64,000 nt of DNA from Candidatus Latescibacterota bacterium (GTDB lineage Bacteria > Latescibacterota > UBA2968), in contig OZ244960.1 of NCBI GenBank assembly GCA_965222605.1, positions 4,896,001 through 4,960,000 on the forward strand, written 5' to 3'. The translations under genes and the position numbers were made by a program. How positions within the stretch are numbered: the first letter of the stretch is position 1; each line of letters opens with the position of its first letter. Below are positions 1 through 64,000 of the stretch, piece after piece. A model generated the notes under the pieces. It did no database searches. It saw only the letters and a program-made list of their open reading frames with translations, and was not told the origin of the DNA.

Positions 1-234
1 TGTGGGCGCGTAACGGATGCCTCCTTTAACGGGTAAGCGATGTTCGCTGTGAACCGAGCGCCATCCCGTGAAGATGCGGTAGCTGTCGCGGAATTTGACA
101 AAAAAGCGCACCATGTAAATGTTGTTGTTGGTTTTGATCTGGGCGGCCAGTCCCAGAGGCAAATTGAGCGTTGCCGCTGCGCGGTCAAACATGAGGTCAA
201 CGCTTTCTTTAAAGGTGGGTTCATGTGAGGCCAT
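1..234 (-). CDS. gdhA: Glu/Leu/Phe/Val dehydrogenase (glutamate dehydrogenase), N-terminal part; runs off left edge
   Basis: Not in the ORF track. Manual translation from ATG 234 gives MASHEPTFKESVDLMFDRAA...FTGWRSVHSEHRLPVKGGIRYAPT; H-x4-P-x-KGGIRY is the GDH motif. Confidence 0.85.
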   Translation of the reverse strand, partial: MASHEPTFKESVDLMFDRAAATLNLPLGLAAQIKTNNNIYMVRFFVKFRDSYRIFTGWRSVHSEHRLPVKGGIRYAPT

Positions 235-276
235 AAGTATTTCTCCGGAAAAGGTGGGATGTGGGATGAAGTTCTT

Positions 277-1176
277 TTACTCGCTTTTTAGCAGATGGCG
301 CAGGGCAGGCTCAAGGTGGGGATGGGCAAAGGAAAAATTGGTGTTTTCGAGGCGCGAGGAGGTAACGCGGGTGCTTGCGAGCAGGAGGGCATCGGCCATT
401 TCGCCCAGCGCGAGTTTGGCGGCAAATGCGGGTAGCGGAAAAATTGTTGGGCGAGATAAAACGCGACCGAGGGTTTTGGTAAATTCGCGGTTGGTGACAG
501 GCGTTGGAGATACGGCGTTGATTGCACCACTGATGGATTCGTCGTCTATTGCAAAGAGGAATAGAGAGACCAGATCGTCAAGGGTGATCCAACTCATGTA
601 CTGATTGCCCGATCCGATGATGCCGCCCAATCCCAATTTGAAGGGTACGAGCATTTTGCCAAGTGCTCCACCTGCGGGGGACAGAACGATGCCAATGCGC
701 GGGTGAACGGTTCGTATGCCGGCTGCTGCTGCGGGTTTTGCGGCGTTTTCCCAGGCGATGGATACGTCGGGGAGAAAGCCTGATCCGGGCTGGCTATCTT
801 CGGTGAGGATTTCGTCGTCGCGATTGCCGTAATAACCGATGGCGGAAGCGGAGATAAAGACTTTTGGCGGTGGAGATATAGTCGCGAGTGTCTGGGCGAG
901 CAATGTGGTACCCTGCACGCGGCTGTCGCGGATGCGCGCCTTTTGTGCTGAGGTCCAGCGTCGAGAGGCGATGTTTTCTCCCGCGAGGTGTATGACCCCA
1001 TCTATATTGGTGAGGTGCGCGGAGTCAAGGGTATTAGAAGATGGGTCCCAGGTAATTTCACTGTTGTTGCGGGCATTGCGCCGGGTGAGAGATAAGACGC
1101 GATCCCCGCGCGTGCTCAGTGCGGTTTTAAGTGCCGAGCCGATGAGGCCAGAAGCACCGGATATCAGGATTTTCAT
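277..1176 (-). CDS. TIGR01777/YfcH-like NAD-dependent epimerase/oxidoreductase
   Basis: GASGLIG Rossmann motif, HLAGENIA, SASAIGYYG, GSGNQYMSWI. Confidence 0.9.
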   Translation of the reverse strand: MKILISGASGLIGSALKTALSTRGDRVLSLTRRNARNNSEITWDPSSNTLDSAHLTNIDGVIHLAGENIASRRWTSAQKARIRDSRVQGTTLLAQTLATISPPPKVFISASAIGYYGNRDDEILTEDSQPGSGFLPDVSIAWENAAKPAAAAGIRTVHPRIGIVLSPAGGALGKMLVPFKLGLGGIIGSGNQYMSWITLDDLVSLFLFAIDDESISGAINAVSPTPVTNREFTKTLGRVLSRPTIFPLPAFAAKLALGEMADALLLASTRVTSSRLENTNFSFAHPHLEPALRHLLKSE

Positions 1177-1182
1177 GACTGG

Positions 1183-1210
1183 GTACGGGCGGGTTTGAAA
1201 CCCGCCCCTC
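1183..1210. repeat. REP-like palindrome
   Basis: GTAC-GGGCGGGTTT-G-AAACCCGCCC: 10-bp perfect inverted repeat, intergenic. Confidence 0.55.
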
Positions 1211-1227
1211 CTATTTTTCGAAACGGA

Positions 1228-1641
1228 TTACTGTTTATAGAGCATGAGATAGATGATGACGCCTGTAATTGAGACAAAAATCCAACTGGGCCAAACCCAC
1301 CGGGCCAGGCGGCGGTGGCGATCAAATTCGCCTTTGTAGGCTCGCCAGACAAGCGCGATGATAAAGGGCACATTGACGGCGGCGAGGATGATGTGCGGGA
1401 TGAGTATGGCAAAGTAGATCGGACGGGTCCAATCGCGGTGTGGATAGGGCACAGAGCCGACCTGACTGTGGTATATGAGATATGAGATCAGAAAGAGAGC
1501 CGATAAGGTCAACGCTGTGACCATGCATTTCTGATGCGTTTTGATGTCGCCGCGTTTGATATAGATGAATCCCAACAGAAGAAAGATGGTGCAAAATCCG
1601 TTGAGGATGGCGTTTGTCGCGGGCAAGTCTGTGATGGACAT
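1228..1641 (-). CDS. DUF420 family membrane protein
   Basis: Four TM segments; LPATNAILN, FLISYLIYH, HRRLARW..P.W.FVSITG. Confidence 0.85.
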   Translation of the reverse strand: MSITDLPATNAILNGFCTIFLLLGFIYIKRGDIKTHQKCMVTALTLSALFLISYLIYHSQVGSVPYPHRDWTRPIYFAILIPHIILAAVNVPFIIALVWRAYKGEFDRHRRLARWVWPSWIFVSITGVIIYLMLYKQ

Positions 1642-1649
1642 ATTTTGGT

Positions 1650-4223
1650 CTAACGTTTATCCAGTGCTTGTTCGATCAAGTGGAGGATATAGCCGGTGTG
1701 AGATTCGGTGCTTGCATCGGTTGTTTTTTTAGTTTTGAGCATGTTTTGTATGGCTTTGAGGTTGTGCAGTGCGATGGCGCGAGATGCATAGATCCGCTTG
1801 CTTTCGGGGGCGATGATTTTGGTGAGGCGATTGACGTATTCAGCCTGCAAGTTCTGACGGAAAGAATTGACCGGGCCTTCGGCTTCTGCCGCAAAAACGG
1901 CATCGGTCAAGTCGGCCATCATATCGGATAATGCGTATTCGTTGCCGTAGAGCGCGGTGTCGAGCAGGCGGACCTGGACCGTGGGGTGTAAGAGATGGCT
2001 GAAGACGCGTTGTTGAATGCCGATCACGCGGTCGTGAATTTTGGGGTCTTCTGGAGCGCGGGAGAAGTCGAATCCGCGTCGTTGTTCCTGCAAATGGTTA
2101 TAGAGGTCAGGCGGCATATCAAACGCATTGGGCGAGAGGACGTATTTGGCAAGTGCGTCCATCGCGCGTTTCTGATCTGCAAGGGCAACTGGCGTGAATG
2201 GCCGGGTTGCGCCGGGTTGGTCGATGACTGCGCGGTCAACGTAAATGCCGCCGATATAACGGGAGAGTACGGTTGCGGCATTGCGATGCTGGGCTGTGAG
2301 AATAAGATAGGCTGTTTTTAGTTCGTGATAGGTGTTGCCCGGCGTGTTGTACTTTGTGAGGATTTTGTTTTTGACGTCGTTTATCAGTTCAATCCGCCCC
2401 GTGGCATGGGCAATGGCATCGCTGCTGAGGTCGAAGATCATCACGCGCGGGTCAATGCCGCGATTCGACGAGCGCATGTCGTCGGCGTCATTGCCAAACA
2501 TGAGTTCTGGTTCTGTGGAGCGCGCGAGAATTTTTTCGAGGCGTTTTTGTTCATCTTTGACATTGTCTTGTCCCGGTGAATACCCAAATTCAATGGCCCA
2601 AATATCATAGGGACCAGGGCGTGTGGTGTAGTAATGGCCCTGTTTTTGCCCGGGCAATGCGAGGTTGACGGCTGGATAGTCCATGACCGAAGCTAAAAGG
2701 CCCATTTTGCCGGTTCGGTTTTTGTCGTGAAGTTGTGCCGGGGTGTGAAGTTGACTGGATTTCATGTTGTGGTTGAGACCGATCGTGTGGCCGATTTCGT
2801 GCAGGATGAGATAGTAGATGCTTTCTTTGAGCAGTGCTTCAACTTCAATTTTGGACGCGCCAGAAACGCGCAGGGCGTGGGTGCCAAAGAGGTTGGATGC
2901 GTGTAGCTCGTGGCCCATGGAACAGTATTGTGGCATGTCTGAGTCGGCATTGGGTGTCGCGTTGTCAAAGAGCTTGTCATAGCGCACGCGACTCGTGAGA
3001 AATGCAAATTCGAGCATGACGTCAGCACCCAATATTTGCCCGGTTCGCGGGTTGACAAAGCTCGGCCCATATCCGCCAAATGGTGGATTGGGCGATGAGG
3101 TCCAGCGCAGGACATTGTATCGGATATCGCCGGCTTCCCAATCGGCATCATCGGGCTGTTCTTTGACATGCACGGCATTTTTGAATCCAGCGGCTTCAAA
3201 GGCGATATTCCAGGCGAGAGCCGCTTTTTTGATGGTTGGACGCAATTCTTTCGGGGTGGTGTTTTCGATCCACCAGGTGATTGGTACGACTGGTTCGGAG
3301 CGTTTGGCTTTGGGCTCCCTTTTTTTCAAGTGCCAGCGGTGGATCAAATCGCGATAAGGCGTTGCGCTCCTGGAGGTCAGGTCGGTCACTTGCGTGCTGA
3401 AGTAACCGACGCGCGGGTCGTCAAATCGCGGTTGATAATCGTTTTTGGGCATTTCGATCAGCGTGTGTTGCAGGGTAATCGTCACATTGCGGGCATCGGT
3501 TATGCCGTCTCCACCGCCTTTGGGATTGGGATTTTCATAGGTGTAGGCGATAACGAAATCTGTGTTTTTGGGATAATTTTTGATAGATAGACATTTGGTT
3601 TTGATTTTGCTGAGTTTGCCCAGAGAGAAATTTTTGTTGTTCTGCGTTCGGTTGACGCGATGGAGGGCTTCAGAGAGGAAAATATCGTCGGCTTTGATGA
3701 GGATGTTGCCCGTGGAGTCATTGCGTGCCGCAATTTTTTCCGATACGAGAATAGAAGGGCTGATGTTGGCTTTTGCTGCGCGACTCAGGGCGTTTTTAGG
3801 GTCGAAATAATACGCGGTGTTTTCTGAGATAATTTCGATTTTGTCAAAGTGCTTTTGAATGGAAAGCACGCGACTGCCGCGATAGTTGCCCCTGTATGTT
3901 CTCGCTGATACGGGGGCGTTAACGGTGTGGGTGAAGTAGATGTATTCTTTGCCGATTTGCGATTCGCGGATTTGCAGTTGCAACGCACCTGTGGTCGTGT
4001 CTTCATAAACGGTGAAGAGACCGGGATACTTGCGGCTGGATTTGGTGAGGTCGGCAATGGTTTTCTTTTTTCCGTCCTTTTTTGGAGTTTCTCCTTTTGG
4101 AGTTTTTGTGGAATCTCGTTTGGCGACCTTTGTCGAATCCGCAGGTTGTTTTTCCTGCGCTTGAACAGAGAATGCGATTCCAAAGACAAGTGCGACTGCG
4201 ATTAGTAGGCGTTGAACATTCAC
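1650..4223 (-). CDS. Secreted zinc-dependent metalloprotease (DUF5117/DUF4953-type metzincin)
   Basis: Signal peptide; DPRVGYF, GDIRYN, HEIGHTIGLNH zinc motif, SVMDY Met-turn. Confidence 0.85.
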   Translation of the reverse strand: MNVQRLLIAVALVFGIAFSVQAQEKQPADSTKVAKRDSTKTPKGETPKKDGKKKTIADLTKSSRKYPGLFTVYEDTTTGALQLQIRESQIGKEYIYFTHTVNAPVSARTYRGNYRGSRVLSIQKHFDKIEIISENTAYYFDPKNALSRAAKANISPSILVSEKIAARNDSTGNILIKADDIFLSEALHRVNRTQNNKNFSLGKLSKIKTKCLSIKNYPKNTDFVIAYTYENPNPKGGGDGITDARNVTITLQHTLIEMPKNDYQPRFDDPRVGYFSTQVTDLTSRSATPYRDLIHRWHLKKREPKAKRSEPVVPITWWIENTTPKELRPTIKKAALAWNIAFEAAGFKNAVHVKEQPDDADWEAGDIRYNVLRWTSSPNPPFGGYGPSFVNPRTGQILGADVMLEFAFLTSRVRYDKLFDNATPNADSDMPQYCSMGHELHASNLFGTHALRVSGASKIEVEALLKESIYYLILHEIGHTIGLNHNMKSSQLHTPAQLHDKNRTGKMGLLASVMDYPAVNLALPGQKQGHYYTTRPGPYDIWAIEFGYSPGQDNVKDEQKRLEKILARSTEPELMFGNDADDMRSSNRGIDPRVMIFDLSSDAIAHATGRIELINDVKNKILTKYNTPGNTYHELKTAYLILTAQHRNAATVLSRYIGGIYVDRAVIDQPGATRPFTPVALADQKRAMDALAKYVLSPNAFDMPPDLYNHLQEQRRGFDFSRAPEDPKIHDRVIGIQQRVFSHLLHPTVQVRLLDTALYGNEYALSDMMADLTDAVFAAEAEGPVNSFRQNLQAEYVNRLTKIIAPESKRIYASRAIALHNLKAIQNMLKTKKTTDASTESHTGYILHLIEQALDKR

Positions 4224-4330
4224 GACCGTGTCTCCTTTTGGTTTTGTTCATTATGGATATCTTCGCTATACGAAATTACCTAATTGTTTTAAAAATTTCA
4301 AGTGTGTATATCGGCTATATGAGCTATCAA

Positions 4331-4358
4331 TTGACATTATGTTTTTTTTACTTATCTT
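4331..4358 (+). promoter_or_regulatory. Putative sigma70 promoter
   Basis: TTGACA-N16-TATCTT upstream of the ORF at 4405. Confidence 0.45.
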
Positions 4359-4404
4359 TTTCGTCCAAATTTTTGAAGGGTTTAAACCAATATTAGTACG
4401 AGGT

Positions 4405-4605
4405 ATGGCAATGGCAGAGGCGGGAAGCACCTGGTTGACGTCTAAGGAGATCGCGGATCGGTTGAGTAGTCGAAAAGCGAGAGAAGTGCAGGAAGATTTG
4501 CTCTATGGACGCCGAACGCGGCGTGAGATATTGGATCTGGTGATGGAAGCTGTGGGCTGCAATGAATATTCGGCAGAAGATTTTTTGCGTGAAATTGTGA
4601 AGTGA
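4405..4605 (+). CDS. Small hypothetical protein (~65 aa, helical)
   Basis: GAGG RBS; MAMAEAGSTWLTSKEIADRL...; the track's upstream extension is probably non-coding. Confidence 0.6.
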   Translation: MAMAEAGSTWLTSKEIADRLSSRKAREVQEDLLYGRRTRREILDLVMEAVGCNEYSAEDFLREIVK

Positions 4606-4690
4606 GTAAAGCTGACCGCTATTTGTGTTTGCCGCGTATCGAATCGTCAATACGCGGCACGATATTTTTTGACCTGTAGGGTACAACGCC

Positions 4691-6379
4691 ATGTCTGAGA
4701 TTTTTCAAGCGGTGGAAAACTGCGCCAGCAGTTCATCTGATTATCTGGTCATTGGCAGTGGCATTGCGGGCCTTTCTTTTGCGCTTAAAGCGGCAGAGAC
4801 GGGGTCTGTCACTTTGATTACTAAAAAAGAGTTTCAAGAATCCAATACCAATTACGCACAGGGCGGTATTGCTTCTGTTTTGCATCCAGACGATTCGTTT
4901 GAGCTTCACAGGGAAGATACGATTCAGGCTGGCGCGGGTTTGTGCCGCGAAAATGTGGTAGATATGGTGGTGCGGGCTGGTCCCGATATGGTCAAGTCAC
5001 TCATCGCATGGGGGGCTGAGTTTACGCGAGAGAGCGAGCGGCGTACAACTGAGTCAGCCGTTCAAAATCTCGCACTCGGGCGCGAGGGCGGGCATTCAAA
5101 GAATCGCATTGTGTATGCCGCCGATCTGACCGGGCGAGAGATTGAGCGGGCGTTGTCCGAAGCGGCGATAGCCCATCCCAATATCGCGTTGTACGAGTAT
5201 CACATGGCGATTGATCTGATCACGGAACACCATGTGTATGGTTCGAAAATTTCAACGCCGGGGAAGATTCAGTGTTGGGGTGTTTACGCATTGGATGCCG
5301 TGCATGGACAGGTGAAGACTTTTTTGGCAAAATTTACGCTGCTGTGTAGCGGCGGGTGTGGTCAGATTTATTTGCATTCGACCAATCCGGCTATTGCAAC
5401 GGGCGATGGTATTGCCATGGCATATCGCGCGGGTGCAAGTGTGGGCAATTTGGAGTTTATGCAGTTTCATCCCACGACGCTTTATCACCGAGATGCCGAT
5501 TCATTTTTGATTTCTGAAGCAGTGCGCGGGCATGGTGGCATTCTGGTGGATCGAGCGGGGCGGGCGTTTATGGTCGATTATCACGAGATGGGGCCGCTTG
5601 CACCTCGAGATGTGGTTGCGCGGGCGATTGATAGCGAGTTAAAAAAGAGCGGTGATCCCTGTGTGTTTCTCGATATCACGCATTGTCCAGGCGCAGAGCT
5701 TCAGGAGCGTTTTCCCACGATTTATGAACGGTGCTTGCAATTTGGCATTGATATAACGCAGCAGCCCATTCCAGTTGTGCCAGCCGCGCATTATATGTGC
5801 GGTGGCGTGTTCACGGATACGCAGGGGCGCACGGATATCGAAAGGCTTTACGCTTCGGGTGAGGTCGCTTGTACGGGGTTACACGGCGCGAATCGCCTGG
5901 CGAGCAATTCGCTGTTAGAAGCGCTGGTTTTTTCAGATCGCGCGTTTTCCGATATCCAGCAGCACATAGATGCGAGGCTCGATTTTCCGGATGTACCGGC
6001 CTGGCAAGACGACGATGTGTTTAATACAGAAGAATGGGTGTTGTTATCACACGACCGGCAGGAAGTACAGCGTTTGATGTGGGATTATGTGGGGATTGTG
6101 CGGTCGGATTTTCGATTGAAGCGCGCAGCCCGTCGTATTGGTGTGATTGTGCAGGAGGTCGAAGAATTTTATAAGCGCACGCAAGTTACTGAGGCACTGC
6201 TGGAGTTGCGCAATATGACGACTGTTGCCGCGCTGACTGTGCGCTGTGCATTATCCCGACGCGAAAGCCGGGGGTTGCATTACACACTCGATTGTCCTGC
6301 GCCATTCAAATCTGCAAAAGATACGGTGGTGTCCGCCTGGGAAACGTGGGGCATAGGTTTGCCGGTGATTGATGTGTGA
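4691..6379 (+). CDS. nadB: L-aspartate oxidase
   Basis: GSGIAGL FAD motif, AQGGIA, REGGHS, QFHPT, PAAHY, GLHGANRLASNSLLE. Confidence 0.95.
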   Translation: MSEIFQAVENCASSSSDYLVIGSGIAGLSFALKAAETGSVTLITKKEFQESNTNYAQGGIASVLHPDDSFELHREDTIQAGAGLCRENVVDMVVRAGPDMVKSLIAWGAEFTRESERRTTESAVQNLALGREGGHSKNRIVYAADLTGREIERALSEAAIAHPNIALYEYHMAIDLITEHHVYGSKISTPGKIQCWGVYALDAVHGQVKTFLAKFTLLCSGGCGQIYLHSTNPAIATGDGIAMAYRAGASVGNLEFMQFHPTTLYHRDADSFLISEAVRGHGGILVDRAGRAFMVDYHEMGPLAPRDVVARAIDSELKKSGDPCVFLDITHCPGAELQERFPTIYERCLQFGIDITQQPIPVVPAAHYMCGGVFTDTQGRTDIERLYASGEVACTGLHGANRLASNSLLEALVFSDRAFSDIQQHIDARLDFPDVPAWQDDDVFNTEEWVLLSHDRQEVQRLMWDYVGIVRSDFRLKRAARRIGVIVQEVEEFYKRTQVTEALLELRNMTTVAALTVRCALSRRESRGLHYTLDCPAPFKSAKDTVVSAWETWGIGLPVIDV

Positions 6380-6408
6380 TCCGCAGAATGAAGGCGAGTA
6401 ATTCGAGC

Positions 6409-6433
6409 ATGAACGCAGATGAACGCAGATGAA
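6409..6433. repeat. Short tandem repeat (ATGAACGCAG)x2.5
   Basis: Read directly, in the nadB-guaA spacer. Confidence 0.6.
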
Positions 6434-6488
6434 AAAGAGGGGCTGGGGGCTGGTTGAACTGACTGCTGACAACTTTTCAGGAGTTCTT

Positions 6489-8312
6489 ATGCGCAACGGC
6501 ATTGCTGTGATTGATTTTGGTGGACAATATGCTCACTTGATTGCGAATCGGATTCGCAGGTTGCGGGTTTATTCCGAAATTTTTCCGCCGGATGTTGATC
6601 CTGCGGCATTGTGTGGCGTGTCGGGCATGGTTTTTTCGGGTGGTCCATCCAGTGTATATGATCCCGATCCACCCGCGTTTAATCCCAAATTGCTGGATAC
6701 CGATTTGCCCGTGCTCGGCCTGTGTTATGGGCATCAGTTGTTGTGCATGCATTTGGGAGGCAAGGTTGTTGCTGGTGAGGTGAGAGAATACGGTTCTGCC
6801 AGATTGAATATTGCAGGTGGGTCAGATTTGTTTGCCGGGCTTGGAGATTCCCAGGAGGTGTGGATGAGCCACGGCGATGTGGTTGCAACTTTGCCCGAGG
6901 GTTTTGAAATTTTGGGTACGACCGAGGATTGTCCTTCTGCAGCAGTTGGCGATGTCAAACGCGGGATTTATGGCTTGCAATTTCATCCCGAGGTGGCACA
7001 CACGCCGCGTGGATTGGATATTCTCGATAATTTTTTGACGATATGCGATGCGCCTCGAACCTGGACAATGGGCAATTATGCCGAAGTGGTTATGGAAGAG
7101 ATGCGGGAGAAGGTGGGGGACCGCAATGTGTTTTTGCTCGTTTCAGGTGGGGTTGATTCTTCGGTGGCTTTTGTGCTGTTTAACAAGGCGCTGGGCGCAG
7201 ATCGGGTGTTGGGGTTGCACATTGACAATGGTTTTATGCGAAAGGGTGAGACGGCTGCGGTGGAGGTTTTTCTAAAAAAAGAGGGGTTTGACAACCTGAT
7301 GGTCAAGGATGCCAGTGACGATTTTTTGTTGGGTGTGGAAGGTCTGATCGATCCAGAAGCAAAACGCGAGGCGATTGGACAAACATTTTTAGAGGTGAAG
7401 GACGAGGTGATGGCGCACTTGCATCTGAATGCAGATCAATGGGTGTTGGGGCAGGGGACACTTTATCCCGATACCATAGAATCGGGAGGGACAGAGCACG
7501 CTGCGTTGATTAAGACGCACCACAATCGCATTGATTTGATCGATGAGTTGATTGCACAGGGCAAGGTTGTCGAGCCTTTGGCACAGTTGTACAAGGATGA
7601 GGTGCGCGAGTTGGGGGGCGAGTTGGGGTTGCCCGATCATCTGGTGTGGCGACATCCGTTTCCGGGTCCTGGTCTGGCGGTGCGCTGTTTGTGCTCAGAT
7701 GGTGAGGTGGAGGGGAGTGATATTGCAGCAGCGGAGAGGGTCGCTTCTGAGATCGCTTCTGAGGCGGGTTTGCAATTGCGTGTTTTACCCGTTAAGAGTG
7801 TGGGGGTTCAGGGTGATTTTCGCACGTACTCGCATCCCGCGATTGTTTCGGGTTTCGACCTGAATACGGCCGAGAGCAATGACGATTGGCGCGTGCTCGA
7901 AGATATGTCAACGCGGATTACCAATAGCGTGCCGGGTATTAACCGCGTGGTTTGTCTTATTGCGCCAGACGAGTTGCCCAGGTTGCGTCTCAAGCGCGCA
8001 TTTTTGACCTATCAGAGGCTCGATGTTTTGCGGGAGGCCGATGCGATTGCTATGCGGGCACTCGACCGCGCGGGTCTTATGTCTGCAGTGTCTCAGATGC
8101 CGACTGTTTTGGCACCGCTGACGACAGATGGACAGAACGAGGTTGTGATTTTGCGCCCGATTACGACCCCAGATTTTATGACTGCGCGATTTGCCGAATT
8201 GCCTCACAACCTGGTGCGCGATATAGCAGACGAGATACTGAGTCTGCCCGGTGTCGCTGCCGTGGGTTATGATGTAACCCACAAACCGCCGGGGACAGTG
8301 GAATGGGAGTGA
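6489..8312 (+). CDS. guaA: GMP synthase (glutamine-hydrolysing), long form
   Basis: DFGGQY, GLCYG, QFHPEV, SGGVDS, HPFPGPGL, KPPGTVEWE; start moved to ATG 6489 after an AGGAG RBS. Confidence 0.95.
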   Translation: MRNGIAVIDFGGQYAHLIANRIRRLRVYSEIFPPDVDPAALCGVSGMVFSGGPSSVYDPDPPAFNPKLLDTDLPVLGLCYGHQLLCMHLGGKVVAGEVREYGSARLNIAGGSDLFAGLGDSQEVWMSHGDVVATLPEGFEILGTTEDCPSAAVGDVKRGIYGLQFHPEVAHTPRGLDILDNFLTICDAPRTWTMGNYAEVVMEEMREKVGDRNVFLLVSGGVDSSVAFVLFNKALGADRVLGLHIDNGFMRKGETAAVEVFLKKEGFDNLMVKDASDDFLLGVEGLIDPEAKREAIGQTFLEVKDEVMAHLHLNADQWVLGQGTLYPDTIESGGTEHAALIKTHHNRIDLIDELIAQGKVVEPLAQLYKDEVRELGGELGLPDHLVWRHPFPGPGLAVRCLCSDGEVEGSDIAAAERVASEIASEAGLQLRVLPVKSVGVQGDFRTYSHPAIVSGFDLNTAESNDDWRVLEDMSTRITNSVPGINRVVCLIAPDELPRLRLKRAFLTYQRLDVLREADAIAMRALDRAGLMSAVSQMPTVLAPLTTDGQNEVVILRPITTPDFMTARFAELPHNLVRDIADEILSLPGVAAVGYDVTHKPPGTVEWE

Positions 8313-8434
8313 TGATGGAGGATGGAGCACTACTGCGCCAGCAGTTCATTAACAAAACGAACAAAGCCGGACAGAGTTATTTTTTTACTTTTTAGAATTG
8401 CAATGGAACAAAATGTACACCTTTCCTGTAGATA

Positions 8435-8458
8435 GTTAGCGAGCGTGGGTCTGCTAAC
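8435..8458. promoter_or_regulatory. Candidate enhancer-binding-protein site
   Basis: Inverted repeat GTTAGC-N12-GCTAAC, ~75-95 bp upstream of the sigma54 box. Confidence 0.3.
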
Positions 8459-8529
8459 GCCAATTATATATCCTTGTTTTATCGTGCCTTAGAATATTCT
8501 GAGGCACTTTTTTTTGGTTTTTTTCAAAA

Positions 8530-8546
8530 TGGGCACGGCTTTTGCA
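8530..8546 (+). promoter_or_regulatory. Sigma54 (RpoN) -24/-12 promoter
   Basis: TGGGCACGGCTTTTGCA = GG-N10-GC with CACG and TTGCA; matches the TGGCACG-N4-TTGCW consensus apart from one base. Confidence 0.7.
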
Positions 8547-8620
8547 AGATATGCTGTGTGCAAATCGCGTGAATGGGATTGAGGCGGACGAGATGTCCGC
8601 GATGCCAGAGGGTTGAAGTT

Positions 8621-9895
8621 TTGAAAAATACTACAGTTGCGTTTTATAGCCAGCATCTCATTGGCGTTGGGCACCATTTTCGCAATCGACAGATTGTCAA
8701 TGCGTTGGTTAAGACTTGCGATGTGTTTTTCATCGATGGCGGGCGCCCGATTCCCGAGGCCGATCTCGATGAACGGGTGACGCGTATTTCCCTACCGCCT
8801 CTTCGCACGGGCGCACAGGGCATTGAGTCTGTTGATAAGGAGCGCGATTTGCAGGCTGTGATGTGCGAACGTCAGGTCAGGCTTTCCGAAGCGATGGAAC
8901 AGATTCGACCGGATGTGTTTTGTGTTGAATTTTTTCCTTTTTCCCGGTGGTCGCTCAAGGGCGAAATCCTCAATACCATTGTCAGGCTCAATCAGGTCAA
9001 TCCCGACGCGAAGGTGCTGTGTTCACTGCGCGATGTTCCCACGCGGGCAAAAAGCGATGAGTTGCAACCGGCTATTGCGCCTACAGAACGGCGCGATGGG
9101 GATGCGATGCGGTTTTATTCGGTGCCTTTTGGCGGGATACATCACGAGTATTTGTCTTTTAATCGGCGGTATTACGAGGAGGTTGTGCCCGTGTTGAATC
9201 AGTATTTCGATGCGGTGCTGGTGCATGGCGATTCCCAACTATCGCGGTTGGAAGATCACTTTCCATGGGTTGCTGATATCGGGATTCCCGTGGTTTATAC
9301 GGGATTTGTTTCTGAGAAACTCGAGGATGTCTCTCGGCCTGACAGTGCGTCCGATCAGTATGTTTTGGTCAGTGCTGGCGGTGGTGCTGAGGGGCTTGCG
9401 CTTGTCGCGCCGTGTATTGAAGCGTGGAAAAAATTGGAACAGGACGATGTGCACGATGGACGCGAGATGGTGATTTTTGCAGGTGCGTTTATCGATGAAA
9501 CGCATTTTGACGCTTTGCGCGAGTTGTGCGGCGATGGTCCGTTTCGTATTGAACGCTTTACGTCCAATTTTTTGGCCTGGATGAAATACACAGATTTGTC
9601 GATTAGCCGCGCGGGCTACAATACCTGTATGAATGTACTTGAGACGCAAGTTCCAACGATTTTGGTGCCGAGTATTGCGATGGATGATCAGGAGTTTCGC
9701 GCACAGAAGTTGATGGCGTTGGGCCTCGCACGGGTGATACATCCCGACCACTTATCCGTGGCAAAGATGGCAAAATCCATTGCCGAAATGCTCGAAAGTT
9801 CTGTGCCTGAACACCATCTATCCCTGGGTGGTGCCGAGCAAACGCGAAAGTTTATAGAATTAGCGGTACAAGGTAAAAAACGAGGTGAAAGATGA
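8621..9895 (+). CDS. GT-B glycosyltransferase (COG4671-like, GT28 C-terminal domain)
   Basis: FYSQHLIGVGH, EFFPF, SLRD, LVHGD, SAGGG, SRAGYNT; probable TTG start at 8621 (track start 8573). Confidence 0.8.
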   Translation: MKNTTVAFYSQHLIGVGHHFRNRQIVNALVKTCDVFFIDGGRPIPEADLDERVTRISLPPLRTGAQGIESVDKERDLQAVMCERQVRLSEAMEQIRPDVFCVEFFPFSRWSLKGEILNTIVRLNQVNPDAKVLCSLRDVPTRAKSDELQPAIAPTERRDGDAMRFYSVPFGGIHHEYLSFNRRYYEEVVPVLNQYFDAVLVHGDSQLSRLEDHFPWVADIGIPVVYTGFVSEKLEDVSRPDSASDQYVLVSAGGGAEGLALVAPCIEAWKKLEQDDVHDGREMVIFAGAFIDETHFDALRELCGDGPFRIERFTSNFLAWMKYTDLSISRAGYNTCMNVLETQVPTILVPSIAMDDQEFRAQKLMALGLARVIHPDHLSVAKMAKSIAEMLESSVPEHHLSLGGAEQTRKFIELAVQGKKRGER

Positions 9896-11295
9896 AAATT
9901 TATGTGTCACATCCGTATCACGACCGCGAGAAAGTGATAGAGTCGAATATCGGGGCATCCCTTTCGGGTTTTAACCATGTGCAGGCGTTATCGCAGTATT
10001 GCGATGTGTATATGCCAGCGTCTGAAGCGGTGGATTATGGTCCGAATTTGCACGGTACTCGGGTTGCATTTGAGACGATTGATTCGTCTCGACAATGGTT
10101 TGAGCGGCAGGGATATGACGGTGTGCTGATGTTTGAACCCAAGGTAGATGACATAGCGTTTTTCCGCCATGTGTGTTCCGCGCCCATTGTGATTCGGCTG
10201 TCGTGCTCTTTTGGACACAATCGCGATTTTATAGACAAGGTGCTGAATTGTTATTCGCTGTTGCGGCCTTATGATGCCCTGTCACCCAAGTCGGCATATG
10301 TCGCTGACGAAATCGGCAAGCTGGTGTTTGACCGATCGTATTTGCAGGCGATTACCAATGGAGTAGATGCCGAGGTGTTCAAGCCGATGGATAAGTTACA
10401 GGCGCGAAAAGATGTCGCGGATAAGACGGGTGATCAACGCTTTTTGGAGATGCCAGTGGTGGGTTTTTGCGGGCGGTTTGAACCGAGCAAGGGCGCGTAT
10501 CCATTTTTGCGAATGGCCGATCTGAATCCCAATATGTTGTTTGCGGTGATTGGCAAGCAGTTCGCACCCGTGACCCATCCGCCCAATGTGATCTTTTTGG
10601 GTGCGCAACCCTATACGCAGATGCCGCTGTATTACAATATACTCGATGTGTTGTGCGCGCTGTCGGTGTATTCGTATGAGTCGTGTCCTTCAACTGTGCT
10701 GGAGGGGATGGCGTGTGGCCTTCCGGTTGTGGCGACAAATTTTGCGGGCGCGCCAGAGTTGTTGGGCAGTTGTGGGCGGTTGATTGAGATTGAGCGGTTT
10801 GAAGATGAGCCATTGAATGTGACGGGTTATATCGCCCCTGAGGTGATTTCAGATGCTGTGCGCGATTTGTTGAATAGCAAAACGGAGCGCTTGGAAATGG
10901 GAGAAGGTGCTCGCAAACGTTCGCTCGAATTTTCCTGGGATCATACGGCGCAGCAGCACATGGCATTGTTTGAAGATCTGCTGGCCAAACGCGATGCACC
11001 CGCCTGCCCGATTCCAATAACCGTGAATTTTACACAGAGTTGTGATGCGTCTGGTAACCCGAAAAGTGTGTCCAAAGGATTTAACTATCTGGGCAGCAGA
11101 CAAGGTCCTTTCCCACGCATCTCGTTTTTTGGGCAGGATATGTCCCTTATTGAGGGCCTGGGTCTTCATTTGATGCAACATTTACACCCAAACGAAGTCG
11201 AAGCCGCTCTGTTGGGCTTATGCGAGACGCGCGCTACAGCCTACAAAACGCTTCGCAAAATCCGACACTTCAGCGATATGCTCACGGCTCCCTGA
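9892..11295 (+). CDS. GT4 glycosyltransferase with ~95-aa C-terminal extension
   Basis: ITNGVD, GRFEPSKG, E-x7-E (ESCPSTVLE), GMACGLPVVAT, FSWD; ATGA overlap with the upstream GT. Confidence 0.85.
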   Translation: MKIYVSHPYHDREKVIESNIGASLSGFNHVQALSQYCDVYMPASEAVDYGPNLHGTRVAFETIDSSRQWFERQGYDGVLMFEPKVDDIAFFRHVCSAPIVIRLSCSFGHNRDFIDKVLNCYSLLRPYDALSPKSAYVADEIGKLVFDRSYLQAITNGVDAEVFKPMDKLQARKDVADKTGDQRFLEMPVVGFCGRFEPSKGAYPFLRMADLNPNMLFAVIGKQFAPVTHPPNVIFLGAQPYTQMPLYYNILDVLCALSVYSYESCPSTVLEGMACGLPVVATNFAGAPELLGSCGRLIEIERFEDEPLNVTGYIAPEVISDAVRDLLNSKTERLEMGEGARKRSLEFSWDHTAQQHMALFEDLLAKRDAPACPIPITVNFTQSCDASGNPKSVSKGFNYLGSRQGPFPRISFFGQDMSLIEGLGLHLMQHLHPNEVEAALLGLCETRATAYKTLRKIRHFSDMLTAP

Positions 11296-11347
11296 TCGGC
11301 AAAGGGAGACAGCTTGCGCTGAGGTAGTGAAGAAAGGAGGTGAAAAA

Positions 11348-11566
11348 ATGACTGAGCGCATTACGTCGATGCCAGCACAAGTTTCTGTGACCTGTGTTCA
11401 ACTTCCCGGTCGAGAAATCGAACTGGCGCGTGGTGAGATGGCGAATACATCAGGAGGGTGCATTTTACCAGGAGAAGACATGTTTGAGCATGACCCACTT
11501 GAGCCTCTTGAAGATATTATTGATGATATCTGCGATACGGTGAGTGAATGGTGGGCTTCCTGGTAG
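11348..11566 (+). CDS. Putative RiPP precursor A (double-glycine leader + 35-aa acidic core)
   Basis: AAAGGAGGTG RBS; leader ends ELARGEMANTSGG; core CILPGEDMFEHDPLEPLEDIIDDICDTVSEWWASW. Confidence 0.8.
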   Translation: MTERITSMPAQVSVTCVQLPGREIELARGEMANTSGGCILPGEDMFEHDPLEPLEDIIDDICDTVSEWWASW

Positions 11567-11677
11567 CAATCGCGCCACGATCCATAAAACGCTATTTCTG
11601 GTATTTAAGTACTGGATGAAAACTATCTTTTTTTAGTACTTGACGAGTCTTACCATTTATTACTTTTGGAGGATATC

Positions 11678-12073
11678 ATGTCCGCTATTGTATTAAATAA
11701 TCGCGTAACTTCAGATTCAGACGCTGCTTTTGCCTCTTGCACGGCACTGCCCATCCATCAAACAACGCTCAATGCTGAAGAAATGGCGGGTATTGATGGT
11801 TTGGGGAGTTGGGGCGATGCTATTGATAAGGTTGGAGATTATGTTTCGGATGTTGTTGATTCAGTAGGAGATTATGTTTCGGATGCTGCTACTACTGCTT
11901 CGATAGCTATTTTCGGTGGGGCTGTTTATGCAGACTTAGATCCTGATCCATTTGGTTTCCCATCACCACCTGATACACTGATTATTATCACTCGGGAACC
12001 ACATGTGTGCAACGGCCCGATTGTGTACACATCTTATGGGTCTTGTTTGTGTCCGATGCCAGGCCGCCCGTAG
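11678..12073 (+). CDS. Putative RiPP precursor B (homologous leader, repeat-containing core)
   Basis: GGAGG RBS; leader ends LNAEEMAGIDG and aligns without gaps to precursor A. Confidence 0.75.
   Translation: MSAIVLNNRVTSDSDAAFASCTALPIHQTTLNAEEMAGIDGLGSWGDAIDKVGDYVSDVVDSVGDYVSDAATTASIAIFGGAVYADLDPDPFGFPSPPDTLIIITREPHVCNGPIVYTSYGSCLCPMPGRP
11834..11885 (+). repeat. 19-bp direct repeat at 33-bp period inside precursor B
   Basis: GGAGATTATGTTTCGGATG at 11834-11852 and 11867-11885 (GDYVSD twice). Confidence 0.9.
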
Positions 12074-12177
12074 GTTCGCTGTGCATCAACCCGTCATTCC
12101 CGCACACGCGCACAATGTAGTCACACGTAGAAAAATGCCATTAATCTCGCAGCCCTTTTTGGAGTTGCCTGAGGCAA

Positions 12178-15100
12178 ATGCCTACGGCGTGTGCAGGAGT
12201 GACGGCAATCTATATGAGGCATGATAAAAAAATGAATCTTTCGGTTTTTTTCGCAAAAAACTCAGTTCGGTCACAACCCGCTCGTTATTCCTTTGGAGGT
12301 ATTGTTTGTCAACGGGGACAAGCGGGTGAGGCGTTTTACATTGTGCAATCTGGACGGTTGCGGGTGATCAAACAAGATGCGAATGGCAATTCGGCCACTG
12401 TGGGCTATTTGTATGCGGGCGATCATTTTGGCGAAGGGGCATTGTTGAACCGGCAGGGACATCGGGCGACGGTGCGGGCGGTTGAGGATGCGGATGTGTT
12501 GCAGGTGCCGAAGGATGAATTTTTTAAGGCTGTGAGAAAACATTCTGACCTGAAAGCCTATCTTAAGGAGCAGGTCGCCTGTATTGCGTATCGGGATTTT
12601 ACGCGATTTTTGAAAGGAGATGTTCCGAGCGAGGCGATGCGGGTGTTGTTCGCACGGTTGAAGCGCGAGGCGGTTGAGAAGGGTGTGACGGTTGTTGATC
12701 GCGGTCAGTTAGGACAGCGATTTTATTTGATTGGCAGCGGTCAGTTGGAGGCTGTGTCAGAAAATGGGGACACGGTGATTTTGAGCCAGGGTGATTATTT
12801 TGGAGATGAGAATTTATCAGGTGATAAAAGGGTGATTCGCAGTCGGTGTGATAGTGTGCTCTTTTATATAGATAAAAGCGATTTTAATAAATTAAAAGCT
12901 ATGATGCCGGGATTCGAGAAGGCGTTGGAGAGAGGCCGCATATTGCGTGGAGATCAGGCATCGAATGGGGCATTGTTGCGACAAGTGCGACAAGTACCTG
13001 AGCCACTTACTGCGCGATCTGATGAAAAACTGGCATCCAATACAACATCCAATGTGGTCAATATCAGAATAGACGGCGCAAAACCGCTTGTACCCACATT
13101 GTTGCGTTTTCCGTTTTTGAAGCAACACGATCAATCGGATTGTGGCGCGGCGTGTTTGGGCATGATTTGTAAGTATTACAAGATGCCGATTGGGTTGAAC
13201 AGGCTACGCGATATGTCCAATGTGTCGCGGTATGGCACGTCGGTGGCGGCATTGGCCGAGGCTGCGGAAACACTGGGTTTTGTCACGCGCGGCGTGCGCA
13301 CGGGGTATGAAGCCCTGATGCGAACAGACCTGCCAGCCATTCTCCACTGGGAAGGCAACCACTTTGTGGTTTTGTATCAGATTACAAAAAAGGAGGTGAA
13401 GATAGCAGATCCCGGCGTGGGTATTCGCAAGCTGTCGCGGGCAGAGTTCGAGAAGGGCTGGACAAATATGGCGCTGTTGTTGGAATACACAGATCAGGTG
13501 GCAGAGAACGAACCGTCTCGGTCTTCTTTTAAGCGGTTTTTCCCATTGATCAGACCCTATACAGGCATATTGATTGAGGTGCTATTAGCGTCTTTGGTGC
13601 TCAGTTTGTTTGGCCTGGCGTCGCCCATTTTTATGCAGACCATTGTCGATCAGGTGCTGGTGCATCACGACGCGGATTTGTTGAACTTGATGCTGGTGGG
13701 CATGATTGTTGTCGCGTTGTTCCAAATGGGTACATCGACGTTGCGCGTCTATTTAATCGGGTATGTGAGTGCGCGGTTGAGCATTGCGATGTTATCGCGT
13801 TTTTATCGGCATTTGCTGGCGCTGTCCATGCGGTTTTTTGCCCTGCGGCGCACGGGCGATTTGACCACGCGGTTTAGGGAGAATGCGACGATTCAGCGTT
13901 TGTTGACGGGTACGACGGTTTCTGCGATTCTGGATTTTATCATGCTTTTTGTCTATCTGGGTCTGATGTTTTATTACAATGCTGAACTGACGCTGATCAT
14001 GCTGATTTTTGTGCCGCTCTCTGTGGGTCTCACGCTGATTTACACGCCCATTTTGAAGTCTTTCAGCCAGCGCGCTTTTTTGGCGCGTGCCGAACAATCA
14101 TCGGTTTTAATCGATTCGCTGCACGGCATTGATGTGGTCAAAGCCGAGGCTGTGGAGCGCGCGACGCGGTGGCATTGGGAAGGTAAGTTCACAAAGGAAA
14201 TTCAGATTGGATTTCAGCGGTTAAAAATGCAGATGTTGTTTGGGGGGATCGGAAGAGTGTTCAATTTGTTGAGCAGTACGGTGATTTTGTGGTATGGTGC
14301 CTCATTAGTGATTGCGGGTGACCTGTCGGTGGGGCAGTTGATGGCGTTTAACGCGCTGATTGGCAATGTGATGGGACCGATTATGGGGTTGATTGGGATA
14401 TGGCCTCAGGTGCAAGAAGCGCGTATTGCATTGGATCGGCTGAATGATGTGTATGACACGCAGATGGAAGATGCGCGGCAACAGGGTCAGGGTTTGATCT
14501 TAAAGCATTTGGAAGGTCGGGTGGTGTTTGATGAGGTGTTTTTTAGATATGGTGTCGGTTCTGATGAACCTTATGTGTTGAATAACATAGACCTGATTCT
14601 CGAACCGGGTCAAAAAGTTGCGATTGTGGGACGCAGTGGCGCGGGCAAGACCACATTGGTAAAGCTGGTACCCCGTTTGTTTGATCCGTCAGAAGGGCGG
14701 GTGATGCTGGATGGTATGGATGTGCGAGACCTGGATCCCCATTGGTTGCGGCGGCAGGTGGGTATGGTGATGCAAGAGCCGTTTTTGTTTTCTGGCACGA
14801 TTGCAGAAAATATCGCCATTGGTCGAAAAGATGCCGACATGGATCGCATTTTGGAAGTGGCAAAACTATCGTGTGTACACGATTTTGTAAGCGATATGCC
14901 TTTGGGATATGAGACAAAGGTCGGTGAGCAGGGTGTAGGACTATCTGGTGGACAGCGACAGCGGATTGCAATTGCGCGGGCACTGTATTGCGATCCCAAA
15001 ATTTTGATTTTTGATGAGGCCACCAATGCGCTGGATACGGATTCAGAACAGGCGATGCAGGCGAATTTAGATATGTTTTTGGATGATCGCACGGCGTTGA

Positions 15101-15252
15101 TTATTGCCCATCGGTTGAGTACGGTGCGCGATGCGGATGCGATTGTGGTGCTGGATAAGGGTCATATTGTGGAGATGGGCACGCACGATGAGTTGATGGT
15201 GCAACAGGGTTTGTATTATCACCTGTGCAGTCAACAGTTGCAGGTGGTGTAA
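12178..15252 (+). CDS. Peptidase-containing ABC transporter (PCAT/HlyB type): 2 cNMP-binding domains + C39 peptidase + TMD + NBD
   Basis: GDHFGE and GDYFGD cNMP motifs; C39 triad QSDCG / NHFVV / IADP; GRSGAGKT, LSGGQ, ILIFDE; exact start uncertain (12178, 12214 or 12232). Confidence 0.92.
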   Translation: MPTACAGVTAIYMRHDKKMNLSVFFAKNSVRSQPARYSFGGIVCQRGQAGEAFYIVQSGRLRVIKQDANGNSATVGYLYAGDHFGEGALLNRQGHRATVRAVEDADVLQVPKDEFFKAVRKHSDLKAYLKEQVACIAYRDFTRFLKGDVPSEAMRVLFARLKREAVEKGVTVVDRGQLGQRFYLIGSGQLEAVSENGDTVILSQGDYFGDENLSGDKRVIRSRCDSVLFYIDKSDFNKLKAMMPGFEKALERGRILRGDQASNGALLRQVRQVPEPLTARSDEKLASNTTSNVVNIRIDGAKPLVPTLLRFPFLKQHDQSDCGAACLGMICKYYKMPIGLNRLRDMSNVSRYGTSVAALAEAAETLGFVTRGVRTGYEALMRTDLPAILHWEGNHFVVLYQITKKEVKIADPGVGIRKLSRAEFEKGWTNMALLLEYTDQVAENEPSRSSFKRFFPLIRPYTGILIEVLLASLVLSLFGLASPIFMQTIVDQVLVHHDADLLNLMLVGMIVVALFQMGTSTLRVYLIGYVSARLSIAMLSRFYRHLLALSMRFFALRRTGDLTTRFRENATIQRLLTGTTVSAILDFIMLFVYLGLMFYYNAELTLIMLIFVPLSVGLTLIYTPILKSFSQRAFLARAEQSSVLIDSLHGIDVVKAEAVERATRWHWEGKFTKEIQIGFQRLKMQMLFGGIGRVFNLLSSTVILWYGASLVIAGDLSVGQLMAFNALIGNVMGPIMGLIGIWPQVQEARIALDRLNDVYDTQMEDARQQGQGLILKHLEGRVVFDEVFFRYGVGSDEPYVLNNIDLILEPGQKVAIVGRSGAGKTTLVKLVPRLFDPSEGRVMLDGMDVRDLDPHWLRRQVGMVMQEPFLFSGTIAENIAIGRKDADMDRILEVAKLSCVHDFVSDMPLGYETKVGEQGVGLSGGQRQRIAIARALYCDPKILIFDEATNALDTDSEQAMQANLDMFLDDRTALIIAHRLSTVRDADAIVVLDKGHIVEMGTHDELMVQQGLYYHLCSQQLQVV

Positions 15253-16635
15253 ATGGCAGAATCGCTTTTGGAGACATCGGCTGAGACAGTAGTTCCCGGT
15301 ATAGTTCAGGAGCAAGATGACGCGGCAGAAGAGGTGCATGCGTTTATGGGGTCTTTGCGGCCCTTTTGGGGACGTGCAATGCTCTATATTGTCCTGCTGT
15401 TTGTGATCATTGCCATTACCTGGGCATGGTGGGGTGAGGTGGATATGGTGACATCAGCCCCTTTTCGACTGGTGCCTCTGGGGCAGGTGAAGACGATGCA
15501 GGCACAGCGAGGTGGTGAAATTGAGTTGATTGGTGTTAAAGAAGGGGATCATATTGAGAAAGGGCAGGTGTTATTTAAGCTCAAATCGTGGGAGACCTGG
15601 GGAGATTTGCGGGAATGGGAACAGGCAAAGATGGCTTTTCAGAAGGCGGAGTACGATCTCAAAAGGGTGTTGCCTCAAAGGGCAAAATTAAATCGAGAGA
15701 CGATAGGCGCGCTGGAACAACGCCTTTCTGTTTTGCAGCGGTTTATGGTGGCACACCAGAATGCGTTGAAAGATTATCAAAGCGATGTAGGCGATGTTGT
15801 GGGATCGAAAACCAAAGTATCTGACGCGGGATTGCAAGCGCAGATCGGTTTTCGGCAAGCTGAGATTGACCTTATGAAACAGGAATTTTTACAGCAAAAG
15901 GCGTTGTTTGAGCGCGAATTGATCAGCCGGACAGATATGAATCGCGCGCGTGTGCAGTATTTGAGTGCTCTGTCCGCACTTCCGTCGCGTATGTCAGAGA
16001 TATACAAGAATGAAATGGCGGTGCAGGATCTCAAGCGTCAAATTCTGGAAGCGCGTATTGCACACGAGCGCGAGGCATCGCAGATGCAACACGCTTATGA
16101 GATCGTACAATTGCGATTGGAACAGGCTCGCAAACGCATTGATCGTACCCTGGAAGCCGAGTCAGATCTGATTCTGGCACCTGAATCGGGCATTGTAACA
16201 CAGGTGATGGTGAATGCGATAGGACAGGTGATCAGCAAGGGGGCGCCTCTAATTACACTGGCACCGGCTTTGGCACCGATGGTTGCGGAACTGATGGTGT
16301 TGAATAAAGATGTGGGCTTGCTCAAACCCGGGCAATTGGTCAAACTGAAATACGGCGCTTATGCCTTTCAGGATTTTGGCATCAAACGCGGGTGGCTCAA
16401 ATACATCTCGCCCGATGCGATGATTGATAAAAGTATTGGACCGATATTTAAGTGTGTTGTCGAGTTGGAAGAAAATACCATGCATGTGCAAGGATACGAC
16501 AAACCGCTGATGTTCGGGATGAAGGGTACGGCAGAGATTATGACAGATCGCCAATCAGTCTTACTGATGTTGCTGAGTCCCTTGCGACAGCTTTACGAGT
16601 CGGCAAGGTACGATGTTCAAGAGGGTGCGTTGTGA
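15253..16635 (+). CDS. HlyD-family membrane fusion protein
   Basis: Single TM, VKEGDHIEKGQVL, coiled coil, APESGIV, FGMKGTAEI; starts immediately after the PCAT stop. Confidence 0.92.
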   Translation: MAESLLETSAETVVPGIVQEQDDAAEEVHAFMGSLRPFWGRAMLYIVLLFVIIAITWAWWGEVDMVTSAPFRLVPLGQVKTMQAQRGGEIELIGVKEGDHIEKGQVLFKLKSWETWGDLREWEQAKMAFQKAEYDLKRVLPQRAKLNRETIGALEQRLSVLQRFMVAHQNALKDYQSDVGDVVGSKTKVSDAGLQAQIGFRQAEIDLMKQEFLQQKALFERELISRTDMNRARVQYLSALSALPSRMSEIYKNEMAVQDLKRQILEARIAHEREASQMQHAYEIVQLRLEQARKRIDRTLEAESDLILAPESGIVTQVMVNAIGQVISKGAPLITLAPALAPMVAELMVLNKDVGLLKPGQLVKLKYGAYAFQDFGIKRGWLKYISPDAMIDKSIGPIFKCVVELEENTMHVQGYDKPLMFGMKGTAEIMTDRQSVLLMLLSPLRQLYESARYDVQEGAL

Positions 16636-17411
16636 TGTCAGAGGATGCCACACTGATTCGGGTCAATGGTATTGCAGTGTCATTGCGCCATGTCGTGCGG
16701 CAACTGGGCGTTGCTGGTAATCTGCGTTTTTTTGATGGATTTACGCGCAGGGAATTGGTCCGACAACTCGCGCTGCGCGAGGGTGTTTGCGCAACGCGTG
16801 AAGATATTCAGCGCAAGGTAGATGAATGGCGGTATCAACACCGTTTGGAGCGGGTGGAAGATACAGAGGCATGGCTTGTAAAGCGGAGTATTACGCTTCA
16901 GGATGTGACAGAAGATGCCGAGGTGAGGCAGTTGGAATATTTGCTGTCTGAGAAGATTGCCGAGGGACAGGTTGAACCCTATTTCGTGCAACACATGCTG
17001 GAGTTTGACGAGGCGGAGATTTGCTGGATTTTTCACGCGGATAAGGGTGTGATCGACGAGATTGATTTGCAGATCCGAGAAGATAGTGCAGATTTTTACG
17101 CGATGGCGCGTCGATTTTCTCAAGATGCACGCACGCGATCAGGTAGTGGTTTTTTAGGCAGGGTGCGGCGCAAGCAGTTGCCCAAGGGGATTGCTGCGCG
17201 CGTTTTTGCCGCTTCCTCAGGTGAAATTTTTGGTCCGGAAAAAGTGTCGGGCGGGTTTGCGCTGTACCTGGTGCAGCAACTCTATCCGGCAACACTGGAC
17301 GAGCGGATTGCAAAGGAGATCCGCAAACACCTGTTTAATCAGTGGTTGCAACGAGAGATGCAGCGAGCAGATATACGGTATCCGATTTGGCAGATGGAAA
17401 TAACAAAATAA
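16635..17411 (+). CDS. Parvulin/PpiC-type peptidyl-prolyl isomerase-like protein
   Basis: FYAMARRFSQD, SGFLGRV, VFAA..GEIFGP; TGATG overlap with hlyD puts the start at 16635. Confidence 0.8.
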   Translation: MSEDATLIRVNGIAVSLRHVVRQLGVAGNLRFFDGFTRRELVRQLALREGVCATREDIQRKVDEWRYQHRLERVEDTEAWLVKRSITLQDVTEDAEVRQLEYLLSEKIAEGQVEPYFVQHMLEFDEAEICWIFHADKGVIDEIDLQIREDSADFYAMARRFSQDARTRSGSGFLGRVRRKQLPKGIAARVFAASSGEIFGPEKVSGGFALYLVQQLYPATLDERIAKEIRKHLFNQWLQREMQRADIRYPIWQMEITK

Positions 17412-17453
17412 ATTCTGAAAAAAAAGTTAAAAAATCAAAAGAACAGGTCCGCA

Positions 17454-18305
17454 CTATGGCATTACGGCTTTTTCGCCCTGATATTTGCTGATCCAGCTTT
17501 TCAAAGGAACATCTCCTTCTTTTGGCGATGTGTAGCCGTGAATGCCCGAAGGAGAATGCCGGCACATTTGCTTTCGGATTGGACTCAGTTGATCCCAGAA
17601 ATTTTCCACGTTGCATTCGCCGCGCGCTTGAAGCCAGCGGTAAGCGTATCCGTAGAAGATCACCTTGCGGGGTTGCGTCCAATAATTTGCACTCGCTGAA
17701 TGCCACAACCGACGGTCAAAAATAACGGCTGAACCCCGGGGAGCGAGGACGGGTATAGAGCCCTTTACCATCTGATTGCGATTTCCGTTCGGCCACTTCA
17801 TCGTATTTTTTAACTGGCTTCCCGGAATGATGTGAAAATTGCCGCGTTCCGGTTCGCTTGTATCCGATAGAAAGTAAGCTACTTTGACCGATAAGCGCGG
17901 CCTCGGGCTTGTCTCCATTTCCTGATTCACGCGCCCGGTATCTTGATGCCAACTGAGTCCCAAACCGCGTTTGCTATCTGGTGGTTCGGGAGGCGTTACG
18001 TCCATGTGTGCCAGATAGATTTGTATATTCCATCCCAAGATCCCCCAAACTTTTGGGAATGTCGTATAGTGATCTATCAAGTCAATAAATGCACGATCTC
18101 GCCCCATAAAGTCGATTTCGTGAACCCGCTTATGTGGGTCAATTTTTTGTTTTTCGCGTTCCTCGGCATTGATGCGATCAACTGCTTTGGTCAGTTGTCT
18201 TCTTTTCGCATCGCTCAGTGCGTTTTCAATGATTAGATAACCCCGGTCCTCAAATTCGAGGCGTTCGTCTTCAGTCAGGCAATGGTTTAGCCAGCGTTTG
18301 TTCAT
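17454..18305 (-). CDS. Phytanoyl-CoA dioxygenase (PhyH) family Fe(II)/2OG dioxygenase
   Basis: FEDRGYLII, WHQD, IPGS, RLWH. Confidence 0.85.
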   Translation of the reverse strand: MNKRWLNHCLTEDERLEFEDRGYLIIENALSDAKRRQLTKAVDRINAEEREKQKIDPHKRVHEIDFMGRDRAFIDLIDHYTTFPKVWGILGWNIQIYLAHMDVTPPEPPDSKRGLGLSWHQDTGRVNQEMETSPRPRLSVKVAYFLSDTSEPERGNFHIIPGSQLKNTMKWPNGNRNQMVKGSIPVLAPRGSAVIFDRRLWHSASANYWTQPRKVIFYGYAYRWLQARGECNVENFWDQLSPIRKQMCRHSPSGIHGYTSPKEGDVPLKSWISKYQGEKAVMP

Positions 18306-18318
18306 AGCGCATCTCCTT

Positions 18319-18786
18319 TCATGAAAAGAGGTTGGCCTTCTTTTTTCGTCGATCCAGAATATAGAATTTGATAAGCCCTATCCCGCCGATCAGACTACAG
18401 GGTATCACAATGAAGCGGTACATTGAGACTTCGTCATATCGAAGCGATGCACCGGTCGCGCCTATTGTCACGACCACAAATGATATGTGAATGAGTTTTT
18501 GAGATAGGTATTTATTGACAAAGGTAGAGATTAGAATCAACGCGAGCGCCGTGTGGAAAATGACAAATCCCGCATAACCGTTTCGCACGGCGAGATCAAA
18601 ATGCCAATCATAGCGATAAAGCCATACCATGAGCACATGTGTCAGAATGATCAGCGCGACAGCACGCCACAGCGCGATCGGGTGTTGTTCTCGCAGCGTG
18701 AGCACAACCACAGTGGTCAATCCCACATATCCTGTGATCGCCAATAAAAAAGTGATGAAAATTTCCGTTGTTCCCGTTCCAACCAT
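18319..18786 (-). CDS. Hypothetical integral membrane protein (~5 TM)
   Basis: Hydrophobic segments; GGGAG RBS before ATG 18786. Confidence 0.6.
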   Translation of the reverse strand: MVGTGTTEIFITFLLAITGYVGLTTVVVLTLREQHPIALWRAVALIILTHVLMVWLYRYDWHFDLAVRNGYAGFVIFHTALALILISTFVNKYLSQKLIHISFVVVTIGATGASLRYDEVSMYRFIVIPCSLIGGIGLIKFYILDRRKKKANLFS

Positions 18787-18917
18787 CGACAGATTCTCCC
18801 TTCTCATAGCTCTGTGTCGCGTTTGATATGCAATATATCGCATGATATTCTAAGAACAAGAGCGTTTCACAGGTGCTGACATGTCTCTATTTGGTGTAGG
18901 CGATTCATTACATGCAA

Positions 18918-18948
18918 AACGGGTTACGACGTATTGCCATAACCCGTT
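18918..18948 (-). terminator. Hairpin downstream of tRNA-Thr
   Basis: AACGGGTTA-N13-TAACCCGTT flanked by A/T runs. Confidence 0.5.
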
Positions 18949-18956
18949 GTTTTTTG

Positions 18957-19032
18957 TGGAGCCGCCCAGCGGACTCGAACCGCTGACCGCCTGATTACAA
19001 ATCAGGTGCTCTACCAGCTGAGCTAGGGCGGC
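18957..19032 (-). tRNA. tRNA-Thr(TGT)
   Basis: GCCGCCCTAGCTCAGCTGGTAGAGCACCTGATTTGTAATCAGGCGGTCAGCGGTTCGAGTCCGCTGGGCGGCTCCA, 76 nt cloverleaf with encoded CCA. Confidence 0.97.
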
Positions 19033-19134
19033 TGGTCCGTCAAAGATATAAAAGCACGCGATTTTTGGCAACCTCAAAGAGGGGTTTAACTGCTATCGCA
19101 GTTGTACACTTCTTGGGGACTGGGGGCTGGTAGG

Positions 19135-20217
19135 TTAGAAAAACGATGTCGTGCGTTTTTGATCGCGTTCGTAGCGTTCAATGCCCAGTTGAATGAGGCG
19201 ATCAATCAATTCTTGATAAGAAATTCCACTGGCCTCCCACAGCTTGGGATACATACTGATCCGCGTAAAGCCGGGAATGGTATTGATTTCATTTACCACA
19301 AAGGTGCCGTCATTTTTTAGAAAGAAATCCGCGCGTGCCATGCCCTCACAGCACAAGACTTGAAATGTGTGAATGGCAAGGGTTTGCACCCGTTTTACAG
19401 CTTCTTCCGATAAATCTGCGGGGATGTGCAATACCGCGCCTTTTTCATCCAGATATTTCGCTTCATAAGAATAAAACTCGTGCTGCGGCAAGATTTCACC
19501 GGGTATTGAGACAATGGGCGTCTCATTGCCCAATACCGAACATTCAATTTCTCGACCCTCAACAAAAGCCTCGATCAGTACCTTTTTGTCGTAGCGAAAT
19601 GCTTCTTTCAACGCGGGGATTAGCGCGCTTTTGTCGTGTACTTTACTCACGCCGACCGATGAACCCAAATTTGCAGGCTTTACAAATAGGGGCAATCCCA
19701 GTTCTGAAATCACATCATCCACATCCAGATTTTCCAATTGGAACTGAAGCACTGTTCGCCACGCGGCAATGGGAATATTGGCATCGCGCAGCAGGCGTTT
19801 CATCACGTCTTTGTCCATCCCCACAGCCGAGCCGAGCACATCTGCGCCTACATAGGGGACATCGGCCAATCTCAAGAATCCCTGTACTGTGCCGTCTTCT
19901 CCCAGCGGTCCGTGCAAGACGGGAAAAACCACATCGACCGAATCGGACGCAGACTGTCCCACGAGTTCACCGCGCCCTTCTGGCATCAACGTAATCAGCG
20001 CGTTTTGGTCTGCATCAGAGAGTCCCTCTGTATTGGCTTCGGGCAATAGTTGTTCGGCTTCGTTCAAGAACCATTGACCCGATTTGTCGATTCCTATTGG
20101 CACGACTTCGTATTTGGTTTTGTCAATCGCGTCAATAATATTGCGCGCAGACTGCAATGACACTTCGTGCTCTGCCGATTTCCCACCAAATAGTATTCCA
20201 ACGCGGATTTTTTTCAT
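19135..20217 (-). CDS. ddl: D-alanine--D-alanine ligase
   Basis: FGGKSAEHEVS, LHGPLGEDG, GSSVGV, YEAKY, NEINTIPGFT. Confidence 0.95.
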   Translation of the reverse strand: MKKIRVGILFGGKSAEHEVSLQSARNIIDAIDKTKYEVVPIGIDKSGQWFLNEAEQLLPEANTEGLSDADQNALITLMPEGRGELVGQSASDSVDVVFPVLHGPLGEDGTVQGFLRLADVPYVGADVLGSAVGMDKDVMKRLLRDANIPIAAWRTVLQFQLENLDVDDVISELGLPLFVKPANLGSSVGVSKVHDKSALIPALKEAFRYDKKVLIEAFVEGREIECSVLGNETPIVSIPGEILPQHEFYSYEAKYLDEKGAVLHIPADLSEEAVKRVQTLAIHTFQVLCCEGMARADFFLKNDGTFVVNEINTIPGFTRISMYPKLWEASGISYQELIDRLIQLGIERYERDQKRTTSFF

Positions 20218-20840
20218 TTTCCCCTCTGATTTTTTTTCCGTCGCCACCACCAGAATCCGATTATACCCACAGCCATTAAAATTGCCAGTACTCGGTTATA
20301 AGTTTTTAGTACAGCGACTACGATTTCCCAGTTTTCGCCGACCATCAGCCCAAAGTAAACCAGCAGACTATTCCACAACAATGTGCCAAATATCACGTAA
20401 AGCGTCATGCGCAGGGGATGCATCTGGCTGATGCCGGCCACAATGCCGACAAATATCCGTACGGTGGGCAAAAATCGGTTGAAAATGACGATTTTGTCGC
20501 CATAGCGATTGAACCATGTTTCAGTGCGATCCAGATTTTCTTCATTCAAGAACTTTATATTTAACCGCAAGAAGAAGGACCGCCCTTTCACAAAAGCTAT
20601 GCTATAAAGTAGCAAACAGCCCACTGCGCTGCCTATCCACATGGCAAAATACGCAGGCCAAAGAGCGATTACACCAATGCCGGCCAAATACGCGCCGAAT
20701 ACAATCAGGGTATCGCCCGGAATTGGAGGTACCACGTTCTCTAAAAAAGCACCCAGAAATAAAAAAAAGTAAATCCATCCTGGCGGTTGGTCATTCAAAT
20801 AGGCGAGAAAAGAATTCCAAAGTTCAGTAAAGTACTCCAA
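20214..20840 (-). CDS. DedA family membrane protein
   Basis: ENVVPPIPGD, WFNRYG, RFLPTVR. Confidence 0.9.
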   Translation of the reverse strand: MEYFTELWNSFLAYLNDQPPGWIYFFLFLGAFLENVVPPIPGDTLIVFGAYLAGIGVIALWPAYFAMWIGSAVGCLLLYSIAFVKGRSFFLRLNIKFLNEENLDRTETWFNRYGDKIVIFNRFLPTVRIFVGIVAGISQMHPLRMTLYVIFGTLLWNSLLVYFGLMVGENWEIVVAVLKTYNRVLAILMAVGIIGFWWWRRKKNQRGK

Positions 20841-20859
20841 TTGTGTATCCTTTCACACT

Positions 20860-22026
20860 TCATCCGATTTTTACCAACGCCACCGCTTGTGCTGCTATGC
20901 CTTCTTCGCGTCCGACAAAACCCATGTATTCGGTGGTCGTGGCTTTTACCGATATAAGAGCCACAGGCACTCCCAATGTCTGTGCCATATTTTCGCGCAT
21001 TTGTGCAATATACGGCGATAGCTTTGGGCGTTGCGCCATGACAGTTGCATCCACATTGAGCACCTGTGCGTGCGATTCTTTCAGAACATGGACCACGCGC
21101 GCCAGCAGTGTGAGACTTGAAATATCTTTGTAAGTGGCATCCGTATCGGGAAAAAGCTGACCAATGTCGCCGGCACCCAGCGCACCCAATAGGGCATCGA
21201 TGACGACGTGGGTCAATACATCTGCGTCTGAGTGGCCCAGCAGTCCTTTTTCATAGGGAATGTGTACGCCGCCCAGGATCAACGCACGGTCTTCCACGAG
21301 TTGATGCGCGTCATAGCCCTGACCAATTCGCAATGTCGGTGTCACGTCACCTCGTTTGTCTAAAATGTACAAACCCAGGTCGAGGTCTTCTGGCGATGTG
21401 ATTTTGATATTGTCCGCTCGCCCTGGCACAATGGTTACAGCCTCGCCCAAACGCTCTACCAGAGCCGTATCATCTGTGCCCAGATATCCCGATTCGCACG
21501 CGGCACGATGGGCGCGAAAGATTACTTCGCGGCGAAATGCTTGAGGCGTTTGTACGGCTCGCAATGTCGATCTGTCCAGGGTTGCAATGACTTGATCGTC
21601 CTGCACGCGCTTTACCGTATCTGTTACAGGTATGCCCAAAACAGCGGCACCGCGTTCGGCTGCTGCCAAAACCACAGCATTGATGTCCTCGGGCGTTATA
21701 TAAGCCCGCGCGCCGTCGTGGATGGCAACTACGTCGGCATTTTGCGGTATCACCCGTAGTCCACACGCCACGGAGTCCTGCCGTTCTGCACCGCCGCCGA
21801 CCACATCGACAACTTTGGAAAATTTTTTATTTCCAAATTGTTCTCGGCAAGTATCGATGTCCTCCTGCCCCACGACCAGCACAACGCGGTCAATGCGGTC
21901 TGCGCTTTCAAATGCAGCAAGTGTCCAGGCCAATACGGGACGCCCGGCAAGGTCGAGAAATTGCTTTGGGATATGCGTTCCCATTCGCTTTCCCGACCCA
22001 GCAGCGAGAATGATGGCGTAGTTCAT
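20860..22026 (-). CDS. ispDF: Bifunctional MEP cytidylyltransferase / MECDP synthase
   Basis: LAAGSGKRM, HDGAR, QTPQAF followed by RIGQGYDAH, GHSDADV, KATTTE. Confidence 0.95.
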   Translation of the reverse strand: MNYAIILAAGSGKRMGTHIPKQFLDLAGRPVLAWTLAAFESADRIDRVVLVVGQEDIDTCREQFGNKKFSKVVDVVGGGAERQDSVACGLRVIPQNADVVAIHDGARAYITPEDINAVVLAAAERGAAVLGIPVTDTVKRVQDDQVIATLDRSTLRAVQTPQAFRREVIFRAHRAACESGYLGTDDTALVERLGEAVTIVPGRADNIKITSPEDLDLGLYILDKRGDVTPTLRIGQGYDAHQLVEDRALILGGVHIPYEKGLLGHSDADVLTHVVIDALLGALGAGDIGQLFPDTDATYKDISSLTLLARVVHVLKESHAQVLNVDATVMAQRPKLSPYIAQMRENMAQTLGVPVALISVKATTTEYMGFVGREEGIAAQAVALVKIG

Positions 22027-23210
22027 GGTGAAGTCTCATACTGATCCTGTTCCCGTTTGGCCCAGTCGGCGTTGACAAACATGTTCAGGCCGGGATCGGC
22101 GTATATGCCGTCTATTTTTTCGCCGTCGTGCCGTCGCAAGAAATCGATGTCCATCTCTACACCCCAGCCCGGGCCACCGGGCAAATCGAAATGACCATCT
22201 ATAACTTCGGGATAAGGCGTTCCCGCGCATTTGACGTGTTCATCTGCAAAATCATTAAAATGTTCGAGCACTTTGCCATTGCGGAGGGTTGCCATCAGGT
22301 GCAGGGTTGCAACGGTGGTGATAATTCCGCCCACATTGTGCGGGGCGACCATCACGTTGTAGGTTTCAGCCGTTGAGGCGATTTTCTTGGTTTCCAGCAG
22401 GCCGCCACACTGGTTCAAATCCGGCTGGATGATATCCACAACCCGCATGGGAAACAGGTCTCTAAATTCCGCCGCTTTGTAAAGCCGTTCTCCGGTTGCA
22501 ATTGGGATAGATGTGTGTTGCGCCACTTTGGTCAATGCACCCAAATCTTCCGGGCGCGTCGGTTCTTCAATCCACCCCGGGCGCAAGTGCTCAATCGCTT
22601 TGGCGATTTCGATGGCCTGATGCGCTGCAAACCGACCGTGCATTTCCACAAAAATTTGCACGCGATCACCCACGACGGAATGCACGGCTTCGATCAGTGC
22701 AATGGATTTGAAAAATTCGTCGCGCGTCAGTTCCAGATTGCCATTGCCAAATGGGTCGAATTTGAGACCGATATATCCGCGGTCGATTACTTTTTGAGCT
22801 GTTCTGGCATATTCTTCTGGCGACCGCTCCACTGTGTACCAGCCATTTGCATAAGCGGGCACGCGTTCAATCGTTTTGCCGCCGATTAGATTGTACACAG
22901 GCTGATTGGTCAATTTTCCAATGCAATCCCAACACGCCATCTCTACGAGCGCCAGTCCAGTCATCACAACTTCACCCGGCACACCGAAATCGCGGAGCGT
23001 AAATCGGCTATACAGGTCCTCAATATCGTACACATTGTGCCCGATAAAATGACGCCTGGTGTCCTTCAAAAATTCCAGCACCGTATGTGTTTTGCCCAGG
23101 ACGCGCGCTTCGCCAACCCCGCGCGTGCCGTCTTCCAATTCGATAAACAAATACGTCAAATTGCGCCAGGGTGTTCCCAGCACATAAGTTTCGTAATTTT
23201 TGATTTTCAA
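22023..23210 (-). CDS. Mandelate racemase/enolase superfamily acid-sugar dehydratase (DgoD-like)
   Basis: AYANGWY, KFDPFG, EMHGRF, WIEEP, ATGER, APHN. Confidence 0.85.
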   Translation of the reverse strand: MKIKNYETYVLGTPWRNLTYLFIELEDGTRGVGEARVLGKTHTVLEFLKDTRRHFIGHNVYDIEDLYSRFTLRDFGVPGEVVMTGLALVEMACWDCIGKLTNQPVYNLIGGKTIERVPAYANGWYTVERSPEEYARTAQKVIDRGYIGLKFDPFGNGNLELTRDEFFKSIALIEAVHSVVGDRVQIFVEMHGRFAAHQAIEIAKAIEHLRPGWIEEPTRPEDLGALTKVAQHTSIPIATGERLYKAAEFRDLFPMRVVDIIQPDLNQCGGLLETKKIASTAETYNVMVAPHNVGGIITTVATLHLMATLRNGKVLEHFNDFADEHVKCAGTPYPEVIDGHFDLPGGPGWGVEMDIDFLRRHDGEKIDGIYADPGLNMFVNADWAKREQDQYETSP

Positions 23211-23226
23211 GGGGTACCCCTTTTTT

Positions 23227-24264
23227 TTATACTACCATCATGGCATCGCCATAACTGTAAAACCGATAGGCTTCGCGCACGGCTTCTCGGTATGCTCGCA
23301 TCGCAAAATCTCGTCCCATGAATGCGGCAACGAGCATGAGCAAAGTGGATTCTGGCAGATGGAAATTGGTGATCAGACCATCTACCAATCGAAAATCGTA
23401 GGGCGGATAGATAAAGATATGGGTCCAGCCAGAACCGGATTTTAGTTGCCAATTCGATCCGATTTTTACTGCTGCGGACTCAAGTGTGCGCACCGATGTC
23501 GTTCCCACTGCGATGACGCGCCCGCCATTTGCGCGACATTGATTGACAGTTTCCGCCGCGTCTTCATCGATTTTCCAAAATTCCGCATCCATTTTGTGAG
23601 CGCGCACATCATCTGCTTTCACAGGTTGAAATGTACCCGGCCCTACATGAAGCAAAATTCGCGCCAATCTCACGCCCAATGCTTCAATTTTTGCCAATAG
23701 GTCGGGGGTAAAATGAAGCCCTGCGGTGGGGGCGGCAACAGACCCGCGCACGCGCGCGTAAACCGTCTGATACCGCTCTTTATCAGATGTGTGATCTTCT
23801 CGCCGAATATAGGGTGGCAATGGCACATGTCCATGCGTTTTTAGCAGTTCGTCCAGTGATCCTTTACCCTTAAATCGCACGCGACGGTTGCCCGAATCCA
23901 GTACATCTTCGACAATGGCAATCAGGTCTGATCCTTCAAAGGCAATTTCAGCCCCAATTTGCAATCGCCGCCCGGGCCGTGCCATTATTTCCCAACTATC
24001 GCCATTGGGACGCAGGAGCAAAATTTCTACCGCGCCTCGGGTGATTGGTCGATATCCTTTTAATCGCGCGGGAAATACCCGCGTTTCGTTCAATACCAGA
24101 CAATCGCCTGCGCGCAAAAAGTTGGGCAGTTCTCGAAATATTCGATGTGCAATCTCGCGGCGCGTGCGATTCACCACCATCAAACGCGACCCATCGCGCC
24201 TGGTCGTTGGGTATTGTGCGATCAGGTGGTTGGGCAATTCGTAATAAAAATCAGAGCGCTTCAC
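23227..24264 (-). CDS. queA: SAM:tRNA ribosyltransferase-isomerase
   Basis: PLPPYI, YQTVYA, AAPTAGLHFT, TNFHLPEST, FYSYGDAM; probable GTG start. Confidence 0.95.
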   Translation of the reverse strand: MKRSDFYYELPNHLIAQYPTTRRDGSRLMVVNRTRREIAHRIFRELPNFLRAGDCLVLNETRVFPARLKGYRPITRGAVEILLLRPNGDSWEIMARPGRRLQIGAEIAFEGSDLIAIVEDVLDSGNRRVRFKGKGSLDELLKTHGHVPLPPYIRREDHTSDKERYQTVYARVRGSVAAPTAGLHFTPDLLAKIEALGVRLARILLHVGPGTFQPVKADDVRAHKMDAEFWKIDEDAAETVNQCRANGGRVIAVGTTSVRTLESAAVKIGSNWQLKSGSGWTHIFIYPPYDFRLVDGLITNFHLPESTLLMLVAAFMGRDFAMRAYREAVREAYRFYSYGDAMMVV

Positions 24265-24327
24265 AGGACGAGTTTTTGAAAAAGTGAGAATGTGTTGCAA
24301 TCGCGCGGATTGCAGTACGGCGTCATT

Positions 24328-25107
24328 TCATTCAAAGAGCGAAGGGAAGTGGCGATGGGGTTCTGCTGGCTCTCGGAAGAGAATCTGCTGGCGTGGTGTC
24401 AGTTCTATGTTGGTCGGCGGTTGTACGCGATTGGGCCTCCAGGCGGTGTGCGCTACGCAGTATTTATAGAGGAGAGAGCGTCGTTCGTGCTTGCCGTACC
24501 AGGCTGAGGTCCCGTGCGTTAGAGCTTCGGTAAATAAAATAGCGGATCCGGCGGGTGCATGCGGAATGATTACTTGGGGCGATTTTTCGGGTGCATCGAA
24601 TATCTTTTGGGGCAATCGGTAGTTGCTTTTGTGACTGCCGGGAATGCAGCAGAATCCTCCGTGGTCTGGTCCTGCGTCTGTGAGGCTCCACGCAACAACC
24701 ATGAATCCGTCGGTTATCTCGTGTTTGGGGAAATGAAAGTATTTGCCCTGCACCGATCCCGAAATGGGCGACATGGCGCCGTAGTCGGCGTGCAGACGCC
24801 CTCTTTCCATGCCTGCTTTCATGTACATGCCATAGAGGCGATCAAGGCGAAAGCAGTCGCCTAATCGGAAGCGCAATATGGGCATAATTTGAGGGTGATC
24901 AAGGAGGTCGCAAAAGGGTTTTCCCCATTGCAGAAAGCCCGGCCCTTCTGGCGCGCTGCCAAATCGCTGCGTTTTGCCCGGTGGGGGCAGTTTTTGTCGG
25001 TCAAATAGTTCATTGAGTGTTGCTACTTCGTCTGCGTTTAAGGCATTTTCAACCACGAGGTAGCCCTGCAAGTCGAACAGATACTGTTGTATTTCAAGGT
25101 CTTCCAT
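24328..25107 (-). CDS. PhyH family Fe(II)/2OG dioxygenase
   Basis: FDLQGYLVV, LHAD, IPGSHK, FTEALTHG. Confidence 0.85.
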   Translation of the reverse strand: MEDLEIQQYLFDLQGYLVVENALNADEVATLNELFDRQKLPPPGKTQRFGSAPEGPGFLQWGKPFCDLLDHPQIMPILRFRLGDCFRLDRLYGMYMKAGMERGRLHADYGAMSPISGSVQGKYFHFPKHEITDGFMVVAWSLTDAGPDHGGFCCIPGSHKSNYRLPQKIFDAPEKSPQVIIPHAPAGSAILFTEALTHGTSAWYGKHERRSLLYKYCVAHTAWRPNRVQPPTNIELTPRQQILFREPAEPHRHFPSLFE

Positions 25108-25371
25108 AATATCCTCCTGTTATTTTTTGATGATGCGGTGTATTAAAATCCCGATTGTGGATTGATCCTCAGCGTATTCTGTAGTATCATATTGGATTTT
25201 CGACTTTGGACTATATTAGATTTCGACTTTGGACGCAAGGAGAAAGACCAGCAAATGGTCGGTTGCAAAATCAGGTGGAACGCATTATATTTCTCCGCGC
25301 TTTATTATTTTACGCAAAAGAAACGGTGTATATCACGCCGTTTCTTTTTTTCCAAATAACAGGAGTGGGCT

Positions 25372-26412
25372 ATGGCAGTTAAAACATGTCTTATGGTGGG
25401 CGGCGGTGGTATGGCAGGGGGCTGGATCAATCGCATGACGCAAAAATTTGAAGATCGCATCAAAATCATCGGTCTCGTCGATGTCAATCGGGATGTGCTG
25501 GACCAGCAGGCGCGGGCACTTGGCCTATCCAAAGATCAACTTTTTACCTCACACAAAGATGCTATGTCCGCTGTCAAAGCCGATTTTTGTGGTGTGGCAA
25601 CACCGCCGCCGTTTCACGCGCCGGCAACGGTTGCCGCGCTTGAGGCGGGCATGCCTGTGATATCTGAAAAGCCGATTGCAGACACCCTCGATGCGGCCAA
25701 AGACATGGTTCGCGCTGCTCAAAAGACGGGTTTGCCCTGCGCCATTATTCAAAATTATCGCTATGCCCGAAACAAACAGGAACTCGTTCGCATTCGCAAT
25801 GAGGAGCGCCTCGGTCGGCTCCAGCATATTATTGGACGCTATGCCTGCAATTATCGAGAATTTGAGTCATGGGGCAAAGCCTGGCGGCATACGATGGAAT
25901 TTGGTCTTCTCTTTGAAGGCTCAGTGCATCATTTTGACATGCTGCGCTTTCTTTCGGGCGGCGATCCCGATACACTTATGGGATTTGGCTGGAATCCCGA
26001 ATGGTCGAGTTTTGATCACCATTCGAGCGGGATGTATCTCGTGAATATGGACAATGGCACGCATACGTTTTATGAGGGGAACAGCTCAGCGGCGGGTATT
26101 ACCAACTGCTGGCATCGGGAACACTATCGCGCTGAATTTGAAGAAGGTACGGTTGAGATCGCCGAAGGTGCTACCGTGACTATTCACCGTGTTGGAGAAG
26201 AGCCAGAAGTTTATGAAGCACCTGAAATTGAATGGGAAGGTCACGATCATCTCTTCGATGAATTTCTCAATTGGCTCGACGGGGGACCGCCTTCAGAGAC
26301 GCGTATTGAAAAAAATATTATCTCGTATGCTATGGTTATCGCCGCGATGGAGACGACGCTGGATGGGCAGCCGAAGAAAATCGCAGATTATGTTGCAGAT
26401 CTCGATTTGTAG
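25372..26412 (+). CDS. Gfo/Idh/MocA family oxidoreductase
   Basis: GGGGMA, SEKP, VHHFD. Confidence 0.9.
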   Translation: MAVKTCLMVGGGGMAGGWINRMTQKFEDRIKIIGLVDVNRDVLDQQARALGLSKDQLFTSHKDAMSAVKADFCGVATPPPFHAPATVAALEAGMPVISEKPIADTLDAAKDMVRAAQKTGLPCAIIQNYRYARNKQELVRIRNEERLGRLQHIIGRYACNYREFESWGKAWRHTMEFGLLFEGSVHHFDMLRFLSGGDPDTLMGFGWNPEWSSFDHHSSGMYLVNMDNGTHTFYEGNSSAAGITNCWHREHYRAEFEEGTVEIAEGATVTIHRVGEEPEVYEAPEIEWEGHDHLFDEFLNWLDGGPPSETRIEKNIISYAMVIAAMETTLDGQPKKIADYVADLDL

Positions 26413-26427
26413 TGACTTACCAAATCG

Positions 26428-26465
26428 CAAAAAAGCCCCCCGTATTACTGCTGCGGGGGGCTTTG
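26428..26465. terminator. Bidirectional rho-independent terminator
   Basis: AAAGCCCCCCG...CGGGGGGCTTT between convergent genes. Confidence 0.8.
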
Positions 26466-26486
26466 TATAAGCGAATGGTGAATTGG

Positions 26487-27287
26487 TTATATTCCAGACA
26501 AGATTCCCTTGATATATCCCAGCGTAAAGGCGAGGTCGCGGTCTATACCCTCAGGCGTTTTGGAGCCGACACATTCTACGTAGAGGGGTCCTGTGAATCC
26601 CCCGCCGATTAGTCCGGATAAGATGCGGTGAAAATCGACTTCGCCATCTCCCGCTGTGGTCTGCACATTGGGGTTGTTCTCGGAATCCAGGGCGCAATCT
26701 TTTATAATGGCAGTTGAGGTGTATCTTGCAATATCATCCACTTCCTGCTCTGGACGCACTTCGCCGCGCGTATAGTGAATGATGTTGCCCGGGTCGTAGC
26801 TTACCGCAAATGCCGGGCGATTGATCTGGTGATACAGGTCGATCAATTCTTTCGCGGTCAGGCTGATGCCCCCGTGTGGCTTGAGGGAGATGCCCAGGTC
26901 TAAGGTTTCCGCGTGTTCGGCTGCACGGCGCATGACTTCGGGATATATGCCGTAATATTCTTTTTTCCCCGTTCCCAATTCCAATATCCACTTTGCGCCG
27001 AGTTCGGCTGCGTTATCCAGCAATTGTTTATAGGCATCCACTGCGCCATCCACCCCGTGTTCCAACATCGCTCTGCCGAGCAACATGGATGGATTGACAC
27101 CTGCTTGTGCTGCGGCATTTTTTGTGGCTGCGATTTGCGCTGCACTGCTTTCTGTATTTACGGGTATAACCCCATCGTGTGCAAATACAGCTACGTCTGT
27201 ATATCCCGCGCTTGCGATGTGTTCACATGCCTCTGCAAATGACGGGGCATTAAGAGGTCGCGTTGTGCTGCCAATGACCAGTTCCAT
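26487..27287 (-). CDS. Sugar phosphate isomerase/epimerase (xylose isomerase-like TIM barrel)
   Basis: KPHGG, YDPGN, IKD, GDGEVDF, LYVE. Confidence 0.8.
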   Translation of the reverse strand: MELVIGSTTRPLNAPSFAEACEHIASAGYTDVAVFAHDGVIPVNTESSAAQIAATKNAAAQAGVNPSMLLGRAMLEHGVDGAVDAYKQLLDNAAELGAKWILELGTGKKEYYGIYPEVMRRAAEHAETLDLGISLKPHGGISLTAKELIDLYHQINRPAFAVSYDPGNIIHYTRGEVRPEQEVDDIARYTSTAIIKDCALDSENNPNVQTTAGDGEVDFHRILSGLIGGGFTGPLYVECVGSKTPEGIDRDLAFTLGYIKGILSGI

Positions 27288-27354
27288 TATTTACTCCTTC
27301 CTCATTTTATGACGGACAGGCACAGGGACCTGCCTCTATATTTGTGGATTGCGT

Positions 27355-28155
27355 TCACCCGTGGGTACTAATATCTTTCCCGCAATGCGGGCATTTATCG
27401 CCGCGATGAGATTCCTGCATGGCTTCGACAAATCCGGAACTCAAAATGCCAGCGGGCAAGGCAAACATCCCAACGCCGAGCACGGCAATTAATGCCCCGA
27501 AGAATTTGCCCAATGGCGTTATGGGAAAGACATCGCCGTAGCCCACGGTTGTCAACGTTACAATTCCCCACCACATGGTTGTTGGAATACTCGCAAATGC
27601 CTCGGGTTGTGCGTGGTGTTCGACAAAATACATCAAGCTGGATACAATGACCAATAAGAGCGTCAATGCAAATGCCACGATATAAAGCTCATGGCGTTTT
27701 TGCCATATTACCCGGCCAAACATTTGCATCGAATGCGAATAGCGGCCCACTTTGAGCAGGCGAAACAACCGCAACAAGCGCAGGGGCAGCGTGTAATTGG
27801 GCGGTACTGTTGTTAGAAAGAAAACGTAATAGGGAAAAATGGCAATGAGATCGATCAATGCCAGAGGCGTTAGCATAAATGCCAACCGCCCCTTCAGGGG
27901 GCGCGCGAATCTTGTATCTGCCGTGCAACACCAGATGCGCAGCATGTATTCAACGGTGAAGATCAGCACGCATACAGTTTCAAAAAGCTCGATAAATTCG
28001 CCATAAGTCTCATTAATTCCCTCGACAGTTTCGAGTATGACCATTGTCACATTCAGGACGATGAGTGTGATGATAAAAAGATCAACTATGCGGCTCAGCA
28101 GATCCCCTTCTTCGGCTTTTTCCAAGATTGCATACAAGTGTGTCTTTGCGGTCAT
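27355..28155 (-). CDS. Voltage-gated-type potassium channel
   Basis: S4-like LRLLRLFRLLK and selectivity filter TTVGYGD; C-terminal CPHC. Confidence 0.92.
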   Translation of the reverse strand: MTAKTHLYAILEKAEEGDLLSRIVDLFIITLIVLNVTMVILETVEGINETYGEFIELFETVCVLIFTVEYMLRIWCCTADTRFARPLKGRLAFMLTPLALIDLIAIFPYYVFFLTTVPPNYTLPLRLLRLFRLLKVGRYSHSMQMFGRVIWQKRHELYIVAFALTLLLVIVSSLMYFVEHHAQPEAFASIPTTMWWGIVTLTTVGYGDVFPITPLGKFFGALIAVLGVGMFALPAGILSSGFVEAMQESHRGDKCPHCGKDISTHG

Positions 28156-28332
28156 CGCGTTTACCTCCCGCTCCAAAATAGAATTGTTTTGCGATCTTTA
28201 CAAGTGAATATTAAGGGAAGGTGAGAGGGTCTCACACAAAGACACAAAGACACAAGGATACAAGAGGTGAGGGGGCGCCCTTACCGAGTCGAGGCAGGGA
28301 TGCCTTTCTTACAAATCTATGGGAGATTTGAT

Positions 28333-30276
28333 TTGTCCGATTTTTTAAAAAATTCAATTGTCAGGGTGATTTTTGCGATTATTCTTGCGGTGGTTCTGGT
28401 AGGTGTTTTGCCGGGGAATCGGGAGCGCGTTTTACACGAACAAATGTTGACAGCGATTCCCAAATTGGCGGAACAGTTTGGCGATTATCCGTGGGTGCTT
28501 TCGCCAGATGCGGATCGCATGTTGCAAAATGTCTTTGCCGAAGCACAAGGTCGTCGGCCTGATGTGTCTGGTGAGGGTGAAGGTATTGTATTTCGCGGCG
28601 GGGCAACTTCCGCGGGTTACCACCTCGTTGCTGTGCGGGGTTCTGATGAACGTGGGGAAGTCCTATCGCCCGTTACAGCCTGGAGTCTTTTTCCACCTGT
28701 TGCTGCGATTCTGGTGGCTATTATCAGCGGTCGTCTTATTCTGGGGCTTTCGCTGGCTATTTTCGCGGGGGGATTTCTCGCGTCGCTGGGGGAACCTCTT
28801 TATTATTTGCCGATTATTGCGCTGCAAAAATCCCTGATTGGCTATGTTTGGACGCCTTTGGAAAGTTCGTTTCAGCTCTATATTCTCGCGTTTACCGCAG
28901 GGCTTATCGGTATGGTGCGCGTTACCACGCTTTCGGGTGGCAATCTCGGTATTGCCAATGTTCTCTCTCGACGCGCCGAGGGCGCGCGTTCAACGCGGCT
29001 GGCGGCATTTTTTATGGGTCTTGCCATTTTTTTTGACGACTATGCCAATTCTATTGTGGTTGGCTCTACGTTGCGCCCGATAGCGGATCGGTTCAGGGTG
29101 TCGCGCGAAAAGCTCGCGTATATTGTCGATTCGACCGCCGCCCCTATTGCGGGTATTGCGATTATCAGTACGTGGATTGGATACGAAGTCAGCCTTTTTC
29201 AGGATTTGATGGTTGATCTCAAGACCGGGCTGTCGGGATACCAGCTTTTTTTTAATGCCCTGCCCTTGCGTTTTTATTGTTTGCTTACGCTTACTTTTGT
29301 GTTGCTTTCGGCTTATCTTCGCCGTGATTACGGACCTATGCTCGCCGCTGAACGCCGCGCACAAACAACGGGTCAGGTGATGCGTCCCGGCGCGACGCCA
29401 ATGACGGGGCGCGCACAAGATGAGATTGGTCCTGTTGAGAGCGTCCATCCCGTGTGGTGGGCGGCTGTTTTGCCCGTGGTTCTCGTTATTGTGTGCGTTA
29501 TTGGGGGGATGGCTTTTGATACGTGGGATCACGAGAGGGTTCTGGCTGCGCGGCGGGATTATGGTTTGATGAGTAGCGCGTTTTGGAGTGCATGTTTTTC
29601 AAATGCCAATACCGCACAGGTGCTTTTTATTGCCGCAATGCTCGGTTCTGCGCTCGCGATTGTGATAGCTATTACGCGCAGGCATGGTGAAACGGGTGCG
29701 CGGGTTATTTCTGTGGGGGATGCTGTCTCGACATGGGCGCGCGGTATTGTCGGCGTGTGGTATGCGATTGTTATTCTGATTCTCGCATGGGCGATCAAAG
29801 AGGTCTGCGCGGATGCGGGTACGTCAACTTATCTTACCGCGGCACTGTCTCCGCTTATTACCCCGGGTCTGCTGCCTCTGCTAATTTTTCTTCTCGCTGC
29901 TCTTGTTGCCTTTTCAATTGGCACGTCCTGGACGACTATGGCGATTCTCATTCCTACGGTTGTCCCGCTCGCACATGCATTGGGGGGGCTGCCGCTGACG
30001 ATCCTGGCAGCCGCGGCTGTGCTCGATGGGGCGATTTTTGGCGACCATTGCTCGCCTATTAGCGATACCACCGTGATGGCGAGTATCGCATCGTCTTGTG
30101 ACCACCTTGATCACGTTAAGACACAACTCCCCTACGCGCTGACGACGATGAGTGTCGCGGGCATTTTTGGCTATCTGGGGACGGCGGTGATTTATCCGGG
30201 TTGGGTTGGTCTCATCCTGGGCCTGATTGCCATTCCAATAATTCTTCTCACTATAGGTAAAAATCCGGATGAATAG
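28333..30276 (+). CDS. Na+/H+ antiporter NhaC-family membrane protein
   Basis: FFDDYAN, SREKLAYIVDSTAAP, GTSW, GDHCSPISDTT, HVKTQLPY; start approximate. Confidence 0.88.
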   Translation: MSDFLKNSIVRVIFAIILAVVLVGVLPGNRERVLHEQMLTAIPKLAEQFGDYPWVLSPDADRMLQNVFAEAQGRRPDVSGEGEGIVFRGGATSAGYHLVAVRGSDERGEVLSPVTAWSLFPPVAAILVAIISGRLILGLSLAIFAGGFLASLGEPLYYLPIIALQKSLIGYVWTPLESSFQLYILAFTAGLIGMVRVTTLSGGNLGIANVLSRRAEGARSTRLAAFFMGLAIFFDDYANSIVVGSTLRPIADRFRVSREKLAYIVDSTAAPIAGIAIISTWIGYEVSLFQDLMVDLKTGLSGYQLFFNALPLRFYCLLTLTFVLLSAYLRRDYGPMLAAERRAQTTGQVMRPGATPMTGRAQDEIGPVESVHPVWWAAVLPVVLVIVCVIGGMAFDTWDHERVLAARRDYGLMSSAFWSACFSNANTAQVLFIAAMLGSALAIVIAITRRHGETGARVISVGDAVSTWARGIVGVWYAIVILILAWAIKEVCADAGTSTYLTAALSPLITPGLLPLLIFLLAALVAFSIGTSWTTMAILIPTVVPLAHALGGLPLTILAAAAVLDGAIFGDHCSPISDTTVMASIASSCDHLDHVKTQLPYALTTMSVAGIFGYLGTAVIYPGWVGLILGLIAIPIILLTIGKNPDE

Positions 30277-30419
30277 TTATTAGCGGTTAGCCCGTCCAGC
30301 CAGCTTTTGCCGGTTTTTTCTTTCAGCGCTCTATTGTTTTCTTGACTTCTATTTGCAAGTGATTCATGTATGCCCTGTCGTCTGTTTTTTATGGGTTTGA
30401 GATTTTGAAGGAGTTTGCT

Positions 30420-31361
30420 ATGACTATTCAGGAGCAATTGCACCACGAGCAGTTGAACGATGAATCGCTGAGTTTTCTCAAAGCAATTGGCGTTGACTAT
30501 CTGACGATCAATCCGTCGATGGATATGCGCGATGGCAAAGACCGCCGTGCGTACTGGGAAGAGATACGGGATAGGGCTGCTGATCACGGCCTGATTTTGC
30601 GGAACGCCGCCAGCTATGGTTGGGATGAATTTACTCTGGATTTGGAAGATCGCGATGAAAAAATAGATGCATGGTGTATGTTCATCCGCAACCTGGGTGA
30701 GGCAGGGATACCCACTCTGGGATACAATTTTAAGCCGATTGGCAATTTTCGCACAGAATCGGCGACGGGGCGCGGCGGCGTCAAATACAGCACGTTTGAT
30801 TATGACGAATGGGCGCGCGAGCGCGTGTATGTTCCCGATAAAGTAATCTCAGAAGCTGGCATGTGGGAAAATATCGAATACTTTTTGAAGCGCGTGGTGC
30901 CCGTGGCTGAGGAATACGGCGTGAGGATGGCATTGCATCCGGATGATCCACCCATTCCCGAACCAATGGGTGGGGCCGCGCGCATTGTATCGACATTGGA
31001 GCAATATCACCGTATCTTTGACCTTGCCCCCAGTTCGAGCAATGCCATGCTATTTTGCCAGGGTTGTGTCGCCGAAATGGGCGAAGACGTTTGCGAAGCG
31101 ATCCGAGATATTGGCGGTAGGGACAAAATTGTGTACGTGCATTTTCGAGATATTCAGGGTACGCCGAGAAGTTTTCGAGAAGTGTTTATCGATGAAGGGC
31201 AAAACGATATGCACAAAGCGATGCAGACCTACAAGGAGGTGGGTTTTAATGGTCCGTTTATGATGGACCATACCCCCAGGTTTTGGCAATCGGGGACTGA
31301 GTGGGCAGGGCGCGCCTTTGCCGTGGGGTACATGCGCGCGTTGATTCAGGTGGTTTATTAA
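30420..31361 (+). CDS. uxuA: Mannonate dehydratase
   Basis: GYNF, LHPDDPP, FCQG, VHFRD, MMDHTP. Confidence 0.8.
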   Translation: MTIQEQLHHEQLNDESLSFLKAIGVDYLTINPSMDMRDGKDRRAYWEEIRDRAADHGLILRNAASYGWDEFTLDLEDRDEKIDAWCMFIRNLGEAGIPTLGYNFKPIGNFRTESATGRGGVKYSTFDYDEWARERVYVPDKVISEAGMWENIEYFLKRVVPVAEEYGVRMALHPDDPPIPEPMGGAARIVSTLEQYHRIFDLAPSSSNAMLFCQGCVAEMGEDVCEAIRDIGGRDKIVYVHFRDIQGTPRSFREVFIDEGQNDMHKAMQTYKEVGFNGPFMMDHTPRFWQSGTEWAGRAFAVGYMRALIQVVY

Positions 31362-31375
31362 GAGAGGAGAGCAAT

Positions 31376-32368
31376 ATGGAAAAGAATACAGCAAGTTCTC
31401 AGCAGGTCGTCAAGGTAGCCATGATCGGTGCGGGTGGGCGGTCGCGCAGTGTACACTATCCCTCGCTAAGAGATATGGAAGATGTCAAAATGGTGGCCGT
31501 ATGTGAGTTGAATGAAGTGCGCATGATGGAGGTGTCGGGAGAGTACGATATTCCCGCGCGATACACCAATTATGTGACGATGATCGAACGGGAAAAACCC
31601 GATGTGGTTTATGCGATTATGCCACCGCATCACGTGTACGATCTGGCAGCAAATATTATGGATATGGGCGTCAATATCATCATTGAAAAACCGCCTTCGG
31701 TGACGACCGAGCAGGCCAAACAGATGGCGTTGCTGGCGAAAAAGAACAATGTGATTACAGGGGTGACGTTCCAGAGGCGGTTTGCGCCGGTGATCCGCAT
31801 GGGAAAAGAAATATGCGAAAAAAATGGGCCGATTCACAGCGCGGCGGCGTATTTTTACAAAAATGAAGTTGGCGGACGACCCATTTACAAGGGCGCGATG
31901 GAGAAACTGACCTGCGATGGCATTCACGCAGTGGATACCCTGCGGTATTTGTGTGGGGGAGAAGTAGAAGCGGTGGCGAGCGATGTGCGGCGATTGGATA
32001 CCACGTTTAGAAATATGCACACAGCTCTGGTGAAGTTTTCGTCTGGCGCGACAGGTGTGTTGCAAAATTGTTATATGATGGGACGGCGAATGTTCACGGT
32101 AGAGGTGCATTCAACAGGGATTTCGATGTTTGGCGACCCCGAAGAGGGAGGGCAGGTATTTGCAGATGGCAAAGTCGAGCCTGTGCGTGCGCTCGATCCA
32201 TGGACGTTGAGCGAAAGTAAGGAGCCACATGTCGCTTTTGGGGTTTATGCCCTCAACCGCCACTTTATCGATTGTGTAAAAACGGGCCAACAACCCGAAA
32301 CAAATTTTGAAGATGCGGCAAAATCTATGGAATTGGTCGATTCGATTTACGATTCGCAAATCGGGTGA
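31376..32368 (+). CDS. Gfo/Idh/MocA family oxidoreductase
   Basis: IGAGG, IEKP, FQRRF, IHAVD. Confidence 0.9.
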   Translation: MEKNTASSQQVVKVAMIGAGGRSRSVHYPSLRDMEDVKMVAVCELNEVRMMEVSGEYDIPARYTNYVTMIEREKPDVVYAIMPPHHVYDLAANIMDMGVNIIIEKPPSVTTEQAKQMALLAKKNNVITGVTFQRRFAPVIRMGKEICEKNGPIHSAAAYFYKNEVGGRPIYKGAMEKLTCDGIHAVDTLRYLCGGEVEAVASDVRRLDTTFRNMHTALVKFSSGATGVLQNCYMMGRRMFTVEVHSTGISMFGDPEEGGQVFADGKVEPVRALDPWTLSESKEPHVAFGVYALNRHFIDCVKTGQQPETNFEDAAKSMELVDSIYDSQIG

Positions 32369-32380
32369 GATGCGATTATA

Positions 32381-32425
32381 AAACAGAAAAGGCGGGATGC
32401 GATAGATCCCGCCTTTTCTGTTTTT
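32381..32425. terminator. Bidirectional terminator
   Basis: AAACAGAAAAGGCGGGAT...ATCCCGCCTTTTCTGTTT. Confidence 0.85.
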
Positions 32426-33023
32426 ACAACAGATGTCCATTTCCGCGTGTTCGACGTTTTACTTCGCGCAGGGTGACGAGAGACTTTTCGAGTGCATTGG
32501 ACACGGTTTTGAGGCGTTCGTTGGGTGAAGTGCTTTCCAGAAGTACTTGCTGTTCGTCGAGGGATAAGGTGAGATTTGCTGCGAGGATGTATGAGAGTAC
32601 ACCCAGTTCCATGGCGGGTATTGGGGGTGATATCCAGCCGGATGAGAGCTTCAGGGCTTCGGAATAGAGTTTTTTGGCGCGGTTCCCCAAAGCAATATCA
32701 AAGGCTTCGTCATCGTCTTCTACTTTTTCCACGAAGCCCGATATATACGGATGGATATCGTATTGCTGAAGAACGCGAAAGCGTCGCGTTCCTTCAATCA
32801 AGATATTCATTCGGCCATCGGGAAATCGATTGAGCAGGCCGACAACACGCGCCGCGCATCCGATGTCATTAAAGTTGTCGTCTGTACCCCATACAAGACC
32901 AAATTCGGTGTCGTTGTCAAGACATTCACCGATCATTTGCTTGTATCTCTCTTCGAAGATATGCAAGGGAACACGCCGGTGTGGCAGCAGCACCATGTCG
33001 AGGGGGAAGAGGGGAAGTTCCAT
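32424..33023 (-). CDS. Stand-alone LON substrate-binding domain protein
   Basis: LPLFPL, PLHIFEERY, DGRMNI..GTRRF. Confidence 0.85.
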   Translation of the reverse strand: MELPLFPLDMVLLPHRRVPLHIFEERYKQMIGECLDNDTEFGLVWGTDDNFNDIGCAARVVGLLNRFPDGRMNILIEGTRRFRVLQQYDIHPYISGFVEKVEDDDEAFDIALGNRAKKLYSEALKLSSGWISPPIPAMELGVLSYILAANLTLSLDEQQVLLESTSPNERLKTVSNALEKSLVTLREVKRRTRGNGHLL

Positions 33024-33027
33024 TGGA

Positions 33028-33927
33028 TCAGGAGGCGGATTTTTGAACGCTGTTTAAGAGAATATCGAGCAATTTTTGGGTGGCGATTGACAAGCTGCGT
33101 CCTTTGCGAAAGAGGATGCCCAGCGGTCGATCAAAATCTTGATCTACAAAGTGCAGATACGCAAGGGTTTTGCGAGCGAGTTCTTGCTCAATAGAATTGA
33201 GTGGCAAAATAGAGATACCAATATCGACTTCTATGGCGTGTTTGATAGTGGCTATATGGTCGAGTTCCATGACGATATTGGGGCGTATTTTGTATTTTTT
33301 TAAGAACTGATCAATGGCACGCCGAGTTGGGGTTTCGGGGGTGAAGAGAACCAGAGGAAATTTGTTGAGTTCTTGTGGCAAGAATGCGTTGCGAGAGGCC
33401 AATTCATGATCGGGATGCATGGCTATGACCATCTTGTCTTGCGTGAAGGGCATCACATCTACATTGCGTTGGGTGCGTGGATGCGGCACAATGCCCAAAT
33501 CGACTTCGCCATTGGCAACATCGTCATAAATTTTATTTACCTGATCGTATTGGAGACGGAAATTAACCCGGGGATAGGCTTTGAGGTAGGTTTTGAGAAA
33601 GGGCGTGAGTTCGAGCATTCCCACGCTGTAAATAGATGCCAGACGAACAGTTCCCGAAACCACCCCGCCCAGAGCCTGGATGCGGTGTTCCATTTCTTCG
33701 TAGCGCCGGACAATGTCTCGGGCATAGGTGTAAAAAATTTCGCCTTCTGCAGTGAGTGTCAGACGTCTTTTTTCAACCCGCTCAATGAGTTGTTTTCCCT
33801 GGCGTTTTTCAATGCTTTTGAGTTGCTGGCTTACCGCGGATTGGGTAACGGAATTAAGGACAGCTGTTTTGGAAAAACTTTGCGTTTCAATGAGGTCACA
33901 GAAAACTTTCAAACTTGTAATCAGCAA
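33028..33927 (-). CDS. LysR family transcriptional regulator
   Basis: SFSKTA..TQSAVSQQLKSIE HTH, LTAEG. Confidence 0.92.
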   Translation of the reverse strand: MLITSLKVFCDLIETQSFSKTAVLNSVTQSAVSQQLKSIEKRQGKQLIERVEKRRLTLTAEGEIFYTYARDIVRRYEEMEHRIQALGGVVSGTVRLASIYSVGMLELTPFLKTYLKAYPRVNFRLQYDQVNKIYDDVANGEVDLGIVPHPRTQRNVDVMPFTQDKMVIAMHPDHELASRNAFLPQELNKFPLVLFTPETPTRRAIDQFLKKYKIRPNIVMELDHIATIKHAIEVDIGISILPLNSIEQELARKTLAYLHFVDQDFDRPLGILFRKGRSLSIATQKLLDILLNSVQKSAS

Positions 33928-34135
33928 GGGGCTTTCTCCGTATGTTAAAATTATAAGAGGATATGAAATTGTGAGAGGGGGTAAATTAGGGCGACAAATC
34001 TATAAGAAAATCGAAACTATGTCAATAGAAAAACTGGTTGTGAAAAATTGTGCCCATTTTGATACAGCCTGCAGAAACAATCGGAGTAAGATTTTGGTAA
34101 AGCTGATTGCCAAAACGCCAATTTTGGATTTGCTC

Positions 34136-34164
34136 TTGTAAAAAACGCCAGAACATCTTATACT
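34136..34164 (+). promoter_or_regulatory. Putative sigma70 promoter of accD-aroQ
   Basis: TTGTAA-N17-TATACT. Confidence 0.55.
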
Positions 34165-34195
34165 TCAATTCGTTATCGCTATATGGAGATCGCTT

Positions 34196-35065
34196 ATGAA
34201 TTGGTTTAACAAGCTCAAATCTGGCATTCAGACGCTTGTGCGCAAGCGTCTGCCCGAAAATATTTGGGTCAAGTGCGAGCGATGTGAGCAAATGGTTTAC
34301 CGAAAGAAACTCGAGCAAAATACAGGTATTTGCCCGCATTGCAAACATCACTTTCGCATATCCAGTGCCGAGTATATCGCCGCTGTGCTCGATAGAGATT
34401 CGTTTGAAGAAATAGGTCAGGAAGTCAAATCGGCTGATCCGCTCTCATTTATCGATCTACAGCCCTACCCCGATCGACTCAAGGAATATCGCAAACGCAC
34501 GAATATGGATGCTGCTGTGCTGGCTGGTGTGGGTAAGATCAATGGTGCATCTGTGGGCATTGCTGTGCATGAATTTGGTTTTATGGGCGGGTCGCTCGGT
34601 TCGGCTGAAGGAGAGCGAATATGTCGGGTGATTGACCGATGTATGCGCGATCAATTGCCGCTAATTATTGTGTGTCGGTCCGGTGGCGCGCGTATGCAAG
34701 AGAGCATTTTTTCGCTGATGCAAATGGCGAAAGTCAATGCCAGGTTGTCGCAATTTTCAGATGCGGGACTTCTGTATATTTCTGTTCTGATAGATCCCAC
34801 AACAGCCGGTGTAAACGCCAGTTATGCGTCGATTGGCGATATCAATATCGCCGAGCCAAATGCGCTGATCGGGTTTACGGGATCGCGTATTACGGGGTCT
34901 TCTGTGAGTGCCTCTGAGATGGAAGCCCTGCGCCAGGCACAGCGCGCGGAGCAAGTACTCGAACACGGTTTTGTCGATATGATTGTTTCTCGAGATAAAA
35001 TGAAAGCCACCCTGTCTCAGTTGATTGAGATGTTGAGTAAAAAACCCCCCGAGGTTAATTCATGA
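34196..35065 (+). CDS. accD: Acetyl-CoA carboxylase carboxyltransferase beta subunit
   Basis: CxxC..CxxC zinc ribbon, FMGGSLG, SGGARMQE. Confidence 0.95.
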   Translation: MNWFNKLKSGIQTLVRKRLPENIWVKCERCEQMVYRKKLEQNTGICPHCKHHFRISSAEYIAAVLDRDSFEEIGQEVKSADPLSFIDLQPYPDRLKEYRKRTNMDAAVLAGVGKINGASVGIAVHEFGFMGGSLGSAEGERICRVIDRCMRDQLPLIIVCRSGGARMQESIFSLMQMAKVNARLSQFSDAGLLYISVLIDPTTAGVNASYASIGDINIAEPNALIGFTGSRITGSSVSASEMEALRQAQRAEQVLEHGFVDMIVSRDKMKATLSQLIEMLSKKPPEVNS

Positions 35066-35508
35066 AGATTCTCGTTTTACAAGGTCCCAATATCAACATG
35101 CTGGGGCGGCGCAAAGCAGAGCACTACGGTACTGTGACAATGGACGAGATTCATGCGCATCTCGAACAAAAGGCAGATGAACTGGATTGCGAGATTGCGT
35201 GTTTTCATTCGAATTGCGAGGGGACACTTGTTGAAAAGGTGCAGGAGATGCGCGATTCTGTAGATGGTATTCTTATGAATCCCGCAGGGCTGACGACAAC
35301 AAGTGTATCGCTGCGGGACGCGCTTGAAGATGCGGGTTTACCACTGGTTGAAATTCATCTGTCCAATATCCACGCGCGAGAAACATGGCGGCGGCATTCT
35401 CTGTTTTCAGAAATTGCAGTGGGCATTATTGCCGGATTCAGATGGCGTGGCTATGTGTCGGCACTTGAGATGCTGATAGAGATGTTGCGAGAGCAATCGG
35501 AAGTGTGA
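35062..35508 (+). CDS. aroQ: Type II 3-dehydroquinate dehydratase
   Basis: GPNINMLGRR..HYG, NPAG, EIHLSNIHARE. Confidence 0.95.
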   Translation: MKILVLQGPNINMLGRRKAEHYGTVTMDEIHAHLEQKADELDCEIACFHSNCEGTLVEKVQEMRDSVDGILMNPAGLTTTSVSLRDALEDAGLPLVEIHLSNIHARETWRRHSLFSEIAVGIIAGFRWRGYVSALEMLIEMLREQSEV

Positions 35509-35569
35509 GAGGAATTTGCGAGATTTAGAATTACTGTTTTGACTGTTCTGCATTTTTGCCACAGACTTT

Positions 35570-35594
35570 ACGCCCTGAATCACGGGCGTTTTTT
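35570..35594 (+). terminator. Rho-independent terminator
   Basis: ACGCCC-loop-GGGCGT followed by a T run. Confidence 0.55.
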
Positions 35595-35650
35595 GTTGGC
35601 ATTGACGTCAAGGCATGGATTTGGCGTTGGTGGGCTGGGAGGCTGACAGC

Positions 35651-36379
35651 TCAAGTTCGATAGAGGTCGAATGTCTCAATAAATTGGGCAATTGTTTCTG
35701 GCACGAGGTCTGTGATGGGATCTCCTGCGCGGATGCGCTTGCGTACCTCGGTAGAGGAGATGTTGCCAAAGGATGGAGGCAGTTGCAGAGGGTGTACGCG
35801 GCTGGCAAAAGGCGCGCATTCGGGGCGAGCCATAAATCTGTGGAAGACTTCCCGCGAAGGGTTTTCGCGGTTGGCAGATACAATGTGGCAAAGTGAAAAT
35901 AGCACTTTGAGTTCGGCGGGCATGTCGATGTAATAGCGGGGATCGAAGATGCGTATCAAGGTGTCGTGGCCGACGAGAAAGTAGATCTGGGTGTCGGGTG
36001 AAAACTGTGCTCTGAGTGCGTGTGCTTTGTCGATAAAGCGGGCATGGCTGCATCCCGCAATTGACAGGTAGGTGCCCAATTGGGTATTAGAATCCGCGTA
36101 ATTGACCATCATGGCGAGGCGCTGGCCCAGGTCTGCACCAAAGAGGGCTTTATCGACATTGGTTTTGGCGAGGAGAAGGACGATTTCGTCAAAACCAAAA
36201 GTATCTTGTGCATGGTTTACAAGTGCCTCATGGGCAAGGGTGAGGGGATTGAAGGATGCATCGAGTACCCCAATATGTTTCGGTTGCTGGGATGCAGCTC
36301 GATATGCAAATTGTACCACAGGGGGACTTTGGGAGTCGAGGCTATCCATGAGGATGCGGTAGTTTTCAAGGGGGGGCAT
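35651..36379 (-). CDS. NadD-like nucleotidyltransferase
   Basis: ASFNPLTLAH, GHDTLIRIFDPRYY, ISSTEVR. Confidence 0.75.
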   Translation of the reverse strand: MPPLENYRILMDSLDSQSPPVVQFAYRAASQQPKHIGVLDASFNPLTLAHEALVNHAQDTFGFDEIVLLLAKTNVDKALFGADLGQRLAMMVNYADSNTQLGTYLSIAGCSHARFIDKAHALRAQFSPDTQIYFLVGHDTLIRIFDPRYYIDMPAELKVLFSLCHIVSANRENPSREVFHRFMARPECAPFASRVHPLQLPPSFGNISSTEVRKRIRAGDPITDLVPETIAQFIETFDLYRT

Positions 36380-36508
36380 AGTGAAAGAAATTTATGTTAG
36401 AGGCAGGTGCGGGGCAAGGAGAAATAGCGATTAATCCAAACTATTCCCAAAATTAGTTATTGGCGGTGGGGAATGGTCAACCTGGCGGAGCGCGCGAGGA
36501 TATCACAA

Positions 36509-37261
36509 ATGATTTATCGACTGTTTTTTATGGCACTTGTCATCCTGTTTGCCAATTCCGTTGTGCTATTGGCATCCGAGCAGGATGTAGAAACTATTGT
36601 GAGAAAAATTGATGCGCTCTACCGCAGCGCGACCAGCATGGCGGATATGGAGATGCAGATTGTTACGCCGCACTGGGAACGCACGCTATCGATGAGGGTG
36701 TGGACGAAGGGGATGGATAAGACCTTCATCCGCATTGACGCGCCCAAAAAGGAAAAGGGCGTTACAACGCTGCGCATCGGCAACGAGATGTGGAACTATC
36801 TTCCAAAGACCAACAAGGTGATAAAGGTTCCGCCGTCGATGATGATGGGGTCGTGGATGGGGTCGGATTTTACGAATGATGACCTCGTCAAAGAGTCGTC
36901 GATGCTCAGTGATTATACCTACGAGATGATTGCGCCGTCTGACGCGAAACCGGATCATCTTTACATCCAGTTCATTCCAAAGGAAGATTCTCCGATTGTT
37001 TGGGGCAAGCTCATCACGGCTGTGCGGGCAGATGATCTGATTCCGGTGTGGCAACATTTCTATGACGAGAAGGACAATTTGATGCGGGTCTTGAATTTCA
37101 AGGAAATTGTGTCGTTTGGCGGCAAGACGATTCCATCTCTGATGGAGATGGTGCCACAGAACAAGGATAGGCACAAAACGGTTATGCGTTATCTCAAGGC
37201 CGAGTTTGATGTGCCGATTGATGACGGTGTGTTCACGCGGCGCAATCTTCAGAGGAAATGA
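36509..37261 (+). CDS. LolA-like outer membrane lipoprotein-sorting protein
   Basis: Signal peptide; MWNYLP, SWMGSDFTNDD, FTRRNL. Confidence 0.85.
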   Translation: MIYRLFFMALVILFANSVVLLASEQDVETIVRKIDALYRSATSMADMEMQIVTPHWERTLSMRVWTKGMDKTFIRIDAPKKEKGVTTLRIGNEMWNYLPKTNKVIKVPPSMMMGSWMGSDFTNDDLVKESSMLSDYTYEMIAPSDAKPDHLYIQFIPKEDSPIVWGKLITAVRADDLIPVWQHFYDEKDNLMRVLNFKEIVSFGGKTIPSLMEMVPQNKDRHKTVMRYLKAEFDVPIDDGVFTRRNLQRK

Positions 37262-38475
37262 CGATGATCAAGATAGCTTTTCGCAATATCTTTCGCCAAA
37301 AGCGTCGCACCGTGTTGACTGCGCTTGCAATGATCGTAGGGTTCACGCTCTCGTCGGTCTTTATTGGCTGGTCAGATGGCGCGTATTCGGATATTATTTC
37401 AATGTTCACGCGGAATCGCATCGGGCATATTCAGGTGCATCGCGCGGGCTATCTCGACAAGCCATCGCTTTACGATGTGATCGACAGTTATGAATCCATT
37501 GGCGAGAAGATTGCCAGCGTTGAGGGCGTTGAGACGTGGACGCCGCGCATCTATTCGGCGGGGCTCGGTTCGGTGGACGAGAAGACAATGGCGGTGCAAA
37601 TCATCGGCGTCGATGTGGGGCGCGAGGTGAACGCCACGCGGTTTGATCGGAAGATCACCAGTGGGGCGATGTTTTCAGATGCCGCCGCGCGCGAAGCGAT
37701 TCTCGGCAGTGGGTTGGCGCGTATTTTGAAGGCAGATATTGGTCGCGAAATTGTGCTCGTCACACAGGGCACGGATGGTGCTATCGCCAATGATTTGTAC
37801 ACGATTATAGGCATTGCAGAAAGCGGCGACAAAGCGACCGATCGGATGGCGTGCTATCTCCACATCGATGACGCGCAGGACTTGCTCGTGCTCGATGGGC
37901 GCGTTCATGAAATCGCCGTGATCGCCGAAGCATTGGATCGAGTCCCCAAAATCACCGCGGCGATTGAGGCGCGGCTCAACGACACGACACTCGAGGTGTC
38001 GCCGTGGCAGGTCGTCGCCAAATCGTTTTATCGCGCGATGCAGGCCGATAGACAGGGCGACCTCATCGGGCGCATGATTATTATGTTAATTGTCGCAATT
38101 GGCGTGTTGAACACTGTTCTGATGTCGGTGCTGGAGCGGACGCGGGAGTACGGCGTGTTGAAAGCAATGGGGACAAAACCGAGTCAGATCTTCGGAGTGG
38201 TGGTAGCTGAGGTGACGTTCATCGCGCTTGGCAGCATTGCCATTGGCGCGCTGTTCGGCGCGGGTCTCAATTACTTGCTGTCGATCTACGGTATCTCACT
38301 GCCACAAGAGTTCTCCTATGGCGGGATTGTGTTTCAGACGATGTACGCTGCGGTCACTGTGCGAAGCCTTGCAATTCCCGCAGTTACGGTCCTTGTTTCA
38401 GCGATTGCGGTCAGCCTGTTCCCCGCGCTGAGAGCGGCGCGAATTGCCCCGGCCAACGCGATGAGGACGCATTAG
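37258..38475 (+). CDS. ABC transporter permease (FtsX/MacB/LolE type)
   Basis: AFRNIFRQKRRT, NTVLMSVLERTREYGVLKAMG. Confidence 0.9.
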   Translation: MTMIKIAFRNIFRQKRRTVLTALAMIVGFTLSSVFIGWSDGAYSDIISMFTRNRIGHIQVHRAGYLDKPSLYDVIDSYESIGEKIASVEGVETWTPRIYSAGLGSVDEKTMAVQIIGVDVGREVNATRFDRKITSGAMFSDAAAREAILGSGLARILKADIGREIVLVTQGTDGAIANDLYTIIGIAESGDKATDRMACYLHIDDAQDLLVLDGRVHEIAVIAEALDRVPKITAAIEARLNDTTLEVSPWQVVAKSFYRAMQADRQGDLIGRMIIMLIVAIGVLNTVLMSVLERTREYGVLKAMGTKPSQIFGVVVAEVTFIALGSIAIGALFGAGLNYLLSIYGISLPQEFSYGGIVFQTMYAAVTVRSLAIPAVTVLVSAIAVSLFPALRAARIAPANAMRTH

Positions 38476-38491
38476 GAAAACGGTTGATACT

Positions 38492-39721
38492 ATGTCCTGG
38501 ATACTGATAAAGCTCGCGTGGAAGAATATTTTGCGGCATAAACGCCGCTCCATAATTGCTGCGACAGCTATGGGAATCGGGCTTGCTGCACTTATCTTTG
38601 CCGATGCACTCTGGTTGGGGATGGAGCAAAACATGGTCAAAACGGCGACGGCATCATTTCTCGGAGATGGACAGATTCATCGAGAGGGGTTTTCCGACGA
38701 GCAAGCGATCGAGTTGACGATTAACCAACTCGATGCGGTTATTGCCAATCTTCGACGAGAAGATATCGTAGCGCACTTCACCTTGCGGACATTCGCCTTT
38801 GGCATGATAACCTCACCTGCAATTGTCGCGGCGGTCAATCTCGTGGGCGTCGAACCAGCCACCGAGCGGTATCTGTCTCAAATTGATGATGCGATCATTG
38901 AAGGCGCTTATTTTGAGGGATCAAATCCTCGGGACATCGTCATTGGCGAGGAACTTGTGGAACGTCTCGAGGTGGGGTTAAACGACAGGATTGTTGTGAC
39001 TGTAGCGCAAGCCGGGAGCGGCGATCTCTCGCAGGAGATGTTTCGCGTCTCTGGTATCTACCGTTTTGCCGATGAAGAGATGAACAGCGGCATGGCGTTC
39101 ATTCGGTTGGGAAAGGCGCAGCAGATGCTCGCACTCGGCGCGGATGTACACGAGATCGCGCTGAAGTTCATTGATTCGACATCAGCGGAGGATCAGAACC
39201 TGCCGTTTTGGAAAACCTATTCGCAAGGGGGAAACAAAGCGCGCAGTTGGACAGAGGTTTTGCCGGAGGTGCAAGCGATGTTCGAGATGTCGAAGTTCAG
39301 CAAGTACATTATGGGCGTTGTGTTGTTTGGCGTGGTTGTTTTTGGCATTGTCAATACGCTTTTTATGTCGCTTTACGAACGGATGTTTGAATTTGGCGTG
39401 TTGCGAGCAATTGGCACGCGGCCGTTTGGCATGGCGCGACTGATTCTGTTTGAGGCAGGGGCGTTGGCAATTTTGAGCATTATTTTAGGCACGATTTTTG
39501 CGTTCTGTGTCATTTTAATTTTTTCAACGATTGGCATTGACTATACGGGGATCGAGATGATGGGCATCACCATGCAGGAGTTGATCTATCCGGATATCCG
39601 TATCCAACCGTTCATTTTTTATTCCATCTGGATCTTTGTCTTCACACTCATCACGGGGCTGTACCCGGCGTGGTATGCAGCAAAGATGTCTGCGGCAACG
39701 GCGATGCGAAGAAGTTTCTGA
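38492..39721 (+). CDS. ABC transporter permease (FtsX/MacB/LolE type)
   Basis: AWKNILRHKRRS, NTLFMSLYERMFEFGVLRAIG. Confidence 0.9.
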   Translation: MSWILIKLAWKNILRHKRRSIIAATAMGIGLAALIFADALWLGMEQNMVKTATASFLGDGQIHREGFSDEQAIELTINQLDAVIANLRREDIVAHFTLRTFAFGMITSPAIVAAVNLVGVEPATERYLSQIDDAIIEGAYFEGSNPRDIVIGEELVERLEVGLNDRIVVTVAQAGSGDLSQEMFRVSGIYRFADEEMNSGMAFIRLGKAQQMLALGADVHEIALKFIDSTSAEDQNLPFWKTYSQGGNKARSWTEVLPEVQAMFEMSKFSKYIMGVVLFGVVVFGIVNTLFMSLYERMFEFGVLRAIGTRPFGMARLILFEAGALAILSIILGTIFAFCVILIFSTIGIDYTGIEMMGITMQELIYPDIRIQPFIFYSIWIFVFTLITGLYPAWYAAKMSAATAMRRSF

Positions 39722-39732
39722 AGGAGATATCC

Positions 39733-40425
39733 GTGGTGCCTGTAATTGTGACAGAAGGAGTGACTAGAGTTTATTCGGGGGATGGCGTGCCCGTTCACGC
39801 CTTGCGCGGGATTGATTTGACCATTGAGCGCGGCGAATTTGCGGCGTTGGTTGGGCCGTCCGGGTCTGGGAAAACGACTTTTCTCAATATTATCTCCGGG
39901 CTGGATACACCAACGGACGGGAAGGTCTGGCTCAATGGCAAACTTTTGTCGCGCATGGGCGGTAACGCACTTTCGGATTTTCGGCGGGACAATATCGGAT
40001 TTATTTTTCAAGCGTACAATTTGATTCCGGTGCTGACCGTTGAAGAGAATATCGAATACATCATGCTCCTGCAAAAAGTGCCCAAATCTGAGCGGCACAA
40101 GCGCGTGCTGGCGATACTGGAAGAGGTGGGTCTGGGCGGGATGGCGAGTCGCATGCCGCCGCAACTTTCGGGTGGGCAGCAGCAGCGGGTCGCGATTGCG
40201 CGGGCTATGGTGTCTCAGCCGGCGATTATTCTGGCGGATGAACCGACAGCGAATCTCGATTCAAAGATCGGCGCAGATTTGCTCGATATGATGTATCGGC
40301 TCAATACGCAGACCGGGATGACATTTATTTTTTCGACACACGACCCGATGGTGATGGCGCGCGCAAGGCGGCTGATTATGTTGAAGGATGGACAGATTGA
40401 GCGCGATGAGGTGAGGTCGCCATGA
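39733..40425 (+). CDS. ABC transporter ATP-binding protein (LolD-like)
   Basis: GPSGSGKT, LSGGQQQR, ADEPT; GTG start after AAGGAG. Confidence 0.93.
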   Translation: MVPVIVTEGVTRVYSGDGVPVHALRGIDLTIERGEFAALVGPSGSGKTTFLNIISGLDTPTDGKVWLNGKLLSRMGGNALSDFRRDNIGFIFQAYNLIPVLTVEENIEYIMLLQKVPKSERHKRVLAILEEVGLGGMASRMPPQLSGGQQQRVAIARAMVSQPAIILADEPTANLDSKIGADLLDMMYRLNTQTGMTFIFSTHDPMVMARARRLIMLKDGQIERDEVRSP

Positions 40426-41606
40426 GATGGCTCGTTGGGCCAATGATTGTGCTTTTGCCACATGTCGGCATGGCTGCACAACTGAGCGGGTTTTACAAGA
40501 GTTTCTCCGTTGCCTTTGATTCGCCGCAGGCGGGGGATTCCGTGACTGGTATGATGAGTAATCGGTTGCGGCTCAATCTCGCCGATTCATTCAGGGAGCA
40601 TATATCGTTTGATCTCGCCTACGACTTTATCCTGCGTGTTCAGGATCCATCGCTGTTTGAGAATCAGGCGGAGGTCGTTACTCTCGATTCGCTCGATTAT
40701 CGCGTTGCCGATCTTGACTCGCCTATTTATCCCGGCGACAATGATCCCATCGGTAGCGTTGGCGTGTTTCAAAACCTCGACCGCGCCAATGTGACAGCGC
40801 GTTTGTCATTTGCAGATGTGATTGTCGGACGTCAGGCGATTGCGTGGGGAAGTGCGCGGGTTATCAATCCGACAGATGTGATCGCGCCGTTTACCTATAG
40901 CGAATTGGACGCGGAAGACCGCACCGGTGTCGATGCCGTGCGTGTGCGCGTCCCGATTGGCGCACTGGGCGAATTCGATGCGGGATATGTGTTTGGCAGA
41001 GACTTTGCGGCTGATCGGAGCGCGTTTTTTGCCCGCAGTCAATTTAATATGGCGGAAACCGATGTGTCGCCGCTGCTCATCCGATTCCGCGAGCAGTTGC
41101 TCGTTGGCATTGACGTCGCGCGTGGCATTGGGAGTATTGGTGCGTGGATAGAGGGTGCTCGCGTTTTCACGATGGAGCGTGCCGCGATTAGCGACTATTT
41201 TCGCGTATCTACGGGCATGGATTATAGCTTTGGTGGTGAGACTTATGGATTTATCGAATACCACTTCAACGGAGCGGGGGTGCGCGACCCTGAAGATTAT
41301 CTTGCCAACTTAAATCGCCCGACATATCGCGATGCTGCCGTCTATCTCATGGGCACCCACTACTTCGCGCTCGGCACCACCCATCAACTCTCGCCGCTGG
41401 TCGCGTTGAGCGGACAGTTTCTTGCGAATGTCACTGACCCGTCGTTCTTTTTTTTCTCTACTATCGAATATAATATCGCGCAGGATATCTATCTGTCTGC
41501 GGGCGCGTTTATCGGCGTTGGTGATCGCCCGAAAGGAGAGCATTTTCAATCCGAGTTCGGCGGGTATTCCAATATCCTGTTTTTTGCGTTCCGAATTTAC
41601 TACTGA
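40422..41606 (+). CDS. Putative outer-membrane beta-barrel protein
   Basis: Signal peptide, GRQAIAWG motif, aromatic C-terminus FRIYY. Confidence 0.65.
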   Translation: MRWLVGPMIVLLPHVGMAAQLSGFYKSFSVAFDSPQAGDSVTGMMSNRLRLNLADSFREHISFDLAYDFILRVQDPSLFENQAEVVTLDSLDYRVADLDSPIYPGDNDPIGSVGVFQNLDRANVTARLSFADVIVGRQAIAWGSARVINPTDVIAPFTYSELDAEDRTGVDAVRVRVPIGALGEFDAGYVFGRDFAADRSAFFARSQFNMAETDVSPLLIRFREQLLVGIDVARGIGSIGAWIEGARVFTMERAAISDYFRVSTGMDYSFGGETYGFIEYHFNGAGVRDPEDYLANLNRPTYRDAAVYLMGTHYFALGTTHQLSPLVALSGQFLANVTDPSFFFFSTIEYNIAQDIYLSAGAFIGVGDRPKGEHFQSEFGGYSNILFFAFRIYY

Positions 41607-41716
41607 TTGGCGCGATCCAGACTTGTATCATTTTTCTTGACTTCACCTTCACAACGCGTTTTCATATCAGCGCAGCCGAGATAATCGACAACAGTTTTTT
41701 ATCAGGAGGTAACACA

Positions 41717-42580
41717 ATGCATGTGGGTATGCGAATCCCGCCGATGGGTCGGGAAATGGGTTTGGAAGGCATTATTCAGTGGGCAGCAGAAAATGGTCTG
41801 GGGTCAATTGATTTACCCGAAGTAGATGCTGAAATTCGCAAGATGTGTGACGGTGCTGGGATTGGGATCGGCACTGTGGATTGGGGGGCAGGAGGTGGGT
41901 TGTTGAGCAAAGATGATGGTGCGCGCGAAGAAGCTGTGGCCGCGATGAAAGCGCGCATTCAAGCAGTTGGCGAATACGGTTCAGAGGTGATTTTTTTATG
42001 TCTGGCTCCCGACGATCGATTGCAGGCGCGGGCTGAAACATTTGAGGTGTTCAAGCAGGTCTATCCAGGGATTGTGAAAGAGGCAGAAGTGCATGAGGTT
42101 TTTCTCGCCATTGAACCCTGGCCTGGCCCGGCACCTGCATACCCGAATTTGGGTTGTACGCCCGAAACCTTGCGGGCGGTTTTTGAGGTTGTTCCGTCAC
42201 CCAATTTGGGTATGTGTTACGATCCATCGCATTTTGCGCGCATCGGCGTCGATTACAAGCGGGTGTTGATGGAGTTTGGCAGCCGAGTGCGGCATGTGCA
42301 TGCAAAGGATACCGAGTTGCTGGCGGATGGACTGTACGAGTTTGGCTGTTTGGGCCAATCGTTTGGTCAGCGCTACGGTTATGGCGAGGGGTGGTGGCGT
42401 TACTGCATTCCCGGATGGGGTGTGGTGGATTGGAAATGGGTGATTGCGCGCCTGGAAGAATTAGGCTATGATGGGCCGCTGGCCATTGAACTGGAAGACC
42501 ACCGCTACAGCGGCAGTGCCGAAAAGAATGCAGCGGGTATTTTGGCCGCGAAAAGCTATCTCGAAGATATTTTGGGATAA
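41717..42580 (+). CDS. Sugar phosphate isomerase/epimerase
   Basis: AIEPW, YDPSH, HVHAKD, PGWGVVDW, IELED. Confidence 0.88.
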   Translation: MHVGMRIPPMGREMGLEGIIQWAAENGLGSIDLPEVDAEIRKMCDGAGIGIGTVDWGAGGGLLSKDDGAREEAVAAMKARIQAVGEYGSEVIFLCLAPDDRLQARAETFEVFKQVYPGIVKEAEVHEVFLAIEPWPGPAPAYPNLGCTPETLRAVFEVVPSPNLGMCYDPSHFARIGVDYKRVLMEFGSRVRHVHAKDTELLADGLYEFGCLGQSFGQRYGYGEGWWRYCIPGWGVVDWKWVIARLEELGYDGPLAIELEDHRYSGSAEKNAAGILAAKSYLEDILG

Positions 42581-42621
42581 ATCGCTCGGTACCGTGGCGT
42601 TATCCCGATATCGAGCAAGGC

Positions 42622-42657
42622 AAAGCCCCCACAATTGATTTGTTGTGGGGGCTTTTT
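42622..42657. terminator. Rho-independent terminator
   Basis: AAAGCCCCCACAA...TTGTGGGGGCTTTTT. Confidence 0.8.
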
Positions 42658-42767
42658 GTTTTTTGTTGCTCTAAAGATCTCTGGATTTTGGGATGAGGGA
42701 TTTAATCTGTGCTATCCTTTAATCCGCCTCATCCGCGTTTCAGAGCGTTTTCCACCATAGGCGATTT

Positions 42768-43643
42768 TTACCAACTGCGATATTGGTCGATATTCTCTTT
42801 GGCATCGGGCCACCATGTGGGTTGGGCAGGCTGGTCTTGTGGGTTCCATGCGCCGATGAGTTGTGGACCTGTGGCTGTGATCACGAAATACCAGTAATTG
42901 CTATAGATACAGCCCGATGGACAATCTCCCCAAGCATATCGAAATAAGTACGTCAAACCGCTCGGTGTGGACCGCGGATAAATATTTGGCGAATCACCAA
43001 CGTAACCATCGGGTTCGGCATATTGCACACCGGGCAGGTCGGCATAGAGGGTTGCCAAACGCCGGGGATGGCGTATGCCTTCAAAGGAGAGCGCCACGAA
43101 CGAGAAATGTATTTTTTTATCCAACAACTGGTATTTCAGATTCAAGGCATCCCAGGCGCGATAACTGCCTTCTCTTATCATTAGGTTAGTAGTCGTATCA
43201 ACGCGAATAATAATGCGACCTGGTACCCAGGGCGGACGGTATAAAAGCGAGTTGATTGCAGCATCTATGTTCCCGTATTGTGCTCGGATCTGCGCGAGAT
43301 GCGCTTCTATCTCGCGTGCGAGGGCTTGCGGGGGTTGGATCTCGCCTGAAAGGGATAGGGCCATCAATCGCGCCTCCTCCGAGGCTGGTGGTTGAATCGT
43401 TTTCCCAAAGTTTGCGACGAAAAGCGAAAAATCTTCAAAATCGACGATGCCGTTGTTGCTGAGGTCGAAAATATCGAGATCAGCAGATACCTCGGAACCA
43501 AACGCACCTGCAAAAAGGATGAAGTCAGCGAAATCGACAGTTCCGTTATCATTAAAGTCCGGACTCTTTGTTTGTGCATCTGTCAGACTTGGAATTATTA
43601 CAAGCGACAGATAGCTCGCAATGAGAACGACGTGCTTTGCCAT
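42768..43643 (-). CDS. Secreted protein with paired EF-hand/dockerin-like loops and an uncharacterised C-terminal domain
   Basis: Signal peptide; DFNDNGTVDFADF and DLSNNGIVDFEDF; WGDCPSGC. Confidence 0.7.
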   Translation of the reverse strand: MAKHVVLIASYLSLVIIPSLTDAQTKSPDFNDNGTVDFADFILFAGAFGSEVSADLDIFDLSNNGIVDFEDFSLFVANFGKTIQPPASEEARLMALSLSGEIQPPQALAREIEAHLAQIRAQYGNIDAAINSLLYRPPWVPGRIIIRVDTTTNLMIREGSYRAWDALNLKYQLLDKKIHFSFVALSFEGIRHPRRLATLYADLPGVQYAEPDGYVGDSPNIYPRSTPSGLTYLFRYAWGDCPSGCIYSNYWYFVITATGPQLIGAWNPQDQPAQPTWWPDAKENIDQYRSW

Positions 43644-43675
43644 ATTTCAACCTCCTAGCTGTCAGTGGTTAGTGG

Positions 43676-44611
43676 TCAACTCCCGCGCAACTCACCAGTC
43701 CTTGTCTCCAGCCTCTCTAAATTTAGCCCGATAAGGGCGCGTTTCATTGTTGCGCCCATTTCAGCGGGGCTTTCGCACACGTGAATGCCCGCATCCTGAA
43801 GTGCGGCCATTTTGTCGGCCGCGGTGCCCTGTCCGCCAGAGATAATTGCGCCCGCATGCCCCATGCGTCGGCCCGGGGGCGCTGTTTGGCCCGCGATAAA
43901 ACTGACCACGGGTTTGTCAAAGTGCACTTTGACATAAGCGGCGGCTTCTTCTTCAGCGGTGCCGCCTATTTCTCCGATCATGATGACGGCGTCTGTATCG
44001 GGATCGTCCTTGAAGAGCGCGAGGCAATCTGTAAAGGTTGTGCCGATGATGGGATCGCCACCAATGCCCACACAAGACGATTGGCCAAAACCACTATCGG
44101 TGAGTTGTGAGACTGCTTCATAGGTGAGTGTACCGCTGCGCGAAATGACGCCAATGCGACCTTCGCGGTGAATAGCGCCTGGCATAATGCCGATTTTGCA
44201 CTTGCCCGGAGAAATCAGGCCCGGACAATTGGGGCCGATCAAGCGCGTGTTTTTATCTCCCAGATAGTGTTTGGCTTTTAGCATGTCGAGGACGGGGATA
44301 TTCTCGGAGATGCAAACGATCAGGGGCAGATCCGCATCGGCTGCTTCCATGATGGTGTCGGCTGCAAAGGGCGCGGGAACAAAATTGGCCGATGCCGTGG
44401 CTCCTGTTTGTTCCACGGCATCGGATACGGTGTCAAAAACCGGTATGCCATCAACGCTCTCGCCACCTTTGCCCGCGTTGACCACGCCGACGACTTGAGT
44501 GCCGTATTCGACCATTTGCTGCAGATGAAATCGCGCTTCGCCACCCATTGCTCTGCTGCTGGAAAAGCTCTGGACGATTACGCGGGTGTTGTTGTCAATG
44601 AGGATGCTCAT
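43676..44611 (-). CDS. sucD: Succinyl-CoA ligase alpha subunit
   Basis: [30 protein letters not shown]. Confidence 0.95.
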
Positions 44612-44902
44612 GAAACTTGTTCCTTGTGATTGAAATACAAATCAACGAAATATATTGGGATTTAGTGCCTTCTTTTTGAATGCGTGAAAAAAAAGAAAGT
44701 TGCATGTCTTTTATGAATCTGTATTTAAGGCATTAAACAACTGGCAGGGCTACTTGTTCCCATCAACGAATCAACGGAGTGGTGTACAATTGGCCGCCTC
44801 ACAGGCCAGTTCATCAACGACGGAACTCGTAGTGATTTTGGGTGGAGGGCGGGGTTCGTCTATGAACGGGGCTGGGAATCGCCCCGTTGTACACCGCTCC
44901 GT

Positions 44903-45589
44903 CTATTCGCGCTTCTTTGTTCGTTCTTCGATTGTGCCATCTGTTTTGCCGATGATGATGTGATCTGTCAGTCCAATAAAAAGGCCACATTCGACGACGC
45001 CGCACAAGGCGTTAATTTTTTTTTCGAGTGTGGGTGGGTCGTCAATGCGACCAAAGTCGCAATCGATGATGTAATTGCCGTTGTCTGTGACAAAAGGCGT
45101 ATTGTCCTGTGTGTTGCGAAGTGTGGGGTGACAGCCCAGGTCTGCGAGCTGGCGTTGTATGGCTTGCCAGCCAAATGGGATGACCTCAACGGGCAGGGGA
45201 AAAGCCCCCAGGTGCGCCACCGGTTTGGATTCGTCGGCGACGATGATTTCCCTGTCGGATAGTGACGCGACGATTTTTTCTCGCAAAAGCGCGCCACCAC
45301 CGCCTTTTATGAGGTTAAAGTACGGGTCAAATTCATCTGCGCCGTCAATGGTTAAGTCTATGCGGGTGACTTTGCCGAAGTCGATGAGGGGAATATTTTC
45401 CGATTCCGCCTGAATGCGCGATTGCTCTGAGGTGGGTATGCCACATATATCGAGTCCTTCAGTGATGCGCTGGCCGAGTTTTTGGATGGCAAAAAAAGCC
45501 GTTGATCCCGTGCCCAGACCGACGACCATGCCATCTTCGACATATGCCGCAGCCCGTTCTCCTGCCAATTTTTTAGGGTGAATTGTCAT
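44903..45589 (-). CDS. rpiA: Ribose-5-phosphate isomerase A
   Basis: GLGTGST, DGADE, IKGGGGALLREK, TDNGN. Confidence 0.95.
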   Translation of the reverse strand: MTIHPKKLAGERAAAYVEDGMVVGLGTGSTAFFAIQKLGQRITEGLDICGIPTSEQSRIQAESENIPLIDFGKVTRIDLTIDGADEFDPYFNLIKGGGGALLREKIVASLSDREIIVADESKPVAHLGAFPLPVEVIPFGWQAIQRQLADLGCHPTLRNTQDNTPFVTDNGNYIIDCDFGRIDDPPTLEKKINALCGVVECGLFIGLTDHIIIGKTDGTIEERTKKRE

Positions 45590-45720
45590 GGCTCTCCCAT
45601 TTCGAATGATGAAAACAAGCGAAAAGATAAATGTAAGATAATGATTTGGCAACGATTTTGAACCATACAGGCACGGTATTTTTTTATTTATTTTTTTTAA
45701 AAATTGTCATACTCTATTAA

Positions 45721-47427
45721 CCCGACTAATTCATGAACTGTAATGGTTGGGGTTGTTTGTCAGGCGGCATCGGTTCCAAGCATCAAAATGAGGGTGCTTT
45801 CTATCTTGTCTGCCGTCATAGGCGTCTTCATAGAGTTCAAGCAGCCCAAATCGTCCCCTGACAGGCTCTGCCAGTGTCAAAAGTACAGACCGGTCCCTTG
45901 CCAGTCCTGTCTGTGGATAAGTCCGTGTATTTGTAAAGTCAGCAAGTGATGGGACAGACCCCTATTCCTTCCCCGTTGATGGGTTATGGCACCGCCTTTG
46001 CCAGATTGCACAGGATTTTATCAAAAAGGTGTGGCAATGGAAATGACATAGGCAGATGGAAGGTGATCTTTGTTTTCAACTCACAGACGCGTCCGGCGAC
46101 TTTAAGGAAACGATTTTGGAGGGTATTGACCTGTGCGTTTATCCACGTTGTGCCTTGTAATCCGATGTGCGCTAAGGTGTGCAACAAGACATAGGCAGCC
46201 GAATGGAGGAAGAGGCGGAACTGATTGGCTCCAAAAGCGTGACAGGACGTGCGGTCTGAGTGGAGAAAGGTTTTGTGATTTTTAATGAAGTTTTCCATCT
46301 GTCCGCGCGCACAATAGATATTTTGGTAGATAAAGGAGGCCCTTGAACTTTCAAGGTTGGTCACGACAAAGCGTGTGTTTTGGCCTCGGGTGGTGATTTC
46401 AGCTTTGCATAAGATGCGTCTGGCACAGGCCCAAGTCTGGGCTTGGTAATAAAATGAGGTAAAAAGTCGCACGGGCTTGCCGGTTTGTGCATAAAGGCTT
46501 TTGGTCTGATCCATCAGGGGCTTTGAAAGGGCTAAGAGTCGGGTATTGGCACTTTGTCCGAGGATAAAAAAGAGGTCCTTTGTCGCACAAAAGTCCTGGA
46601 CTTCTGGACTTGAGAAGTGGGCATCGCCTCGCAAAAAGAGTGCCACCTTTGGCCAAGCCTGACGAATATAAGCGACTAACCGCTTGAGAATGGTGACAAT
46701 CTGTTTGCCATCAGGACGCACACCCGGACGTAAAATCGTCGTGATTAGCTTGCCCGATTGCCCTTCATAAATATGCAAAGGCTGGTAGGAGTAGGCACCC
46801 AAATACCCATTGAATAAGGACAACTGCTGCGTCCCATAAACCCTATCCTGCGTATCATCAATATCTAAGATGATCGACGAAGGCGGCTTTTTATACGAAG
46901 CAATAAAACAATCGACAAAGGCACGAGCAACGCGATACAAATCGCTTCTGCTCATCTGATTCTCAAACCGACTCATCGTGGGTTGACTGGCCAAGTTCTC
47001 ACCACTTATGGGCAAGCGATCACAGGCAACCTTGAAGCCGGGATCGCTGCGTAAGGCATTGCAATCATTGGCATCTTCATACCCACAGGCAATTTGAAAC
47101 ACGCGCTGTTTGATCAACTCTGCCGTGCTATGCGCCACATAACTTTGATGCCGATGGTCTTTAATCGCGCGACTCAAACGTGATAAAATACCCGTTTTGG
47201 CCTCCACTTCTCGAAGCAATAAGGCTCCGCTATCGCTGGTGAGAATACCCCCATCAAAGGCGAGGTTGAGACGTTTGCCGAAAATGCTTGCCAAAGGAAC
47301 CTTGCAATGATTATCTTGTGTGCTCACGGTAGTTTCTCCCAAGTTCATTGTTCAATGGTTATGCGTATAACCTAATATAATACAATAACTTGAATAGGGA
47401 AACTACCTTTTTTATGAATTTTTCGGG
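45721..47427 (-). mobile_element. IS1380-family insertion sequence (1707 bp)
   Basis: Terminal IRs CCCGACTAATTCATGAA / CCCGAAAAATTCATAAA (14/17 match); flanks TTAA / CTAA. Confidence 0.85.
45984..47348 (-). CDS. IS1380-family DDE transposase
   Basis: FDGG.LTSDSG, GYED.ND, SQPTMSRFEN, LDID, RGD, Y.ARGQMEN.IK. Confidence 0.93.
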   Translation of the reverse strand: MNLGETTVSTQDNHCKVPLASIFGKRLNLAFDGGILTSDSGALLLREVEAKTGILSRLSRAIKDHRHQSYVAHSTAELIKQRVFQIACGYEDANDCNALRSDPGFKVACDRLPISGENLASQPTMSRFENQMSRSDLYRVARAFVDCFIASYKKPPSSIILDIDDTQDRVYGTQQLSLFNGYLGAYSYQPLHIYEGQSGKLITTILRPGVRPDGKQIVTILKRLVAYIRQAWPKVALFLRGDAHFSSPEVQDFCATKDLFFILGQSANTRLLALSKPLMDQTKSLYAQTGKPVRLFTSFYYQAQTWACARRILCKAEITTRGQNTRFVVTNLESSRASFIYQNIYCARGQMENFIKNHKTFLHSDRTSCHAFGANQFRLFLHSAAYVLLHTLAHIGLQGTTWINAQVNTLQNRFLKVAGRVCELKTKITFHLPMSFPLPHLFDKILCNLAKAVP

Positions 47428-47468
47428 CTAAATAGATAGGGCAAATATGATTAAATTCGGAGAAAAAT

Positions 47469-48305
47469 ATGGCTTATCGCACACTGGAAGATTTTTTTGG
47501 TGATATTGTGGGGAAAGCGCGTCGGGGACAGGGGATTTCGGAATCGGAGTTGGCGCGGCAGGTGGGGCTGAGTGTCCGACAAATTGGACAAATAGAATCG
47601 TACGAGTTGACACCCGATGATCAGGCCATTTATCGACTTGCAGACGCGCTGCATCTCGATGGCGAAAAACTGGTGGAAGTAGCGCATGGATGGGTGCCAC
47701 TACAGGGCAATGCGGTGTTTGAAGACGAGGCCATGCGGGTTGACCGATTGATTCTCGATGCGGGCATGACGGTGAATTGTTATGTGCTTATATGCAAGGC
47801 ATCGGGCGAAGGAGCTGTGATTGATCCCGGCGGGCAGGCGCAGTTGATTTTGGATGCGATTGCCGATATACAGGTCACGCACATTTTGCTCACACATGGA
47901 CACGGCGATCACGTTGGGGCACTCGAAGTAGTTGCCGATGCGACACAGGCGCAGGTATGCGGTTGCGAGCGCGATTTTGCGTTGATGGGCGGGCGCAGCC
48001 AGCGGGTGACTGAACGCGTGGATGAGGGGTGGCAAACAGCGATTGGTGAACTCGGTATTGATACAGTGAGTTTGCCAGGACACACGGGGGGTGGCATTGG
48101 GTATTATACTGCACCCGTGTTTTTTTCGGGCGATGCGCTATTTGCGGGTTCTTTGGGAGGGGCAAGGGGAGATGCCTACCGCGGGCAAATTCAGGCCGTG
48201 CGTACGAAGGTGCTTTCTCTGCCAGAGGAGACGACCATTTTTCCCGGTCATGGTCCGATTACGTCTGTAGCACAGGAGTTGGCGCATAATCCCTATTTTG
48301 TTTGA
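47469..48305 (+). CDS. XRE-HTH / metallo-beta-lactamase-fold hydrolase fusion
   Basis: N-terminal KARRGQGISESELA HTH; THGHGDH, PGHT, GD, PGHG. Confidence 0.85.
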   Translation: MAYRTLEDFFGDIVGKARRGQGISESELARQVGLSVRQIGQIESYELTPDDQAIYRLADALHLDGEKLVEVAHGWVPLQGNAVFEDEAMRVDRLILDAGMTVNCYVLICKASGEGAVIDPGGQAQLILDAIADIQVTHILLTHGHGDHVGALEVVADATQAQVCGCERDFALMGGRSQRVTERVDEGWQTAIGELGIDTVSLPGHTGGGIGYYTAPVFFSGDALFAGSLGGARGDAYRGQIQAVRTKVLSLPEETTIFPGHGPITSVAQELAHNPYFV

Positions 48306-48335
48306 GATGGGTCCCTGTGCTGAGATCCAGGGTTT

Positions 48336-48533
48336 TTATTTTTTATTGGATGCCTGGGTTTCAACCCATTGTCCAATGGCCTGTCGTATGGATTCGACTG
48401 CGGCTTTTTTGCGCTCAAGACGATCAATATGCGTACGTAGTTGATCGATTTGTGCGTTGAGGTCTTGGAGTTCTCCATTTGCTGCTTCAAGTGCTTGTTG
48501 ATACAGAGGTTCGCTATGGGTCGGTTCTGCCAT
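48336..48533 (-). CDS. Small coiled-coil hypothetical protein
   Basis: AAGGAG RBS; heptad pattern. Confidence 0.6.
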   Translation of the reverse strand: MAEPTHSEPLYQQALEAANGELQDLNAQIDQLRTHIDRLERKKAAVESIRQAIGQWVETQASNKK

Positions 48534-48883
48534 GAATTAGGCTCCTTGTAGTAAAAAATGAAATATGCGATCCATCTAAACATAACCTGTGCGGCCTTGC
48601 GCCGTCAAGCGCGAAAAAGTCCGCTCGCAGTTGATTCGACAAAGTGGTGTATATATTTTTTCAAGCCTGTTACAATTTATTACAATTTTCATGGGAACGA
48701 AGTGGCCCAGCCGGTTGTTTAATGCTATAAGTTACAGATTCTTAGAGATATGCAACTTTCTTTTTATTCACGCATTAAAAAAGAAGATAGTAAATTCCAA
48801 TGCATAGCAAGAGTTAGGTGTATGTCAACACTTGTCTCACAAGGATATTTCTCACTGTTGATTTCGTTGCAAAGGAGCTAAAC

Positions 48884-51800
48884 ATGGCTCGGTGGTGTTT
48901 TTTTACGCGAAGCGCAATATTCGTCCTCATTTTGGGGGTTTCAACTTCTGCTTTCGGGCAGGAATATTTTGGCAAAAACAAGGTCAATTACAGCCAATAT
49001 GGGTGGCATTATATCGATAGTGAACACTTCACGATTTATTTTGATAAGGGTTCGCTGGGCCTGGCAGAGTTTGTTGCCAAAGAAGCCGAAAGGTCTTTGG
49101 TACACATTGAGAAAACCCTGAAATATACGCTGAAGGATCGCTATCCTATTGTTATTTACAATTCTCACAATGGGTTTTCGGTGTCCAATATTTCCAGCAT
49201 GGAACAGTCTGAGTTTACGGGTGGGTTTACCGAGTTTGCACAGGGGCGCGTGGTGATTCCATTTACGGGGTCTTATGGCGATTTGCAACATGTTATTCAC
49301 CATGAACTGGTTCACGCGGTTACAATTGAGTTGTGGACCGGTGGTGGCTGGTTGGGGTCTCTGGTTTCGCAAACATCGACATTGCCTCCCTTGTGGATTG
49401 CCGAGGGTATCGCCGAGTACGTGTCTCGATATGGCTGGCACAAAGAGCACGATAATTTTATGCGCGATGCAACCATTACCGGATATGTGCCGACTATCGA
49501 AATGATGTCCCTGAGTTATTTTGCCTATCCCGGGGGCAATTCGGTTTTTTATATGATTGAACAGGAATACGGGAAGGATAAGGTGGCGTCCTTTATCTCT
49601 TCTTTCCGCACGGCCAAAAATCCCGATAAAGCACTCAAAGCATCTCTGGGATTTGGGATGAAGGAATTGGAAGAAAAATATCAATTGTGGCTCAAGCGGC
49701 AATACTGGAATGAGATTAATTTGCGCCATACGCCCAAAGAGATGGCAACAAATTTGACGGAGCGTGAAGATAGGCGTTCGTCGTATAATTTAGCTGCTGC
49801 GTTGTCCCCACAAGGCGACAAGGTCGCGTATTTGACCGACCGAAATGGGACGTTTGATATTTATTTGATGTCGGCGATTGACGGCAAAGACCTGGGGCGT
49901 TTGGTCGAGGGACAAAAGTCGTCTGATTTTGAGTCGATGTTTGTTTTGCGGCCCGGATTTACCTGGTCCCCGGATGGCCGGCATATTGCATTCGCCGCCA
50001 AATCAAATAATAAGAATACCCTGTATATCCTCGATGTTAAAAAGAAGCAGATTCGCAAGCGATTTAAGTTTGACCTTGACGGGCTGTTCGAACCCACCTG
50101 GTCGCCCGATGGGAAAAAAATTGCCATCGCGGGTATTAAAGATGGCTGGTCCGATATCTATGTGGTCGATTTGAACGACGAGTCGCTTACGCGGCTTACA
50201 AGTGATCCCTATGACGAACGGCATCTGGATTGGTCGCCCGATGGTACGTGGATCGCCGTGAGTTCTGATCGTCCCGATATCCATTTGAAGTTCAGCGGCG
50301 GGAAGGATTTTGCTTTTGGTCAGTACGATATTTTCCTTGTGCGTGCAGATGGTTCTGAGATGCGCCGCATAGTCGCGTCTGAAGACGCAGAAGATTCGCA
50401 TCCCGTGTGGGGGGGCGATAGCAAACACGTCGCCTTTGTTTCCGACCGCACGGGTGTAGGCAATATCTATATTGCAAATGTTGATAGTACGCAGGAGATA
50501 TATCCCATTACTAATTTGCTATCGGGGGCGCAATATCTCGATTGGTCAGCCGATGGCAAAAAGATCGTGTTCAATGCGTTTCACAAGGGTGCCCTGGATA
50601 TATTTGTGATGCGCGACCCACTCGCACAGCGAAAAGAAATGGCGGATTTGCCGCGTACCCGGTTTGTCAAGCGCCTTGCCGGCGAAGATGAAAAGATGTT
50701 TGTCGAGTTGCAAAAGGAAAAATATGAGAGCCGCAAGATAGCCAAAGTAGAAGCCGACAGCACCGCGGTCGATTCGACAGCAGAAAAAACAGAGAAGAAA
50801 GTGGCGCTGTGGATTTCCGATCAGGAAGCACTTGCAGCAGCAGAGAGTGCGCCAGCCGATAGCACGGCTAAGATCGACACCACACATCCGGTCGCAGGCA
50901 GTCCAGAAATGGCCGATACAGGTAAACAAGGGGTGAAAAACTGGGGTGAAAAGGAATTTCTGGTTAAGAAGTACAAGCTAAAATTCAAGCCCGAACTGTT
51001 TGGTGCCCAGGCGGGATTTGATACGTTCTATGGTGTGAGCAGCTCTATCGTATTGTCTATGAGTGATGTGATGGGCGATCACCGCGCCACATTGGTGACG
51101 AGTCTGAATTTTTCGCTTAAAGACAGCGATTTTCTGCTCGCTTATGCTTATTTGAAGAATCGCACAAATTACGGTGCGCAACTTTTCCACACGCGGTTCT
51201 TCTTTTTTGATAATACAGGTCGTTTGACTGCGGATCGATATTACGGGCTTGCCGGGATGCTCGAGCGACCGTTTAATCGGTTTGCCCGTTTAGAGCTCAG
51301 TACGCGTTTTGTATCTGTTGATCGCGAGGAGTTGTTTACCGATATCAACAATAATTATTTGTACCAGCCGGGCTTTCGCGGCGTTGGGCGGTTTACGGGC
51401 GAATTGATCAGCCGCCGTCGGGCGGCTATCGGCGAGGTGGCTCTGGTGGGCGATAGCGCGCTGTACAGTTTGTTTGGCGCGGTAGATGGGCATCGCTATC
51501 GGTTGAATTTTGAAGGCTCTGGCGTGGGCATGAAATTTGCTACATTTACACTGGATTATCGCAAATATATGCGGTTGTTAAACGAATATACCTTTGCCAT
51601 CCGGATGTCGGGCGGGACGAGTTACGGCCACAACAGCACTATGTTTTTTCTGGGCGGTGTGAACAATCCAGTCAATCCGACATTTTCAACCATTGCCAGT
51701 GTTGATCAGAGTCGCGTGTTTTTCTCCTCTTATGTCTGGCCCCTGCGCGGCGCGAGATTGCTCGAAATGGCGGGTGATTCTTATGTGCTGGCCAATGTCG

Positions 51801-52150
51801 CATTTCGGTTTCCGCTCATCCGACAATTGGCCATGGGCTGGCCCCTGCCGTTTTTCTTCCAGAATGTACAGGGTGAATTGTTCTTCGACATCGGGGGAGC
51901 GTTTGACCGCGCCAATTGGAGAGATGGGTGGGTCTCCCGAGATGGGGGGTTTGAGCTCAATACGCCGCAAAACTATAATACGGCGGAAATCAGGAAAACA
52001 AAACCGCAGATAGCCGCTGGGTATGGGTTTGGCGTGCGGGTAAATTTGGGCTATTTCCTGTTCCGATACGATCTGGCGTGGCCCACGGATCTCGCCGAAA
52101 CATACCATCCACACCAGTATTTCTCAATTGATTTCACGGGCTTGTTCTAA
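48884..52150 (+). CDS. Peptidase-MA-like domain + PD40 beta-propeller + Omp85/BamA-like barrel protein
   Basis: FGKNKV, HELVH...EGIAEY, repeated WSPDG, LRG motif, GYGFGVR, C-terminal Phe. Confidence 0.8.
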   Translation: MARWCFFTRSAIFVLILGVSTSAFGQEYFGKNKVNYSQYGWHYIDSEHFTIYFDKGSLGLAEFVAKEAERSLVHIEKTLKYTLKDRYPIVIYNSHNGFSVSNISSMEQSEFTGGFTEFAQGRVVIPFTGSYGDLQHVIHHELVHAVTIELWTGGGWLGSLVSQTSTLPPLWIAEGIAEYVSRYGWHKEHDNFMRDATITGYVPTIEMMSLSYFAYPGGNSVFYMIEQEYGKDKVASFISSFRTAKNPDKALKASLGFGMKELEEKYQLWLKRQYWNEINLRHTPKEMATNLTEREDRRSSYNLAAALSPQGDKVAYLTDRNGTFDIYLMSAIDGKDLGRLVEGQKSSDFESMFVLRPGFTWSPDGRHIAFAAKSNNKNTLYILDVKKKQIRKRFKFDLDGLFEPTWSPDGKKIAIAGIKDGWSDIYVVDLNDESLTRLTSDPYDERHLDWSPDGTWIAVSSDRPDIHLKFSGGKDFAFGQYDIFLVRADGSEMRRIVASEDAEDSHPVWGGDSKHVAFVSDRTGVGNIYIANVDSTQEIYPITNLLSGAQYLDWSADGKKIVFNAFHKGALDIFVMRDPLAQRKEMADLPRTRFVKRLAGEDEKMFVELQKEKYESRKIAKVEADSTAVDSTAEKTEKKVALWISDQEALAAAESAPADSTAKIDTTHPVAGSPEMADTGKQGVKNWGEKEFLVKKYKLKFKPELFGAQAGFDTFYGVSSSIVLSMSDVMGDHRATLVTSLNFSLKDSDFLLAYAYLKNRTNYGAQLFHTRFFFFDNTGRLTADRYYGLAGMLERPFNRFARLELSTRFVSVDREELFTDINNNYLYQPGFRGVGRFTGELISRRRAAIGEVALVGDSALYSLFGAVDGHRYRLNFEGSGVGMKFATFTLDYRKYMRLLNEYTFAIRMSGGTSYGHNSTMFFLGGVNNPVNPTFSTIASVDQSRVFFSSYVWPLRGARLLEMAGDSYVLANVAFRFPLIRQLAMGWPLPFFFQNVQGELFFDIGGAFDRANWRDGWVSRDGGFELNTPQNYNTAEIRKTKPQIAAGYGFGVRVNLGYFLFRYDLAWPTDLAETYHPHQYFSIDFTGLF

Positions 52151-52177
52151 CCTGCAAAATCAACCGCTGCATTTTAG

Positions 52178-52206
52178 GGAGAGGCGTTTTGCGTCTCTCC
52201 TTTTTT
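52178..52206 (+). terminator. Rho-independent terminator
   Basis: GGAGAGGCG...CGTCTCTCC followed by a T run. Confidence 0.65.
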
Positions 52207-52292
52207 CTCAGGTTGATGGATGGTGGTTTTTTGTGTATTATTGAGGTGCTCAAAACGCGAGTTGAGTGGGATTTTTTGATGAGGGATTTGTT

Positions 52293-52607
52293 ATGGCAGC
52301 AAAAGAATATTACATGGCGGGATTGGGTAAGTTGGGAACTGGAGATCTGGAAGGCGCGACTGTCGAATTTGAAAAGGCTGTATCTGACGATGCTTCATTT
52401 TACATGGCGCATCTGGGATGGGCGCAGGCACTGGATCGGCAGGGAAAGATTGACGAGGCGATTGAACAGGTCAATCGCGCTTTGAAAATTGTTCCCGATG
52501 AGGCACTGGCGCATACGAGTCTGTCGCGATTGTATCAGCAGAAAGGGATGATTGAAGAGGCCGAAAAGGAAATGGCTATTTCTCAAAAACTCTCTCAAAA
52601 TATTTAA
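52293..52607 (+). CDS. Small TPR protein
   Basis: Three TPR-like helical pairs. Confidence 0.85.
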   Translation: MAAKEYYMAGLGKLGTGDLEGATVEFEKAVSDDASFYMAHLGWAQALDRQGKIDEAIEQVNRALKIVPDEALAHTSLSRLYQQKGMIEEAEKEMAISQKLSQNI

Positions 52608-52610
52608 AAA

Positions 52611-54647
52611 ATGGTGCATGTACTGGAAATGAGGACGTCCTGTTTGGGCGTCCTTTCTGTTTTTATGTTGATGGCGTGTGTGACGGCAAATGCAAATTCG
52701 GTTGATTCGTTGCTCGCACGCGCACAAAGTGATACGTTGAAACCGCTTGATTACCGCATTGGTTTGCTTCGAAAAGCACTCAGTGTGGATGGCGACCGCG
52801 CAGATGTCTGTGCGGCATTGGGGGCGTTGTTTATGCAAAAGAACACGCCTGCGAGCAGGTTGCGTGCAGACCGCTATATTTATCGCGCGATTGTATTGGA
52901 TCCTGAGAATATAGATTATCATCTGTCTTACGCGACTCTGCAGCGCAAGAAGGGTTTTCGGTACAATGCCAGGCGATATTTCGAAAAGGTGCTCAGTATA
53001 GATTCAACACAGGTTGATGCAGCCTGTGAAGTGGGCGATTATTATTTGCAGGATATGTTGAAATACGTCGATGCGCGACGTTTTGACGGAGGTGGGAGTA
53101 TGCGATCTTTTGCAATGGAGAGCGTGCAAAGGGCCGCGGATTACTACCACTACGCGCTTGCACATGATCCCTATTGCAGGCGTGCGTATTACGGGTTGGG
53201 TATGCTGAGTATAGAGGGTGGGTATAAAGAGGATTTGATTGTTATTGCACAGGCACTTTTAGACCGACGGCCGCAGGATCGGGACGGACTTTTGTTTTTG
53301 GGATTGGGATATTATGCGACCGAAAAGTTTGAGGCGGCGGGCAAAGCATTTGATCGCGCGTACGCACAGATGGATTCGATTGGGCAGGCTGCAATGACTT
53401 CAATAAAATTGTTGGGTGGCGAGGATGAGACGCACGCGCTTTTTTGGCGAAAGCGCGATCCTTTGTTTCTCACGCCTGTGAACGAAAGAAAGCTGGCACA
53501 TCGCGGGCGGGTTGCTTATGCAAATTTGAGATTTGGTCTGCCCGATGAGGGGATTGCGGGTTGGGAAACGGATATGGGCAAGGTCTGGATTCGCTATGGT
53601 CGCTATGTCAATCGCGTGAGAACGCTTATTCCGCATCGAGAGATCTGGACATACGAAGATTTTTCAATGGACTTTTTTTCTTACGATTCCGTGCATTGGA
53701 AATTGGAATCGATGAAGGATGAGCGATGGGCACTTGTTCCGGGCGGATGGGGCAGAAGTCAGATTCTGTCTTCCAATTTCTATTTGCCCGAGCGCTATGT
53801 CGATCCATATCGAGATCAGAAATACAGATTGCCCGTGCAGGTGGGATTTTTTAAGGCGAGCGAAGGACAAGTCAAAGTGGCACTATCGTGGGGCATCCCC
53901 AAGCGTCAGTTGCAGTATCTCAAGCTCTATGGGACATATCAGGTCGATTTAGATGCAGGTATTTTTGTACACAGGAGTAACGGGCAAGAGGTAACGAATG
54001 TCAGGTGGGAACCAGAGGCATTTCGGGATGTTTGGACCGATTCATTAAAGGAGCGGTATTTGTTGGGACAACGCGATTTGGTTTTGGCACCGGATCAAAT
54101 TGCTTCGCAGTTGGACGCCGATTCACTTGCGCTGTCTTTAGAAATCAGAGATATGGGAAAGAAAACAGTGGGCGTGTTCCGCGATACCGTTTTTGTGCAG
54201 ACATTTCCCGATGATGTAATTTCTATGAGTTCTGTATTGTTGGCTTCACATGTGGGGGATGGCAAAGAGGGAATTGAGGTGATACCCAATCCATTGAGAA
54301 CTTTTGATGCGGACGAGTTGTTGTATATCTATTTTGAGATCTACAATTTAGTACGCGATGAGTTTGGTCAGACCGACTTTTCTGTGACGTACAGAGTAGG
54401 ACCGCCAGATTTGCGGCGTTTTTCTGATAAACGAGACCGAAAGGCGGTTGCGCAATTGGGTATAAGTGATGACATGTGGCGTATTTCTGTTAGTACGGAT
54501 TATCGAGGTGGGGATATGCTGGAGCCGATTTATTTGTCCGTTGACTTAAGTGAACTGGGGCCTGGCGTGCATCTGCTATCCGTAGTTGTCACTGACCGCG
54601 AAACCGGGTTACAAACCTGGCGAGAAACCCTGTTTCGCATTTTGTGA
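52611..54647 (+). CDS. TPR + GWxTD domain protein
   Basis: Signal peptide, TPRs, FWRKRDP..TPVNE, GWETDMGKVWIRYG. Confidence 0.85.
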   Translation: MVHVLEMRTSCLGVLSVFMLMACVTANANSVDSLLARAQSDTLKPLDYRIGLLRKALSVDGDRADVCAALGALFMQKNTPASRLRADRYIYRAIVLDPENIDYHLSYATLQRKKGFRYNARRYFEKVLSIDSTQVDAACEVGDYYLQDMLKYVDARRFDGGGSMRSFAMESVQRAADYYHYALAHDPYCRRAYYGLGMLSIEGGYKEDLIVIAQALLDRRPQDRDGLLFLGLGYYATEKFEAAGKAFDRAYAQMDSIGQAAMTSIKLLGGEDETHALFWRKRDPLFLTPVNERKLAHRGRVAYANLRFGLPDEGIAGWETDMGKVWIRYGRYVNRVRTLIPHREIWTYEDFSMDFFSYDSVHWKLESMKDERWALVPGGWGRSQILSSNFYLPERYVDPYRDQKYRLPVQVGFFKASEGQVKVALSWGIPKRQLQYLKLYGTYQVDLDAGIFVHRSNGQEVTNVRWEPEAFRDVWTDSLKERYLLGQRDLVLAPDQIASQLDADSLALSLEIRDMGKKTVGVFRDTVFVQTFPDDVISMSSVLLASHVGDGKEGIEVIPNPLRTFDADELLYIYFEIYNLVRDEFGQTDFSVTYRVGPPDLRRFSDKRDRKAVAQLGISDDMWRISVSTDYRGGDMLEPIYLSVDLSELGPGVHLLSVVVTDRETGLQTWRETLFRIL

Positions 54648-54660
54648 CGCCATCAGGGAC

Positions 54661-55653
54661 CTATTTTTTCGCTTTTTTGTGCCAGAGGAGGCTAACAAGT
54701 GGAGGGCCGCCAAATAAAAGAAAGCCAAAGATTGCGACTGCGTGTACAGACGTGGCAAATGCCAATGCGATTTCTGTTGGCACATGATAGAAATGGTGGA
54801 GGGTTTGAGCGCAAAAGAAATGATAGGCGCCTATGCCGCCCGGGGCGGGAAGGACAAATCCGATCGTGGCGAAAGTCATAACAACCATAGCTTCAAATAA
54901 GCCGAGGTTGTAATTATGTGATAGATCAAAACTGTAGAAGGGCAAGTACATGGCGAACAAATAAAGACTATTGAGAACCAGGGTCGATACCAAAATCCCC
55001 GCGTAGCCCTCCACAGTGTGAATGGCTCTCATGCCCTGTAAAAAAGAACGCAAAATATGGGTTGCACCATCGGCCAGCCTGGGAGAGAGGCGCGCCAGCA
55101 GACGGTGGAAAATGGACAGGCCGCGTTCTCCGCGGGCAGAGAGCAATCCCAAAAATACGAAAGCAAACAGAATGACGGGCAATGTCAGCAAGGCGACTTG
55201 TTCAAGTCCGGGAAATGCCGCGCCTATCTGCTCTCTGGCAAAAAACAAAACCACGCCAAATATGACCAACAGGGTGAGTAAATCGAGCAAGCGTTCTACA
55301 ATCACTGTCGCCAGGATTGCACTGATTCCGATGGGGTGATTTCTTTCGAGGGCGAGGGCACGCGCAACTTCGCCTGCGCGTGGGAATACAACATTGCCCG
55401 CATAGGCGACCATGACAGCCCAAAATGCCGAGCGAATGGAAATGTTTGAGGCAACGGGCAATAGCAAAATGCGCCAGCGCCATGCTCGGGGTAAGCCCGA
55501 AATGATTATCGTGATGGCCGATAAGAGCAACCACAGGGGGTTGGCTGTTTGCAGGGCCTCTTTGAGGAGCATCCCATCGACATTTCTAAATGCTGCCCAG
55601 AGAAAGCCCCCCATTAGCACGAGACTGGCTGCGAGTTTGAGAAAGGTTTTCAT
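54661..55653 (-). CDS. Lysylphosphatidylglycerol-synthase TM / flippase-like protein
   Basis: RAWRW, PRAGEVAR, ERLLD, PAPGGIG. Confidence 0.85.
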   Translation of the reverse strand: MKTFLKLAASLVLMGGFLWAAFRNVDGMLLKEALQTANPLWLLLSAITIIISGLPRAWRWRILLLPVASNISIRSAFWAVMVAYAGNVVFPRAGEVARALALERNHPIGISAILATVIVERLLDLLTLLVIFGVVLFFAREQIGAAFPGLEQVALLTLPVILFAFVFLGLLSARGERGLSIFHRLLARLSPRLADGATHILRSFLQGMRAIHTVEGYAGILVSTLVLNSLYLFAMYLPFYSFDLSHNYNLGLFEAMVVMTFATIGFVLPAPGGIGAYHFFCAQTLHHFYHVPTEIALAFATSVHAVAIFGFLLFGGPPLVSLLWHKKAKK

Positions 55654-56537
55654 GACAGGCCATATCCCAGGCTGCGAAGAGCGGTATCTTTTTTTCGCCA
55701 GTTCTCATAGACTTTAACGTGCAAGTCGAGGTAAATTGGGCGTTCCAAAAAGGCTTCGATTTTTTTACGTGCCTGATGTCCAATGGTTTTGAGGGTTTTG
55801 CCCCCCCGTCCGATAACAATGCCTTTTTGAGAATTGCGTTCGACAATGATATTGGCCTGAATATAGACTTTGGGGCGGTTTTCTTCAAAAGCCTCAATGT
55901 CGATTGCCGTTGCATAAGGCAATTCTTGACGCAGGTGGTGGAACACTTCCTCGCGAATGAGTTCTGCAACAAAAAATCTTTCGGGCTGTTCGGTGAGCAT
56001 ATCCTCCGGGTAGTATTGCGGACCTTCTGGCAGTGCATGGCGCAAGGCTGTGTGAAGGTCTGGTATGCCCTGTCCGCTGATGGCCGCTACAGATAAGACG
56101 GTCCGCGTAGAGAGTGAGGCACGAATCTGTTGTTCACAGTGTTGGGCTTGTGCACGCGAGATGAGGTCGGTCTTGTTTACGGCGATGATTTTGGGAATAT
56201 CCCATTGTCTAAAGATCTGTCGTACTTCGGTGTCATAAGATGTGTCAAATTTTGAGCCATCGACAATGCCCAAAAGCACATCGGCACTTTGATACGCACG
56301 CCCAATTTGTCGGTTCATAAATTCGTGAAGGCGATAGCGCGCAGACAAGATACCAGGGGTGTCGAGAAATATCATTTGAGTCTGTTTATCTGTCACAATC
56401 CCCAGGATATTATTGCGGGTTGTTTGAGGTTTGGGCGAAATAATGGATAAACGCTCCCCCACGAGTGCATTAAAAAGCGTGGATTTGCCGACATTGGTGC
56501 GTCCCGCGATTATGACATATCCAGATTTGAAAGCCAT
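55650..56537 (-). CDS. era: GTPase Era
   Basis: GRTNVGKST, PQTTR, DTPG, NKTD, KH domain VIGRGG. Confidence 0.95.
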   Translation of the reverse strand: MAFKSGYVIIAGRTNVGKSTLFNALVGERLSIISPKPQTTRNNILGIVTDKQTQMIFLDTPGILSARYRLHEFMNRQIGRAYQSADVLLGIVDGSKFDTSYDTEVRQIFRQWDIPKIIAVNKTDLISRAQAQHCEQQIRASLSTRTVLSVAAISGQGIPDLHTALRHALPEGPQYYPEDMLTEQPERFFVAELIREEVFHHLRQELPYATAIDIEAFEENRPKVYIQANIIVERNSQKGIVIGRGGKTLKTIGHQARKKIEAFLERPIYLDLHVKVYENWRKKDTALRSLGYGLS

Positions 56538-56547
56538 CACTGTCCAA

Positions 56548-57531
56548 TCAAAAAAATAAAATAGCCGAAATGCGGTACGTGTTGTCGAGTTGGTCGTGTT
56601 CCATGAAGGCGAGATCTACGCCAAACCGATGAAGTTGCAGGCCAGTGCCCGCTGTAAAGTGCCCGTCCTTGTATCCGAGGCGAAATGCAAGGCGATGTTG
56701 CAGGCGGTATTCTATACCCAGTTGTATGCTGCGTGTTTTTTCCAGTGTCGTTTTTTTGTCATTCAGGTGCGTGCTAAAACCGGCTGTCATATCGCCACCG
56801 GGCACCCTGCGTTGGAGGGCAGAGCCAATGAGAAGTGATGGCGAGATGCGATCTGAAATACCGTCGGGAAATGCAATGCGCGTCTTTGTGAGATCGCGTA
56901 TTGTCGCGCCAATGCGAAACGTCGATGTGGGCAGATAGAGCAGACCGATGTCCAGACCAAAGCCGCTTCCGATGCCCACGCTGAGATCGCGTCTGATCAT
57001 TTTTATACCTGCCCCAAGACGCAATTTATCTGTGATATGCCGCCCATAAGCGATTCGAAAGACGTAATCTGCCGTGCCGATTCTATCGATTATTACGGGT
57101 CGATTGTCTGGACCAATTGGACGATCTGGATCTTCCAGACCCGTCAGGGCAATCCCATCAACGCCAGCGCGAACAATGCCCAGACCAATGCCGCCTTTTC
57201 TCAGGGGCAAACGCAATGCAAAAATATCTTGATTTACACTGCCGCCAAATTGCTCCGCATGTTGTAAGTGAATTTCACGTTTTGGCAGCGATGAACGGCT
57301 GTTGAAGTCTGTCCTGGAGCGTGTTGGAGACACCTCAGGGGTAAGCCCTGCGGGATTCCAATAGATCGCCGTTGCATCAAAACTGAGCGCGACATAAGCA
57401 CTGCCCATGCCCAGGGCGCGGGCACCGGCACCCAATAAGAGTGGATCGCCTGTATAATGGGATGTCTGTGCATGAATTGGGCTTGTAAGCGCGCACGTGC
57501 AATATAATGCCAGGGTCGCAAAGCGTTTCAA
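56548..57531 (-). CDS. PorV/PorQ (UPF0164)-like outer membrane barrel
   Basis: GARALGMGSAYVA...AIYWNPAGL; C-terminal Phe. Confidence 0.75.
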   Translation of the reverse strand: MKRFATLALYCTCALTSPIHAQTSHYTGDPLLLGAGARALGMGSAYVALSFDATAIYWNPAGLTPEVSPTRSRTDFNSRSSLPKREIHLQHAEQFGGSVNQDIFALRLPLRKGGIGLGIVRAGVDGIALTGLEDPDRPIGPDNRPVIIDRIGTADYVFRIAYGRHITDKLRLGAGIKMIRRDLSVGIGSGFGLDIGLLYLPTSTFRIGATIRDLTKTRIAFPDGISDRISPSLLIGSALQRRVPGGDMTAGFSTHLNDKKTTLEKTRSIQLGIEYRLQHRLAFRLGYKDGHFTAGTGLQLHRFGVDLAFMEHDQLDNTYRISAILFF

Positions 57532-58124
57532 TGATTGGCCTCTGCATGGGGGATGAAGATGGCGATATTGCCGGGACGCAATGCCGATCCCAGGGCTTTG
57601 ATATCGAGGGGAGATAAAGTGATGTGCGGCGTGGTACCTGTTGAAATTCCGTCTGCTCGAATGACGAGGTTTGGCGCAAAATAGAGACGGGAATGGTGGC
57701 GAGGCCCTTCTATCAGTCGTCCGGAAAAGTCGAGGGGAAAAAGCCGCCCGCGAAGTCGCAGATTTGCATTGCCGGGTTCAACAGAGATGGGATCAATTCT
57801 GTTTACAAAGCTGTAGTTCTGTGTGTGGCGTTCTTCTATGGGCGACATGTTGAGAATGGGGCACATTCTCAACATATTGCCCTGTGATTTGAGGTGAATT
57901 TGCTTTGATGGGAGGTCGATGATAAGGTAGAAATCGTCTGGTGATGTTTTGACTTGATCGAGTTCGCGAACGAGGGCTTCGCGGTAGTTTTGGAGAACGA
58001 TTCTGTTTTGACCAAATACAGGGGTTCCCACAAAAAGCAAACAAATTAGTAGATATAGACCCGGTCGCCAACTTGAAGTGAGCGATACACAAAGGCCAGG
58101 TCTTCGTCGTTGAGGCGAATACAT
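57528..58124 (-). CDS. L,D-transpeptidase-like protein lacking the catalytic His/Cys
   Basis: YLIIDL..QIHL and HITLSPLDIKAL..ALRPG mirror the neighbouring YkuD protein; start uncertain. Confidence 0.55.
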   Translation of the reverse strand: MYSPQRRRPGLCVSLTSSWRPGLYLLICLLFVGTPVFGQNRIVLQNYREALVRELDQVKTSPDDFYLIIDLPSKQIHLKSQGNMLRMCPILNMSPIEERHTQNYSFVNRIDPISVEPGNANLRLRGRLFPLDFSGRLIEGPRHHSRLYFAPNLVIRADGISTGTTPHITLSPLDIKALGSALRPGNIAIFIPHAEANH

Positions 58125-58630
58125 CCGTGCGTGATATGCCGTCCGAGCAATGTGGGATAAAGGGTGCCGTGAATTTCGTACCCATCGCCTAATTTAAGAG
58201 CGAAGGCACCTAAGGTTGTCCGGTCGAGACGCCGAAACTCCCAGGGCAAGACAGTGGGTTTTTCTCCATTTTCGACAAAGGCCCACAGAGGTTTGGCCCA
58301 GATGGGGTCTGTCACTTTGTGCAAAATAGCTCTGGTCCCCAATGGGGTGTGAAATTGCCAGCGTGCCGAAGCACCCGGATGGAGCAGTACTTTGCCGCTG
58401 CCTGTCGCACACGTCGCTTCTCGTATCATCTGGTTGTTGTGCCAAACTTGAAGGCGGTTGTGAACAGTATCAATAACGATGTAGGTTTCTGCAGCGTGCC
58501 GTTTCAATGCTTCCCGGAGCGATGCGATGTCAGTTTTGAGTTGTTCGCTCTCCGTTTCTCGTGCGGATAGATGCAGGCAAAAACTGAAGACCAAATAGAG
58601 AGCGAGCAATATGGTGTGAAAGCTGTGCAT
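58046..58630 (-). CDS. L,D-transpeptidase (YkuD family)
   Basis: ATG, TP.G, IHGT...THGCIRL. Confidence 0.9.
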   Translation of the reverse strand: MHSFHTILLALYLVFSFCLHLSARETESEQLKTDIASLREALKRHAAETYIVIDTVHNRLQVWHNNQMIREATCATGSGKVLLHPGASARWQFHTPLGTRAILHKVTDPIWAKPLWAFVENGEKPTVLPWEFRRLDRTTLGAFALKLGDGYEIHGTLYPTLLGRHITHGCIRLNDEDLAFVYRSLQVGDRVYIY

Positions 58631-58646
58631 ATGACTCAGAAATTGT

Positions 58647-58679
58647 AAAACCGAGGTGCTTTTTGCGCGCCTCGGTTTT
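58647..58679 (-). terminator. Hairpin terminator between the lipoprotein and LDT genes
   Basis: AAAACCGAGG...CCTCGGTTTT. Confidence 0.7.
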
Positions 58680-58708
58680 GTCTTTTTAAGAAGATATTTG
58701 GATGGGTG

Positions 58709-59335
58709 CTACAGGCGGAAATACCAGGGTTTGTGTCGTTCTTTCCAGTCTTCAATTTTCTGGAACGCGACCGAAACAGCACCCTGAACCTCAGCAAGTT
58801 TGTTTTCTGCATCCTGAGCTTGAGCGAGCGCATCTCTGTATTGCCCGTTGTCGAGGCTGCTGCGCGCATCGCTTATGTTGGTCTCGGCCTGATTCAGGTC
58901 GGCGTTGAGCTGATCCATATCATCATCCGCGCCTTTTCCCCGAGGCGCCTCGCTCAAACTGACTCTGGTTTCTGAAATGCCGGGCATTACGCGTTCGATA
59001 ATTGCCTGAGTATCGGCCTCCAGTTGCCTATTGGTGTCAGCTTCTGATTTGGCGCGATTGGCTAACTCCTGAGCATCTACATAAAGAGGCTCGGCCTCAT
59101 CAAATTTATTAAAGAAGAAGAACTTTTTTTCTTCAAACTTCTTGGCGGCACTGTCTATGGCAGCAGTTGCTATACGATATGCGTCGGGCGCATAAGCCTC
59201 GGCCTGAGCCGCCTGAGCCGCAGCATAAGCTGCCTCAGTATCAGCTTTCAATTTTACCAATTGTTCGGAAGGCCCACAACCCGTTATGGCAAATGCCAAA
59301 ATCAGAACAGTGCAAAGGCTTAAAATGGATCGCAT
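58709..59335 (-). CDS. Alanine-rich helical lipoprotein (DUF4398-like)
   Basis: Lipobox ITGC; AQAEAYAP; AAGGAG RBS. Confidence 0.7.
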   Translation of the reverse strand: MRSILSLCTVLILAFAITGCGPSEQLVKLKADTEAAYAAAQAAQAEAYAPDAYRIATAAIDSAAKKFEEKKFFFFNKFDEAEPLYVDAQELANRAKSEADTNRQLEADTQAIIERVMPGISETRVSLSEAPRGKGADDDMDQLNADLNQAETNISDARSSLDNGQYRDALAQAQDAENKLAEVQGAVSVAFQKIEDWKERHKPWYFRL

Positions 59336-59391
59336 CCTTAGACTCCTTAGTTTGTCGTCAATGAGGGCTTTACGCATTGTCTTCTTTGCGG

Positions 59392-59420
59392 AAGATAAAA
59401 CACAAATTTCAGCTTGTCAA
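59392..59420 (-). promoter_or_regulatory. Putative sigma70 promoter
   Basis: TTGACA-N17-TATCTT on the minus strand. Confidence 0.55.
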
Positions 59421-59476
59421 CACCAATTTTGGGATATGGGAAATGGCATTGGGCTGTCGGTGAAGATGTATTTTAT

Positions 59477-60328
59477 TTATCGCCGTTCGCTTTTTTTGTA
59501 AAAGAGTTTGTTCAGTGGGCTTTTGGGAGCCGCAAGGTATTTGGCTTCATCGGGCGTCAGAGCTTTGTCAAAGACGGCGATTTCGTCGATTTGTCCGGGG
59601 TATTTGTAATGATTAAATCGCATCACGAGGGTTTCTATATCCCAGGTCACATTCTGCTGAAGCGGACCTTTGCGCCCTGCTTCTTTGCCATCTATATACA
59701 GTGCCCATTCTGCATCGGCCTTGCCGCTGTTAAAGTTGGACCATGTAATCGCGACGTGATGCCAGTCATTTGCACGCCAATTGACGGGAATAGAAATCAC
59801 GTATTTAGCGACTTCATTATCGCCAATTTCCTGTTTTTTATCGGGATAACATCCAAATCTGAGTGTGCCATCAACTTTTTTGAAATCGACGAATGCAACT
59901 GCATCATCCCACGGATATTTTTCGTCGTTTTTTTTTCCGACATGAAAAGGTTCGGGATAGTTGGATTCAAAGCTGGCGATGTCGGTTTGAAGCCAGAATG
60001 TAATGCTGCCAGACCACGCGCTGTTTGCACTGTAGGCGAGGTTATTTTTACCGCTGTAATCGAGTGCGCCTGCATTTGGGTTAAAAGCCAAATACCCGTC
60101 GGGATTGCCGCCCTGCTTAATGTGGTTGGTGTTGGCAGTGTCAAAGGTGGCCAACGGATCGCCAAGACTGTCGAGGGCGTCCACGCCTTTTTCAAAGTTG
60201 GCAAAAAAAAGTATGTGTGCTCGCAAGCTCTCTTCAATAGCCTTTTCGGGGCCACCACAAGCTGTTGTGAGCGTCAAAAATATGACGGTTAGAGTGCCGC
60301 GAGATAGATGGGGAAGGTGGAACGCCAT
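59477..60328 (-). CDS. LamG/concanavalin-like jellyroll lipoprotein
   Basis: Lipobox TTAC; SITFW, WHHVAITW, LYIDG, GQIDEIAVFDKALT. Confidence 0.8.
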   Translation of the reverse strand: MAFHLPHLSRGTLTVIFLTLTTACGGPEKAIEESLRAHILFFANFEKGVDALDSLGDPLATFDTANTNHIKQGGNPDGYLAFNPNAGALDYSGKNNLAYSANSAWSGSITFWLQTDIASFESNYPEPFHVGKKNDEKYPWDDAVAFVDFKKVDGTLRFGCYPDKKQEIGDNEVAKYVISIPVNWRANDWHHVAITWSNFNSGKADAEWALYIDGKEAGRKGPLQQNVTWDIETLVMRFNHYKYPGQIDEIAVFDKALTPDEAKYLAAPKSPLNKLFYKKSERR

Positions 60329-60484
60329 GTGTAAGGTCTCCAAAAAAGAAGTTCAGCGCATTGTGAAGTTGAGTACTTAAGTTGATATACTCCCAAAACG
60401 CGGGTATGTCAATAATAAAATAACGAGATTGCCAAGATAGCTTAAATGCTCGAAAAATCAATAGTGTGTGTCTCGGAAATTGTC

Positions 60485-60513
60485 TTGACATCTCAAAAGT
60501 TATTTATTAGCAT
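60485..60513 (+). promoter_or_regulatory. Putative sigma70 promoter
   Basis: TTGACA-N17-TAGCAT. Confidence 0.55.
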
Positions 60514-60563
60514 AAAAATCCAATTTTCCCAGTAAGTTCGGCATTTTAACAGGAGCCTCCTCG

Positions 60564-63500
60564 ATGCGTAAAATCGGCACAGGTATTCTCTGGATTATCA
60601 CGATTTTGATGTTGTCTTCGGTGACCATTTTTAATCCGGGACAGGTGACGGATTTTTTTGTAACGCTTTTTAATATTAAACCGAGTATTCCCGAACTCAA
60701 ACCCATTGAAATTTCAGAACGCGATCGGGAAATTCGGTCCATTGCCGAGTCCATTAAACAAGAAGATGTGCACCAAATCATTGCCGACCTGTCGGGGATG
60801 GGGTCTCGGGTGCCCGGCTATGTGGGGCATCGGCGGGCTTTTGAATATGTCAAACAGCATTTTGAGCAAATTGGTCTCGAAGACATTGAGGTCGAAGAGC
60901 ACACGGTAACGGTTCCCATTGACAAAGGTGCTTCACTCACTTTGGCGGATACTGGCGAAGAGATTGCGGTTTACGGTTTTTGGCCCAACCATATACAAAC
61001 GCCCTCTGTACCCAGTGCTGGGATTTCGGGGACACTTATTTATGGGGGCAAGGGGGCATTTTCAGAACTCAATGGCAAAAAGGTCGAAGGCAGCATTGTC
61101 ATAATGGATTTCGATTGTGACCAGAGCTATTTAAGCCCGCGTATGCTGGGGGCACAGGCCATTTTATTTTATGACAATGGGCGGGTTACACAGGGCCAGG
61201 CAATGGACAAGTTTTTGCCCGTGCCCGTTGATGTGCCCCGGTTCTGGGTCGAAAAAGACGATGCTTTGCGCTTGCTCGAATTGGCCCAAACGCAATCGCC
61301 CGAAGTGCGTTTAACGTCAAAGATGGATTGGGAAGAGGTGCCGACCTGGAATATTTTTGCAACCCTCCCCGGATCCGAAGACTATATCACAGAGCGCGAA
61401 GAGCGCAAGTGGAAAGACCAGCAGATTGTGCTGAGTGCTTTTTACGATGCCATTTCCGTTGTACCCGCTCTCGCGCCGGGTGCTGAAAATGCGTCGGGGA
61501 TGGCTGCACTTTTGCATACTGCCCGCGTTTTGAAACGGCATCCGCCAAAATATTCGGTGACCTTTTTGGCAACTGGCTCTCATTTTCAAGGCCTATCGGG
61601 TATCAATGATTTTGTATATCGCCATTCGCGCGAAAGCGATCATTTCCGCGAGTTGATTCCCGATAGTGTGTCGGTTGCCGGTGCGTATCTCGATGGCGAA
61701 CTTATTCCGCGCGACAGCGAAGAGTTTGAAGAACTTATTCCCGACAGCTATAAAATTGATTTCCGGTTATTCATCGGCTTAGATCTGTCGAGTGAATCCG
61801 ATGAGTTGGCGAGCTTTTCACACGGCACCTTTAACAACCCAAATTGGCAGACCGACAATTATCTGAATAATCTGTTGGCGCCTTATGCGGACAAATTCGA
61901 TAAATATATGGCCAAAGTATTTCCGGGCGAAGAAGTGCGCCATGTCGATGCGATTGCACCGCCAAAACGCACATGGAAAAATTTTATGCCCATTCGCATG
62001 GGATTTGACAGCGAGGCCGTTACTTTTGTTGGAAAAGAAGGCATTACTCTGGCGACGCCATCAACTGTGCGGCGTTTTGTCGATACGCCCATTGATCGCG
62101 TTGAGAATGTCAATATGGACAATTTGACGCGCCAGGTCCAAACGGCGATAGCAGCCATGATGAAAGCGGGTGAAGATCCCGAGTTTTTCAGGGTATCCAA
62201 ACTCAAATTGCAAGATCGCGGACACAGTTTGAAAGGGCGCGTATTGTGGTTTGATCGCAATGTCGATTTCGCGTTGCCTCGCGTGCCCGTGCCCGGTGGG
62301 GTTGCGACGTATCGGCAGCCGGGCAATGTTCACAGTTGTGCGGGGGTGAGGACGCTGATTGTTGACAAGACGACAGAAGGTCCCATTTACGATATCAAAT
62401 TGGCAAAAAATAAAACAGATGCAGACCCAAACTTGTATGGCGATCCAGATGGTGTCAAACAAACGGGAGAGTTTTTCTTTAATATTATGCGCAATCGGTT
62501 TACCAATCGCATTTTGGCTTATGATATTGACGAAGAGGGGAATATTACATCGGCACCCGACATGGGTTCTGAGGGCGATAAGAAATTTCCACTGACACAG
62601 CGATATGGCTGGTGGGAAAATGAAATGATGACGGTTCTGTTTAAGAGCCGTTCCATCAGTGTTTTTGAAATTATCGATTCGAGCTATTTGTCGGCACTCG
62701 ATTTTATGACGGTGCTCAACGACAACGATACGCAGCCCCTGGAATTTGGCTATGCGTATTTGCCGGGGCAAAGCACCAAAGAGGGCGATGTGACACGCGC
62801 TGCTGTGACGTTTGCGCGTGTGGATGAACACACGGGGGAAGCTGAGCGGTTGAAAGTTTTGATGAGCACGGGCTTGTTTGGTGTTAAGTATTTGTTGATT
62901 AATGCGCCCCAGAAGTTTTTGGACAATCCTGTTGATAAACGCGCGGTGAATCCCGATCTTCTGGAAGAGGCCCGAGGTGAAGGGTATGAACCCGGCGTCA
63001 TTTTCACGCCCTCGTATCAGGCCGCCAAAGATATGTGGGTGATTGACGATGTGCGGATGAAACAGTTGGCACAATTTGGTATTGAGAACAATCGCCTTAC
63101 CCTGTTGCACAACAGCGCGCGTGAGGCACTGCTTGAAGCGCGTCAGCATCTTGAAAATTTGGATTACGAAGGGTTTATGGCCGCATCTCGGCGGGCATGG
63201 GGGCTGGAGGCGCGGGGGTATCCCGAAGTGATGGCTACTGCCAATGATACTGTGCGGGGCATTATTTTTTATTTTATTTTGTTGTTGCCATTTTCATTTT
63301 TCTGCGAGCGGTTGTTGATTGGCGCGTCGAGTATTACCGCGCGCTTGAGCTGGTTTGCCGCGTTTTTTGGGTTTTTCTTTATCGTTCTGCGCTTTGTCCA
63401 TCCGGCTTTTCAGTTGAGCAATTCTCCCTATATTATTTTTCTCGCATTTGTGATTATGGCCCTCGGCGGTGTGGCAATGGTCATTGTGGTGTCTAAGTTC

Positions 63501-64000
63501 GGTGATGAAGTTCGCAAAATGAAACAGGCTTCTGCCGGAACTTATGAAGCCGATGTTGGGCGCATTAGCGCGACATCGGCCGCGGTTGTGCTGGGCATTT
63601 CAAATCTGCGAAAGCGCCCCATGCGCACGGGGTTGACGGCGATTACCTTGACCTTATTGACGTTTACGACCCTGTCTTTTACCTCGGTGCAGACGTCGTT
63701 GAAGTTTTACAAATTGCCCCGCGACAATGAGCCATCTTATCAGGGGGCACTCGTGCGCGACCGATCCTGGCGGGGGATGCAGGAATCTGTTCTCAATTAC
63801 CTCAATAGCGCTTTTAAAGGCCGCGCTGATATTGTGCCGCGATCGTGGTATTTGTCACAGGTGCGGGGCGAGCGCGCTTATGTGAATTTCTCTCGCTTGA
63901 CAGAGGCCACCGCCGATATGGGTCCCAAGGAGATTTACGTCGATTTCGATGTGGGTATTACCACGGGAAAAGACAGTTTTGTCAATGCGCTGCTGGGGCT
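60564..64000 (+). CDS. Large membrane protein: M28-peptidase-like domain fused to FtsX-like permease; runs off right edge
   Basis: Not in the ORF track. AGGAG RBS, MRKIGTGILW...; spot-checked segments in one frame give GSRVPGY, SAFYDAISVVPALAPGAENASG, TM helices and ISNLRKRPMRTGLT. Confidence 0.8.
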   Translation, partial: MRKIGTGILWIITILMLSSVTIFNPGQVTDFFVTLFNIKPSIPELKPIEISERDREIRSIAESIKQEDVHQIIADLSGMGSRVPGYVGHRRAFEYVKQHFEQIGLEDIEVEEHTVTVPIDKGASLTLADTGEEIAVYGFWPNHIQTPSVPSAGISGTLIYGGKGAFSELNGKKVEGSIVIMDFDCDQSYLSPRMLGAQAILFYDNGRVTQGQAMDKFLPVPVDVPRFWVEKDDALRLLELAQTQSPEVRLTSKMDWEEVPTWNIFATLPGSEDYITEREERKWKDQQIVLSAFYDAISVVPALAPGAENASGMAALLHTARVLKRHPPKYSVTFLATGSHFQGLSGINDFVYRHSRESDHFRELIPDSVSVAGAYLDGELIPRDSEEFEELIPDSYKIDFRLFIGLDLSSESDELASFSHGTFNNPNWQTDNYLNNLLAPYADKFDKYMAKVFPGEEVRHVDAIAPPKRTWKNFMPIRMGFDSEAVTFVGKEGITLATPSTVRRFVDTPIDRVENVNMDNLTRQVQTAIAAMMKAGEDPEFFRVSKLKLQDRGHSLKGRVLWFDRNVDFALPRVPVPGGVATYRQPGNVHSCAGVRTLIVDKTTEGPIYDIKLAKNKTDADPNLYGDPDGVKQTGEFFFNIMRNRFTNRILAYDIDEEGNITSAPDMGSEGDKKFPLTQRYGWWENEMMTVLFKSRSISVFEIIDSSYLSALDFMTVLNDNDTQPLEFGYAYLPGQSTKEGDVTRAAVTFARVDEHTGEAERLKVLMSTGLFGVKYLLINAPQKFLDNPVDKRAVNPDLLEEARGEGYEPGVIFTPSYQAAKDMWVIDDVRMKQLAQFGIENNRLTLLHNSAREALLEARQHLENLDYEGFMAASRRAWGLEARGYPEVMATANDTVRGIIFYFILLLPFSFFCERLLIGASSITARLSWFAAFFGFFFIVLRFVHPAFQLSNSPYIIFLAFVIMALGGVAMVIVVSKFGDEVRKMKQASAGTYEADVGRISATSAAVVLGISNLRKRPMRTGLTAITLTLLTFTTLSFTSVQTSLKFYKLPRDNEPSYQGALVRDRSWRGMQESVLNYLNSAFKGRADIVPRSWYLSQVRGERAYVNFSRLTEATADMGPKEIYVDFDVGITTGKDSFVNALLG

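Follow-up and report, generated by a model that had tools for sequence, protein, structure and literature searches.

In the 64,000-nucleotide stretch of Latescibacterota DNA analysed here (the window), two GT-B glycosyltransferase (GT) genes precede a pair of small precursor genes and a peptide export module, and this arrangement, found at every one of 30 related loci, is far beyond chance. The export trio is not new and the GT arm is the new part; judged from gene content and conservation, this uncultured bacterium may produce a new type of glycosylated peptide. The seven co-oriented genes of the initial annotation are all present at 8573-17411 on the + strand, with domains assigned by Pfam and NCBIfam:

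8573..9895, + strand: GT28-like (MurG/MGT-like) GT-B glycosyltransferase, 440 aa (Pfam PF04101 Glyco_tran_28_C, 1.3e-13)
9892..11295, + strand: GT4-family GT-B glycosyltransferase, 467 aa (PF00534, 2.4e-18)
11348..11566, + strand: preA, type A precursor, 72 aa (ORF and leader alignment)
11678..12073, + strand: preB, type B precursor, 131 aa (ORF and leader alignment)
12178..15252, + strand: long PCAT, 1024 aa (Pfam and NCBIfam matches)
15253..16635, + strand: HlyD-family membrane fusion protein (TIGR01843 7.1e-60, PF13437)
16635..17411, + strand: PpiC/parvulin-like protein, 258 aa (PF00639 9.4e-12; TIGR04500 2.8e-26)

The GT28 and GT4 genes overlap in ATGA, the TAA of the PCAT gene is followed by the ATG of hlyD, and hlyD and the PpiC-like gene meet in TGATG, exactly as these tight junctions had been described, and the strong ribosome binding sites claimed for the two small ORFs are of the GGAGG type at both preA and preB (AAAGGAGGTGAAAAAATG and TTTTGGAGGATATCATG). 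The PpiC-like gene is also present, but it starts with an ATG at 16635 and not with the GTG at 16452 first assigned to it. A gap of 52 bp separates the GT4 stop from preA, with no terminator-like site between them in a promoter and terminator scan of the locus, the counts of which were not above those of shuffled sequences; the sole suggestive element of that scan is a hairpin at 8484-8507, upstream of GT28. Pfam finds no LanM/LanB, radical SAM, YcaO or ATP-grasp domain and no other modifying enzyme among the seven cluster proteins, which leaves the two GTs as the only candidates for that role in the window's cluster, as had been proposed. A PhyH gene and a gene for a 174-aa membrane protein (17454-18843, - strand) were considered as further members and rejected, as they lie downstream only in loci at the orthologous position.

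The preA product has a 37-aa leader ending in SGG, followed by a 35-aa acidic core (11 D/E, 0 K/R) that begins with Cys and has WWASW at its end. In preB, the leader (...NRVTS...FASCTALPIHQTTLNAEEMAGIDGL) precedes an acidic core (net charge about -9) in which a VGDYVSD motif occurs in tandem and the tail contains Cys. Residue by residue, the two leaders line up without a gap in register (ERITSMPAQVSVTCVQLPGREIELARGEMANTSGG versus NRVTSDSDAAFASCTALPIHQTTLNAEEMAGIDGL), in agreement with their reported homology. The description of the pair as double-glycine precursors holds for preA, but not in its canonical form for preB, where GIDGL occupies the position of SGG, making the cleavage site uncertain. 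An alignment of 17 type A members shows invariant M1, R4, P9, L19, P20, L26, G36 and G37, with cores ending in Trp-rich PW/SW motifs, and residue +1 (n=25) is C in 20 instances, Y in 4 and S in 1.

Between the conserved GT and PCAT arms lies a hypervariable cassette of 0.77 to about 9.4 kb. The 33 cassettes studied contain 62 precursors, mostly acidic and with colinear leaders, of which 41 end in a GG-type motif and 21 in DGL; type B leaders are present in both GT28 subfamilies. The cores are very diverse, have no common acceptor residue and have a median S+T content of only 11%, whereas those of subfamily 2 are long and Ser/Thr/Gly/Pro-rich (for instance TTGKTGKTGTTGTTG at locus L048). Many cassette peptides are Gly/Ala-rich, like unmodified bacteriocins, and occur alongside immunity-like genes, which are frequent in paralogous cassettes (CPBP, DUF3267 and small TM genes); in the window's own cassette neither the ORF list nor Pfam reveals a recognisable immunity gene. 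A loose R-h-T-S/T motif found in 61 of the 62 GT-linked leaders was rejected as a GT-specific signal: leaders from loci that lack GTs read ENIxEHTTS, and the motif is not counted as evidence because it is loose and the two leader sets are each monophyletic.

Conservation of the locus was assessed in a linkage set of 30 loci from Latescibacterota MAGs, in each of which a full-length GT28 orthologue (49-89% identity) is followed by 5 kb or more of sequence. A PCAT gene lies within the fetched DNA at 29 of these loci and 0.85 kb beyond the flank at the remaining one (L017), giving 30/30, and a GT4 orthologue is found at 29/30, the exception being L016. By comparison, at none of 12 loci whose GT28 paralogue shows <= 45% identity do the 10 kb downstream contain a GT4 orthologue or a window-type PCAT; only the closest GT28 clade is linked to the peptide locus. 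More distant GT28 relatives occupy polysaccharide-type or carrier-protein contexts. Linkage is kept in spite of divergence (GT28 49-51%, GT4 50%, PCAT 53-66%). Furthermore, a genome may hold as many as three paralogues of the locus, set in differing neighbourhoods and with upstream genes that vary among copies (NadB/GuaA, a response-regulator-AraC gene, PIN, or rSAM); judged by these surroundings, the GT-peptide-export unit moves as a block, and the copy number suggests strong selection. At one locus (L057), only a remnant of GT28 is left next to precursors and immunity-like genes, and neither GT4 nor PCAT lies within 10 kb. Because a single phylum-level lineage supplied all the loci, the co-occurrences are not independent events. 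In a tblastn search of the window's own genome, GT28 and GT4 were each found only once, in both cases at this locus, and hence are not a general housekeeping set. Gene content, domain identities, conserved co-occurrence and cassette variability are direct observations, and together the comparisons support the view that the GTs are an integral part of the peptide locus rather than chance neighbours.

The GT28-like protein matches TIGR01133 (murG) and TIGR01426 (MGT, 2.7e-10) weakly and over its C-terminal half only, and its N-terminal GVGHHFRN motif is invariant across 14 relatives; in GT4, E263 and E271 (E-x7-E spacing) and R195/K200 are invariant in 15 orthologues. We take these to be the catalytic motifs of the two families. 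The window GT28 is a single-domain version, aligning with residues 414-838 of an 841-aa fusion protein at locus L004, and many orthologues carry an additional GT4 domain by fusion: at 19 loci the GT28 ORF spans 835-873 aa, and GT4+GT28 or GT28+GT4 fusions were confirmed by Pfam in 3 of 3 tested. The number of GTs thereby varies among loci in the manner of a tailoring pathway. Neither GT has a signal peptide, and both would therefore meet the precursors before export.

GT4 also has a lineage-specific C-terminal extension (residues about 365-467), for which a phmmer search of 1.84 billion representatives gave 3 matches at E <= 1e-30, 3 at E <= 1e-10 and 5 at E <= 1e-3, too few for a deeper alignment. 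An AF2 model of full GT4 built from 15 sequences had a mean pLDDT of 57.2, too poor for a fold search, while that of the extension consists of a beta-hairpin and 3 helices, with strands below pLDDT 50. In a wide VIA-align search this low-pLDDT extension model drew generic three-helix matches, the best (Z 6.7) to a ribosomal protein, with no entry in the best 50 rows of the RRE type, the RiPP recognition element, a PqqD-like winged-helix domain that binds peptides on or next to a modifying enzyme. PDB sequence searches with both GTs returned generic GT1/GT28 and GT4 enzymes only, with no protein-glycosylating relative of either among them, and an uncontrolled complex prediction of GT28, GT4 and preA scored 0.15 against a mark of 0.32, which weighs neither for nor against an interaction.

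The export arm is well defined. The PCAT combines two cNMP_binding stretches (PF00027), Peptidase_C39 (PF03412, 2.8e-40), ABC_membrane (PF00664) and ABC_tran (PF00005), and passes TIGR01193 (533.6; cut-off 523.85). Its C39 signature is intact (QSDC322G, GNH395F, IAD411P, with the triad at Cys322/His395/Asp411), corroborating the Cys/His/Asp triad reported earlier, and its start codon may be M1, M13 or M19. HlyD scores 203.1 against TIGR01843, slightly under the cut-off of 208.65. In the PpiC-like protein no hydrophobic signal sequence can be made out by eye at the N-terminus; its best named relative is TIGR04500 ('putative peptide maturation system protein'), against which it scores 92.6, below the curated cut-off of 180 for membership.

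The cNMP-PCAT/HlyD/parvulin module had been offered as part of what was new, but it is already described for cyanobacterial bacteriocin cluster groups I, II and VI (Wang, Fewer and Sivonen 2011, PMC3140520; PMC4558948). Those groups likewise pair a C39 ABC transporter bearing an N-terminal CAP_ED/cNMP region, here the 1024-aa PCAT, with HlyD and a SurA-like rotamase, here in overlapping or abutting genes, and with adjacent, often acidic double-glycine precursors (PMC3140520), here preA with its SGG. Group II adds M16 peptidases (PMC3140520, PMC4558948), as do PCAT/HlyD/PpiC trios elsewhere in the window's genome that have M16 peptidases in place of GTs. Of 8 GT-less trio loci examined, none has GT28 or GT4, and 7 precursors there have a related leader in the register C..L(P)....EM....GG. 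Acidic cores and a long leader are thus both found in GT-less trios and are not peculiar to the GT clusters, and leader length is no sign of GT recognition. The Latescibacterota locus differs from the cyanobacterial groups in its GT arm, in a hypervariable cassette with immunity-like genes and in leaders that are not of the NHLP, Nif11 or HetP type; 'glycosyl' does not occur in the main text of PMC3140520.

A search of the full-text literature gave no description of the combination of GT28, GT4, double-glycine precursor and PCAT, which had not been recognised as described in the initial annotation either. The GTs of glycocins are SunS-type GT2 enzymes of the GT-A fold, whereas those here, two or three in number, are GT-B types (PF04101 and PF00534), and none of the seven proteins matches PF00535 (GT2). 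Glycocins (sublancin, glycocin F, pallidocin, enterocin F4-9) share the double-glycine leader, the C39 PCAT and a GT beside the precursor, and S-linked sugars on Cys are their hallmark; the type A cores here begin with Cys. The Latescibacterota cores, unlike those of glycocins, have no helix-loop-helix with paired disulfides, and the host, unlike glycocin producers, is Gram-negative-type, with HlyD.

Several cytoplasmic GT-B/GT4-type enzymes also act in sequence before dedicated export in the glycosylation of serine-rich-repeat adhesins (GtfA/GtfB and further GTs), a likeness of description rather than sequence; the substrates there are large adhesins exported via accessory Sec, and here leader peptides via PCAT. 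In the GG-Bacteroidales peptide system, curators have tied a group-1 (GT-B) glycosyltransferase, TIGR04157 (glyco_rSAM_CFB), to GG-leader peptide clusters, but that system is built around a radical SAM enzyme, absent from the window's cluster, and the window GT4, at 28 bits against a cut-off of 400, is not a member.

Peptide glycosylation is the best reading of the locus, which we hold tentatively, from gene association. The locus would be a modular unit for peptide production and export, in which two conserved arms flank an exchangeable middle part. The left arm would supply a cytoplasmic GT-B set, comprising the GT28-like enzyme (fused in many paralogues to a further GT4 domain) and GT4 with its private C-terminal domain; the middle, double-glycine-leader precursors and, in many paralogues, immunity-like membrane proteins; and the right arm, a cNMP-regulated C39 PCAT, an HlyD adaptor and a PpiC-like maturation protein. 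The GTs would add one to three sugars in the cytoplasm, guided by the one feature common to all cassette peptides, the leader or residues close to it, such as the +1 residue (C/Y/S) in type A cores, or Ser/Thr. PCAT would then cut the leader and, together with HlyD and an outer-membrane channel whose gene lies elsewhere, export the product. The initial proposal that GT-B enzymes glycosylate the acidic cores is upheld in part, as to the coupling of GTs and locus; it is from the neighbourhood that we infer the peptides as acceptors, the glycosylation site and an antimicrobial function. Core diversity, the low S+T content, the absence of GT4 at L016 and the GT28 remnant at L057 count against peptide glycosylation, as do the long leaders and acidic cores of GT-less trios, the use of a GT28 plus GT4 pair in glycolipid synthesis and the contexts of the more distant GT28 relatives.

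Alternatively, the GTs could make a glycolipid or envelope glycan, the GT28-type enzyme adding the first sugar and the GT4-type enzyme the second to a membrane lipid or lipid-linked acceptor, and so provide self-resistance or exporter support. We regard this as unlikely, although GT28 plus GT4 is the classic pairing of glycolipid synthases (MGD/DGD, for MGDG and DGDG), the best named relatives of the GT28-like protein (murG, MGT, YjiC at 9e-07, OleD) are lipid- or small-molecule-directed, and those of GT4 are MshA, BshA and GlcNAc-phosphatidylglycerol synthase. The window's cassette, having no recognisable immunity gene, must also obtain protection from elsewhere. A glycolipid leaves unexplained why each paralogue of the peptide locus retains a GT set of its own, why comparable acidic peptides can do without such a lipid in GT-less trios, and why cassettes with Gly/Ala-rich, membrane-active-looking peptides come with separate CPBP, DUF3267 and small TM genes.

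Less probable again is an ordinary, unmodified class II-like double-glycine locus whose GTs were co-inherited by block duplication and serve an unrelated cellular glycan. The confinement to one phylum-level lineage, the resemblance of many cassette peptides to unmodified Gly/Ala-rich bacteriocins with immunity genes, and the loss of GT4 in L016 and of both GTs in L057 would all fit, but linkage survives deep divergence and relocation to several neighbourhoods, and the GT genes overlap or abut, with preA close behind. Quite improbable is the logic of the siderophore-microcins (MccE492, H47, M; class IIb), Gram-negative double-glycine peptides with PCAT and HlyD-type export whose clusters include a GT-B enzyme, MceC/IroB, that glycosylates enterobactin, the product being joined by other enzymes to a C-terminal Ser-rich tail. 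Here the GTs would glycosylate a small molecule made elsewhere, with the sugar as a handle to the peptide or the glycosylated molecule itself as exporter cargo. The precedent and the weak macrolide/MGT-type matches of the GT28-like protein (TIGR01426, YjiC) speak for it; against it, the seven window proteins include no siderophore, esterase or acyltransferase-type domain and no MceI/J-type linker, no such genes occur among sampled cassette and flank proteins of paralogous loci, and type A cores end in Trp-rich PW/SW rather than a Ser-rich tail.

Because GT-B enzymes beside double-glycine microcins are already known, we advance with some doubt the further idea of a new RiPP-like class, in which a leader-guided GT-B set of two to three catalytic domains would put a short glycan on any cassette peptide. 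If so, one 'glycosylate-and-export' chassis would serve dozens of unrelated cores (acidic Trp-tailed, Gly/Ala-rich membrane, poly-Cys-tailed and Ser/Thr/Gly repeats), its natural promiscuity through a common leader being attractive for peptide glyco-engineering. Among glycopeptide bacteriocin systems it would be the first from a Gram-negative-type uncultured phylum, with the first GT-B enzymes to act directly on double-glycine precursors, a second, structurally unrelated (GT-B, multi-domain) enzyme solution to ribosomal peptide glycosylation, and would suggest that Latescibacterota, which have no cultured members, engage in chemical warfare or signalling. Were the GTs to act on lipids instead, a glycan pathway so strictly coupled to bacteriocin-type export machinery would represent a new principle of immunity or export. 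The locus is a good experimental target.

In one RNA library (run X20) there is no cover over 11811-12111 (the preB core), a gap that says nothing on expression because the contigs belong to relatives whose cassettes differ. These contigs, which are about 90% alike, extend over GT28, GT4, the junction of GT4 with preA, PCAT and the junction of HlyD with PpiC; with DNA carry-over possible and a contig being no proof of a single transcript, this is a weak hint that the locus is expressed.

The glycosyltransferases (GTs), the two precursors, and the export proteins are encoded by seven genes that share one orientation on the plus strand, at positions 8573-17411 of the window:

First gene, + strand: GT28-like protein, 440 aa (Pfam Glyco_tran_28_C, PF04101, 1.3e-13)
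Second gene, + strand: GT4, a group-1 enzyme, 467 aa (PF00534, 2.4e-18), joined to the GT28 gene by an ATGA overlap
11348-11566, + strand: preA, small precursor gene, 72 aa, GGAGG-type ribosome binding site
11678-12073, + strand: preB, small precursor gene, 131 aa, GGAGG-type ribosome binding site
After preB, + strand: PCAT (C39 peptidase-containing ABC transporter), 1024 aa, with two cNMP-binding stretches, C39 peptidase, transmembrane and ATPase parts
From the first base past the PCAT stop codon (junction read from sequence), + strand: HlyD
Last gene, + strand: PpiC-like protein, 258 aa, in TGATG overlap with the HlyD stop

The gene content given in the initial annotation is correct in its domains, junctions, ribosome binding sites, and C39 residues (Cys322, His395, and Asp411 in the usual motifs); the start that it assigned to the PpiC-like gene is wrong. 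The NCBIfam murG and macrolide-GT models match the GT28-like protein weakly and over its C-terminal half only, and Pfam found no lanthipeptide, radical-SAM, YcaO, or ATP-grasp domain in the seven cluster proteins. GC skew across the window (1-64000) is strongly positive (0.14-0.31) over plus-strand genes and negative at 18-24 kb, where genes lie on the minus strand, and therefore follows the coding strand. A tRNA-Thr(TGT) gene is found at 18957-19032 on the minus strand.

The export arm is of a known type. The PCAT scores 533.6 against TIGR01193, 'peptide cleavage/export ABC transporter', over the curated cut-off of 523.85, and the best named relative of the PpiC-like protein is TIGR04500, 'putative peptide maturation system protein', at 92.6 bits and below the cut-off of 180. 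Wang et al. (2011) divided cyanobacterial bacteriocin clusters into seven groups, and defined groups I, II, and VI by a 'long' C39 ABC transporter with CAP_ED at its N-terminus, together with HlyD and the rotamase-domain protein 'SurA' (PMC3140520); a later paper repeats this definition of the trio (PMC4558948). The cNMP-PCAT/HlyD/parvulin module is thus not the novelty that it was first taken for and, judged from sequence, the window's exporter belongs to the long-PCAT/HlyD/SurA type.

The window's own genome, a single 6.34-Mb contig, encodes three PCAT-HlyD-PpiC trios and one GT28/GT4 pair, the pair lying at the window locus. The two GT-less trios resemble cyanobacterial group II; one (G000:C1:405000-424000) has a response-regulator/AraC gene and the other (G000:C1:744000-763000) is interrupted by a 402-aa transposase-like ORF, and each is accompanied by a pair of M16-type peptidases, a Cys-rich zinc-ribbon-like protein, and an extremely acidic precursor of 192-209 aa. 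The leaders of these precursors, MPENIxEHTTSIAGLTCKPLxILSExISPxEMxMARGG, have the same C..L....EM....GG register as those of preA and preB. Seven precursors with this kind of leader were found across the eight GT-less loci examined in relatives, none of which has a GT28 or GT4 match. The long leader and the acidic core are therefore traits of the exporter family rather than of the GTs.

The GT arm is the new part, and is tightly linked to the peptide locus. When 58 loci around GT28 relatives were fetched and scored against the window's proteins, 33 matched GT28 over its full length (49-89% identity), and in 30 of these the DNA on the downstream side extends for 5 kb or more. The PCAT (53-95% identity) lies inside the fetched DNA in 29 of these 30, and 0.85 kb past its end in the last (L017). 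A GT4 orthologue follows directly 3' of GT28 in all but one locus, L016, and a fragment at a contig end (L026) has the same gene order. The co-occurrence that the initial annotation proposed to look for is accordingly borne out, for the PCAT in 30/30 and for GT4 in 29/30 linked loci; neither this GT4 nor this PCAT occurs in any of 12 loci that have GT28 paralogues of at most 45% identity and 10 kb of downstream DNA. The GT28-like protein has its closest relatives in MAGs labelled Latescibacterota or Latescibacteria (26/26 loci), and because the linked GT28 clade is so far known only from this lineage, the 30 loci cannot be counted as 30 separate events. There are up to three copies per genome, as in OZ242195.1 (L002, L007, and L009), and the upstream neighbours vary: NadB/GuaA, as in the window, a response-regulator/AraC gene, PIN, DUF362, or rSAM-SPASM genes. 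It is very probable that the GTs functionally belong to the peptide locus.

The GT28 ORF is 835-873 aa long in 19 loci, with seven loci left out of the length count. All three fusions tested with Pfam have a canonical GT4 domain, placed before GT28 in two (L004 and L047) and after it in the third (L031). The window's GT28 gene aligns with residues 414-838 of the L004 fusion, and no remnant of an extra GT domain was found upstream of it; the window therefore holds the minimal, two-domain version. Variation in the number of GT domains would be expected of a glycan-building tailoring pathway. Both enzymes retain motifs conserved in their families, GVGHHFRN at the GT28 N-terminus and R195/K200 and E263-x7-E271 in GT4. 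Signal peptides are absent from both GTs. GT4 also has a private C-terminal domain (residues about 365-467), modelled as a low-confidence hairpin and a confident three-helix bundle. Structure searches gave no informative match for this domain, and its only sequence relatives are members of the family.

The GT4 stop and the PCAT start are separated by a cassette of highly variable DNA, 0.77 to about 9.4 kb long, that in the window consists of preA and preB only. A pattern search recovered 62 precursors from 33 cassettes, whose leaders sort into two colinear families. The type A leader, present in 25 peptides, has the pattern M-T-x-R-I-x-S-x-P...L-P...L...S-G-G; the acidic core behind it starts with Cys (20), Tyr (4), or Ser (1) and has a PW/SW motif at its end. 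Type B (37 peptides), present in both GT28 subfamilies, reads ...N-R-h-T-T/S...F-x-x-C-x-x-L-P...M...GG, with G-I-D-G-L in place of the GG in 21 members (21/62 precursors), including preB (window 11780-11800). In these the -1 residue would be Leu, and either the C39 domain would accept Leu or the cut would fall elsewhere. Over all 62 precursors the median core is 54.5 aa with a net charge of -8, and 56 cores are net negative. They include acidic repeats, Gly/Ala-rich hydrophobic cores that look like class II bacteriocins, cores ending in CCCCCCCDD, and, within the 50%-identity GT28 subfamily, cores of 100 aa that are rich in Ser/Thr/Gly/Pro. Runs of six to seven Cys followed by DD end the peptides at L017:15820-16086, L017:17683-17925, and L024:13179-13433. 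The core at L048:7248-7700 has (GKGG)4 and then TTGKTG/TTGTTG repeats, which make up a mucin-like Thr/Gly tract; the repeat is missing from the L047 orthologue. Many cassettes carry extra genes, among them those for Rce1/CPBP-like proteins (PF02517), DUF3267 zincin-like membrane proteins, small two-TM proteins, an S41 peptidase, M16 peptidases, and TPR proteins. CPBP-type proteins are commonly taken as bacteriocin immunity proteins. One cassette has an inserted IS with HTH and rve integrase (L009:14810-15999).

It is highly probable that this locus produces double-glycine peptides and exports them. Two conserved arms flank a freely exchanged cassette, with the leader as the sole feature common to all cassette peptides. 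The precursors would be glycosylated by the GTs in the cytoplasm, after which the PCAT would cut the leader and, together with HlyD and an outer-membrane channel whose gene lies elsewhere, export the product; the PpiC-like protein, which has no signal sequence by eye, might act as a cytoplasmic maturation or holding factor. Cytoplasmic glycosylation followed by PCAT export is the most economical reading, although it falls somewhat short of probable. No acceptor residue is common to the cores of the 62 precursors, L016 is without GT4, and in L057 a GT28 stump is fused onto a precursor array with immunity-like genes, all of which count against glycosylation of the peptides. A complex prediction for GT28, GT4, and preA scored 0.15 against a mark of 0.32, which speaks neither for nor against contact between them.

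A serious, if unlikely, rival is that the GTs make a glycolipid or envelope glycan that serves immunity or export, since GT28 and GT4 are also the textbook pair for synthesis of mono- and di-glycosyl-diacylglycerol. GT-B enzymes also sit beside siderophore-microcins, and an indirect attachment of that kind is very improbable here. Set against the linkage of GT28, GT4, and PCAT, it is improbable that the GTs are mere hitch-hikers. Contigs about 90% alike to the window sequence, and therefore from relatives, occur in one metatranscriptome library, where they span GT28, GT4, the GT4-preA junction, part of the PCAT, and the HlyD-PpiC junction; this is a weak hint of expression, as such libraries can hold DNA and contigs cannot prove a single transcript.

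On paper, glycocins share with this locus a leader, a PCAT, and a dedicated GT, but the GT2/GT-A enzyme and disulfide-hairpin core that define them are absent here, and the locus is therefore not a glycocin. GT-B enzymes feature in RiPP tailoring for cacaoidin and in lasso-peptide glycosylation. TIGR04157 is a GT family that NCBIfam curators tied to GG-leader peptide clusters of Bacteroidales; the window's GT4 is not a member (28 bits versus 400). Full-text searches of the main text of openly available papers turned up no account of a GT28/GT4 pair with a double-glycine cassette and a cNMP-PCAT, whether for Latescibacterota or elsewhere, and the available text of a study of sponge-associated Latescibacterota genomes gives generic antiSMASH classes only (RiPP-like, RRE, ranthipeptide, LAP; PMC12993501). 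The locus is a conserved and clearly delimited candidate that lends itself to experiment, with an export half that is already known and a putative link between GTs and peptides.

The distant GT28 paralogues (at most 45% identity) occur with a carrier protein, an S8-DUF1611 fusion, MauE, and a MacB/HlyD system; with HlyD, a TPR/C39_2 protein, and an ABC transporter; or in polysaccharide-type clusters. At L037:9688-11113 and L040:9612-11137, paralogues of 43-45% identity come immediately after a phosphopantetheine-binding carrier protein, flanked by S8 subtilase-DUF1611 fusion, MauE/DoxX, Yip1, thioredoxin-like, and MacB/HlyD genes, and this is a separate, uncharacterised secretion-linked cluster. 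At L002:5840-7267, just 5' of the fused GT gene of one paralogous cluster, a radical SAM/SPASM protein is encoded together with a 310-aa ORF that has no annotation; they could be an extra modifying enzyme there. Repeated guaA 3'-end fragments lie between guaA and the cluster at L023:9542-9790, L025:4128-6936, and L058:485-3727, and look like recombination scars at the left border.

Follow-up and report, generated by a model that had tools for sequence, protein, structure and literature searches.

Transporters of the long PCAT type, which carry CAP_ED domains, occur together with HlyD and a SurA-like rotamase in the cyanobacterial bacteriocin groups I, II, and VI, and group II adds tailoring genes that include M16 peptidases (Wang, Fewer and Sivonen, 2011, PMC3140520, available portion). 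HetC of Nostoc PCC 7120, likewise a PCAT, carries a cyclic-nucleotide-binding domain N-terminal to C39; according to the accessible part of PMC10986499, its substrate is unknown, no double-glycine peptide is encoded nearby, and ppGpp is a ligand in vitro. Long-type PCAT/HlyD/rotamase modules, as in the cyanobacterial groups I/II and HetC, are widespread, and their substrates and the roles of their extra domains are largely unknown. Long leaders of the NHLP and Nif11 types were reportedly described by Haft and colleagues in 2010, and we take the NCBIfam models TIGR03793 and TIGR03798 to represent them. Such leaders are long, have a double-glycine end, precede hypervariable cores, and are found on many paralogues per genome. 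In glycocins (sublancin, glycocin F, and pallidocin types), the transferases are GT2-family (GT-A fold) S/O-glycosyltransferases acting on the core.

The locus described here lies in a window of 64,000 nucleotides, the whole stretch of DNA that was analysed, from a Candidatus Latescibacterota bacterium (contig OZ244960.1), and forms a cassette in the order GT1-like glycosyltransferase, GT4-family glycosyltransferase, precursor A, precursor B, PCAT, HlyD, and PpiC-type rotamase (Table 1). As a system of double-glycine precursors with a long-type PCAT cluster, it is of a kind already known. It shares with the cyanobacterial groups I/II, as they appear in the available portion of PMC3140520, the company of long-type PCAT, HlyD, and rotamase as well as several precursors per cluster with variable cores, and two other modules of the same genome possess M16 peptidases as in group II. 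It differs from those clusters in its Latescibacterota host and in its tailoring genes, a GT1-like/GT4 pair, and its leader is not of the NHLP, N11P, HetP-like, or DUF37 type, although a similar leader may occur among the 150 'other' precursors of the same source. Compared with HetC as presented in the accessible part of PMC10986499, candidate substrates are adjacent and numerous here, and the transporter has two cNMP domains. As in double-glycine systems in general, the precursors adjoin a PCAT with an intact C39 domain and an HlyD protein. A long leader, a double-glycine site, variable cores, and many paralogues are features in common with NHLP/Nif11 systems, but no sequence relationship to them is detectable and the leader is about half as long. 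With glycocins the locus has in common a double-glycine leader, a glycosyltransferase, and a C39 ABC transporter encoded side by side; unlike in glycocins, the models matched by the cassette enzymes are GT28_C/MGT-like and GT4 (GT-B type), not GT2, and glycosylation is here a prediction.

Table 1. Features of the cassette, with positions in the window.
Feature	Position	Strand	Remarks
GT1-like glycosyltransferase	8573..9895	+	Pfam Glyco_tran_28_C 1.3e-13; weak NCBIfam MurG/MGT matches
GT4-family glycosyltransferase	9892..11295	+	Pfam Glycos_transf_1 2.4e-18
GT4 C-terminal extension, ~100 aa	10984..11292	+	conserved down to 47% identity in paralogues
Precursor A, 72 aa	11348..11566	+	leader 11348..11458 (37 aa, GG end); core 11459..11563, acidic, Cys first
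Precursor B, 131 aa	11678..12073	+	leader 11678..11803 (42 aa, G-L end); core 11804..12070
PCAT, long type	12178..15252	+	two cNMP-binding domains, C39 peptidase, transmembrane domain, ATPase
HlyD-family membrane fusion protein	15253..16635	+	Pfam HlyD_3, HlyD_D23; NCBIfam type_I_hlyD 7.1e-60
PpiC-type (parvulin) rotamase, 258 aa	16635..17411	+	Pfam Rotamase 5.4e-12; no obvious signal peptide

In the PCAT, Pfam recognizes cNMP_binding (two stretches), Peptidase_C39 (2.8e-40), ABC_membrane, and ABC_tran, and the NCBIfam model bacteriocin_ABC is matched with 533.6 bits at a cut-off of 523.85. Its translation contains the motifs DCG, NHFVV, and ADP, which we take to hold the catalytic Cys, His, and Asp, respectively. 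The true start of the protein is probably Met19 (position 12232), because its orthologues align from residue 16-19 onward. For the GT1-like protein, the C-terminal GT28_C/MGT-like half alone matches known models, and a comparison with PDB sequences gave no match. The nearest solved sequences of the GT4 protein are MshA, GlgM, and BshA-type GT4 enzymes, at E 5e-08 and weaker. An AlphaFold2 model of the whole GT4, built on a 15-sequence alignment, reached a mean pLDDT of 34.3 and was unusable, and a model of the C-terminal extension by itself (mean pLDDT 66.6) is confident only for about residues 53-101, which form a three-helix bundle. Against the PDB, Foldseek retrieved nothing for this model at an E value of 0.001 or better, a wide VIA-align search gave generic three-helix matches only (best Z 7.0), a profile of the extension found none of the PDB sequences at E up to 10, and the protein atlas offered no usable match. 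Pfam assigned an RRE/PqqD-like domain to none of the cassette proteins, the model of the GT4 extension being confident for the helix bundle only.

The order GT1-like, GT4, precursors, PCAT, and HlyD is found in 10 of the 11 loci L002-L012, whereas L011 is rearranged. Likewise, the GT1-like gene lies upstream of GT4 in 10 of these 11 loci and also in divergent paralogous cassettes of about 50% identity. Three cassettes (L002, L008, and L010) occupy separate places on the chromosome of one genome, and as two of them lack the upstream neighbours seen in the window, the cassette constitutes the repeated unit. Paralogous cassettes in which the GTs are about 50-68% and the PCAT about 64-66% identical keep the order and encode still other leader types. 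A rotamase gene is situated 3' of HlyD in 33 sources, namely the window and 32 loci, among which are those of the GT-less genus discussed below, the divergent paralogues, and an outgroup of 27.6% identity. In many cassettes, Rce1/CPBP-type and DUF3267 membrane proteins are encoded between the precursors and PCAT, and some cores are of the glycine-zipper type; both features would suit bacteriocin-like peptides accompanied by immunity genes. Of the 40 leader-positive genomes, 38 also encode PCAT; the other two are MAGs with a completeness of 82% and 89%.

Precursors A and B had been noticed for a gapless similarity of 33 residues in their leaders, and both strings are indeed present, extending from R4 to G36/G37 in A (RITS...NTSG(G)) and from R9 to G41/L42 in B (RVTS...GIDG(L)). 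In this register 11 of 33 residues (about 33%) are identical, and a script that slid the whole of A along the whole of B found a best gapless 33-residue window with 12 identities. When sequences were shuffled with their composition preserved, 5 of 2000 shuffles gave at least 11 identities and none of 2000 gave 12, and BLASTP of A against B yielded E = 9e-05 as a single comparison. Taken alone, the pairwise signal is modest, and it is the evidence from the family that is decisive. A modest pairwise similarity is what one might expect if these small ORFs were not expressed genes and resembled each other by chance. However, the open frames are conserved with synonymous changes in dozens of genomes, they keep a fixed position beside PCAT, and a strong Shine-Dalgarno sequence precedes each of them (AGGAGG with the ATG 7-8 nt downstream for A, GGAGGA with the ATG 4-5 nt downstream for B). 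Judging from this conservation, an origin by chance appears extremely improbable and effectively refuted. A lipoprotein signal was also considered on account of a lipobox-like ...A-S-C and was rejected, since inspection revealed no hydrophobic h-region ahead of the Cys.

Homologues of A form 80 database clusters in which conservation spans the full length of the protein, with the leader consensus MTERITSMPAQxSVTCVQLPGQEIELARGEMANTSGG and an acidic core that starts with C-I-L-P-G and ends with SEWWxSW. The 50 database clusters of B homologues present a different picture, in that the first 42-47 residues are 70-90% identical and are followed by at least four unrelated core types: the acidic, Cys-ended core of B itself, a core with WDWGDF ahead of a glycine-zipper segment, one reading CHYEEEE...PPPPS, and one starting with CLLGEVLD.... 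Additional leader types are encoded by neighbouring ORFs of related loci, and a gapless alignment joins five leader types. A search with the leader profile among 1.84 billion representative proteins returned 61 matches, about three quarters of which are small proteins with a single N-terminal match, the remainder being repeat proteins. The few named database records of these proteins are labelled hypothetical, and in NCBI, a few entries for these peptides have a Gemmatimonadetes label. Leader models of Pfam and NCBIfam did not match A, B, or 30 members of the B family, and no NHLP/Nif11-type family was reported for them by NCBIfam or Pfam at E up to 1, in agreement with the earlier observation that the RxTS and CxxLP elements do not resemble Nif11 or NHLP leaders. 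No description of the leader or the cassette in Latescibacterota was met in the literature searched, which includes the available part of PMC9426513. The leader family is therefore new to the Pfam/NCBIfam model libraries and to the literature searched, as the earlier note had proposed, and 201 distinct near-complete leaders were available for counting.

Within these 201 leaders, L19 and G36 (position -2, the latter also seen in both A and B) are invariant (201/201 each), and L26 (-12; 198/201), R4 (196/201), and S or T at position 7 (194/201) are nearly so. C16 (172/201), P20 (168/201), M31 (-7; 167/201, with I in 18), and E30 (-8; 166/201, with Q in 19) follow, and P9 is present in 136/201. 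In C-type leaders position 16 is G, V, A, or P, which suggests that L19 may be more important than the Cys as such. The C-terminal half of the leader agrees with double-glycine leaders of class II bacteriocins and peptide pheromones in L-12, E-8, the hydrophobic residue at -7, a hydrophobic or small residue at -4 (position 34; T, I, or V), and G-2; L-12, E-8, a hydrophobic residue at -7, and G-2 had been pointed out for A and B as the segment recognized by C39, and this register holds. In other respects the leaders depart from that class: they comprise 37-42 residues, possess two extra conserved blocks at -34 to -29 and -25 to -18, are not limited to G, A, or S at -1, and are polar at -15 (E, Q, or T), and the double-glycine models of NCBIfam and Pfam do not match them. 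In classical double-glycine leaders position -15 is hydrophobic. The residue at -1 is G in 136 leaders, L in 52, A in eight, and V and M in one each, and family listings also contain T, E, K, and Q. Thus the rule of Gly, Ala, or Ser at -1 does not describe the family, A having G and B having L, and since -1 varies across the family, the G-L of B is a family trait and not an error. B-type variants P0142 and P0143 with GG at the aligned place confirm the register. The G-L end, which the earlier note had called non-canonical, is real and nearly invariant in the subtype of B.

That A and B have a new GG-type leader and that their products are exported by the neighbouring PCAT appears very likely from these comparisons. 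For the leader as a whole, we favor a reading with three stacked signals, to which we assign a probability of about 0.55. A and B would be paralogous precursors of exported, bacteriocin-like peptides, in each of which an interchangeable core follows a double-glycine-type leader extended to 37-42 residues. The segment from -12 to -1 (L-12, E-8, M/I-7, and G-2) would be the canonical C39 recognition segment, and the adjacent long-type PCAT would cleave after -1, the position that we infer, during export through PCAT/HlyD. Position -1 would be permissive (G, L, A, rarely others), G-L being a normal site for this clade of transporters. The block from -25 to -18, [F/V]-x-x-C-x-x-L-P, would likewise serve the export module, most likely by prolonging the helix bound to the transporter in the N-terminal direction or by capping it, although a simple extension of an amphipathic helix to -19 is not obvious because -15 is polar; alternatively, it may contact the cNMP domains or the cassette rotamase. 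The block from -34 to -29, R-h-[T/V/I]-[S/T]-x-P, would belong to the GT1-like/GT4 pair, as a candidate site of either recognition or sugar attachment ahead of export.

Selection on the upstream half of the leader bears on whether this region has a partner at all. It might have none of its own and either keep the precursor soluble or inactive in the producer, or look conserved because paralogues are homogenised by recombination of leader modules. Many cores are hydrophobic glycine-zipper peptides and likely toxic, the leaders P0065 and P0139 are chimeras of a B-type N-terminus with an A-type leader end and core, and several leader types have 5' flanks, including the ribosome-binding region, in common, all of which would be in line with such a view. 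However, mean pairwise dN/dS for leader positions 1-21 lies between 0.24 and 0.50 in all five groups with substantial dS, and a generic role in solubility would not fix single residues at a fixed spacing. Also, R4, L19, L26, and G36 are invariant or nearly so across at least seven leader types, and as they are near-invariant although the leaders of A and B agree in no more than about 33% of their residues, recent homogenisation is no explanation. We consider a region without its own partner quite unlikely.

Genomes with and without the glycosyltransferases allow the two extra blocks to be viewed separately. The check proposed in the earlier note, a scan of other genomes with a leader profile, detected the leader in 40 of 168 Latescibacterota genomes; the N-terminal region of PCAT is also present in 40 of 168, GT4 in 24, and GT1-like in 26. 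In one genus (g10), the leader is encoded in 14 of 15 genomes and PCAT in all 15, whereas GT4 and GT1-like are found in none of the 15; GT4 was searched for one by one in five g10 genomes that are 95-100% complete and was not found there. In GT-less loci, decayed or truncated remnants of the GT4 3'-end lie upstream of the precursors, indicating that the GTs were lost secondarily and that the GT-bearing state is ancestral. Despite this loss, g10 leaders keep CxxLPG[R/Q]E intact, and their N-terminal half is under purifying selection, with dN/dS values of 0.24 (A-type) and 0.32 (C-type) as compared to 0.30 and 0.50, respectively, in a GT-bearing genus. The g10 leaders are also more diverged from one another, dS being about 1.1-1.3 versus 0.26-0.40 in genus g1.

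Positions were compared between distinct gapless leaders, 52 from GT-bearing and 19 from GT-less loci. L19 and G36 are found in all leaders of both sets (52/52 and 19/19), L26 in 50/52 with and 19/19 without GTs, and P20 in 44/52 and 19/19, respectively. In contrast, T, V, or I at position 6 drops from 50/52 with GTs to 3/19 without, S or T at position 7 from 51/52 to 13/19, and R4 from 52/52 to 15/19. Cys at +1 (25/52) and a residue other than Gly at -1 (15/52) occur with GTs and are absent from the 19 leaders without them. This contrast amounts to about one old loss (g10) and one recent IS-linked loss (g8), and with essentially a single loss event (n of about 1) the association of RxTS with the GTs is a pattern and not a statistic. 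A relation of RxTS to the GT pair is therefore put forward tentatively.

The first proposal for these leaders had been that RxTS and CxxLP together form a docking site for a modifying enzyme. In its fuller form, the whole upstream region would be bound by the GT1-like/GT4 enzymes in a manner resembling RiPP recognition and independently of the transporter. The neighbourhood speaks for it, as in 10 of the 11 loci L002-L012 the precursors directly follow both GT genes, and this arrangement recurs in the three cassettes of one genome (L002, L008, and L010) and in paralogous cassettes with GTs about 50-68% identical; the GT4 has a conserved extra C-terminal domain, and its 3'-end remnants mark the GT-bearing state as ancestral. 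Since the GTs accompany the cassette even where identity falls to about 50%, the entire N-terminal region may have had a GT-related role in the ancestral system. On the other hand, leaders of genus g10, in which all 15 genomes are GT-less, retain CxxLPG[R/Q]E with an N-terminal dN/dS of 0.24-0.32. In addition, two modules of the window's own genome that have M16 peptidases and no GTs encode precursors with the same C-x2-L spacing, and Pfam searches of the cassette were negative for RRE/PqqD-like domains. A docking site that spans both blocks is thus unlikely. What survives of the proposal concerns RxTS, which follows the GT pair, albeit through one loss event, and does not extend to CxxLP, which is kept where neither GT is present.

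The two M16-bearing modules are encoded in the same 6.3-Mb genome and consist of PCAT, HlyD, and rotamase, with PCATs of 55-57% identity and without the GT pair; for the first module, Pfam confirmed both M16 peptidases. Each encodes one long acidic precursor, of 192 and 209 aa, respectively, with a leader of the form MPENI[S/L]EHT[T/L]SIAGLTCKPL... that is devoid of RxTS and has T-C-x-x-L, E-M, and G-G spaced as in A and B. Scanning the own genome, as had been suggested, succeeded in part, as a two-sequence HMM and the full motif matched A and B alone; the leaders of the M16 modules were missed by these two as well as by the leader profile and were reached via the PCAT paralogues. Six-frame translation of this genome gives 121,402 ORFs of 30 aa or more (9.2 million residues), of which exactly four match the strict pattern C-x2-L-x10-EM-x4-G[GL]: A, B, and the two precursors encoded next to the other PCAT modules, one at each. 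For this count, the pattern was derived from A and B, and the other two precursors were already known. As CxxL(P) travels with PCAT/HlyD/rotamase whatever the tailoring enzymes, it is assigned to export recognition, and from its distribution we think it somewhat probable that the export module reads this element.

Within the export module, the cytoplasmic PpiC-type rotamase might be the component that binds the upstream region, acting as chaperone or isomerase on the prolines of S-x-P and L-P and keeping the precursors export-competent. The rotamase gene accompanies HlyD in the 33 sources mentioned above and in the two other modules of the own genome, P9 (136/201) and P20 (168/201) are conserved, and a SurA-like rotamase is a fixed companion of cyanobacterial long-type PCATs whose role is left unexplained in the available portion of PMC3140520. 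Yet these prolines are less conserved than L19, R4, and G-2, and in the leaders of the M16 modules P20 is replaced by S or A, although those modules have a rotamase. Complex predictions of rotamase and leader with two leader alignments gave an ipSAE of 0.01 in both runs; made without control runs, they weigh neither for nor against such binding. A role of the upstream region in binding the rotamase is regarded as quite improbable.

In its most specific form, the reading with three signals would have R-h-T-S-x-P recruit the GT-B-fold pair and C-x-x-L-P be recognized by long-type (cNMP-domain) PCATs or by an obligatory rotamase, a combination that we regard as doubtful. If it applied, the peptides would form a class of glycosylated ribosomal peptides that is new, guided by the leader, and not related to the GT2-based glycocins, and C-x-x-L-P would be a previously unrecognized element and a first handle on the extra parts of long-type PCATs. 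In any case, the substrates of a long-type module are obvious here, numerous, and naturally varied, with cassettes that carry a GT pair, M16 peptidases, or neither. This makes it possible to ask which residues of the leader the transporter module recognizes and which the tailoring enzymes, and whether Leu at -1 is acceptable to a C39 domain. The peptides are also candidates for a novel kind of glycosylated ribosomal peptide from an uncultivated phylum.

The leader family has so far been seen only in Latescibacterota. The 40 genomes matched by the leader profile belong to two families of one order and comprise the window's own genome and all 20 others of its genus, members of two further genera of the same family, and 17 of the 22 genomes of the second family; in the remaining 12 families of the 168-genome scan no leader was found. 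All 11 genome loci obtained from the alignment of A are likewise from Candidatus Latescibacterota MAGs.

The proteins P0065 and P0139 are natural chimeras, in which a near-complete B-type leader (to …LNVEE) is followed by the last ~14 residues of an A-type leader and by an A core; such a composition points to recombination inside the leaders. Reading the 5' flanks through in frame (in the window 11327..11347 and 11660..11677, and at related loci) reveals two conserved classes, '…RKEVxxM' preceding A- and C-type genes and '…LEDIM' preceding B-, D- and E-type genes. As these classes sort by leader type, the ribosome-binding region travels together with the leader.

Besides small precursors, the leader-profile matches listed comprise long proteins, each matched over several short stretches. 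Only two of these were named by Pfam, P0131 and P0144, which are BspA-type leucine-rich-repeat proteins (LRR_5/LRR_8), and for P0150 Pfam found no family. The repeat unit of P0131 and P0144 (…VTSIGDxAFAGCTxL…) is similar to the B-type leader segment RVTSDSDAAFASCTAL (window 11702..11755). This likeness could be due to chance or convergence, or it could be a hint that the leader segment adopts a strand-turn-helix fold.

The window's own genome encodes two more modules consisting of PCAT, HlyD and rotamase, each with one very acidic precursor of 192 or 209 amino acyl residues. In the first module (locus L071), a pair of M16 peptidases, confirmed by Pfam, and a small Cys-rich protein are encoded as well, and the second (locus L072) contains ORFs that, judged by reading, are similar to this M16 pair and to the Cys-rich protein. 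Both further modules resemble the cyanobacterial 'group II' clusters.

In many cassettes, an extra Glycos_transf_1 domain precedes the GT1-like gene or is fused to it in frame (examples are L008:6527-7252 and open frames of 842-906 aa), and such cassettes possess three GT domains compared with two in the window's cassette. In the genus lacking GT4 and GT1-like genes, two divergently oriented genes border the precursors, one for a TMEM260-like membrane protein of the protein O-mannosyltransferase type and one for a small protein taken to be GtrA-like from its sequence. This neighbourhood may simply reflect gene order shared inside a single genus.

Coordinates of features at cassettes and further modules
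Feature	Location	Strand	Remark
First further module	G000:C1:416570-417145 = L071:11571-12146	minus (on G000:C1)	M16 pair confirmed by Pfam in this module
Second further module	G000:C1 about 757623-758250 = L072 up to 14250	minus (on G000:C1)	ORFs read by eye
Divergent flanking genes	L044:6140-8335 and 8218-8661	minus (both)	same in L043, L050, L053-L056
Cys-rich-tailed cores	L010:10689-11054; L047 about 10326 and 12189; L044:10781-11047; P0176; P0183
IS-type transposase genes	L008:12056-13245; L045:7654-9285; L045:10715-11895

Numerous cores on the extended leader terminate in Cys-rich tails (…CTCSCN, …CCCCCCCDD, …SCCCKK, …KCKCDCACCN), which suggests metal binding or further modification of these cores. 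IS-type transposase genes are situated within or next to some cassettes, and one of those in L045 adjoins a truncated GT4 remnant. Within window 1..30000, a strongly positive GC skew (0.12-0.31) extends to ~17 kb, a part in which most of the main ORFs are read from the plus strand and one long ORF (1650..4223) from the minus strand; at 18-24 kb the skew is negative (-0.04 to -0.14) and the listed ORFs are mostly on the minus strand.
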